Origin: Ascidiella aspersa
Lineage: Eukaryota
DNA: 64,000 nt
Assembly: GCA_963924565.1 (NCBI GenBank)
Contig: OZ004614.1
Coordinates: 11,470,001 to 11,534,000, forward strand
Reading direction: 5' to 3'
Shown here: positions 1 through 64,000 of the stretch, piece by piece
Numbering within the stretch: position 1 is the stretch's first letter
How the letters are laid out: every line of letters starts with the position of its first letter
The notes under the pieces: model-generated
What the model saw: the letters and a program-made list of their open reading frames with translations, nothing else
The model's database searches: none
What the model was told of the DNA's origin: nothing
Translations under genes and position numbers: made by a program

Positions 1-319
1 TTAATAAAATTAACATTAAATGAAATCCGCCTCTAAACCCGATCGGACCTTACAACACGGCCCATGTGTCGCCTTTACACTTTGAAATGTTTCGCTCAAA
101 TGACCATAAACAGTGGAAAAATAGCAAAAATACACACCGCTCTTTTCTAAACCATACGACTGATTCCGCGTCAACAAACAACGATCAGCGAGTCATGTAA
201 GATAATAATGCATGCAGCAGCGAAAAATTTCGCACCTTTCGCTTTGAACTTGCAAGTATGGCGGGCAGGGAGGTCCTTCGTCTCTCCATCATATCCGACC
301 ACTTGCGGGCGTCGTTTAC

Positions 320-1134
320 CTTGCTGTTCTCCTTTATGACGTCAAGCGAGGCGCGGCGACGAGTGCGAGGGGGCTGAAAAAAAGTGGAATCATTGTCGCA
401 TTTAAAAATCGTGACTTTTAAACGAGTGAGTGTGCAAATCGACCAGAAAAATGTGAAAATCGATACTTCTAAAATTGCTTTTCAAATCAGAAGTGGAGTT
501 GAAAAAGCAGTTTAAATTCAAGGCTGTTTTGCACGAAAGCAGGGTAGTACTCAATAACTCAAGCCGGAATAAAAATTAGTATATACTGTTTGTTCGCTTA
601 TTTTGACAAAATGGGAGAAACGACAAATCGTTTCAGAAAAAATGGTGAGGGGGACACAAGAGAGAAATATTTTTACGAGATTTGGTGAGATTTGAGAAAA
701 GGGTGTCCGCGCATCGATACGCATCTTTCACTCGCGCGTTGATACTAGTGCCGAGTGTCGAATACCTTCAGATTTACCGCATTTGTTCAACTTGGCGTCT
801 TTTGGAGATAACTTGTAATGTAAGAACTGTATGAAACATACGAACTAGGGGACTTTGGTTTCAGCACGTGTTTTGCTATGCTTAATTTAATAGGTTGAGA
901 TTAACTACGTTAAAAATGTCCGGGGTGGGTGTCAAGCGAAAACTGATTTGTCCGAATTAATGAAAAAAAAATGTATCTGCTCACGTGGGTTCCATTCAGT
1001 GGTGTCGTTTTAATGTCTAGACGTAAGACTGGATCGTTTTTTTACGTTCGCTATGATGTTGTTACAGGGCGGTGGTCGAACGCGAGTCGGGCGACCGCAG
1101 AAGCGAGTTAAGCTTGAACAAACGTTACCTCCAT
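320..1134 (-). CDS. Possible first two coding exons of a gene running off the left edge (ME|PPRTRRRASLDVIKENSK)
   Basis: GCCATGGAG|GTAACG at 1134-1129 (good Kozak plus donor) and tttttttcag|54-nt open exon 373-320|GTAAAC; both phase 0. Short, so it may be coincidence. Confidence 0.3.
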
Positions 1135-1282
1135 GGCTCTTGGTAACCCTTACACGCCACAGAAGCTTAGGACTAACATTACCGTTGTATAACTCTATTA
1201 GTAGTTGATTGTCTAAACTGCCGGGCTTCAAGGGGACGATGTAAATCGAACGCCTTGTCTATTTGAATAACACAATATTTAT

Positions 1283-1460
1283 ACGTATTAAAAATATCAA
1301 AGTCTATAAAGAAGTAGGTATCATTTTGAATGTTTCCAATATTTCTTTATTCATTTTTAACATAATGTGAAGGCACCGATTCAACGTATAATCCTTAAAA
1401 TAAGTGCATTGTTCAAAATGATACCTAACTTCTGTATGGGCTTTGATGTTCTTGCCACGT
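1283..1460. repeat. Imperfect inverted repeat (foldback/MITE-like), arms about 36-45 bp
   Basis: atcaaagtctataaagaagtaggtatcattttgaa (from 1296) pairs with ttcaaaatgatacctaacttctgtatgggctttgat (from 1412). Confidence 0.65.
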
Positions 1461-4400
1461 CTTACCACAACCTTCAAACATTATGCCCCAAACAATATTT
1501 TACATAACACTATAGGCGGGACAACACCCACCACGTTCGATTTTAAAACCTCGCATTAAGACACTGTTTATTGTTAAGACAGTAAAACACGAGTAGGCTT
1601 GAAAACGAAACGTGTAGCTTCTGTCATCTTAATAAAAATGGATGATTACCGAGAAACTGGGCAGTAAATATCGGACTTACGCGTTTGGTCGGTTTCTTTT
1701 CAGTGGATTCGTCATCCACATCAGCACCAAAACATTTCTTGAAGCACAACATTAAGACCGCGGGTACCATTAAATATGTCCAACGTTAGCTGACAAAGCG
1801 ATAGCAAACACGGGCCCACATACACTATACACTACACTACACCTTGATAAAGCATATTGAACAGCAAGTGGGCACAAAACAAAGCATATTTCTTTTTGCA
1901 AAACTTTCTAACGTTTAAAAGGATGTAGCCTCTTGAAAACTATAAACGTTCAGTAAACTTGTAAATCTGCATTTGTCAAATTTAACCTCCTTTATACTAC
2001 CCTAAACAAGAACATGATGACATTTTCGGGACTTGCTTCTACATCAGGCAAATAAGGCAGCTGAAAAATTATTTGCTTCAAGCAAAACAAGATTTGCTGT
2101 AGCTAAACCCTATGAATAAACTGATTTAAGCTTTGTACGTTTTCAACTTAAATTTCTTTCTGCTGAGTGTAAAGCGACATGTTTGTTATACATCTGATTG
2201 GTTTCACAAAAGATAGAAATTTCAGTTGAATACTGGGCAAGCACTTTATTTGAGTTTCTTATTACAATGGTTCTGTAACGCAGCACTTTACGCTGTTGCT
2301 AGACTTCGCTCGGCCGAAAAACATACAAGTAACTAAATAAACCGAAAACTGGCAAAAGTTGCGTTTAAAGTAGGCCTCAGCTGCACAAAACTGCAGCATA
2401 GACACAGCAGGTAAACAGCGTTTGTGGAAGTCGCTGTTGGTGCTGCTGCTACTGCCTAGTGTGCTATGAATCACCGCGCAAAGGAAGTTGCTAATTCTTT
2501 CACATCACTTTATACAACATCGCGCACGCTCACAACGCTTCGTACTTTATTGGTGCCAGCGGCTGACTATCTCATGCGTCAACCAACGTGAGGTTGCGCG
2601 GCCTACGTAATGTTGAACCGTTACACAAGCGCCAGTGGATCATCAAGTTTACTGAATAACGTTTCCTGAAAACGGCGATGCCCAATCTGCTTGTACAACT
2701 GCGTCTTTTATAAATTATTGTATGGCGCCCGCCAACGAAACGGGGGAGGGAAGTCGAAAATGCCGCGAGGGTTTACATCAACGTTTTTTTGTGTTAATGA
2801 TTTCACAAAATGCAGCAATTGCAGTGTGTTATCACGAAATAAAAACCTTCAGAAATATGGTGAAAAGGGGATGTTCAAGTTGTGCTAATCTCAAAGGCCC
2901 GAATGATACTTCATTTCCCTTCATAGAATTGTTTAAGGTTGTTCTCGGACTAATGAAGGTCAAGCACAACTTTAACCACGAACGTGCGCTTTGCTGCGTA
3001 AATGCGAGTCAAAGGAAGGCTGGTTCGCTGCACGGGAATTGGATAAATACGCGTTTAGGCATAAAAAATGGGCCCGTGTCATTTACTTTGCGACAAAAAT
3101 GTAGTAAGCCAATAATCTGCAGAGGGGTTTACTTACACGTTTATGTTTCCTAAAACTTTCACAGTTGATTCCGTGCTTTTCAAGTGCAAAAAGTGCGCTA
3201 GAGTATTACTAGGACTTCTACTCCAGTGAAATATTTGTTAAAATAACAGAGAGATGTCACAAGCCGTAATCCAGGTGCCGCAAGCCGCAAGTGAGCAATC
3301 TTATTTGTGCTTTTTTTCTTGCCTTTTAGTTTGTCATAAGTGACACGGTCTTGACCTTGTTTTTAACTAATCCCATACTGAAGTAAAAACCGAGTTGCCA
3401 TGGGGCTTTTCGCTAATTGAAATAAGTTTTGCTAAGTAAGATAAGGCAATGTTTGATAGCACCCGTATCATCTTCATGAGCATCAGGACCTTATTTTGAA
3501 AAATATTTTTTCGGAATTTTAGTGTGACAAAAGTATTGGGCAGTTACATGAGAAAAACGTTTTTCCTGTCTTAGAAAGTATTTTCTTTATGCTCTCGGGA
3601 ATCTTTTTACTTTTGTGTTTTTAAATTTGGCCATAAAGTTATACATACAGAGGTGCCAATTTAGAAAAAAAGCGAAAATAAAAACTTGATTGGGCAGTGT
3701 TGGGCTGTAACACATCTTAGACGTATTTCTTTCCAATATGACACGAATCAGAAATATATGGTACTAAATCACGCCTCGTTTTGCAGCCCGGTAAAAGGTC
3801 CCTATCATGAGGAGAAAGGTAACGCTTTTGTCGTGCCCTGGTCCACTGTTTGCAAGCGAATTATAGCACGCAAGAGTTAGGTGAAACGCAGCTTAGCGCT
3901 TGACCGGAGGGCTTGAAAATGCGTGCAGCCAGTATTAAGGAAACACTTTTGCGTAAACAAAAAACAAATATATACGGCAAAAATTATGGCGGCTATGGTG
4001 AGTTTTAATGAGTGGCGCCAGTACAATCAGGGCGTTTTACCGCACGAAAAATAAAAAAGCATTAATTTCAGGAGGAAATATACTCTTAAAAGTAATGCAA
4101 TGAAGTACTACAAATGATGAATTTGTTTTGATTGAACTCAAACGGGTTTAAATTTATGTTTAAATGTATAAAAAAATGAATAAAAGTAAAAATAATGTTT
4201 CGTTTTTATCGCTATCTCATTTGTCTTTAAATTCGTTCGGGATAGGATGTGAATCGCAGGAATTAGCCAGATCAACGGTGACGACCGATTCCTGAAATTT
4301 CAATTCCACTGATATTGGTCCTTGCCCTCTCTGTAATGCAAGGTCGGTCGAGCCGATTCGACTGCCGAGACTGCTATGCACTCCCTTCTTGCCAATATTG

Positions 4401-4536
4401 CTTCCTGTTCGGGGCTTTGCAAATGAAGCTGCCGATTCTAGCTGCACTGGCTAGGCATTCGCGCTAAAGTGTATTGACACTAAATTGGCTTTTGCCTCAG
4501 AACATGTCACATAGTTCGACTACTGTTCCAGAATTT

Positions 4537-7500
4537 CTATTTCACGCCACATAGACTGTAGAGGTTTACAAACAAAACGTGTATGAGAAAACGTTCAGCA
4601 AGTGAGGTCTGATAGAACAAATAAAGCTTTATCTTTTTAGGACATAAGCTCCTATCAAACGCTGCAAAACACAGATAGAGGTACCAATGAAACATGTTTG
4701 TAGAACAAAGAATATTACAGACTTCCATAAAGTTTTTTAAACGACAAGAGTAAACTAAACCTATGCCTACACCAAGCATGATGCCCACTTGCTTGGCTTG
4801 CTATGAAGACGCCACCTCAACTGTGTACTGTGATGTAAGTTTTTATAAGAGCACCCTGACAATTTTTGAAACAAGGTGGTAAAATAAAATCTTCAACTGA
4901 AAAGTTTTAAACCATTTCAAAGACAATAATAACTCTAGTTAACCTTAAACTGAGTTTGATGCAGTGACGCCTACCTGGCATACACTAGACACAGTTTGAG
5001 AAGTTTGTGTGAAATACTGTATGAATATTCGAAACGTTTTTTGGGTGGATATGAACTTCTTGATGGAACCAGATTAAAAATAACACCAATAAAACAGTAC
5101 ACCGAAAGTCACACCAATAAAACAGGTGATATAATTTTAAGGATAATATATTTGTTCATGTTTTATGACATAATGCCAATATCTACTTTAAAGTTAACAA
5201 AAAATTATTTAAACAATTTTTTTTAGACCAAATTAATAGGTAAAGTTTAAACAATTAAGAATCTGGGTATTTACTCTGGGCATTGTTCCGATGTTAGTAT
5301 GAGTTTTGTACAACTCAGCAGTCTGCTTCTTCATAAGGACAACACATGGCATAAAAGCATCTGAGGTAAAAGCGAGATCAGAAAGAGAGCGTCTCATAAA
5401 ACGTTTGTTGGGTTTTGAAACTGGGCCATTCTGTGCAAAAATATAGGTTAAGACTACATAAACATCAGTAAAAGACAAGTTTTTAAAACCAGTATCACAA
5501 CTTATTAATTTTCATTTTATAAGTTACATAACAATTGAAGCAAAAAATGTTTAACAAGAAATATGTTAGTTATAGATCTCACAAAAAATACTTGATTTTG
5601 CAAACAAAGGTACAGCATACCCTGTTGTCAATGCAAAAAATAGCAAGTTTTATTTTTTGCGACCATGCATTGGAAAAATGATGTATGGTGTCATCGTAAT
5701 ACCTATTGATCACATTAAAAATTGAAATAAACCCTTTACTAAAAAAAAAATCAATCAGCAAACATTACACTTGTTAGAGGAATTATCGTATATATAATGC
5801 TCAAACTCACATAATGCAAAATAAAATTAATAATAGTCCTTTTTCTAATTCAGGGTAAAAACATGTTTGTACGCTATTACAAAATTATAGTATACAAACC
5901 TTTTCTGCAAACTTCTTAAAAGATTGTCTTCGTGGCATGTTGTCAGCATTTATAATGGAACAGCAATTTTGCTGGATCTCTATAAACAGCATCATGCCAA
6001 GTTAATATGCAAAATATAAGTTTAATAAATAGGTAAATAAACTGAAAAGTATTGGATTTTATGTTAATTTTCACCATTTTCCAGTTGTATAAAAAACTGC
6101 ATGGGTATCTCGTTTTTACTAACAAAATTTTTTTAAAAAAAATATTGGCCAATGTCTACCCATGACACCAGTATTATAAAGACTTTAAAACAATAGTTTG
6201 TGTTTGGCAATTTATCAGGCACTAGCAGTTCAGCATCAATACCACCTATTAATTGACTTGCGAATTTGCGAGACTCAATGGCTACAATTTTAAATCTTAC
6301 TCTAAAGCAGTGGTTGGCAAACTTTTTTTTGTCGCGGCCCAAAGTCATCTTTTTAGAGCGATTGAATGCCCACTATGAAACAGCGGCAGATTCAGGATAT
6401 TTGATTTTAGGGTGAAATATTATATGGCGCTTTGATGCTCAAAACACTGCTATGGCATAATGTAAAACATAGCATAAAACAAAGGTTATATGCGCGAATT
6501 GCGAAAAAATTTCGTTTAAGAGTAGTTAAAGTTGGTAAAAAATAATAGTTCGATAGGCTTTCACGACCATATTTGACTCGAAGGCCTTTCCTAGCTGAGC
6601 CAATTTAAAAATTCTATGCCAACCAAGTTTTAAAATAAACTGTAATGAATTTAGGGCTTTCATGCGGCCCACAACTACATGATAACACTAAAATATCCAA
6701 AAGTAACCCTCGGCCCGTGTTTGCTGACAATAGCTCTAAATCATATTTGATTATTTTTAATTGCAATACCTAAAAATGATAGTGAGACTGCTTTATAGTT
6801 GTGAACTACTTTCTTCAAATTATAAGCAAATATTCTAATTTATGTCAGTATCCTTTCCCACAAATAATATCAAGTATAAATGAATAAAATACGTTTAAAT
6901 ATGTATTTGCTTAGGTTGCAAAGTTGACAGCTTTTTGTCAAACTAGCAAGGACCATTCTCCAAGCTGTATTGACTTTTTTTTACCTTCAGTAGGTTTGGA
7001 AACCATCTTGGCTTGGCTCTTTCTAAAATCTTCTGTAAATTTAATTCCCAGGCACATGGAAAAGCAAACAAGCCATGGGGATATCAACCTAAAGAAAAAA
7101 AAGGTTTATCTGTTGAAAAAATGAAGTAATAATCTAAAAGATTTTTATAAACAGGGTTGGGATTTTGCACTCGCCCGATGGCAATGCGGGTACAATTCGC
7201 TCTGAGCGAGTGCTAATTGACAACCACTAGCCCGACTGGCCCTTAAGCAAAAATGTGTTGTTGTTATAACATAACACTTACTAAACTCAACTTGCGACAA
7301 ATATGTTAAATGCCACAGACCGAAGGCCAATTATTTCATAAATCACTAACAATATTTGGGTTAAATTATTGAAAAACAATTTATTAAGAAGGAAATTAAA
7401 GGACAGCTTGCTTGCATTTTTGGTGAGTGTAATTTTGTTTGGGCAAGTGCTGATTGTTAGACACTCAACTAACTGGCAAGTGCAAATGTACATTCAATGC

Positions 7501-8873
7501 CAACCCTTATAATATTTTTTTAATAAAAACTTTCAACATTTTGTCAAAAAAAATAACAACAGGAAAACATATCATTTTTGCTTTATCCATAGAAAAGCAT
7601 TATTTTGAAAAACGTGGTAAAATGTTGAGATGTAGCACTATTTTACTTTTAATTTATTTGTTTGAATAACTCATCTATTACACTTTTTAAGATCATTATT
7701 TGGAAATAACAAATAAAAACATTGAACAAAGATGGAATAAGCAGCAATGTTAAGAGATATAGTTATTGTGTCAAGATATCTCAATTGATAGCACTTTTAA
7801 GGTGCGCTTTAGCTTTTATGTAGTGTGTATCTAACAATGACAAACAACAACTTGAATTAACCTACAATCTTAAATTAGGCATACTTTTGTAAAACAATTT
7901 TAATCATATTGCCGGACTAATTTTGAGCATTGGCTGAAGGTTAGTTGGAGCAGAGAAATGTACACAAAGAGTAATTTATTGCATAGTAACAAACTGTCTA
8001 TTATTCAAGAGAGTAAATTCCTTATTGTGCCAGTATGTTGTATTTACCTGGCAGTGAAAACAGGCATAAAGTTTTCCAAGGATTTGTGTAGGTTAGTTAC
8101 CAGATGGTTATTTTTAGGAAACAAAAAACTTACCTCTCGAAATCGAAACTTGTTTTGCCATCATGCAACAAATGTGGAAAGAGGAAAAAAGCAAAACACC
8201 TTGATACGAGAATAGATAAAACAAATAATAGAGAACTGACTACACTACGGGACCAGTCAGTAAAACAGTGCTTGATTGAAAATAACGCAACAGGGAATGT
8301 TGATAAAGCACAAAGCAACAGAGTGTTTAAAAGTGAGCAAAGAGACTCTCGCTGAAAATGTATGCTCTTGCTCACAACTAAACAATCGCCAGTGTCCACT
8401 GCAGACATATTGCAACATGGTGAAAAGGTAGATTGGGAATATAACCCAAACACCGCTGAGCAGATTGTTTCCAGTGCACAACTGAAAAACATCACAGAAA
8501 TAAGTTTTAAGTCATTTGATTCCCTGGGGTTGCTTGTAGTTGTATTTGTAGTAATCAAAGGATGGTGATTTTCCTGCATATTGCTTGAATCACCTGGTAG
8601 TGGTGCATGGCGCTTCATCGTCGGTGTAAAATTGATGTGATTTTGTTGCCCGATATTGTTTTCGAAATATTTCACACCACTGCAGTTGCTCTGTACGGAA
8701 GAATTTACTGAAGAATTACTCAATTTTGAGCTATGAATTTGCAGAGTTGGTTTGCTGAGGTATAACTTGAGAATTGTCTTACACATCACTGCAGCTGTAT
8801 TTACAATCACACCCAAACCACCGATGAAGAAAAAAAAGCGCAAAGCATAATCCTCGATCGACATGCCATACAT
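4537..8873 (-). CDS. Divergent multi-pass membrane protein, possibly a degenerate rhodopsin-like 7TM/GPCR (about 475 aa in my model)
   Basis: Exon 1 8873-8134 (247-aa ORF with 4 hydrophobic segments, donor AG|GTAAGT), then phase-compatible exons 7088-6985, 5979-5900, 5430-5275, 5058-4975 and 4800-4537 (1428 nt). TM1 ends GGLGVIVN; Cys precedes TM3; no DRY or NPxxY. The last two exons are less certain, and ORF 4447-4217 may be an additional terminal exon. Confidence 0.55.
6308..6733. mobile_element. Degenerate Buster/Charlie-type MITE
   Basis: CAGTGGTTGGCAAAC...GTTTGCTGACAATAG; TSD CTCTAAAG/CTCTAAAT (7/8); GCGGCCC motifs. Confidence 0.7.
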
Positions 8874-9301
8874 CCTTGTAAGTGTTTACATGCGCAAACA
8901 GCAGGAGCGTGCACATTAGCGAAATTTTTTGGTTGTTTTCATGTGGCTTTTTTTATACTTTTTATCACAATTAAAGAAAACATATTGCCTAAACAAATAT
9001 AAAAAAACATAGCACAAAGAAATCTTGCTTCTTGCTATTCGTATCATGTTCTAAAATAACAGCTAACAAAGATAACATTGTCAAGTCAACTAGTTTCATA
9101 GAGCAAATGCTCGGTAATTTTTTTTTTGTACATACTGTGTTAATACTTACCCATTTAAAAGGTATTTTTAATAAACTTTCTATCCCATTAAAAATAAATT
9201 AATAAAATAAACAAGGCAATATTACTGTCTAACTGATAAATATTGCCTTACCATATTGCTTGACAAATCATAAACAGAAGACAGAAATCAAGTGCTCAAA
9301 G

Positions 9302-9690
9302 CAGCGGTTCCCAAACTTTTCTAAAAATTTTGCCTGGTGGACCCGTTGCAATTATTTTGAAATTTCACGGCCCAATAAAAATTCAAGGGTCAGTTGACCC
9401 ATGTTTCTTGTAGTGCACGAGTGCAATCACGATTCTTTCTAATGTAACAACTTTCTAACTAATGTGAACGATTCGCTGATAGCAGGTAGTACAGCATAAT
9501 AGATGCTTTATAATGTCACAGTAGACATCATAAAACACGCTATATTATCGAATAATAAAGCATAACTAAAGACTAATCATGTTTGAAACATGATCTAATG
9601 TTTAAAACCATTCACTAGACCTTTTGTTAAAAAACTTAAAAGGATTAAATCTCCTGAAACTGCTGTACGGACCCCAGTTTTGGCTTAAAG
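9302..9690. mobile_element. Charlie/MER5-like MITE remnant
   Basis: Starts CAGCGGTTCCCAAACTTTT...GGACCC; GGACCCCAGTTT near 9670; right TIR lost. Confidence 0.5.
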
Positions 9691-10539
9691 GCATGTTTAC
9701 AGAAAATTAACACTACCAATATTAAATACTCCTTGACCACTACGGAAAGCATGGCAAGTGCACCCGCGACATTTTCAAGATCTTTGAAAATTTTGAAGAT
9801 TTGCCATACTTTTTAAGATCTGCAATACTTTTCAGATGGCTCCTTGATTGTGGGAATGTTTTGGTAATATATTCTATAACTTGTGTATTTAGAATATTTT
9901 AGAAAAGGTAAATATATAATTAATCTATTAAGTTTACTTAAACTTGACTGTCTTTCAAGACAACACAAACTAAAACAATTGTGCTTCAAAAGCTGGGATA
10001 ATGCATCATAAAAACTGGCAAACTTTTTGTTCATTTAATATTAAATGTGCTATTAAACAAGTAGCATAAATGTAAATAATTAAAAAGGTAGTTACTTAAA
10101 AGATTAAAATTAGTTAGGTACATTCACTAAAAAAATATTTATCCTATTCAGAGAATATGTGCACTTGTGCAGAACTACCGGGATCTGCCAATTTAGGAGT
10201 CGAAGGTACTTCATATACCCTTAAGCGACTTTGTACTTTTCAAGTGTTTTAAAATTAGCCTTCAAATTAGAAGCATGTACAGCAAAACTTAATAAAGCTA
10301 AAGAAATAATATAGTTTAGAAATAGCGTGCAAACCCACAACATAATGACTGAAAGCTAGTGCAAACAAACGTTTGGCGACCTCATTTATTGCTGCCCTAA
10401 CGTACGTATTTGCCCTTCCACACACGTCAGCCATTAGCCGGGCACAGTGGCTTAGTACTAAGTACACAGAGGCACGAAAAGTACACAAACGGAGAAGTTA
10501 AAGTCCCAGTAAACTGGGAAAAGTTCAAGTAGCGCGGAC

Positions 10540-10660
10540 TGGCCGCGAATCATTTCTTTGCTGAGAAACCCAAGAAAGTGGGCCACTGTCTATGGCTACT
10601 GCGCATGCGCTCTGGACAGTCGTCGCTACAGCGTTCTCTTGCGCTACTAGTGGTACGATC
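10540..10660. promoter_or_regulatory. Candidate promoter with NRF1-type palindrome
   Basis: Local CpG-rich patch in AT-rich background containing TGCGCATGCGC (10600-10610), 1.7 kb upstream of the membrane-protein ATG. Confidence 0.4.
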
Positions 10661-10960
10661 GAAATAAACAGAGTAATACATTAATTTAAACTTTACTTCA
10701 GGGATGGGAAACCTACGACCCATTTTTTTTATTTAATATTGCTTTAGCGATGTAGGTGCTGTTACCGGTAAGAAGGCACTGGCTCTTAAGACGAGAGCCG
10801 ACGGCTGCCTATGGTCTCTAACACGTTCCTAGTAAAGACTGACTTCAAACGAACAGGCCGCTAAAATACCTTTCCTTAACACTTGAACTCTAGACAGAGT
10901 CACTTCACTCAGTTGATATTACTCGTTGAGTATATATTCACAAATCTCTGTACACACAAT

Positions 10961-11482
10961 CAGGGCCGGATTAAGGGTACTGCAGGCCTAAGGCTGTTTA
11001 CTTGAGAAGGGCCTAATTACCATAACTTACATAAGCCTAGAGCCCTAGATTAGACTAACTTAAAAACACTCACTGGATGGTTCTCAACCGCAGGACCACG
11101 TCAACTTTCACGTCGGTCCGCCAAATATATTATAATTTCATATCTCAATTGCAAAATGCAAGATGTTAAAAGCTAGTCCATCAAATTTACAACTTAGTCA
11201 GTTCCGTAATTTGCAAAAAAAACGATTTTCATTCTAACTAGGCTAGCAAAGACATATAACATATAAGTCAATTAAGTCTGCTATCTCGTAAAATAAAAAA
11301 ACGAATGTCAATAATTCAATGATGATGACAATGTGACAGGTTGCCAAACCTAATTCGCAGAATCAGAGCCACAACTGTATTAAATTTCAACTATTGAATA
11401 GAAAAAATAACTAACTGAGGGCCGAAACGTTTCCAGGGCCTAAGGCTATAGCCTTATTAGCCTAATGGTTAATCCGGCCCTG
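10961..11482. mobile_element. hAT-type MITE (522 bp)
   Basis: Perfect 14-bp TIR CAGGGCCGGATTAA; perfect 8-bp TSD CACACAAT. Confidence 0.92.
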
Positions 11483-13409
11483 CACACAATAACGTAACGC
11501 GAGAATTCAAGCCGCTAGTTTATAAGACGCATCAATTAGCGGGTGCAAGTAGAATGAATTGCGAAACGTCAAAAGCCCTCGGATCGGCGCTAGGTCACGA
11601 TTGAGTGAACATCAGTCACGTGCATAATGACGTTGAGTTTGGCAAAACAGTGGAATAAGTTACCTTCCAAAACACTAAAATTACCGGTGTAAATTTTTTT
11701 GGTAACAAAAAACAAAACTACTACCACAAAAAGATGTATTTGTTTTAATGTGGTCAGTGCATGTTGCCCACCCATGCCTTACTAAAAGCCTTCCCATATT
11801 AAACTTAAAATGCATTTGTTAGTAATAGGCAATATTTTACTACTTTAGTAATATTATGAGATACATTGTAATTTTGCAAGTAAACCATACGACAACCGTT
11901 GGGAAAATGTAACGAAGTGCAGCACCACGCGGATTGTTGTTGCTTTACCTAAATAAAATGTCTTATCTTAAATATTTTAACGGCCTTCGATAAGTGCTTG
12001 TAAATTTTCAGCGTATTACACAAAACTACTCTTTAAGCGTAAATGCTATAAACGTTGTACTTCATAAAGTAAGACACAGGTATTAGCTTCCTTCTTGTTT
12101 TTTGCGTTCCTCCGTGATACGTTGCTTATTGAAAAGTATTCGTAGCTTTTTTGCCTATTTAACATATCACTTTATCAAAAAAACAGTTTCTAATATGGGA
12201 CAAAAGAAACATGGTTTAAGTGAATATATAAAACCTACATATAATTTCAGCGAACATACGGCCTTTTTTGAACAATAAATATCATAGCTACGGCGTACCC
12301 CTTAAAATGTTTAATTAAAAAAGATGGGGTTACGGTTTGAAGCCATAGTTTTGGTTTATTTACTGCAAAAGCATAAATCTTTCGTCAAAATTCAATTTCG
12401 ACCCTTTGGCGAGTGCAAAATATTCTGACAGAACCATGGGGTACATCATCAGCACGGCTGTAGATGAACTGAAATTCACTAGAGTTACTGTAGTTGCGAC
12501 CATATCGTCACAAAGTAACGTGAAAGCTCATTTGTTACGAAACGGACAATATAGTGACTCCAAAGTAGGAGGGGGTGATTTTTAATGTCTAGCAGCAAGT
12601 CATAAGCTGTAGCCTACTTCGTAAGTTTTAACTTTTTTTCTCGCTCGTCACTTTAACGTTCGCAACGATTTCTCTAAATCACTGTTACGGAAAATTGACA
12701 CAGTGCCAGTAAGATCAACTTGCTCACGTACCCCACGAATTTCTCTCGCACACAATACGCGTACCGCAGTTTAAGAACCCCTGGTCTATGGTTTCCGATA
12801 ATTCTGGATCGGAGTCAATACCATAGTGATAGTATTAACACTCATCTGATCATGCTAGGTTAGGGTTGTATCGGTGACGACCCGATACCAAATTATAAGC
12901 AGTTTATTTATGGTAGAAGTAAATATAAATCATTCGTTCCTATTTGTGAGTTTCGGTTTGGCTGGTAAACTTCATACAAAGTTAACGCAGTAAGACAAAG
13001 GAAAAGTGCAATATTTCTCCGGAGCACGTAACTTTTTAATTCTGCAAATGCTTTTATTAATTTAGTCTGAAACATTGTAAGCATACCGACAAAAACAACC
13101 CATTGTCAACAAAATATCCATATTTGCCCATTAGTAAGTGCAGACAAACTATTTTCTGAACAATTTTGTATTGATTTTGAAAAGGTAACAGTGCAAAGCA
13201 AACGGACGCATGCAGTTATAAAATACACAATGGGGATAACAGATAAATAAAGACTTTGTCTACGCCTCAACACCACAAAATAACTTTTCAGTGATGCTTT
13301 GCTGGCCTTTTTAAGTGCTGTTATATGTATAACTATCTAGTTATTTATCGACTATAAAAACAATTGGAAAAAACTTGAAATCATACGCCCAATGGGTTAT
13401 ATCTGGTCA

Positions 13410-25159: not shown

Positions 25160-27537
25160 CAAGGGTCTCAAACACGCGGCCCGCGGGCCGCATGCGGCCC
25201 GCGAGAACATTTTGTGCGGCCCGCGTTGAAATTTTGGATTTCCAAGTTCTTCACAATATTTAAGTGTCACATATCTTTTTTTTCAAATTTGAGAAGTTAG
25301 AATTCACTCTAAAATTGCTCTAAAAACCTGAAACAACTCATTAAACTTCACTATCACATCTCCTTTAAACGCTACCATTTATGCGGTAAAATATCTACTA
25401 TTACGTCACATTGCCTATTCACATCTGAACAGTTGTCACAATACCATTGTAAATTGCACCAGTCAGGTGTTAGTGGAATTGGTCATCGTTCAATTTGATT
25501 GTCGAGGTGTAGGCTAGCCTTGTCAGAATAGATTGCTATAGTTTCAAAAGCCAAATTAGACATGTCTTCTGCTTCGAAAAAGAGAAAAATCACAGACGAA
25601 AGAAGAGTTTTTCAAGATAAGTGGGAGGAGTTATATTTTGTCACCGCGGTCAGAGATATTTGTCATTGCCTTATTTGCCAGCAAAAGATAGCTGTTATGA
25701 AGGAGTATAATATGCGCCGGCACTTCGATACAATGCACCGCGATAAATATGATGCTTACGAGGGAAAAGTAAGAGAAGAAAAAGTTAAACATCTGAAGTC
25801 AGCATTTTGCAAACAAAGAAGTTTCTTTGCAAATATTAATCAGTCCAAAGAAGATTCTGTAAAAGCGAGTTTTGTTATCAGTGAAATGATAGCAAAGTCA
25901 TCACGGCCCTTTACGGAGGGTTTGTTCATAAAAGAATGCCTTGTGAAAGCAAGTGACATTTTATGTCCAGGTAAAAAAAAAACTGTTTGAAGGTATAAGC
26001 TTATCCCCAAATACAGTTGCAAGTAGGGTCACAGATTTAGCTGCAAATGTGGAGAAACAATTAGTTGCGACCGCAAAGGACTTCGAAGCATTTTCGATTG
26101 CCGTTGATTAGAGCACAGATGTGTCAGACACCGCACAATGTGCTGTGTTTATCAGGGGTGTAGACTGCATTCTAAATCTGACGGAAGAGTTTCTGGAATT
26201 AATACCATTGAAGGGTACTACAACTGGACGAGATATATTTCAAGCCTTGGAAAAGTGCTTCGAGAAACATGGCTTGCCATGGGATAGGCTTGTATGTTTG
26301 GCCACAGACGGTGCACCGGCAATGCGTTCTAGCAATGTGGGTGTAGTTGGATTTGTGAAAAACAAACTAAACAGTCTTGAAACCGAAAGAATCAGCTTCG
26401 CTAGTGTACACTGCATTTTACACCAAGAAGCCCTTTGTAGTAAAAGCCTACAAATGAAGGAGGTCATGGATGTTGTTGTTAAAACAGTCAACTTTATACG
26501 ATCTCGGGGGTTGAACCACAGGCAGTTTAAATCATTTCTTGCAGATATGGACTCTGAGTACGGTGAACTACTTTATTATACTGAGGTCAGGTGGCTGAGT
26601 CGTGGAAATGTTTTGAAGCGTTTCTTTGCACTCAGAAATGAAATCGCTTCATTTATGAAAATGAAAAACATGGCAGTTCCTATGTTGGCTGATGCTACTT
26701 TTCAATGCAATCTTGCTTTCCTAACAGATATTACACATCATATGAATGAATTAAACTTGAAGCTTCAAGGTAAAAAACAAATTATTACACAGATGTATGA
26801 CCATGTGAAATCGTTCAAAGTCAAACTACGTTTATGGTTGAAGCAGTTGGGTGAGGAGAATTTGGCTCATTTCTCAACTCTGAAGTCTTTAGGAAAAGTT
26901 GAGGCTGAATGCATGAGAGAATATACAGATTTGTTGTCTAATTTAATTCAGCAATTTGACGTGCGCTTTGCAGAATTTGAAGTATTAGAGCCGCAGTTTC
27001 GACTTTTTTCAACGCCATTTGCTATAGAAATTGACAATGTAGCCGAGGAGTTGCAAATGGAGTTGGTGGAACTTCAATGTGATACTATCCTGAACCAAAA
27101 GTATGCAGAGGTAGAAATTTACGAATTTTATAGATTTCTTTCACGAGAAAGGTTTCCGAAGTTAGTGTCTGCTGCAGCAAGAATTATTGCAATGTTTGGA
27201 AGCACATACGTATGTGAGCAATTTTTTTCATCGATGAGGATCAACAAGACTGTGCTAAGGTCACGTATCACTGATGAGCACCTGCAAGCAACTCTGCGAT
27301 TGGTTTCTGCTGACAAGTTGAAGCCCAATATCGAGTTCCTTGTTCATGAAAAACGCTGCCAGTTAAGTAGCCAGAACAAAAAACAAGTAGCCTAATTCAT
27401 CAACCTACTTGTGTTTATCTTTTATTGTGTTTATATTTGTGTTATCGTTTTATTGTGACATTTCATCGTGAATTGCGGCCCTTGGGTATTTTACACGTGC
27501 CCATTTGGCCCTCAGAGCATTTTGAGTTTGAGACCCT
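25160..27537 (+). mobile_element. hAT DNA transposon, Buster/Charlie/SPIN-like (GTF2IRD2-type transposase), full length but inactivated
   Basis: Left TIR CAAGGGTCTCAAAC, right GTTTGAGACCCT; subterminal GCGGCCC repeats; nnnTAnnn target GTATAGGG on the left and CTATAGGG on the right; encloses a transposase reading frame. Confidence 0.92.
25562..27395 (+). pseudogene. hAT transposase pseudogene (BED-like zinc finger, DDE core, C-terminal dimerisation domain)
   Basis: CLICQ...RRHFDTMH, ATDGAPAM, HCILHQEALC, VRWLSRG, FGSTYVCEQFFSSM. Broken by a +1 frameshift in A10 (25973-25982) and a TAG at 26109-26111 (IAVD*STD where DESTD is expected). Confidence 0.92.
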
Positions 27538-27543
27538 ATACTA

Positions 27544-28321
27544 TAGGGTTACCATAATTTCGTAGCCTAAAATCCGGACACTCTTTAGTCCCCACTAGCG
27601 GTTTTTAAAATGAGGTATATGAACACATTGTCTGTCAATATGACGTCACACTGGCAATGCTTTGCCTATCCACTGTATACCGGAGCGGATTTTTGAACAT
27701 AGTGTAGTGAATTTACTAGACTATTGGGTCATCTCTGATTTGATTTCTAGGCTAGGGTTACTATATTTGATACTGCGCAATCCATAACAAATTTACCTCG
27801 CAGTTGCATGGTAAACCAACTTTAGAATATTACCAAAGTACTTTACCGCCATTGTTTTTTTGTGAAAGAAGGATAAACACGAAACTATACACAAACAGAA
27901 AATAAATGTTGTATTGCAATACACGAATACAAGTTCTCATTAAGCATTAAACAAAACGACAATTTCCTTGGTATTCTCATTTGGTTTGCAACAGACTTCT
28001 TGTTGCGCTATTTTTCTACTGCATTATAATTTTTTTTCAGCGAACATACGCTCTTATCGTTTCAGACGTGTTCTAAATTTTGCAATATCGACCAAGATAT
28101 AAGGCCTTCAGCTACTAGCCCAGCCAACACTCATTCATGTATCCCAAATAGAGCGCTGTATTGTCGTTTTTGACGTAACAATGAAATTATTGCCCGCAAC
28201 GCAACAAACAATTTTAAAAAATTCCGGACATTTAAGCGTATTTTGGCATTTTCCCCCGGACGCAGTTTGAACACTAAAATTCCGGACATGTCCGGGGAAA
28301 TCCGGACGTATGGCAACCCTA
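27544..28321. mobile_element. Non-autonomous hAT (Tip100-like) MITE; original left end at 25155, split by the Buster element
   Basis: TIRs TAGGGTTACCATA / TATGGCAACCCTA (12/13); subterminal TCCGGAC repeats; perfect 8-bp TSD CCATAGTA at 25147-25154 and 28322-28329. Confidence 0.88.
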
Positions 28322-28350
28322 CCATAGTACGAAGACCAACGACATAATAA

Positions 28351-28846
28351 CAGTGTTGTAAACAAGTCATTTTGAAATGACTTAAGTCCCAGTCAAGTCA
28401 TTCGTAAAATAACTTAAGTCCAAGTCAAGACTTTTTGAATAAATAACAAGTCAAGTCCCAGTCAAGTCATAGTTAGAGCAAGTCAACTTCAAGTCCAGCC
28501 CTTGTCAAAAAAATAAAACTTTAAATTATGAAAACCGGCAAACTCCTCCGATTATTATAAGCAACTCAAGTAAAAAATAACATAAAAGCAGCATATAACA
28601 AGCAAATTCTTTTATGCGCAAAGATTGGGATGAATAACGCAATTTTATAAATAATTGCTTAATTAAAACAATTTATTTTAACCCAAGTAATTTGTCCAAA
28701 TGACTTAAGTCAAGTCAATCATTTGCCAAAAGACTTAAGTCAAGTCAAGTCATTTTGCCCAAAAGACTTAAGTCAAGTCAAGTCATTTAAAAACAAGGAC
28801 TTAAGTGCACTAAGTCAAGTCATTGACTTAAGTCATTACAACACTG
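28351..28846. mobile_element. hAT-type MITE with internal (AAGTC)n / GACTTAAGTC repeats
   Basis: 11-bp TIR CAGTGTTGTAA / TTACAACACTG; perfect 8-bp TSD CATAATAA (28343-28350, 28847-28854). Confidence 0.9.
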
Positions 28847-30263
28847 CATAATAAAGCCAAATATACAATAATTTCCACGAATGAATAAGATCTAAAGTGT
28901 CTGAATTTCACCTAAACCTTCCGGAAAGAACTAAATAGCCTAACTTACGCCTGAAACTGTAGGTAGAGGGTATGGGACGATCGGGGGCCGTCGGTCTGGT
29001 ATCAGCCGTTTGGATGTCGACGCTTGGACGCCCTAGTTTGACCATCACCATTATGGTGCCTCGGGTTATTTTCCCTAGTTTGTGGTTATAGGGGGATAAT
29101 GATAGGGGTTAGAAATTGGGTTAGGGTAAATTTATAATTTTATTAGGGAAGTTAGTGATGTACTTAGGGGTGGGGTTTGGGGTTAAGTAAATGCTAGTTA
29201 GACCTAATTCTGACCATTTAGATTTTATTCCGACGGATTTCGGACTTATTCTGATTTAGAAATTATTATGACTATTAGGTAGTAGGTAATCATAATTTGT
29301 TTTTTTTCCGAACTGTGTTTTATCCGACGTTGATTTTGTTCTTATGTAGGTATTATAGCTGGAGTCCGTTTTCACGAGACTGGCGTTTTTCCAACTAAAC
29401 GTCATCTATTATGTCAGCCGGTTCTTTGCTTGAAAGAGACAATCGGAAGCACGATAGAAATGCGTCGTTGGATAGCAAGCGGCCGGCTTCGCTTACTCCA
29501 AATAGTTAAAGAGAATAGTTTAATTCAGGCACACAGAATAAGGTAAAAAGGTGAAAAATATTAGAACATTACGCTGCCCGTCACATTACTTTTTTGTTAC
29601 GTTAAATTGCCACAATTAGTTTTTTGAACCATCGGGAATAAATAGCATGAGGCTTCAGCATAATTAATAACACCAATGCCACAAATGCCTACAATATGTA
29701 CAAGTGATAAAGAGGCCACAGCTTCATGGCTTTTAATGTTGTGCTTAACCATGCAAAACATCGCGTTTATTACAATGGTTAGCACTTTGCATTGTAACAC
29801 CAGCATCCTAAGCATTTTTTACAAGTTTAAGGCGACATAGTATCAAACTGGTAAACAAAACCGGTTTCGCGCGTATTTTAATCTAAACGAGATAAGGCTA
29901 CTACAAAATACGTTATGCTTTTCTAGAATTTGTAAAACCCTTATAACGTTAACCGAACTTAGAATGAACTTCAATGCCCATAGACAAGCAGGTATAATTT
30001 TTTATGTTAAATAAATATTTGATACGTTTAAAATGTGCTCCCTACATTTATATTGTGCTTGACATTTAGGTAGGTCTATGCTAACGGTTCAAAAGGGAAA
30101 TTTGTTGTTTTTTAATAGCCGGCACCCCTAAAGCTTTATTTCAATAAACTAGTTTATTATTTTATTTAGGCGATTTTATTGATAAATGATACGTAATGAA
30201 AGTATAACACGTTTATTCCGCTTAGCACTGCTATATTATGATTACAGACGAGTGTGTCAAATA

Positions 30264-30831
30264 TTTTTTTTTTTTTTTTTGCTGTTGACAAGTTTTATTA
30301 TTATATAGCGACACAATAAAGCGAGTGCGAAAGAAAAAAAAGAGGCGAGATAAAACACATGTCAGAAAGCGACGAATTAGCAGGAAGGCATTAAAATACA
30401 GTTGGGGATTCGGAGTAACATGAAGTGAGCGTTAAAATAGCCCTTGCCACTTGCAAAGAAATTCGTTAATTTTATAATTCCGAATGGCGATAAGATGTTC
30501 CGATTTCTGAACAGATTTAACCATATTTAGGAACATATTGAAATTCGGCACGGATTCGGCGTACTTACAGCGGTAAATTACGAAACGCGCACACAACAAC
30601 AAACAATTCAAAAGGGTTTCAGATTGATCTGCCCCAATACCAAACAACATATGAACAGGGTTAGGGCGTAAATCATTCAGAAGTTTTGCCGAGATCCAGG
30701 CAGAGTTACTTCTTCCCAGAAAGTTACTACTTTGGTACAAAAATAAAACACGTGCGCTACAGTTTCTAATGCATCGCAGCAGAAAACACATTTATCTGAG
30801 TCTTTAATTCCAAATGAGCACAGCGCGTCAT
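30264..30831 (-). mobile_element. 5'-truncated non-LTR retrotransposon (L1/Tx1 clade), 3' end of ORF2 plus 3' UTR and poly(A)
   Basis: Zinc knuckle CVFCCDALETVAHVFYFC, then after a frameshift LLNCLLLCARFVIYRCK...EHLIAIRN...FLCKWQGLF*; AATAAA plus A17 tail (T17 at 30264-30280); perfect 14-bp TSD GAGTGTGTCAAATA at 30250-30263 and 30832-30845. Confidence 0.92.
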
Positions 30832-31824
30832 GAGTGTGTCAAATACGTTAGGTTCGTGGTTTGCTAATATCATGAGCCCCTGGTGGATAGATACATCGTT
30901 ATTTGCGACTGCTAGACGGTGTCCTTGAACCGTTTCTAGGTGGATCAAACAACTTCTTCGTGTTGCCTCAAAAGTTGTCAAGATGGAAAAAATATAGTTT
31001 CGCAGTAAAGTTGATACAACGACACATAAGATATATAGGATGTGTCAACATGGTACTCTATCTACGCTTACCTTGAAAAGTGTAAAAGGTTTACATGGAA
31101 CTTGGAAGTATTATTGCCTGAAAATAGTAAAGTTAATCAAAAATTGAAAAAAGATTGTCCAAAATATATTTAAAAAGTAAGCTTACAGACTATTGAGTTA
31201 AAAAGAATGTTTTATTTTTTTATTTTTTATTTCTCCTGGAAACAAAGCACAAATCTTTATTTGTAGGATATCAGAACTTTCTCAGTAGAAAAAGAAATAA
31301 TCAATAGTATGTGAACAGCGAAAAGTGCGTCATACAAATTTGCAGCTTGGTTTGTGTCGAGGCATGCTGCAAGTTCTAATTCCCCCACCCAGCAATATAC
31401 AAGCAACGCACAGATCGATAAAGGCAGTGAGGCACATCAGCATTAATCATCGATCTTCGATTATAATTATTCCAATCTATAAAAAAATACGTTTCCAAGA
31501 CAAAAAACGTAGGTTTGCGTACCCTGTAAAGCTAGAGGTGTATTTAGGGCTAGGCAAAGTGTTGTTCAGATTATGTTTCGACTGCTTACACCTAATTCTG
31601 GCGGTTTTTGACTAAACACCTACTTTCGGGCATTGTTCCTATTATCGTCTTATTTCGAACTGTGTTTAATTGCCATGATTATCTTGTGTTAAACTATCTC
31701 TACGGAGAAAGTTCTTTAGGAAAATAATTATCAACAGTTTAAAGCACCTAACCTAATTCCTTTCAAGTTTCATTTCGGATCTCTGATAATCAAAAATATT
31801 TTAAACACACAAAAAAACAGCATG

Positions 31825-33336
31825 TTTTACTGTTTTGTTTTCACATTTATTTCTGCAGTGTCTTTCCGGTGCGAAAAAAAGACAAACGCGCTTTTGCCAC
31901 AAAGGCAGCATTAGGGACAAAAATGAAGGATTCAAACAAACGTCAATAAATAATAAGCCAAAATATCATGGCTTGATCACAAACACAAACAACAATTTCC
32001 AAATAAAGACTCCGGCAAAAGTAAGACAAATTTGATGTCTGCAGTTTTTTCTTTGTTTTTTGTCTATGCTTTGATGAAATTACTAAAAAAATGCACCAAA
32101 TTCGTGTCGAAAACGAATAAAAAGTGAAGGATTTTTGCGCCGAGGTATACAGACACACTGAAACAAAAATAAACACAATTGGAAGAAAAAGGAAACAACG
32201 GTAACACATAGGGGATTTTCCAACTAGACTAGTGTGACGCCTAACCAGCAGTAGGCAACAGCCACAATGCATATTGTTATTATTTTCGTTGCGACACAGT
32301 GCTATTTTTCAAGGGGCTGTGTATGGGGTATATTGGATTAAATTTGAAAGGTCATATTTCGCATTTAACACTCAAAAATCAACTAACAGTACTCCTTCGG
32401 GTTGGTATGTTATCATAAATTTCACAGTGAAGGCGTTGTGTTATTACAGCTGGGGTCGGTCGTATAGGTACATTTTACAATTACTTCGGAAATAATTAAA
32501 AAAAGTTGTTTAGTTTTGTCAGTAGGTAGCGTAAACAATAAACATGCATTGTCCGTCTCAAACGAAACAGAAAAGTGCCAAAAAACGGCCAAGGAGGAAA
32601 AAATTAGGTTTGGTCGGCGAGACTTGGGACTAAACGTTTTTTGGTTTGTTGTTTAATTGTATTATACTTTTTTCAAAACGTATAGGCTTTAGTTTAACTG
32701 AGGTAGGGTAGGGAAGGCTAAGATAGAGAGAAGAGAGAAAGATAGGGAATAATTGAATACTGTGTTCATGTCGAGACGTGGTAAATATAACATACAATAT
32801 CGCCAAGGTTGTTTCACTAAAAAGTCATGAAAGCAACAAGTGTTATTGGAGTTAATGACAAAAGAGCAAGGAAAAAAAAAGTTAAGAAAAGTGCTTTAAA
32901 ATTAAGCGAAGTACGTTTTTATTTGAAGCAGACAAAATTTTCTTGTTAAATAATAATGGGACGCAAAACGAAAACTTATTTGATTAAATTATTTCTTAAG
33001 GACAAAAAAGTGATATCGATAATGACAATAATAATAATAATAATAATAGTAGTAATAATATAAGTAATAAAATAACGTCGAAAACGCAATATAGTATTGA
33101 TAAAGACAAGTCTTAAATAAAGTAGCCCCAACTGCGCTCGGAGGGAAAAGCAACATCGAACCGTAACAAGTCCCGCACCAAGTTTCGCTTCTTTTTCATT
33201 TCAAAAAAGGCGACAAAACTTGGCAAGGGCAAAAAGCACTATCGCCTTCAAAATGTTCTATTGCTGAGAGCTGTCAATTACCTAACGATTAAGATGTCAA
33301 GGGTCGAATGAGGTGCAGGCGCGAACGGACGTTTCG
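31825..33336 (-). other. Probable Pim 3' UTR (about 1.5 kb, AU-rich) ending near a polyadenylation signal
   Basis: AATAAA on the minus strand at 31851-31846 followed by a T/GT-rich downstream tract; UUAUUUAUU at 31953-31945; (UUA)n tract at about 33060-33027. Confidence 0.55.
33027..33062. repeat. (AAT)n microsatellite in the Pim 3' UTR
   Basis: aataataataataataataatagtagtaataata. Confidence 0.85.
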
Positions 33337-33894
33337 TTATGACCTCACAATGCACTCGCTGGCTTGCAGAGGAACGGGCGAGCTCTGCCCCCCCAACATC
33401 ATTGGGGTAAAGCTGGGGTCCTGCTGGTGGTAGACCCCCTGGAATGGGTTGGTGCCGGGTGAAATTGCAGATTTGGGGGGACTCTGTGGAGTCGAAGGAA
33501 TGTATCCGCTACCGGGGTTCCTGTACAGTTCACGGGTGCTCATCACCCCATTTTGGGGGTTACTTGGGGGGCTGCTCTGGGCGGTACAGCCCCGGGCAAG
33601 CCAAGGGTGGGCAATTACCTCTTGCAGCGTGAGACGTTTGTTTTGATCTTTCTGCAGCATCGTAGCTATCAGGTGTCGACACGCGTCACTGGTCGTTGTC
33701 TGCGCGCGCTTGTGACGTAGCTCGCACGCAATAATGTCCTTCTCCTTCTGGAAGGGAACCTCGGCTTCAACCATTGTGTAAAGCAGAACTCCGAGCGACC
33801 AGGCATCGACCCGTTTGCCCATGTAGCGACGCTCAATGAACCACTCCGGGGGGTAAAATTCCGGGGTACCGGCAAACTCGGTGTACGCTGCCTC
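33337..33894 (-). CDS. PIM: Pim kinase coding exon 5 (activation segment, C-lobe, Pro/Ser-rich tail)
   Basis: tcacag|GAG GCA GCG TAC...; encodes [15 protein letters not shown]...[13 protein letters not shown]; TAA stop at 33339-33337. Confidence 0.95.
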   Translation of the reverse strand, partial: EAAYTEFAGTPEFYPPEWFIERRYMGKRVDAWSLGVLLYTMVEAEVPFQKEKDIIACELRHKRAQTTTSDACRHLIATMLQKDQNKRLTLQEVIAHPWLARGCTAQSSPPSNPQNGVMSTRELYRNPGSGYIPSTPQSPPKSAISPGTNPFQGVYHQQDPSFTPMMLGGQSSPVPLQASECIVRS

Positions 33895-36800
33895 CTGTGA
33901 GCGAAACAAATTGCTTGTTAAACTACTATTGCAGTGAATAAAGAGACCGCCTCGATAGGGGAAATTTAGTTTTACACACCCAAAACTACAGAACCGTACA
34001 TGTACAAAATAAAGTAATTAATTTTCATTTAAGTTTTAAATCTTTTTAAATCGAGAAGATCTTTCAATAGGAAAAATAAAAAGGCTTTATCTAACAAAAT
34101 TCGCTTTGTAGTCGTAATATTTATTTAAAACCGCAACCGATGTGTTTAGGGTGTTTTTTATTTGTTGGATGTCGTTGAAGTCCACTAAATTTAACCGCTC
34201 ACACTTTGTTACCTTCATAATCGTTCCGCATCCGAAATCGATGAGTTTCGCTTCGGAAGTGTGGAGGTTCAGGAGAACGTTTTCATCTTTGATGTCGCGG
34301 TGAACGACCCCGTTGTCATGGCAATGGATAACTGCTTCCACGATCTGGTGGACGTAAAAGTTACACGATTAGTTGGATACAACGATTGCCTGAAATTAAG
34401 TAATCTTTTTGCACTAATTAGTTATGCCCAGGACTATAAGGTGTCGAATTTTTTTACTTAAAATTATCGTCATACATGATAATGCCATATGGTTAAACTT
34501 TTTAACACGTGATTTTTTTAAAGCACTATTATTTTAACAGCACAATTGGGGCAGTCCTGAGAAAACAGATAACTGAGTTGTTGCTTCACATCTTTATGTT
34601 ATACGTAACGACACCGAAACACTCTTTATTCTGCTAGCAATAAAAACAGCGCCCTCGTTGCTTTATGGCGCCCAACTGGACTCTGACGTCACGCCTCGTT
34701 TCACGCCCGAACGCACAAGCACGAAGGCAAAAAGGCAAGGCGAAGAAAGACGCACCTGTCTAAAGATATTGCGGGCCACGTTTTCCGGTAGGGCGCCGTG
34801 CTGGTTCAAGTAGTCAAACAGGTCGATGACAGGCTGCGGCCGTTCCATCACTAGGATGTAGCTGTTGCGACGCTCGTACCAGTCCAACATGCCGATCACG
34901 CCTGTAGCGCACAAAAACAACAAAGGTTAGTCGCGCGTGTAAGTGGATGCCTGGGCGATGGGCGCGACGCACCACAGCGCTAAAGTGCCACCCGCGATTA
35001 ATTTTTGTAAAGGCGCAGGTGCAGCTGCTGTTGCTGCTGCTGATACTGCTGATGCTGCGAATGTTCGCCGTAGCAGTGGCTACTCCCAAACCGGGTGGGA
35101 TGAGATTGTTTTACCAAGAACCGGATCGCGTTTACTGCGGAACCGAAAAAGAAACAAGTCACGTTTATCGCGGGAAACTGCTCCTAAATCTATCGGAAAC
35201 TGGGACCGCGGACGCTTTTCAGGCTTTCGCGCCCTTGTCACGTTTTAGGGCCATTCAAACTAGAGCGCCCAACCGAAAGTGGCTGATAGCACTCTGGGAG
35301 CCCTTCGAGGACAGCTCTTTTAGGTCCAACATACGACACGGTAAGAAAGCGTCAGGCGGGAACGGCGTTTAACTCCACAGGCGTGCCTCAGCGCTCGTAA
35401 AAAGCGGTGGAATAGGTAACGCTGTAATGCGAACTGGCGGGCAGTGCGTGGGTGACGCCTCACTAATTTGCACCCGGCCGTTGTTTGAGAGCGGCCGCCA
35501 GAATCGGTTCTTGCGCCTCAGGGGATGGGCAGTTTTACAAAGCGAAAGGGAACAAATAACTCCGTCACTGCCAAAAGGCAGTAACATCGTATTTGAGGGC
35601 TTTTTTCAAACTGAAGTAGATGGTGTCAATTCAAATCAAAGTGATATATCTTTTTTAATTGCACCTTTTCTCTCTTTAAAATGCAATGGGTGAGCCGACT
35701 ATAATGTTGTAAAAGAGACTAAAAACAAAAAAACTTTTCGTTGTTACCTTTATTGCCAGACGCGGCGGCTCTGTGCAGAAGCTCAAACTCGATGGGAACA
35801 ACTCTCCCGTCCAGTTTACCCCATCGCTTCACCTTTGCTTTGGGCACCTGCTTGATGGCTACTTGCACGTTGTCAGCCTTGCGGGTTCCTGAAAGCAAAA
35901 CAGTTAAGGGTAAACAAGGGATTAAGAGCAAAAACCTAATCTGTTTTGCACGCAAAAACGAATATCAGGAAATAAGTTGTTAATAACTTGGAAGCTTGTA
36001 GCATTGAATTAAAAGAAAAATAAAGAGCGCATATGATCATCTTTCAGGTTTGTTTACTCGTGATAATTCGAGCGGTGTGGCCCGTGTGGAAAAGTCATTA
36101 ACACCGGGTTTCGTGATTGACGCAGTCCAAAGTCGCTGGGTAAAAGCAATTAACGACGCCGGCGCGGCAGTGCCAGGGCAATCAACGGGCAGCGAAACGT
36201 CCAAACGAAATCTTGAGGCGCGACAACCTTGAGTGACCCCTGGCGGCTTAGGGCGGGACGCGCCTTTCCGCGCTTTCACTCGCGAGTCCGCTGACCTCAA
36301 TAGCAAGCTGCCAGCACACAGCTACATTGATCGCTCAGCGGGCGTCGGGCGTGTGCGAAGCCTCGCGGCATTGATCACAAGTTGGCCAATCCACGGCCGA
36401 TTCAAACTTTGTTTTTTCGCGACAGATTTCGTGCGACAACATCGCGCCGTGGAGCAAAAGGTGGGGCGAAAAATTGTCAGTTAATGATATTATCATAGAG
36501 CGAGTGAACTACCAAAGGGTTCTAAATAAAAAGGAAGATAATTCAGGAAAAGGAAATCGGCCACTTTCTATTGGGGCGTGTGTTGGCCAACTGCCTGCTG
36601 TTATGCTAGTGTAGGGGGAGGGAGGGGGCAATCACTCAAACTTGCACCAGCACAAAGTCTGCTAGTTACTGTGAGCTGCTCTAGCAGGTTGAGCACCCGG
36701 CGGCTCGACATATGCTAGTGCATAAAAAGCATTGAGCCTTTTAACCACAAGTAGTTTACTATTGATTAAGATGTATTTCGTTAAACTAAGTGAACGTCAA

Positions 36801-39800
36801 CAGTGGCAAAGCAAACGCCACCAAATCCCAAGCCGATGGCCGAAACGACTGATTTTTGCACCCAGTCGCTGCAATATAGCAAATGCACACAGCTTGCTTT
36901 CTGCGGGGAACAACGCTAGGTGTATGGGAAGGGGGCTACCTAGCTCTGGCGCCATGACCCGCATTAATATTTCAACACCCCTCCGCGTCTGAAGTGTGTC
37001 AAACCGCACCGAACGAAAGCCACTAAAGTGACGCCCCAAAGCAAGCAGTTATAAACGCAAAACACAAACTGGTAAATAATAAAGAACAGCAAAACGTCGC
37101 AGTCAACACCATGTCCACTTCATAAGTTATTTTTAAAGCATTCCTATAAGATCGCATAACTGTTATCTAGCTATTAGTAATATAAACACGTCTGTTACAG
37201 TAGTTCAGCAGTGGGTTAAATATAAACACGTCTATTACAGTAGTTCAGTAGGGGGTTAAGTAAATTTTCGAAAGATCAAAAACCGTAATCCAGTCTCGTG
37301 GTTCAAGTCTCCTAGAGACAATTACAATTACCAGAGGAGCTGTTTTTGATTTATATCTCCTAGAGACCGTCAACAAAAAATAACGAAGTAATTGAAGTCA
37401 AAAAAAATATAGCGTTCTTTACGACCCAGAAATACAATTGCATCGCCAAAAACAGTTCCGACGGCATGCGTCGTTCGACGTCACAGAAGGCAGCGCAGGG
37501 ATGGCGCAGTGCACGTCAGACGAAATCTATTTTTATCGACGCGCAATGGATTTGGACCAAACGAAAAAACGGGCGTTTCTCGGGCCTTTTTTTAAGCGAA
37601 TGTAATGACGGCTTGAAACTCACTCTTGGCGTGGAGAATATAACAGGTGAGTGTATTTATGGCTATAGTGGGAAATCCAGGGGAAAATAATTATTGACAG
37701 CTAATTTTAAGATAAATTTTACACATTTTTTTTTATAAAAAAAAACACAGGGTCACAATGGGCGAGGTAAAATCATATGCTGGTGATTTACTAATATGCC
37801 TATAAATACTGAATTGTGACCTTAATTTAAACGTGATCGTAAATTTGGCAGTAGAAGGTCTATTCATACTCCTGTCAACGTTGAAAGCAGTCGAACCGCC
37901 GACATCAAATCGAACGAGAAGCAAACAACACGGGACACTTCTGGATACGGAAAATATTTGCGCGAGGGATTAAACAGTTCGTTCTAAAAATAGCGCGGGC
38001 TCGCTAACAAGCGAGAATGGCGTCGGGTGGAAAAAGCGCTCTTTGTTGTGACGTGATAATGAAGTATCGCGTTTCTACGGGGGAACGCAAGCAAGCAATG
38101 GCCAACGAATTCCTACTCGAAGGAAGACTCGCTATTTGCGAGTTGTAGAATCCTTCTGGTTAATGTAACCAAACCAACCGGGCCTTGTATAACTGTAGAG
38201 ATAATATCCCATCAGGTTAACACTATTTTAACGCTTCCTTTTAAAGGCCCATCGCTCAGCATGTATGCGTATGTTTCCAAATGTTGCGAAATGTGTTTTT
38301 GGTGTTCGCTTAATATGACGCCAGTAATGAAGGTTCGTTAAAAAATAAGTCGGCCGTGGCCCAAAAGTTCACTTTATTGCGCAACACTGTCGGAGTTTGA
38401 CCCAGTTAAATGAGTCATAGAGGCCGAAGCAGTCCGGGGTAAATCACCATTACGTGCCGCACACACGCTGTGATGTGATATCGCACTGGCGGTCGTCAAA
38501 AGGTCCTGGTTGTAAAGAGTAAGCGAGAAAGGCGGGACCAACATTAAAATAAAGTCGATCAAATTTGGACCTACACTTTAAGGTTGCAGCGGCAGAAATC
38601 TTCACTAATACATAAAATATTAGCGAAGCATTGCGAAGTGCTGTATGTTGGCTAATCCTGTTAAAGTGACAACTTCTAATGAGAATGATGCCGAGTGTGA
38701 ATTTCTGGGAAAATCACTAGGCAACACTACGCGCGTATGACTGTCACACAAAAATTCGAATCACTTAAATTTGATTGTCCTTAACCTAAAACGTGGATTG
38801 TCCTTAACCTAAAACGTCCCGGATTACAAGCGAAAATCACATGCATTTTACATAAATAGAAGGTTAGATATTAAAAGAAAAATTTTGAAGACTCGAGTTT
38901 CTTTAAACTGTGACCTATTACCTATACAGTGTGGTTTTATTACAGTCGGTGTGAACAAGTGGTTGATTACAGTACCTTGTTCGTGACACAGTAATAAATA
39001 AAGCATTAGACGTGGTTTCGGATAGATCACACACACATTACTAAGACGGCTGCCCTTTCAATATCGGTCCGATCAAGATTAGAAGGTAGGATTAGTATCA
39101 CAGTAAGACCCTGGTTGAAATTATACGTCCATCGCACCGAAGCGCGACTGGTAAACCTGGGTGATTTGGGTTGCTTTAGGTTTAGGAGGAACAATACGCC
39201 CTGAACTCTATGATTAATTTCGATTGCTGATCGATAGCTTGGTTTAAAAAAATAAACACTATTTGTTAAAAAAAAACTCGTAAAAATCGCGCCTTCAGTT
39301 ACTCGACGTATAACTACTGTATTGTGGGCGGAAAACAAATCGGATTGCACAACTCAAAAGCTACTTAGGATATGACAAAGGCAAACGGTTTGCGTGCGAG
39401 CTGGTGGTCCAATTGCTCACAGGGCGCATCCACAATTAGTGCACAGCGCCAGTCGAACGGCGCAAATTATAAATCGCAACTGGCATTTCCCGCATAATGT
39501 ATTTCCTGGTGCATTATCGCCAAACAGTTAACCCGACGACCTTCCTTGCATAGTCATGCGGCGAGTTTGTTTGCGGGTCATTTTCGCTAAACCACTGGGG
39601 CGAAATAAATTTTCAACATTGAAAGTTACTATTGGTGACTTTTGAAAGACGCTCGGATAAAACATTGCATTGGCTGAGCGCAGTCAGACAACAAAGTGAC
39701 CCAAGTGTATTTTTAACTTCCAGGGATTTGAAAACCGTCTTCAGCCTGGAGTGTTATACAATAATTAAAGCGAGTACATTGCCTTTCTAATGATGTCACC

Positions 39801-42800
39801 ACATTTAGTCCACGTAATACTTCTGTCATGAACGAGTGTGGGAAAGCGAGACCTCGCCAGCAACAGCATACCAGCTTATAACATTCGAAGAACCTTCTTC
39901 TACCATAGACGGTCGACTTTTTGCGTGTAAAAAGGGCGACTTCGACAGGAATCAAGATCCGCCGTGCGCATGGCAAGGTGGTGAATAATGTATGAGCTGG
40001 GAAGCGCGGACGTTGCGAAACCGAAGATACCGCGTCTCATGTGGCACTGGGTGCCTTTACTTCCATGCGAGGAAAGGCAAGTGCCATGCGGGAACTAGAA
40101 ACTGTTTGCTTTATAATGGACCATATGCGAGACATATACCTCTACATTACACCTTTTTTAAATTTGTAAAGAGTAGGGTGGATCGGTGCACCGGTTGAGG
40201 TCTACGAATTATTTTAGGAAAACACATTTATTATGCTATTAGCGTTTCAATAGTGTTAACTAGGGGACATCAATTGGCTGTTTAGGTTGATTTTTACATA
40301 ATTTTAATGTAAACTTTTTATTGATTGTCTCGCGATGGTTCACTCCCAAGGATACAGCGTAGACGATAAACCTTTCTACCCAAACTATCTTCACCACTAA
40401 GCTGTCACGAAATGTGAAACCGCTACATTCTGGGACGCGAGATAAGACCTGCCGAACCAAGTTATGAGACAAAGGCGGTGGCTGATTGCCGGTTGCAGGG
40501 CTATAATTACCCGTGGTAAATAAGCACGCGCGTCAATGCACTGAAGAGAAGAAGCTGACATCCGGATGCGACTGGTTAAGTAGATTGAGCGAGCTTTCTA
40601 AACTCCGCGCACAAACGAAGCCAGCGACCTCATTTTTGCCATTCGTTGCCAGGGTTGGGAAACTGCAGTGCGTCAGTGCGCATTTCAGGGATTTGTGGGA
40701 TTAGAAAGCTTAAGGAAATGAAATCGCAGCACGTTAATGACGGTCGTCACTGGCCTTGCCCGCTCAACACTTAGTGTGCTGTACGTACAGCTGAAAGAAG
40801 TGCTTGGGTGTTTTAAACCCGGTAATCATACACGCGCACTTTATAATCCCAAGAAATTCAGCAGCTCACATCATACCCTTTTTAGAAAAGTTCTCCGGTT
40901 CTTAAACATTAAGTGGTCCGCACTGGTGTGTTCATTCACAAAAAAGCACCACCTGAGAGCGAGTGTGATTTCCCCGGTAACATTCAGTTTTGCGTGAATT
41001 TGATCGATCAGGATTTCCTTTTAAACTCGTGGGAAACGCCGCAAGTTCACTTCCTGGTGTGACACGGCGGCTTTTCGTGCTTCCGCGTGTGACAACATGG
41101 TACCGCTTTCTATGGAGGAATAGAGAAAGCAGTTTCATGTTTGACAATGGACGAAATTATAATTTCGTTTTGAAATAAACCCGCTCCGGACAGCATGGCA
41201 TGAATGTTTATGATACACCTGTTTTTCACAGTTGATTGCTCGTTTCCACATTGACTAATACCTTGCGAATTTCGACATAAAGAAAGTGTTGTTTTTCTGA
41301 TCTCAATATCACGATTTCGCTCGCCTCTGTGACGAAACAATGAGGCAGCAACACAGACGCAACACGCGACAGAAAACAAAGAAACCGAAAGCGAACATCG
41401 TCAGCAACCAGGACACTTTGCTGTGTGTATATGTTGCTTCGATATCGTTCTTTAATCGTCAACGCCGCACTGTCTTCGTATAACATAACACAAAGATACA
41501 AGCGTTGAATTCAATCTAAAGCGCGTCCGATTGTCGTAAAGTTCCAAAAGAACAATTCTAATTTGTTTTTAGGTTTTACCACTCATAACCGCCAATTCGT
41601 ATAAGGCGTTCAAAGTATACGCAGTAATTTTTAGGGACGCGTCTTGGTCGCGGCAGTTTCCTGTGGCCATCGCGCGGGCGGACAAAGGATGGAAACGACG
41701 TGGCAGCGTTCCGGTCGCGTGAGCTTATGCTGCGCCGTAAACAACGAGACAGATGTGCGCGAAACAGCAGCAGTGGCGACCACGCCACGCAAGAGCAATA
41801 AAACGAGCAGCGCATCGGTGCTGTAAAGGCGATGGCGACAGCAGCGATGAATCAGAATCAGCACAAGAACCCCCAGCGCTCCGTCGCCGCAACTGCTGTT
41901 GTATCTGCTGCTGGCACGCTACGTTGACCAGGTCGAGCCTGGTACGAGCCGAAGTTGCTTTGATGAGCCGACGCTCAACAGTCGCGCGAACAAACGATAA
42001 CGCCGCTCGGGCGAAGGTAAGCGTTTTATTGCCGCCCGTGCGAGCAAACCTACGCGCGCGCGGTGCACAAGTCAGCCGTCTGGCTCCCATCCGTCCGGAT
42101 GCAGCCGCCACTTGTTGCCGCGCGGTCGTCGATCGTACGCCCTTTCTTTGTGTTTCCGAGGAGCAGTTTCGCACACGCAACAGGTAGCAGTTCGAACTAT
42201 GATACAGATTTGCCTCCCAGCGCCAAATGGCAATCAAGCAGCATTACAATTGGTCTCATGCCGAACGTTATTTACCGGGCGACCGTTTAGAGCAGTGATT
42301 CCCAAACTTTTTTTCTCGCGTACCATTTTGAGCTTCTGTACAGTGTTCATGTACCACCTAAGTTACATCCGACTAGAATATCTCAAAGTATAACTATTTT
42401 AGCATGTAGCTGTATTAAAGTTTAACAAATGTCATTCAAGGAAGACATAAAAGCCATAAATTAAACAAACAAAGCACAGCAGATAGTTCTAATGCGATAG
42501 ATGTAGTTGTTTGTTCTCCACCATCTGCTAACAATTGACGTTTTATTATCTTGAACAAGATAAGTGTTACGTCATAAACGTGCGAAATCTCAAATTAAAG
42601 GTAACTAAAACGCAACATTGCAAATTTCCCAATCTGAAAGTTTCCGGAAATTTATACAGATGCTTTAGTCGCGTACCACCTGAAAGACTCTCGCGTACCA
42701 CCGGCGGTACGCGTACCACAGTTTGGGAACCACTGGTTTAGAGAAAAGAGGCCAAACCACGCTAGGCGCAAACGATCAAACGGCTTGAAAACGTTAAGGC

Positions 42801-45800
42801 GAGTAGCTAGTTTAAAGTCCACCGGGATGAAATCGTTCGACCTTGAATGCTCTGCCGTGCTGTGGCGGCGTGCGGTTAAACGTTGCCGTCACACAGTTGT
42901 TTTTTTGCGGAGCGAGGACGTGACGTCGTACACGTTGCCTGGGGTGATGCATCACAAACGAAGAGGTGTCGCAGAAATGTGCTGGCCAGCTTCCCAACGA
43001 CGTAAAACAACAACAACAACAACCAGGGACTAACTCCCAGAGTTGCTATCTAAAGACGTTAACATTCTGTAGATAAATAGAATTCTTCTACGTGCTAGTT
43101 TGCACTTTTGCCAAAACGTTTCTGCAGTTAGAATGGCGGCAAAGGTGAAAGCAAACGTTAACCAGTAACTCTTATCAACGAGGCTAGGCGTTCAACAAGA
43201 GATCTCTAGCTGAAAGACAACAAACAAGCGCGTCGCGTAGGAAGCCGAGCAGTTGGTTTGCCTGCCAGCGCCATTTGCACCGCGGCATTCACACTAGCGG
43301 GTTTATTCTTTTCACTTGCAACAAGGGATCTTATATGGGCTTGGCGCATCCAAAGGCAGTCTGTCAAGCAGTGTCGGCGGCATTGGGCAGGCTGTGAGAC
43401 GCGAAGCAGAAGCCGGGGCCAATCGATTCCTCGAATGGGACTCGACATCTGTCTGGGCCAGCGCGCTCACCATTTCTCCCGGGAGTAATAAGAAGAGACG
43501 AGTGGGCGCGATGAGTCGAGAGAGGGGAGTGGGTACAACAACACGGGCGCGACTGGAAATGGCACGAAACCGATTCTGTCGTATCCCTTGCCCTCTCCGT
43601 CCTATTGCTGACGCCAGCAATCTGTTTTTTTCAGCACCGCCCTGGCCGACGAGGTCGTTCATCAGACGCCGTCGCGGCACACTTGCCAGTCTGACGGTTT
43701 AGCTGCCGACGCGTTCCTAACTGTTTGATCATGAAAGTCACCGCCGAATTGGGAAGTGCCGCGTTGGGGGAATACAACAGTATTATAGCACACCACAGGA
43801 AGCGCATCAACCGTGAAAACAAAACGACAAGGGTAAACAAATGCCTTTACCACACTATTATTTACCCCATTCGTATGAGAACCATTCAACGGCGCGTTGT
43901 TTAACGGCAACAGCGCTTTAAATGCCGTTGCTTTTAAGTTTCCGGCAAAATTCATTTCTCAGTCCTGTTCTTGTCCAAACAGCGAGCCGTCAATTTTCCA
44001 CTTAAAGCGACACCACAGAAAGGCCCATCGGAAACGGTCGCTGAGCTATTATTACGTCACAGTGAGGTGGCATCGCGCGTTGCTGGGTCGGAGGGCCGAG
44101 ACGAACGGTGTGCTGCGCCAAAAACGTTGTTTTGGTTTCGAACGCCAAACAATGCGTCGGCGCCCGATAAACCATCGTTCAGCGCGCCGCGTATGACAGT
44201 AACGAAGTGTTTACAAAACAAAGCGTCGCAATGCAGCAGCATCGGCATCAGCAGCAACAACGGTCCCGAGAGTTCGGGGGGCAATTGTGAATAACTGGGG
44301 GATGATTAGCCAGTCCTGCGAGCGGATGTTTTGGTTTGACCATTGGCGACGCATGAATCACCCGCTCGCTTCTAAACAGAACAAACGATGCGCAGAAATA
44401 CCCTCGCGCAAAGAATGCAATAGCGGGATTTCCGAAAGCCGGAAGTTCTAAGCAGCGAATTCGGAGCTGTGCAAGTAGTTTTTTTCTGGGGTCGATTTTG
44501 ACGAAAAATATTCTTTAAAAAAGTCCTGAATCACTGTTTCATCACAGCTGGAACGGGTGTGTGAAGGCGGGGACTGTAGTGCAAACACACGACAAGACAG
44601 CACTGGGTTTTGAACTTTGGTCTGCATGCTCGACAATAACACATTGGTGATCAGCAGCACTCGGTTTAAACGATTAATGGAGTAGGCCTAGGAATTTAGT
44701 CAAATTGGCATATCAATAAATGAACGAGTTCTTTACTTTAATTGTAATTGAAAGATGTTTTGATGCAGCGTGTTTCGATTTGGAATTCGCAAATATGTAC
44801 ATATGTTATATTATAAGGTCAAATAATGTGCCACGCAGAAGCTGTCGCATATTTTCCTCAAAAAATCGTTGTGGCCAGAATGACCCTTCGGGTTCAGGTG
44901 ACTTTGCGCTTTGATTCACGACTAACCGTAGCGTAATTTTACTTTGTATAGGCATTATCTATAAGCGTCTCACAGAAACCGGCCCAGACAAGTCCGGGCC
45001 CACCCATAACCGACCGTAGTTCCATCCGGGCGGGCGAGCACACAGCGACTAGAAAGCGTCACCGCAGCCAGCCAACAGGCGCCTGGAATGTGAAGCACGC
45101 ACCTCGTTCACAGCAGCTCTTTTGCCGGACGGAGAAATAAGAGCTGGGGCTGAAATGACCGGCACACTGCGGTGGTTTGCAGCGAATGTTAGCCGTTTTT
45201 TTTAAGGTTTTTGATGCCGAAATGGTTATTTTGCGGTTTAGGCGCCTTTGTACCAAACCCTAAAAACAACAAAGGCGGGGTTCTACAGCATACACGCCCT
45301 ACCCTTTATAAATTGCGCGCACAGCAAGGCTTCAAATGCAGTATGTTATAAAGTAAAAGCCTCTACTTAAATCAAAAGCGTCCAGCAGCAAAAAATTGGT
45401 TTTACTCTGTAAAAGATGTGATCGCACACAACTAACACAAGAGCTGACAAGGATGCCGACCGGTTCCAAGCTAAACAACAAGTGCGGAAAAGGGCGTACT
45501 GGCGTCGACTAAAACGGTGGCCTTACTGGCGTCGACAAAAACGGTGGTTCAAAGTGGCACGTGAATCGATCTCGCGGGTGCGTGGGTAAGCCAGGCACCT
45601 GGCAGGCTTAAGCAAGCACGCACCTTCCGTAACCTCGTGTACACGAGACGCGCCTCGCAAGCCAAACAAAGGAACGAGAACTGTTGGAGGCCGAGTGGGG
45701 TCGGCTGCGCGTGTTGGCCTTTGAACGGTATCCATTCGAAAACACGGGTCAAACGCCGGATACGGCAGGCACGTTGCTGCGCTCTTTTTAGTGCGTGGCG

Positions 45801-48800
45801 AATATAAAAACTTGTCACCGACTAGCTGCTGTTAAAGTAAATTGAAATTGTATTCGGGGCAAGTTCGCTCTGAGCGTCGGAAAATGCGGTTCGCTACTCT
45901 CAATAAACGTGACACGGTTTTCCCTGGCAAATCTAGCCTTGACGTCACCACGAGGCGTCACCGACCAGTTCAAATAGGCTTATTCCGCCCCACATAGTCC
46001 GCCCGTATTTAGCGTTTTGCCACGTCTGAATTGCAGGCGCGACACTCCCAGCACGGCGGAACGTTTGCCGTCGGCACACTTTCACATTTCCACACTTTCT
46101 TGCTTTGCGAGTTTGTGTCAACTTATCGCGTCTGCATTTTTGTTTTGTAGTTTTTCCCATGTGGGGCGGTATTATATGCCAAATGCGCTTTACTTTCCAC
46201 TGCGTGCAAGCTCAGACATAAATATAGAAAGCGGCTTCACTAGCTCTGTAACAAAGTTAACCCTTGGAAATGCATACACAAACCAAAACATTGTAAAATT
46301 AGCATTTGACGTTAGATACCATTCTGACAAACGCAACCTGGTCGGCAACAAACACTACCAAGAACTACTTTGCTTGTGTTTACGCGAGGGCTCTCCGTGT
46401 TTAGAGGTTCAGGCTTTCGTCCGTTGAAAGCCGTCTTTTGAGCGCTGAAGGTTGCTGGACAATTAGAAGCGCCGGGCAACGTCGGGGAACCCTCTGTTTG
46501 CTTTCGAGGTTAGGTGCTGCGCGCCGTTGTAAAGTGCTGCTTTAACCTCGTTTAATGTGCATTGAGTGGATGGTTCTGGTTTGGCAACTTGGTGTGAGCC
46601 GCTTTGTAGATGCGACGTGTCCAAAAACGGATTGCGACATTTAAAAAGGCGATTTGCATGGTGGCCCCAAGCTTTTGCTAATGCTTTTTTTAGTATGGTT
46701 CTAGCGCTAAACAAACAGCAACATAATATTTTACCAACCAGCAGCTACTCAAGGCTGTCCGCAGCTTACGATAAAAAACACAAGGTATACATTGAGACAG
46801 TCCCGTCGATAAAGTGTTGACGACATTCGAAAAAACTCGAAGCGCAGTATGAAAAAACTCCGTGGGCTGATAACAGGACAAAACCATCAGGTCGCTTGTA
46901 AAATTGGCCAATTATATGCAGCAAGGGGAAATCAAAGGAGCGCTGGAAGAGCCGATTTTGCACAGGCGCAATCAAATCATGCAATTGGAACCTTAATAAC
47001 GGTTGAAACATGGGGAGGGGTTTCTAAATATGGTTGACGCAAAACGGTCGCATGCGAACATAACAACTCTACAGAAGCTGGTAGAATTTTAATAATCGTA
47101 CTTTAATTTTGTATGTTTACAACCAGATTATGGTATTTGATAAGGCACTGCTATTCTACGTCATAAATCAACTTTGAAGATCAAATTGAATCACAAAATA
47201 TACAAAAAATAAGCAATAAACATACCTGCATAAACCGTTCCACCTCCTCCAACTCCAATAATGCCTCTGATGTCGTAAATCTTCTTAAAGGCGGAAGAGG
47301 ATCGTTGCTGTGGATCGCTGCTGACGAGGGGAGGAGCTATGCGGATAACACTGGCGGATATGGACGTTGTCGCTGGAACACTTGGATCCTCAAAGACCAC
47401 AGACGTTTGCTGTTGTTGAGAAGTAGGTTGCTCGACAGAAACTTGGATTGTGGGCTCCGGGACAGTGTTATCTTGCTTTCGACGTTGCTGACTCCTGGTG
47501 TGGTATCTGATCGGAGCGGCATCTTCTTGTGGAGCATATGGGTTGTTGTTATTGTTCTCGTCTGTGCCATTTTTCTTCGCTGTACTTCTCAAAAAATACC
47601 GCTCCCCAGTTGTCATAGGAGAAGCGAACACGGGCGATTCACTTTCTGTTGCATAGTAACAAGGTTGCTGCTGTTGATATGACATCATAGATGTGGGTAC
47701 TGGGGAAGAAGAAACAATTCTTCCCACTGGAGGTCGTCCCACTCTTTTGGTTGGTCCCTTCTTTGCTCGTCGAACATTTTTTGCGGGCTTGGAAGGAGGT
47801 GCAGCGGCAAAAGGATTAGCTTTGCTCAACGCAACATCATTAGTATTAATGACAACATCACCAAGCCGTTGCTGTGGAGGTTTGGGAGCGGGTTCCATAG
47901 AAACGAAAACAACGTCGTCGTCCTCAGCACAGTTGTCATTCTTGGATCTCTTGTGCTGATGTTGCTCTGATGCATCCCGAGAAGTCATCTGGGAGGAGTC
48001 GCACAATCTTACTCCATTAACTCCAGCTGTGACCTCACTAGTGGAGGAAGACACTCGGCAACCGGCTCCATTGTGAGAAGCGTCTTCATCCGCTCGTCGC
48101 TTTCTTGGAGAAACTCCATTGATTGATGACGAAGAGCTTAATGATGAGGAAGAATATGAAGATAGGGTTGAAGACGTTGACATGTCGGAAACTTTCTTGC
48201 TTGAAGACGAGAAGATCACTGGCTGGTGATGGGAGTAATGTACCGATGACGAAGCTTGGAATAAAGCAGGATGAATGTGGTGGTTGCTTTGGCTCACTAT
48301 GCTTCCCAGACTTCCACCGACACTACCAGCGGTCGGTGATGGAGGGGCAGATGACAATGACATCTTGCTGTCCCGGACAACGGTGCAATCACCACAAGCT
48401 CCTGTCGCACTAAATCGGTTCTTGTTCTTCAGCTCTTCGTTTGTGAAACCGAACGATGGGGATTGAACAGGATGATGACGTTGGCGGTAGTAGGCTTGTC
48501 TCCTTGCTGCCTGTTCCGAGGAAGGATTCGCTTGAACTAGCAGAGGTTGCGTAGGGGGCTGCATAGATACAGCAATCCCTGAAGGACCAGCAAACACGTT
48601 GTTGTTGTCACTGCGGCATTTTGGCACCTTATACTGCCGCTGCTCGATAGGGGTTTGAACCAAGCAGCCTTGGTAAATCGGGGCGTGCTCAACCCGCGGA
48701 GACATCAAGAGCTTCTCGTTTTCTTGATGACAGTAATCGACGTGGTTCATCGGAGCGTTGCGGTGGACAGGGACAGAAGAAGGAATTCCATTTGAGGCAA

Positions 48801-48963
48801 ACCAAATGGCATCGTGGTCGGGAACACTCAGGCAGTTGAGTGCGTTGTGGACCTGATTGGTCACCAGCTGACAAACGCCCACTGTTGAATTAGACGAGTT
48901 TGGTGAGAAGGGGCAATAGCTGACTGCACTTTGACCAAGGTGGTGAAAGTTGTCGGTGGACAT
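33337..48963 (-). CDS. PIM: Pim-family serine/threonine protein kinase with long N-terminal extension (about 904 aa, 5 coding exons)
   Basis: Exons 48963-47226, 35888-35748, 34901-34756, 34344-34213, 33894-33337. All introns are GT-AG, phases 1,1,0,0 are compatible, total 2715 nt = 905 codons. Kinase motifs: [16 protein letters not shown], Pim-specific hinge [57 protein letters not shown]. Confidence 0.95.
34213..34344 (-). CDS. PIM: Pim kinase coding exon 4 (catalytic loop, DFG)
   Basis: ccaccag|ATC GTG GAA...; encodes [11 protein letters not shown]...[11 protein letters not shown]; donor AAG|GTAAC. Confidence 0.95.
34756..34901 (-). CDS. PIM: Pim kinase coding exon 3 (hinge ERPQP)
   Basis: ctacag|GC GTG ATC...; encodes [31 protein letters not shown]...IFRQ; donor CAG|GTGCG. 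Confidence 0.95.
35748..35888 (-). CDS. PIM: Pim kinase coding exon 2 (VAIK, alphaC)
   Basis: tttgctttcag|GA ACC CGC...; encodes [37 protein letters not shown]; donor AAAG|GTAAC. Confidence 0.93.
37179..37258. repeat. 40-bp tandem duplication (x2)
   Basis: aatataaacacgtctgttacagtagttcagcagtgggtta repeated with 3 mismatches. Confidence 0.85.
38773..38817. repeat. 23-bp tandem duplication (x2)
   Basis: gattgtccttaacctaaaacgt(g) twice. Confidence 0.85.
42293..42735. mobile_element. Buster/Charlie-type MITE (443 bp) in Pim intron 1
   Basis: TIR CAGTGATTCCCAAACT / AGTTTGGGAACCACTG (15/16); perfect TSD GTTTAGAG; GCGTACC subterminal repeats. Confidence 0.92.
45497..45547. repeat. 27-bp tandem duplication (x2)
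   Basis: tactggcgtcgac(t/a)aaaacggtgg twice, separated by cct. Confidence 0.8.
47226..48963 (-). CDS. PIM: Pim kinase coding exon 1 (disordered N-terminus plus glycine-rich loop)
   Basis: 590-aa ORF whose end reads [19 protein letters not shown], followed by donor G|GTATG at 47225. Confidence 0.9.
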
Positions 48964-50103
48964 CGTGTTTGATGTGGCAGCGAGTTCACTTATTCGCTTT
49001 TAATGGGCGAAGTTCATTTCAAAGTTACGGCAAAGTAGGTTTTTAAATAAATATTTTATAAATATCTGTATAACAAAAAAGATGATGTTAAAGTTAGTCG
49101 CAAACACGCCTACAAAAAATAAGAATTTATTAATGCGACTTGTATAGCCCTTAACCCTTCCCAATGCTCAGTGCCTGGACTAAAATTTTCAACAAACAGA
49201 CCAGATCACGCAATAGCTGGTTAATCTCACTGGGTAAATGACTGGCGTATTAGGACGATTAGCATTGGAAATTATATACACCTTATATTTTTTTACAAAA
49301 AAAATCCAACTGACTGTCTGCGCTCTTTAAAACGGGGCTGAGATGCGCCTTAAAAGCATACGAACGGCAGCCGCCTTGCTTCCCTCAGACAGGCACCAGC
49401 TGCCCATCCGCGTGTCAACAATACAAGGGCCGCGGTAGAGCCGACCGGAGGGCACTTACAATAACGGGGGCCGGTAGCCTAACAACCGCCGATGCTGGTG
49501 AATGAATCACTTTTTTCACATGGCTTCTTCTAAAGGAACCAGACGCGAAAATCGCCTTTTCCGGGTTGGGTTGACCACGCCACAGCTCAAGAAACTACTG
49601 CGATTAAAACACGTAAATGTTTCCGGTTTACATTCTTGTCTACAACTGCCGCTTAAAAAACAAGTATAATGACCTACGATACTTTTGATACTTCGTACCT
49701 ACTGAGTGGGAAGACATTTATCAGCGCGACAATTTAAAGACGTAGACTTGGCGAAGTGCAGATAAGCAGTTGCTCGAGTCACCGTTGCACTGAAACTAAC
49801 AAAACAAAACAATGCAATTGAACATCTTTAACTCGTCTTGCGCAATTTTGACCTTGCTGTAGTGGCTGTTTCGAGCTCCTAATGACTCATGTCGTCTCGC
49901 TAGTACGTAAATGTACTACTTGCGTGTTGTTTACGGCTGCACTGCGGACTTCTTCTAGAAGAAAACAACACTACGCATCAACATGTGACACGAATTTGCG
50001 AAATCGGCAAACTGATTCGCTTTCGTAAATATTTCCATTTAAACTACTTGGTTTGGCAGGTTTTTCCAGCCAAACCAGATCGCAGCCACATTTTGTTGCA
50101 TAC

Positions 50104-50275
50104 CTTATCACTCTCCCTCCTGTAGCAACTGGAATGTCGTGTAAGAATCGAACAAACACGACGAACCGCGTGGTCCAAGAGAGAGAAGGTCGTACCAAGC
50201 CCGACACCGGTTGTCGTAACGGACACCGCACGCTAATGAAATAGAGAGAGAGGCTGGCGCTCGAAACGGATTGGC
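50104..50275 (-). promoter_or_regulatory. Candidate Pim promoter and non-coding first exon
   Basis: Strong donor GATAAG|GTATGC at 50104/50103; CCAATC at 50273-50268; matching acceptor ttttttgttatacag| at 49066, about 100 nt upstream of the ATG. Inference only, no transcript data. Confidence 0.4.
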
Positions 50276-53200
50276 CGACCGTTTCACTGCTTCCATCTCA
50301 ATACCGATCGGCGTCGTTGGGCTTACAGCCGCTTTCAATTCGCCCTACGAGCGCAGTTTTTGTTCGCTTGTCGATCGGCCTTCAGGGAAAGCGGAAAACG
50401 CGACGTTGCACTTTCACGCAAAACAGGACACGGGCGTCAGTTTGTTGGTGAAAATATTGCTGATAGCGAGATTTTCAAAGGTTGCTTTTAGCGTGCCCTC
50501 CTAACTAAATTCGTCGTTTTCCGAATTTCCGGTTACGCGATGCCTGCATACCATCGTCGCTGTCAGGTGCGACTGCTGCTCTGACAAAACAATTCGATCC
50601 ACCTTAAAACAACCACCGCCCACTTATGACCGGGACCGCTCAGCGGCGGTAAACAACTAGTCATAGGCTTGCGATATTATTTGTGCCGATATCACGATAA
50701 GTGATGCTGACCAAAACGAACCAACTGACAAATGAGGAGTCATAACGTACATTTACTACTTTGGCCGGAAAACGCGCCCAGCCCTTTCGCTTTGCAAAGA
50801 TATTTCATTTATGTAAGGCCACACGAGAAGCATAGGGGCCTTGCCCTTGCCACACCTATTTCTTTCAACTCTGCAAGTAAGTTTTGCGGGGTCGGTTGGT
50901 GGGTTGCGCCAGCGTTGCGCGGGTCGCCTATGACACAAAGTTATTTACCTGTGGCCTGCCCAGTGCCCACGTTAGCCGTGTCCGAGTCACAATAAATACG
51001 AAGCAAGTAAACAACAGCTGACGGCATTCGCGTGCACTTTTATGCGCAGAAAAGACCCGAGAGCTCGGATGCCTCACCTGGGACCACACCACGCGGTGAG
51101 ACGGCATATAACAACAAGCAAGCGGAAACACCAAACCCTCTTAACTGTATTGGCTTAAAACAATACACAATGGGGTCGACACAAGGACTGACATAGCGCC
51201 GGATACAACACTGATTACTACATGTCTGTTTTAAAAACTATTCACGCCTAAAATACAAGAAACGCTGGTTTGCTAAGGGCCGCTCTAAAACTGGGACATA
51301 AAGAGAGATCGAAAACAAAAGCAGCAACTAGCGTCACTCTCTGGGCGGTTATTTGCATCTACGTCTCTGTACGCCGTCCCTTTACAAATTTCCATCTGCG
51401 TGACAACTGCACGCAACAAAGACATCGAGAGCGCAGAGACGGCTAACAACTCCCAGCGAAAGCGACGCCACTTGCGGCAAAACGCTTTTAACTGCGGGGT
51501 TTCCCAGTGACCGAAAACACCAACAAGCTTACGGCGTACAATGGATTAAAAGAGCAAGTTTGCACACCCATCTTAACGGAACCTATCTGTTTCTGATAAC
51601 TATTACGTGTCGACCGCTTAACTTTGCGATAGTGGGTTGAATAAACCCTGATTATCTGTCCATTCCAAGTTACAGAACGTCCTGGAATATTTTAAGTTTG
51701 AGCAACACAAATATTCCAACGAGCTTGGTATATGAAACTGACCTTGAAAAAACAACGGGTTCACCGCCTTTAACTCAAACACCTAACAAAACTGTCGCTA
51801 CAGCTCAGAAAATTAAAACCAAGCCTTTAGTTTAAAAGCTGTTGAATACTACTGGTCTCATTGAACATATAGTCACTAATAAAAACAACACTCTTGACAC
51901 AAATTTTGCAACTGCCTAAAACTTCGACTTTAAACTGAGTAAAGTATACAGCAAACAATCGCTCTCTCTTACGCCCGGGCTAAAAATGCCAACTGGCTGA
52001 CAGCAATTGCACGCACGCAGAGCAAACGAGCGTCCCCGTCAGTCAGTCACACGAGCGCCTGTGTGATGAAACGTCTGTCGGCCGGGCGTCCTTCCTCTAG
52101 CAGCGTCAGGCCAGACTGACTGGCGAAACCCGATCGACGCCCGCTTCTAAACACCAGAGCCCGGCTCGCACAAAGCAGATTAGAAAGCGCAGCGACGACG
52201 CTGGGACGGCCGCTAGCTGCCTGGCTGTGGTCGTTGGTACGGCCGACTCCGACTGCGCTCAGTGCCTCTTTATTTCCCCACAGTTCGGAGAGGTCTCGCA
52301 GGTCGCGCGTTCGTTGGAACTACTGCTGTTGTTGGCAGGCGACCGGCACCGCCACCGGTGGCTGCTGGCCTTTTACGTGCGACAGACGGTTACCAACGAC
52401 GCTTTCGACAGGCCTCGTCGCCCAGTTGAAGCGCGATGCTTGCGGACGCCTCGACGTTTGGAAAATCAATTCCTGCCGTCTTCAAGGGTGCCCTTTCCAA
52501 CAATGTACACTTGCCAGACAATCGACCAAGCTTGACGATATAGTTGTTTGTCGGGCGGGCTTTCGAACTTGTGATTCGTTTCAGGAGTCAAACAAAACAA
52601 TTTACAATTGATTCTCCGGCTTTTAAATAAACAAATTAAAGCGTAGATTTGACAATCTGTTCAAATACAACAATTTAGCCGTGTAACAAAAGCATGTTTT
52701 TTCGGTTTGATATTAACAAGCCTGAAATGTGCCACGTTAGACTTTCACGAAATCTCGTAACAGGCTAATCGCAATAACAAAAGATGTCACAGCCAAAACT
52801 TGTTTTCGCCCTCTGCGCGCTACGACCGGTTACCGTCGCCGAATCTTCTGTTTGACTGCTTTAAGCCAGACCAGGAAGTCGACATCTCATCACCGATGCT
52901 GCTGCTGCTGCTGTAGCTCTTGCTTTCGCTGTTGCTGCTACTGCCAAGGTTGACGCTGGAATCGATGACAGGCCTAGCCTCGGTCAAACCGAAAATGACC
53001 TCTGGTGCGGACTGAACGTTAATCTATAGATATCGACAAAGCATCAAGCCCGCAAAAACCTTTAAGCTTTGTAAAAAAAGATGACAAACACTGTGTTGTG
53101 GGTTATTGTAATACAAACATCTGACCAATCATGTTTAGTGACTTATTACTGCCATGGAGCTGTGGTAGAGGCTTATTAAAAAAGTAACTTCGCGAATCAG

Positions 53201-56200
53201 CAGCAGCATTGTTGTTACGACTGGTATGCTCCCTTCACATCACAGGACAAGTCGGTGACCTAATGCTGGGAATTATCACAGGCGCGCGACGGTTGGAGCC
53301 GATGCGAGAGCCGACGCCAACTGTATTTGACACTCGGCCGAGACGCGAAACCTTTCAAAGCTTTGGTTTGCACGAATCCTGACGCCCAGCTGCCGTCGCA
53401 TGCACAGCAAGAACACGTTCGGACGGCGGCGAACAGCAAAGCGCGATAAGCCCCCTCCCCCTATGAAACTTCGAGCACGACGACTGCCTTTTAAATATCA
53501 CCGGGTGTCACGTTTGCAGTTGCCCTGCCATTTGTGCGGTGGCACCCGACCAACGCGAAGCAATTAGGACATCGGTGTGCTAAACACACAGCAGCTTAAA
53601 CAACAACGTTTGCTTTTGCCTTATCTAGAAGACCGTATACCGTGGAAAACTTTCCAACGCATGATATAAAAAAGATGACAAAATGCACGCAGCTTTCGGG
53701 CTGTCGTTTGTCTTTTGTGAAAGGGTTAAACCAGGAAACCACAGCCATTGGCAGCAAGATACGGCTTAAACATCCTGCCATATATAGTCGCATAATATCG
53801 CCGATGCAGGATGCCGTCTGGCAGTGGCATTCTTCGCCGGGTCGACACGGTTCCCACTCCAGCGTTCAGCAGCAACCAGCTGTTTAAGATGAGGAAGGGC
53901 GCCTTGCAGGAGCTACAAGCGGGGCTAATGGCTTCTAGCTGCTGGGTGCCGGGTAGCGCGATAGGTCTGCGATAGGAACGATTGGCGCCTCTATCACGAC
54001 CGCGATTGTATTATTTGTCAAACCCCTGCCATTGTTGCTAGACGCCCGGACGGGATAGCGTGAAATTCGTAAGCTGAGCGCGAATCTGGGAGTGAAAGGT
54101 TGTGAGGGAAGTAAATCGAGACGGCGTGACTTTCAGGCGATTTAAAAAACAACCTTTGGTGGCATCCTTACAGGATCAAGGTAAAATTCGATCGCAGATT
54201 GCATAGAGTGAAATGTCACTGATCAACTATGGAAAATAACACTTCCTACAATCGTAACCTGAACTCTTGGGGCAAAATAACAAGCGCCAAAGATTCTACA
54301 GACTGGCATGGTTTAGGGGTAGTTACGGCGTATGAGGTTGGCCTTCAATTAGGCGTGAAGGTTTCGCATAGAAACGAGGTCGCAAGTGGGGCGAACTAAA
54401 GGCGAAACGGACGTGTATAAGTTGATAGTTGCCGTAGTCGCAAACACAACCTGATTAACTGGGCTGTCACAACATTAAACATCGGCCTTTGGGAACAATC
54501 ACCCATTTATTACAACAGGGATAACAGCTGAACCCACCCTGTAGTGACAAAGTGCGCGGAAATTGTCGGGATTCATGTATAGAGACTTGCACAGCTAAGA
54601 AATATACATTTGGGTGACCACATAAAATTAGCAAATGCACTGTATGGCCATTCAATTGTATAGTACAATAAAAAATAATTATGTAAAATTTGGAAAGTTT
54701 ATATCACGAAGCCATGAACATATATTGTCACAATTGTTAAGAAATATAATAATTTAAAGTTAACTTTGTGGGAAGTTTACTTTTGTCGCAGTGAAAAGCA
54801 TCCGCATATCTCTTTATTAATGTAATCTGTTTGGTTGTGCAACGCTTGCACTGCAATTCAGTTATATCACGATTTTCGGGTAACAGGTCGAACGCTATAG
54901 GACACTGACTTTGCCAATCAAGCGGTAATTAAAGAAATCGAAGCAAATTATTTCGTGCACTGACTTGGATTTAAAATTGCATTTTTTTGGATGTGTTTCA
55001 TACGCGGTAATTCATGTCTTCATGTAATCTTACGAAGGATTTTTAAAATATCTGTTTTTGTACCTTGCAGATCTGCAATACAAATGAACAACTAGTAAAC
55101 TCTTATCCCTTTTCTCTCAATTAAAATAAAACGAGACTAAAATAGTGCTTATAACAAAAATTATTCATATTTCATTTTTTAAGGTGTAACATTAGACACC
55201 TTAACATTTGACATGCATGACAATTTGTTTCCATTTTCTCTGTGCACAAATCTGCTTCTTTTTATGAGGACTTTGAAAACCCTCAGGCGCAAATTCACAA
55301 AACAAACTACGAAAAAACAAATGTCCAAATAAAGCGTCAACTTTTTACGAAACACATTCACTTGCTCACTAAACTGAAGCTGTTTGAAGGCGCCCGAACC
55401 TCGCACCCTCAGAAAGTGCGCGGAATTCCAACAAGTCTAGCACATTCGGGTTATCAGCACTGCGTCTGGTACAATTAGCGCAAAGTGGCCGCAAGCCTAT
55501 GGCGTAGCTATGGCGATTATCAATTAAATAACGCGCTCGATTTAACGGTAGGCTCAAACCGCCACACTTCACAATGGCTATTTACAATTTCTTTGTGCTT
55601 TAAGTGAGCTTGATTTCAAATGTACAGGTAAATGTGTGGAAGTTCGAAATAAAATTATCAGAGTATTTCACGCGGCGTTGACACCAACGACCTTATGAAC
55701 AGCATTTTTGATTTAAATTAGCATAATAAGGAATGAAACAAGATAAGAGACTGTCCGCTAACAATTAGGTTTAACATCGAGCAGGATAATCACCTTATAG
55801 CAACACTTTTGGTACGATATACTTGCACAATGCAAGCAACAAACCAGCTATATTAGACACCACAGCTGTGTTTATTGCTGGTTACAGAACTAAGCCAATA
55901 GTCACACAGGAAATGACAAAACACGAACGGTTTATCAACACATTATAAAGAACGTTTTCAGATGCATTTTATTCAACCAAAAGTAATTTAAAACTGGCCA
56001 AACCAACAACTAAAAGCTCGGGTAGCGGCAGAGGTGTCTTTCGTGTCGGCTAGCGGTAGAAAACGTTTGTTGTTCAGCGTTCAGTCCATTCGCGCACGGG
56101 AAACGACTGTACAAATCACAACATGATAACAAACCCTCGGCTGAGGCGGCCCTCGACCAGTTAAAGGCAACAAGTCGTGTTTACGTTTACGCCGACCTGT

Positions 56201-57440
56201 AAACAATCTGCGTCGTCCGAACGAGCGTGACGTCACGGTTCACGTCACGATCAAGGATGTTCGGGCGAAGTTGGTTTCAATTATTAGCGCGTTTCAGACT
56301 ACGGTTTTCTCCAATGACAGTTAAGCGTACGCTCAAACGTGATTTGGTGTTCGCAGAACGAGTTGACTTAATTGGTGCTAACTTATTTTATGTTCGATAA
56401 TTACCTCCAAAGTTGGAGGAAAAATTAAAGAAATGTACTTTTAAACATTACGTGGTTGTTTGGTACACAGCAGTGAATGAGAAAGGAAGAAATGATATGG
56501 CGCACAGGTATTCAGATTCCCCAAAGCAACGAAATTGATTTTATCCCTTCATCCGCCTATTTTGTAGTTCGGGTGCTGACCACGAACAAACTATAGCATA
56601 TTAGTTTTGTTTTGCGTTTTAATGCAACCGCTAGCAACACAAATGGGCGTCTGTAGCGAAATTCGTTATGTTGAAATGATCGGATTACGCTACCAAATCT
56701 GCAGTATATACAATCTTTTGACATCTTACAAAGATCTTGGCCCACAATTTTTTGGTTAGCAAAATAAAATATTTACAAACCGCGAATCAAACTATTACAT
56801 TTGAAAGAGTAAAAAAAACTTCGGAAAAAGGTTGTCTACCACTTCAAAGGTGATGCAGCGTGCGAATTGTCTCGTTACAAACACCGGGTTTGAGCATGCA
56901 TGGGTTGCAAAAGATAAACAATAGAGCGAGACAATTTCATCCTTGTCTGCTCGAGCAAGCTACCGCCTGCTTTTGTTTTAGTCGTTTGAAGTAATAACGA
57001 CACAACAACAAAAAACAACCGACAACGCTTGAAACGATTTTCGGTTGTGAGGAAACCCATCTCCATAGTTAAACTTCACGCAATGTTTTAAATGAAGTCG
57101 TTATTCCAACATTTAATAATATTGCGGTTGGACGGTACAACACATTCCCAAAGCGGCTTAAAAACACGCATTCAATTTCGAGAAGCATTGGTAAAGTTTA
57201 ATTTATGACAGATTATTGCTCACATCCTAAATAAAATACACATTTCTGGGGAATAGTAATCTTTATGAGAACTCAACTTTCTAATTTTAAATTACGTACG
57301 TCCACCGACCAACAATCCGTAAGATGCAGTTAAAACCCAAAAGACACAGGACATGACTCGGTGCGCGAAATTTAACGAACGTCGGTCGAAAATAGAGCGA
57401 AATCTTTTTCGCGAAGATTTGTCAAAGCCAACGAATCGGG

Positions 57441-57456
57441 CACGTCAGTGACGTCA
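57441..57456. promoter_or_regulatory. Tandem CRE/ATF sites upstream of Pim
   Basis: CACGTCA-G-TGACGTCA in a CpG-rich patch; similar doublets at 56228-56247 and 63413-63460. Confidence 0.4.
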
Positions 57457-57774
57457 CAGGCCGCCGCAGGTTTAGGCAAAAAGCAACTTTCGCACCGCGG
57501 CGCGAAAATTGCAGGGAGAAAGCCAACACAGCAGTATAGCGGCGGTTGGCTGCGATTCTCGGCCGAGCAAGGAAAGTGACTTTCTCCCCGTGTAGGTTAG
57601 CTGGAGGCGTAGTGACGTAACAAGAGGCTCGTCGCCTTGTTTTCATCGCGGATTGTGATGAGCTCGGTTGGAGGCTTGCTCGGCAGCGACCGGACAACAT
57701 GTTTTGGCGAGCAATTCACTGGAACCCGATTAAAGCGGAAGAACCTGCCCGCTGTCGCCAGCCTCTCATTGTTT

Positions 57775-58105
57775 GCAATAACTCAAGCTTAGTCAGAAAC
57801 CTGAGCAAGTTTCCCCCTCAAAAAAACATTTTTTGCGTGATTGGCCGCGCCGCTTGTCACGTGACGGTGATAAGCAACGGGGATTTTTAAGTTAAGTGAG
57901 GTAAAATTCACTTTGTGCGGGTAGGCAATAACTCAGGCTTGGTCACAAACCTGAACAAGTTTTCCCTTCAAAAAATTGTGGCGGTAAAATATTAAACTTA
58001 AATTTCCAAAATAATTTTGTTTTTGTTTACGGATATGCCACTTCACGGTAACAAGCAACGGGATTTCTGAGTTAAGTTAGGTAAAATTCCCTTTGGGCGA
58101 GTAGG
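57775..58105. repeat. Diverged tandem duplication of about 150 bp
   Basis: gcaataactca(a/g)gctt...aagcaacggg...gttaagt.aggtaaaattc.ctttg.gcg.gtagg occurs at 57775-57924 and 57925-58105; the middle part of the second copy is longer and diverged. Confidence 0.8.
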
Positions 58106-61100
58106 AAGAAGGAAGCAAGCCAGACATGGCATTTACAGTAAACTTCTATCAAAGCAGTAACTTATTTCATGTCAATCACCCCATTTCCATATAGTTCGCT
58201 TCCTAATGCTTTAAAACATGTAGGATTAAACATTAAATTTACGTACAGTAATAAAATATCGAATATTATCTGTACGAAACATCAACAATGTGGAAGATAT
58301 AGTAAACTTCACACCACAGGCTTTTCAGGAAATACGGAAAACGGCCGTCTGGGAGTTAAACAGATAAACTCGTAAACTAACTTTTAAAAGTCAGGATTGA
58401 CACGCTTACAGTCGATAGAACAACTGGTCTATTCTAAAACAAGAGGTCTTGAAATAATTTAAAATTTAAACACGAATATGCCATGATAAATATTTTTTGT
58501 AATTTCGTGTAGTTAAATAATAGTTAGCGGTTTGAGTTCTGGTAAACAATGATTGTGCATTATTCTATTTCAATGACATTTTCTGTGCGAACCATTTTCA
58601 GTGCGAACAGGGCATAATTTGTCAAATTAACAGTCACGTTTGCTATACTGCGATTCTCTACACTATAATGTAGCGTTACAGCCACAAAACACTTGCAGCA
58701 AATTTGAAATTCAACGATCGTGATATAGTCGAATCGTGATAGTTGCTGTGACAAGCGTTGTGATTTCTTTGAACTTGCTACTGCTGAAGTACTTAAAAAG
58801 GCGAAAAATTACGAACTCTTCCAATCCTTGGGACTGTTTAATTGACTTTTGGCAGCGCACAGAAACTCTCGCTTAACAGGTTTACGTATCTTTAAAGAAA
58901 ACGTTTAGTTTACCAAGTTCCGGCTTCAAAACGAGGCGGCTGCTGCAGTCGTCAATCGATTCATGAAAGAAAAAACGTCCTTTGATAATGGGGAATTTCA
59001 AGCCGCCGATGTTAAGATGGGCGCGCGGCAGCACGAAGTTTGCGGGCAAGCTGAAAAGAACGATGCGAAACGCTCGGAATTTTTTGCATTTATGCGTTCG
59101 GTTTCGCAGCGCTTTATACGTGACCAAGCAGAGTTTTGGACTATCCTCTAAAAGGCCTAAAGGCGTTTTCTAAAATTTTAAATTAAACAAGAAAAGGAGA
59201 TAAAACACCACTTAAAAATGTTTCAAAATTTCGTAGTTTTGCTACAAGTTTAGAAACGGTGCGTTTTATATTGGCCTAATATGACTGCTCATTTAAAACA
59301 ATATTTATTATAATAAAGGTGAAAACACTTTCCATCGTAATATGCAAGCGCACACATTTAATTTCGACCCACAGAAAGCCTGCAACCTAAAAGCCGTTCC
59401 TATTGTGTGTTTTCGTGATGCGTTGCCGTTGCGCTACCATTCACACAAACCCCTATTTGGTTTTCCGTTTTCCCAGGCCTTTTCCCGTTTCAGTGTAAAT
59501 AACTTTGGTGCATTTTAACGCGTACATCCGCCATGAAGTGACGAAAAACGGCTTGCGCATGACGTTTCCGGCCAAAACAGACATTTCGTCATTTCCGTCC
59601 AAGGCAGTCGGTGAACCTAAAACGTGAACGTGGATGCAGCTAGATTGTTATGATTAATCCTAAAACAAACGGGTGGAAACAGCTTGCTTTCGGGTTTGTG
59701 TTTCTTTTTGGTATACGTAAACAGGTGAAACTCATCTAGTCCAAAACCATCCCTGAAGTCCGCTTCAAACTTGTTGCGTCATTGCAGCGGGTTAATCGAT
59801 ACTTCGATACCTTGGACTGAAGTGCTATTTTTATGGATTGAAAGATCCTGTGGCAAGCCTTTGTGCTACGTGACCTTGGGTGATTCGACTTTATATAGAC
59901 TTTGGCGCATTAACGAACCCACGAATGAGTAAGTGGGTCTAAGGCTTAGAGGAGTTACCTTATTTGTGGGCACTTGATCAAGCTTAATAGACTAACAATG
60001 CAACAATATGACGCGAAACAGTGATTTCTTACACGCCAGCAGGTGTTAGTTCATGGAATTGTGTTTTTTGATTTTGCGCTGTTTTTTGGCATCGTCGTCT
60101 GATCTTTTATCTTCAGAAGCAAATAAACAACACTATTTGTGATATAATCACAAGCTTCTTTCTCTGTGTTAAAGTTTAGTAACAGTAAGCACAGGTTTGT
60201 AATGTAATAAAAACCTCTTACTTGAGTTTAATGTAAATTGATCAAAGGGTAAACATTATACAGTATATTTATTGTAGTATTGTTTTTTCGGCTTTGTTTC
60301 ACTATATGGCAATAAAACGCGATGTAAAAAAATAAAATGGATTTTGCGAAATTGGCATGCAAAGTAGCAATCGCAGTGCATAAAAATTAAAACGAAGAGT
60401 CGAAAAAAGATACTGCTTGACAAGTAGACTGTATCCATGTATCCCGAAGTGCTGATCGATTAGCGGTAGACTCTGTAACGTGTGATGAAGGCTCTACAAA
60501 GGTCTGAGAGTTTGATTCAGTTGGCGCCTGTTAAGATTGACCCCGGAACCTTTCCTATAGAAGGCCTGTTGTCCCCACACTGGGTTAAGATGCCCTCGCG
60601 TAACGTGATAGCGGTGAGTCTACTCTACTATGTAGCTTTCGTCTGGATTAAACGCCACGAAAGGTAAAGTGTGCGGGTTACCAGTTACGAGTGGAACTTC
60701 TTGCAAAACACAATTGAATCGCCGTCGCAGTCGGCACAAATTCCCACAGGCGTAAGTTCCAAGGCAGGTGCTGAATATTGTGGCTCTTTGTAGATTCATT
60801 CAAGAGGGCGGGAAAAAGGAACGGCAGCCGTTTCGACCGCCAAACCTCCTTAGCAGACCGGTTGGGGCGAAAAACAATTCAGCTTTGTGGCAAACAGATG
60901 ACAAGTGAACTTTTCGAGTTCAACACAAACGGTCGTGTGCAGCAGTACTTATAAGGTCGCAATCGAACGCGCAGTGACAGCGCACAATCAGTATATTGGC
61001 GCAAACGCCAGTTCCGAGCTGTATGACGAAACGTGGCACCATGCGTACGAGAATCGTGCTGGCGCGCAGAAGGGGTTATTGTAACTGATGGGGCACGCTG

Positions 61101-63746
61101 GCCCACATTTCTTGGTCAATCCGACCCCTTTGTTTTAACCACTTGTTTTGCAAGGAATCTGTAACATGATTTTCGATTAATATGGCACAAGAACTTGTCG
61201 ACGACTCCTTAAGTTGCTATATGTCGTGTTTATAGAAAGAAGGTTTTCACAAATTAGTAAGTAAATCAGCCGAAAAGAGACATAATAAACAGCCAAGCGG
61301 TATATTCGCTGTGACATTGCACTTTTCACGAACGTGATTGTACAGCAGATTTCCACAAAGAATCGTTTTCTTTTTTGGTGCCTAAAGTCATACACACTTG
61401 ATTAATGGCGACAAAATGTCACATTGAATCACATATTTTAAGCACGAAACCTTTTTTTTTTCGCACTAATTTCGTGAACAATAAAATTAAGACCATTAGG
61501 CTATTACAAGAAGGGTTACATCAGTTTGACCACAGCTTGTGCGCCTTCGAGGAAAATCCTTTAGAGAGAACGACCGGTTTCCAGCAAGCCACCAGGGAGA
61601 CGAGCCTAATAAATATTTTAACTGGCTATTCGGTCACCAATCGTGGAAGACGCGGTAAAGCAACGAAATAACAACAACAACAACAGAAGCAGCAACAACA
61701 ACAATTTAAACCTTTCGCCCAGCGCACGCGCAATTGACCAATAACAAATGGGCTGTCACGAGCAAGCGCGACAAACAGATTGGAAGTGGGGACAAAGCCA
61801 GCCCTCGGTCTACCCGCCAGCCATATACAGCGCTGCAAAAACGTAACAAAGAAAGCGCGAGCGCCCTTGATTGGAAAACAGCACGAAGTAAAGCCAGTTC
61901 GAGGCCACGACGCTGATGCCAAAACACAAGGGGCTAATTTTCATACTGGATAAGCCGTGGTTGGGCGCAAAACTATTTATATGGTCGCGGGGAGCGTAGG
62001 TTGATGTAATAACCAGGATTGGCTCGCTTGTTTTTCTAAATACAATTATAACATTTTTTACTAAATTCTAAAACAGCATTGTGTTAATGACAAACTTTCC
62101 CCTAATTATAACGACATAGTAAATCTAAAATCTGTACATTAAAATGTTAGCAATATTTCCGTATTACATCCATTTTCATATGGAAACACTCTGTACAAAA
62201 GGTAGCTTTGTGTGTCAGTCACTGAACAAATCCCGCTTAACAATGAAAATAATTAAGATTTTGTTTCTGCAAACACCGTCAACAAACGGTCCTTATTATT
62301 ATCGATACGTAAAATGTTTGATGGACATTTTTGCGATAAGGCAGTCCATTGTGACGTCGAACATATTTGTGACGCAATATGGGGGTAAACAAGAGAACAG
62401 ATAGTGCTTCACGGATGGCTATCGTCAGCAACTCGAATGTGACATGTTGCCAACTATTCGAAAGCCCTGGAAAACATTGCAAACTTAAAACAAGCTGGCG
62501 TGTAGCATCATAAACCAAAGTACCGGCTCGTGAGCCATTGTTGGACGCGCTATGACATTCAGGAAACAATTTAAAGGTACACACACACAAAGGCAACACT
62601 GTTTGGATAGTCAAATTGACTTTTGTAGAGATACAGTATCTTATTATTATTATTACCAAATTCATGCAAAGTGGTAAAAAGCCGCGGTTGGACGAAATGA
62701 ACTTATACCAACATACGACACGGGTGTGTTGCAATGTTCGATCGCAATACCTAAATCCAGTTATTTCAACACCGGTGCTTTGAATTGTACTATAGATGCC
62801 GAAATCAGCTACAGTGGCTCAATAGCGCACTACGGTTGCTTTGCTTTTGTAGTTAAGGCCTTCTTTGGCTTGTTGGTGCGTGGGAGTTTTGTGTGACAGG
62901 CGAATGTTTAATGTTTATATACCCTGTTTCGACTTCTGTATTTCGGAAAATCCCACCAGGAATATGTTGGTCGAAAGAAATACCATAGTTCTTGTGGTGG
63001 AATGCGGCGTTTCAGGAACGAAAAAGAGTATATATTTTCTATAGCTATAGGTTGTTTAAAGAGTTATCTGGTTTTATAAAAAAATCATTGTCAATAATAG
63101 AATTATTGTTGAGAGGCATGATATATTGCAACATTCGCTGTAAGTGATTACCTGTGTAAGGCGGGATATTTAACTTTCGCAGTTTAAGAATTATTATAAT
63201 TAATAATCATCGCTAATACAAACTATCGAATTATACACCACAGTTGGATTATTAAGTTAGCGGCAACAAGGTTTACATTACACCGATGTCACCACTGTTT
63301 CGTTGACATTTTGCAATACCAAAAATGCATACCAAAATCGCCGCGATGCACACGCACAAAAAACACCTCACAAAAAACAACAATACTAGCAAAAAGTTTT
63401 AGAACGCAGTTGTGACGTCACATCCCGATCGGCGGCGCCTGGTCTAAGTTGTGACGTAACAGAGGCTACGTTGGGCCGCAGCCGAACTCGTCCCGCACGA
63501 TGATTATGCCGTCACAATAGCGGTGCTACAAGCGTTTGTGGTGGTATTAATAGAATTCTGTTATGGGTTAGCTGGCGTACATCTGCGTCTTGCTCAGAGG
63601 TCATGTGGCATTGTTACGACGTTGATAAAACACGCGATGAATCGCAGACAGGACGTCATTGCGCGTCACATGCTTAAAAAATATGCCACATTAGTCAAAA
63701 TTGAATTCGTTGCAATAAGGCAACCCGTGGCCTGTAGTATTTAGGT

Positions 63747-64000
63747 CAGAGGTGTGACACATACGGCCCGCGGCACCTATTTTTGTGGCCTGTACAAACT
63801 TTGTTAAGTTTTCCTTGTTTTTTGTTGCTTTTAAATGGATCTGTGGGATTTCGACTTCGTGTTTAGCCACATTCATTACAGATATTACACTGCCATCGAA
63901 TTCGGTCTAATGTGGCTATTACACGTTTTAGCGCGCAAATAGCGAAGCTGACAACAGTGTAAGATGTAAAAAAAATATGATGTATTGACAATTGAACTAA
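63747..64000. mobile_element. Left end of a Buster/Charlie-type MITE running off the window
   Basis: ATTTAGGT (nnnTAnnn) followed by CAGAGGTGTGACACATACGGCCCGCGG. Confidence 0.55.

What the first reader, a model, noticed from the sequence alone, without database searches (positions are those of the whole stretch)
47226..48963. Pim kinase with a ~560-aa N-terminal extension carrying nuclear, SUMO-binding and chromatin-binding-like motifs
Seen: the spliced protein is about 904 aa. One 1.7-kb exon supplies a Ser/Pro/Gln-rich region containing SPRKRR and KRSK (NLS-like), EDDDVVFVS and GDVVIN (SUMO-interacting-motif-like), [15 protein letters not shown] (AT-hook-like), and two copies of RYx(L/T)RS (RYFLRS 47601-47584, RYHTRS 47508-47491). 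Established: vertebrate PIM1-3 are roughly 310-330 aa, essentially bare constitutively active kinase domains without a regulatory domain; LRS-type arginine anchors bind the nucleosome acidic patch in LANA and IL-33. Inference: this lineage may have a Pim kinase tethered to chromatin or SUMOylated nuclear bodies by its own tail, a regulatory mode I do not know from Pim kinases.
Basis: partly seen in the sequence, partly recalled or inferred. Interest (0 to 1): 0.75.

Follow-up and report, generated by a model that had tools for sequence, protein, structure and literature searches.

The report
PIM-like kinase with conserved motif tail
A sea-squirt gene encodes a PIM-type protein kinase with a long, probably floppy front section whose few strongly conserved short motifs suggest that it steers or restrains the enzyme in the nucleus, which has not been described for this kinase family.

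Summary
A minus-strand gene of five coding exons (48963-47226, 35888-35748, 34901-34756, 34344-34213, 33894-33337) encodes 904 aa. Exon 1 supplies about 555 aa of low-complexity sequence plus the kinase Gly-loop. RNA-seq reads cover exon 1 and stop at 47220. One transcript-like contig carries the exact 47226|35888 junction.

The tail is conserved in all three ascidian orders as islands in divergent sequence. The mean identity over the whole tail is 0.31. Island values are SPRKRR 0.92, KRSK 0.98, EDDDVVFVS 0.76, RYFLRS 0.86 and RYHTRS 0.91. GDVVIN (0.08) and the AT-hook GRP core (0.20) are not conserved.

- The kinase is a PIM-related paralogue, not the PIM1-3 orthologue. The same genome has a canonical PIM elsewhere, with only 32 codons of open frame ahead of its Gly-loop.
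- Long N-terminal regions are common among PIM-like kinases in the databases, but this tail family is confined to ascidian-type sequences.

Binding to chromatin or SUMO stays an untested inference. Published screens found no sequence motif that predicts binding to the nucleosome acidic patch.

The parts
47226..48963 (-). Coding exon 1: 579 codons plus 1 nt. About 555 aa of low-complexity tail followed by the start of the kinase N-lobe and the Gly-loop.
   Evidence: ORF. Start context and upstream stop. Donor. RNA-seq depth is confined to 47220-49059 within 46300-49243, and every read has its first mate on +. No Pfam family. Orthologues cover 100% of it.
48469..48501 (-). Island [12 protein letters not shown]155, Y159, R162 and H163 are identical in 13 of 13 other sequences. 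It resembles the PIM substrate pattern R-x-R-H-x-S, but has P, A, Q or Y where the acceptor would be.
   Evidence: Pimtide contacts from passages in PMC3729456.
48301..48429 (-). Islands [10 protein letters not shown] (48429-48400) and [27 protein letters not shown] (48381-48301). These are the most deeply conserved part of the tail and are probably phospho-regulated.
   Evidence: Mean identity 0.86 and 0.83. Still recognisable in the divergent P0013, P0014 and P0023.
48094..48111 (-). SPRKRR: a basic cluster resembling a nuclear localisation signal, preceded by S-P (a CDK-type S-P-x-K site).
   Evidence: Mean identity 0.92, 99th percentile of same-length windows.
47998..48036 (-). Island [13 protein letters not shown], function unknown.
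   Evidence: Mean identity 0.60; V311, V315, V318 and D322 are invariant in A1.
47899..47952 (-). KRSK(ND) basic cluster (47952-47941), then an acidic run and the V-V-F-V-S core (EDDDVVFVS, 47925-47899). This resembles a SUMO-interacting motif.
   Evidence: KRSK 0.98, EDDDVVFVS 0.76. The acidic V/I-V/I-F-V core is absent in P0009 and P0010 and altered in P0013.
47728..47772 (-). Basic cluster [15 protein letters not shown]. The basic character is conserved, but the AT-hook-like GRP core is not.
   Evidence: Mean identity 0.36, GRP core 0.20.
47584..47601 (-). RYFLRS, the first Y-x-L-R-S motif. Y, L, R and S are identical in 13 of 13 other sequences.
   Evidence: Y-x-L-R matches the PFV Gag contact residues Y537, L539 and R540 (passage).
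47491..47508 (-). RYHTRS, the second motif. Y, T and R are identical in 13 of 13 others; the leading R and the S in 12 of 13.
   Evidence: T-R-S matches CMV IE1 T485, R486 and S487 (passage).
47226..47259 (-). Kinase Gly-loop [10 protein letters not shown](G). Its last codon is split by intron 1 (phase 1).
   Evidence: Exon-1-only ORFs of other species end at the same point.
35889..47225 (-). Intron 1, 11337 nt, GTATGT...TTTCAG.
   Evidence: No RNA-seq depth in 46300-47219. The junction overhang maps to 35862-35887.
35748..35888 (-). Coding exon 2 (contains VAIK, the beta-3 lysine).
   Evidence: Collinear with P0001.
34756..34901 (-). Coding exon 3, with the PIM-type hinge [12 protein letters not shown].
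   Evidence: PIM1 is the best PDB match at 5.4e-15 and the alignment is shown. Pkinase match.
34213..34344 (-). Coding exon 4, with the catalytic loop HRDIKDEN and DFG.
   Evidence: Pkinase 4.3e-13. Boundaries.
33337..33894 (-). Coding exon 5: the C-lobe ([10 protein letters not shown]) plus a C-terminal tail of about 85 aa ending ECIVRS, then the stop.
   Evidence: Pkinase 5.6e-21. PIM1 4.5e-18, PIM2 1.7e-16, next families about 55 bits.

Best explanation
Shown: this is a real, transcribed five-exon gene for a 904-aa Ser/Thr kinase of the PIM family. It belongs to a PIM-related sister subfamily with the signature [10 protein letters not shown], not to the PIM1-3 orthologue group. Its single large first exon encodes about 555 aa with no recognisable domain and a low-confidence predicted structure. 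This tail has been kept in all three ascidian orders as an ordered string of roughly ten short conserved islands separated by freely diverging spacers.

Inferred: the tail is a regulatory and targeting module made of short linear motifs.
- The two basic clusters (S-P-R-K-R-R and K-R-S-K) most likely import the kinase into the nucleus.
- The acidic V-V-F-V element and the two basic Y-x-[L/T]-R-S elements most likely dock it on nuclear partners. Nucleosome acidic patches and SUMO-modified proteins are the best candidates, but they are unproven.
- The deepest-conserved islands, R-x-x-Y-x-x-R-H-H-[P/A] and RFSATG...KMSLSS.P.SP, most likely regulate activity or turnover.

The net effect would be a PIM-type kinase that is localised and controlled through its own polypeptide, rather than only through its abundance as described for vertebrate PIM1-3.
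For: Gene and expression:
- ORF, splice sites and the 904-aa sum.
- 28 RNA-seq reads of run X4 were laid, all in the orientation expected for a minus-strand RNA. Depth is present in 47220-49059 and absent in 46300-47219.
- A contig of run X3 has depth 76.7 over exon 1 against 13.8 in the intron. Its 26-nt overhang is the start of exon 2.

Family:
- Exons 3 and 5 match PIM1 best in the PDB.
- The orthologue P0001 scores 267 bits to PIM1, 244 to PIM2 and 127 to the next family, PASK.

Tail conservation:
- 10 hits with the tail alone, including Phallusia (975 aa), Ciona (904 aa) and Styela (945 aa). Clavelina (1019 aa) was added. Orders were checked.
- Island identities are 0.76-0.98 against a tail mean of 0.31.
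- The Y-x-[LT]-R-S pattern occurs in 19 of 77 scanned proteins with long N-termini. All 19 belong to this tail family; the pattern occurs in 0 of the other 58.
- The tail is single copy in its own genome.

Disorder:
- No Pfam family.
- 55% of residues are S/T/P/Q/N/G/A.
- The Atlas model of P0001 has mean pLDDT 0.48 and no fold match above TM 0.20 by query.

Precedents read as passages:
- PFV Gag uses Y537, L539 and the anchor R540. IE1 uses T485, R486 and S487.
- A serine lies next to the anchor arginine in most known binders.
- VRK1 is a kinase that binds the acidic patch through an arginine-rich flexible tail.
- PIM1 phosphorylates H3S10 at MYC targets.
- PIM1 has a SUMO site at I-K-D-E171, and the window keeps HRDIKDEN.
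Against: - There are no localisation, binding or activity data for any member.
- Two surveys of known acidic-patch binders found no strict sequence pattern. One states that interactors probably cannot be found by motif search.
- The acidic V-V-F-V element is missing in 2 of 13 ascidian-type sequences (P0009, P0010). Both RY motifs and this element are missing or degraded in the divergent homologues P0013 and P0023. They are therefore not the core of the tail.
- The F in V-V-F-V falls outside the stricter SIM patterns as I recall them.
- Only 28 RNA-seq reads were laid, and the junction rests on one contig of a run whose kind is not on record.
- Shorter isoforms starting at internal Met codons of exon 1 are not excluded.
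Confidence: 0.45

Rival explanations
1. The tail's main job is autoregulation, not targeting. The invariant R-H-H-[P/A] island sits in the substrate groove as a pseudosubstrate. It fits the PIM preference for R at -3 and H at -2 but has no Ser/Thr at position 0. The neighbouring Ser-rich islands are phospho-switches that release it.
For: Pimtide is ARKRRRHPSGPPTA. In it, R at -3 contacts Asp128, Asp131 and Glu171; H at -2 contacts Glu171 and Glu243; R at -5 contacts Thr134, Asp170 and Asp234 (passage; consensus peptide also).

The window's kinase keeps the equivalents of D128, D131, D170 and E171 ([12 protein letters not shown] and HRDIKDEN).

R162 and H163 are identical in 13 of 13 other sequences and H164 in 12 of 13. 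Position 0 is P, A, Q or Y and never S or T in the aligned sequences. This island and RFSATG...MSLSS are the parts that survive in the most divergent homologues.
Against: The -5 arginine is shared by only 1 of 13 other sequences; most have His. Three groove residues differ from PIM1: T134 to N, D234 to T, and E243 to Q (read from the alignment and the ORF). R.RH.[^ST] occurs by chance in 9278 of 200000 shuffles, so the case rests on conservation alone.
Confidence: 0.2
2. The conserved islands are docking and phospho-degron sites for partners unrelated to chromatin or SUMO, such as kinases, phosphatases, ubiquitin ligases or importins. They would control the stability and signalling inputs of the kinase. 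The likeness to viral chromatin tethers and to SIMs is coincidental.
For: Vertebrate PIM kinases are described as controlled mainly through synthesis and degradation (passages). The best-conserved islands are Ser/Pro-rich ([28 protein letters not shown]). No sequence pattern defines acidic-patch binders.
Against: The basic context and the exact Y-x-L-R-S and T-R-S cores, present twice and invariant, fit known arginine-anchor peptides unusually well. No alternative known motif that I could name fits them; the D-box and 14-3-3 patterns, as I recall them, do not.
Confidence: 0.25
3. This is simply the ascidian orthologue of vertebrate PIM1-3 that gained a tail.
For: PIM1 and PIM2 are the best matches among solved structures, and the PIM-type hinge ERPxP is present.
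Against: A maximum-likelihood tree of 35 kinase domains places vertebrate PIMs with a mite and a nematode PIM (support 91/89). The window's orthogroup falls in another clade with a second tunicate paralogue and unnamed sequences (support 81/85).

The same genome has a locus at G000:C4:4656492-4678059 whose exons are 62, 54, 74 and 75% identical to a mammalian PIM3. The window's exons reach 52, 58 and 42%. That locus has the TRVYSPPEW signature, and the open frame holding its Gly-loop starts 32 codons upstream.
Confidence: 0.08
4. The long tail is an annotation artefact: exon 1 is mostly 5' UTR and translation starts close to the kinase domain.
For: Internal Met codons exist in exon 1. Only 28 RNA-seq reads were available and no ribosome data.
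Against: The frame is open for 579 codons from the first ATG after a stop. Conservation is at the protein level, with invariant residues from residue 155 on and M-S at the very N-terminus, in 13 other sequences. Independent gene models in four named species have the same architecture. Of the three differences listed inside exon 1 among contigs of runs X1-X3, one is synonymous and two fall at unconserved residues. The Gly-loop lies in exon 1, so a transcript that starts in intron 1 could not encode an active kinase.
Confidence: 0.03

Closest known systems
Vertebrate PIM1, PIM2 and PIM3 kinases
   Same: The kinase domain is clearly of this family. The orthologue P0001 scores 267 and 244 bits to PIM1 and PIM2 against 127 for the next family. 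The hinge ERPxPxxDLFD is present, and the acidic residues that hold the -3 arginine of substrates are kept.
   Different: It falls in a sister subfamily ([10 protein letters not shown] in place of TRVYSPPEW). The genome has a closer canonical PIM elsewhere. The protein is 904 aa with a 555-aa conserved N-terminal region, whereas PIM1-3 are described as kinase domains without regulatory domains (passages).
PIM-1L, the 44-kDa isoform of PIM1
   Same: A PIM kinase with an N-terminal extension that is reported to change its localisation (passage).
   Different: PIM-1L arises from an upstream CUG start, is only about 10 kDa longer, is proline-rich and is reported at the plasma membrane. No sequence relation to this tail was found: the tail profile hit only ascidian-type sequences among 1.84 billion representatives.
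VRK1, a chromatin kinase that binds the nucleosome acidic patch
   Same: A Ser/Thr kinase that reaches the acidic patch through an arginine-rich flexible tail outside the kinase fold in order to act on histone H3 (abstract and passages). This is the nearest functional precedent for the proposed mechanism.
   Different: A different kinase group, a C-terminal rather than N-terminal tail, an alternating-arginine motif rather than Y-x-[L/T]-R-S, and binding shown experimentally there but not here.
Viral chromatin tethers: KSHV LANA, CMV IE1 CTD and PFV Gag CBS
   Same: Short disordered peptides with an anchor arginine. PFV Gag uses Y537, L539 and R540 (a Y-x-L-R pattern), and IE1 uses T485, R486 and S487 (a T-R-S pattern) (passages). 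The two ascidian motifs have exactly these cores, in a basic context and with the adjacent serine noted as common.
   Different: Unrelated proteins, and the likeness covers 3-4 residues. Surveys find no predictive motif, and there is no binding test here.
Other long PIM-like kinases in the databases: tunicate paralogue B of 586-648 aa, a mite protein of 753 aa, and unnamed proteins of 585-1182 aa
   Same: PIM-type kinase domain preceded by 230-640 residues of low-complexity sequence. P0043 and P0044 also carry acidic I/V-I/V-x-V elements.
   Different: Their N-terminal regions show no detectable homology to this tail. Profile comparison with P0043 aligned only 29 columns at the Gly-loop. None has the Y-x-[LT]-R-S pair.

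Membership tests
PIM kinase family (CAMK group) | The kinase domain is most similar to PIM1/PIM2 among characterised kinases. | tested here: met
   Exon 5: PIM1 69 bits, PIM2 64, next about 55. Exon 3: PIM1 58.6 bits, PIM2 43.7, next 24. Orthologue P0001: 267, 244, then 127.
PIM kinase family (CAMK group) | Atypical hinge with inserted prolines (ERPxP), as described in the review passages. | tested here: met
   The window has [13 protein letters not shown], aligned to PIM1 LERPEPVQDLFDF.
PIM1-3 orthologue group | Groups with vertebrate PIM1-3 to the exclusion of other PIM-like kinases, and is the closest PIM-like gene of its genome. | tested here: not met
   Falls in a sister clade in the tree of 35 domains, with moderate support of 81/85 and 91/89. 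The locus at G000:C4:4656492-4678059 is closer to PIM3: 54-75% per exon against 42-58%.
PIM1-3 orthologue group | Essentially a bare kinase domain without regulatory regions (passages). | tested here: not met
   904 aa, with about 555 aa before and about 85 aa after the domain.
Nucleosome acidic-patch binders (arginine anchor) | An exposed arginine in a flexible, basic segment, often with an adjacent serine and nearby hydrophobic residues. | tested here: met
   The cores Y-x-L-R-S and Y-x-T-R-S are followed by K/R-rich residues and are almost fully conserved: Y, L, R, S and Y, T, R identical in 13 of 13 other sequences, the final S of the second motif in 12 of 13. Compared with passages. This is a sequence-level likeness only.
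Nucleosome acidic-patch binders (arginine anchor) | Physical insertion of the arginine into the H2A E61/D90/E92 pocket, with binding lost on acidic-patch mutation. | not testable with these tools
The literature says motif search alone is not predictive.
SUMO-interacting motif (SIM) | A short hydrophobic core of V/I/L residues flanked by acidic or phospho-serine residues (definition recalled, not from a call). | tested here: inconclusive
   D-D-D-V-V-F-V-S fits the loose pattern and is conserved at 0.76. It has F at the third core position, is absent in P0009 and P0010, and is degraded in P0013. SUMO binding cannot be tested here.
AT-hook | A conserved R-G-R-P core in a basic context (definition recalled). 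| tested here: not met
   The window has V-G-R-P-P, not R-G-R-P. The core is 0.20 conserved, and relatives have STRPP, ASRPS or other sequences there. No Pfam family was found at E up to 1.
Classical nuclear localisation signal | A K-[K/R]-x-[K/R] type basic cluster (definition recalled), conserved among orthologues. | tested here: met
   K-R-S-K 0.98 and P-R-K-R-R 0.92-1.00. The pattern alone is common: 32223 of 200000 shuffles. Nuclear import itself was not tested.
Pseudosubstrate-regulated kinases | A segment in the same polypeptide that matches the kinase's substrate consensus but lacks the phospho-acceptor. | tested here: inconclusive
   R(-3) and H(-2) are invariant, and position 0 is never S or T. 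The R at -5 is shared by only 1 of 13 other sequences. Consensus. Occupancy of the groove was not tested.

The most novel reading that the evidence does not exclude
Ascidians carry a PIM-family kinase that targets and gates itself on chromatin. Two arginine-anchor motifs of the PFV-Gag and IE1 type (Y-x-L-R-S and Y-x-T-R-S) would clamp nucleosome acidic patches. An acidic V-V-F-V element would read SUMO, possibly SUMO on the kinase's own I-K-D-E site. An R-x-R-H-H-[P/A] pseudosubstrate would hold the kinase off until it is docked or phosphorylated. That would be the first PIM-type kinase with built-in spatial and allosteric control. It would also be a cellular counterpart of the viral chromatin tethers, joined to an H3S10-type kinase.
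Probability: 0.12. Interest if true: 0.75.

Novelty: new variant of a known kind. Interest (0 to 1): 0.55.

Why it matters
PIM kinases are textbook examples of kinases without regulatory domains, controlled by how much protein is made and degraded (passages). A sister subfamily whose members keep an ordered array of short motifs in a 555-aa tail across all three ascidian orders would show that the PIM fold has also been used with control built into the polypeptide.

The motifs give precise, cheap experiments in Ciona or Phallusia embryos: point mutants of R459 and R490, of V-V-F-V, and of R-H-H.

If the Y-x-[L/T]-R-S pair does bind the acidic patch, it would add a cellular kinase beside VRK1 to the short list of kinases that read the nucleosome surface. 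It would also connect with the known H3S10 activity of PIM1 (passages).

If it does not, the tail is still a clean natural example of motif conservation inside a disordered region.

Tried and rejected
- Pfam on exon 1 found no family at E up to 1.
- The word search with the mixed alignment A2 returned only its own first sequence, because the candidate list was swamped. It gave no taxon names.
- Profile comparison of the tail with P0043, a non-ascidian-type long PIM-like protein, aligned only 29 columns at the Gly-loop. I therefore dropped the idea that its acidic I-I-F-V and V-I-I elements are homologous to the ascidian one.
- The Atlas gave no usable feature hit and only TM 0.20 or less by query for the tail of P0001.
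- D-box, 14-3-3, PP1 (RVxF), LIR and beta-TrCP degron readings of the islands were compared by eye with patterns I recall. None fitted, and none was tested with a tool.
- AT-hook and GDVVIN are rejected as functional motifs because they are not conserved.
- I considered that P0013 and P0014 might be a paralogue. Their only match in the window's genome is this same exon 1, so they are divergent counterparts from unidentified taxa.
- Paper searches for a description of this gene found nothing relevant:
  - 'pim' + 'ascidian' + 'kinase': 217 papers, 15 listed, all about inhibitors or a facility named PIM.
  - 'Ciona' + 'Pim1': 5 papers, none with either term in its title or abstract, judged from the listing only.
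  - 'kinome' + 'Ciona' + 'PIM': 2 papers, judged unrelated from the listing only.
- Subscription journals and supplementary files were not searchable. The supplementary tables of the nucleosome interactome screen (PMC7515726) and of the SHPRH preprint could list PIM-family proteins, and I could not see them.
- The exons were never joined into one protein for a search, fold or tree. Only their lengths were summed, and database orthologues stood in for the full-length protein.

Full report
WHAT IS THERE. The minus strand carries an open frame from the ATG at 48963 to a stop at 47191. An in-frame stop lies 13 codons upstream of the ATG. The frame ends ...[21 protein letters not shown], followed by a GT donor after 47226. 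This is a kinase Gly-loop split in phase 1. The next coding piece starts behind an AG at 35888 and reads [12 protein letters not shown]. Three further exons complete a protein kinase domain. The exon coordinates are 48963-47226, 35888-35748, 34901-34756, 34344-34213 and 33894-33337. All four introns are GT..AG, and the lengths sum to 904 codons plus the stop. Each was searched on its own, and database orthologues stood in for the whole protein.

TRANSCRIPT EVIDENCE. One search for sequencing runs gave three runs of unrecorded kind and one RNA-seq run of the same species label. Reads were laid on 46300-51800.
- The RNA-seq run X4 (about 6% of it was read) gave 28 reads, all with the first mate on the + strand. 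This is what a minus-strand RNA gives in most stranded libraries.
- Depth is present in every bin from 47220 to 49059 except 48140-48323, and is zero from 46300 to 47219. Small amounts occur at 49244-49427 and 51084-51635.
- Run X3 holds a contig spanning 47225-49038 at depth 76.7, against 13.8 over the intron. It carries a 26-nt overhang at 47225. The overhang occurs once in the window, at 35862-35887, so it joins 47226 to 35888.
- Runs X1 and X2 cover the whole stretch in long contiguous contigs (one in X1, two in X2) and look like genomic DNA.
The junction therefore rests on one contig of a run whose kind is not on record, plus the sharp RNA-seq boundary.

WHICH KINASE.
- Exon 5 matches PIM1 best among all solved structures (4.5e-18), then PIM2, with the next families 13 bits lower.
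- Exon 3 matches PIM1 at 5.4e-15 and shows the PIM hinge, [12 protein letters not shown] against ERPEPVQDLFDF.
- The closest full-length relative, P0001 of Phallusia mammillata, scores 267 bits to PIM1 and 244 to PIM2. The next family, PASK, scores 127.

It is not the PIM1-3 orthologue, for two reasons.
- A maximum-likelihood tree of 35 kinase domains was built; P0082 and P0107 were dropped because my Gly-loop pattern did not find them. It puts the vertebrate PIMs with a mite and a nematode PIM (support 91/89). The window's orthogroup falls in another clade with a second tunicate paralogue and many unnamed proteins (support 81/85). Support is moderate, several branches are long, and the sample held only proteins of 497-1582 aa.
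- Searching the window's own genome with a mammalian PIM3 gave a locus at G000:C4:4656492-4678059. Its exons are 62, 54, 74 and 75% identical to PIM3, against 52, 58 and 42% for the window's exons. That locus has the canonical TRVYSPPEW signature. The open frame holding its Gly-loop starts at an ATG only 32 codons upstream; an upstream coding exon cannot be excluded.
So this ascidian has an ordinary PIM with no long extension in the open frame ahead of its Gly-loop, and in addition the long PIM-related kinase of the window.

THE TAIL IS CONSERVED AS ISLANDS. The 579-aa translation of exon 1 has no Pfam family. It did find 10 proteins:
- Phallusia mammillata, 975 aa, 50% identity over 100% of the query.
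- Ciona intestinalis LOC144742682, 904 aa.
- Styela clava, 945 aa.
- Two unnamed full-length proteins.
- Five ORFs that stop just after the Gly-loop, which means the same exon boundary.
A Clavelina lepadiformis protein of 1019 aa was added. These species cover Phlebobranchia, Stolidobranchia and Aplousobranchia.

In a 14-sequence alignment, the mean identity of the window's tail residues to the 13 others is 0.31. The islands stand out:

| Island | Mean identity |
|---|---|
| [11 protein letters not shown] | 0.71 |
| [10 protein letters not shown] | 0.86 |
| [27 protein letters not shown] | 0.83 |
| SPRKRR | 0.92 |
| [13 protein letters not shown] | 0.60 |
| KRSK | 0.98 |
| EDDDVVFVS | 0.76 |
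| RYFLRS | 0.86 |
| RYHTRS | 0.91 |
| GDVVIN | 0.08 |
| AT-hook-like stretch | 0.36 |
| GRP core of that stretch | 0.20 |

In RYFLRS the residues Y, L, R and S are identical in 13 of 13 other sequences. In RYHTRS the residues Y, T and R are identical in 13 of 13. The basic character of the AT-hook-like stretch is kept, but the GRP core is not.

Further support that this is a constrained, disordered region:
- The pair RY.[LT]RS is never reached in 200000 shuffles of the tail.
- The tail is 55% S/T/P/Q/N/G/A.
- The Atlas model of P0001 has mean pLDDT 0.48 and no fold match, consistent with disorder.
- The tail is single copy in its genome.
- Among contigs of runs X1-X3, only three differences are listed inside exon 1 (one synonymous, two at unconserved residues), against eleven in the 926 nt of intron laid. 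That table was truncated, so this is only indicative.

HOW FAR THE TAIL REACHES. A profile of six tails was searched against 1.84 billion representative proteins. It gave 26 hits at E up to 0.001.
- The strong hits are the same orthogroup.
- P0012-P0015 and P0023 (plus P0030, whose match adds a short stretch ahead of the Gly-loop) are divergent or partial tails from unidentified organisms.
- The rest match only the Gly-loop end.
No annotated protein from another phylum appeared. The divergent tails P0013, P0014 and P0023 keep R-x-x-[YF]-x-x-R-[HY]-H and K-N-K-x-[RH]-[FV]-S...V-[VF]-[RK] (the trailing ...D-x-K-x-S-L-S in P0013 and, with E for K and T for S, in P0014; P0023 has only K-V-S-F-S there). 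Only P0014 keeps D-E-D-V-I-F-V-S and Y-F-L-R-S, and none keeps R-Y-x-T-R-S. Their only match in the window's genome is this same exon.

Long N-terminal regions as such are common among PIM-like kinases:
- tunicate paralogue B, 586-648 aa;
- a mite protein, 753 aa;
- unnamed proteins, 585-1182 aa.
Of 77 such proteins scanned, Y-x-[LT]-R-S occurs in 19, all of this tail family, and in 0 of the other 58. P0043 and P0044 carry acidic I-I-F-V and V-I-I elements, but profile comparison aligned only the Gly-loop region.

READING THE MOTIFS.
(a) K-R-S-K and P-R-K-R-R are conserved basic clusters of the classical NLS type. S-P-R-K is also a CDK-type site. Both definitions are recalled.
(b) D-D-D-V-V-F-V-S has the acidic-plus-hydrophobic look of a SIM (recalled). 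PIM1 itself is SUMO-modified at the I-K-D-E171 site and degraded through RNF4 (passage), and the window keeps HRDIKDEN. A SIM in the same polypeptide could therefore act on the kinase's own modification. This is inference.
(c) Y-x-L-R-S and Y-x-T-R-S have the same cores as published contact residues. PFV Gag uses Y537, L539 and the anchor R540, and CMV IE1 uses T485, the anchor R486 and S487 (passages). A serine beside the anchor is common (passage). VRK1 shows that a kinase can use a flexible arginine-rich tail to bind the acidic patch. PIM1 is an H3S10 kinase recruited by MYC-MAX (passage). Against this, both surveys found no strict pattern. The preprint states that interactors probably cannot be found by motif search.
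(d) R-Q-R-H-H-P resembles the PIM consensus peptide ARKRRRHPSGPPTA, with R at -3, H at -2 and no acceptor. The pocket residues D128, D131, D170 and E171 are kept, while T134, D234 and E243 are not. The -5 arginine is not conserved.
(e) The Ser/Pro-rich islands look like phosphorylation clusters. No specific kinase or degron pattern that I recall fits them.

VERDICT. The gene, its expression, its family and the conservation of the tail are well supported. The best-supported mechanism is that the tail is a motif array that imports the kinase into the nucleus, docks it on nuclear partners and regulates it. I put nuclear localisation at about 0.7, acidic-patch binding at about 0.3, SUMO binding at about 0.35 and a pseudosubstrate role at about 0.2. 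These are not exclusive.

The proteins exist in public databases only as uncharacterised predictions, named 'uncharacterized protein', 'non-specific serine/threonine protein kinase' and 'STE20-like'. Three paper searches found no description; subscription journals and supplements were not covered.

As a result, the taxa of the unnamed relatives and any packing of the islands on the kinase stay open.

Noticed in passing
window 337, 15990, 19486, 24700, 27641, 34684, 45940, 56228, 57449, 63413: The perfect CRE palindrome TGACGTCA occurs 10 times in the window. Dinucleotide-preserving shuffles give a mean of 0.69, and 0 of 100 shuffles reach 10. The sites are spread over the whole window, not only the kinase gene. 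One lies in coding exon 3 and one in intron 1.
   Followed up: partly
window 25562-27395 (+): Two adjacent open frames of 142 and 424 aa. They carry a Spin-doc-type zinc finger (PF18658, 4.8e-08) and a hAT C-terminal dimerisation region (PF05699, 2e-05). This is a hAT-transposase-derived element or domesticated gene downstream of the kinase gene.
   Followed up: partly
window 49244-49427 and 51084-51635: A few RNA-seq reads of the same orientation as the kinase mRNA lie upstream of the start codon, with almost none in 49060-49243. There is a possible donor at 49230 and a possible acceptor at 49066. These may be 5' UTR exons of the same gene or an upstream transcript. Too few reads to decide.
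   Followed up: no
G000:C4:4656492-4678059 (loci L002, L003): The canonical PIM gene of this genome. Its exons are 54-75% identical to a mammalian PIM3 and it has the TRVYSPPEW signature. The ATG lies 32 codons before the Gly-loop. About 20 kb separates the exon at 4658072-4658242 from the one at 4677871-4678059.
   Followed up: partly
G000:C3:9677697-9684112 and G000:C3:6420790-6424796: Two further PIM-like loci in the same genome. The first matches the window's exon 5 at 50% identity and is probably the 586-648-aa paralogue B seen in Ciona, Phallusia, Styela and Clavelina.
   Followed up: no
window 33337-33600 (C-terminal tail of the protein): The roughly 85 residues after the kinase domain also hold conserved islands. 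G-V-M-S-T-R-E-L-Y is one. The extreme C-terminus is E-C-I-V-R-S here and in Phallusia, E-C-A-V-R-S in Ciona and E-C-I-V-I-S in Clavelina. Stolidobranch sequences end differently.
   Followed up: no
window 46300-51800: Contigs of runs X1-X3 differ from the window at many intronic and upstream positions, including an 11-nt and a 13-nt insertion, but at only three listed positions in the 1738-nt exon 1. The table was truncated, so the contrast is only indicative.
   Followed up: partly
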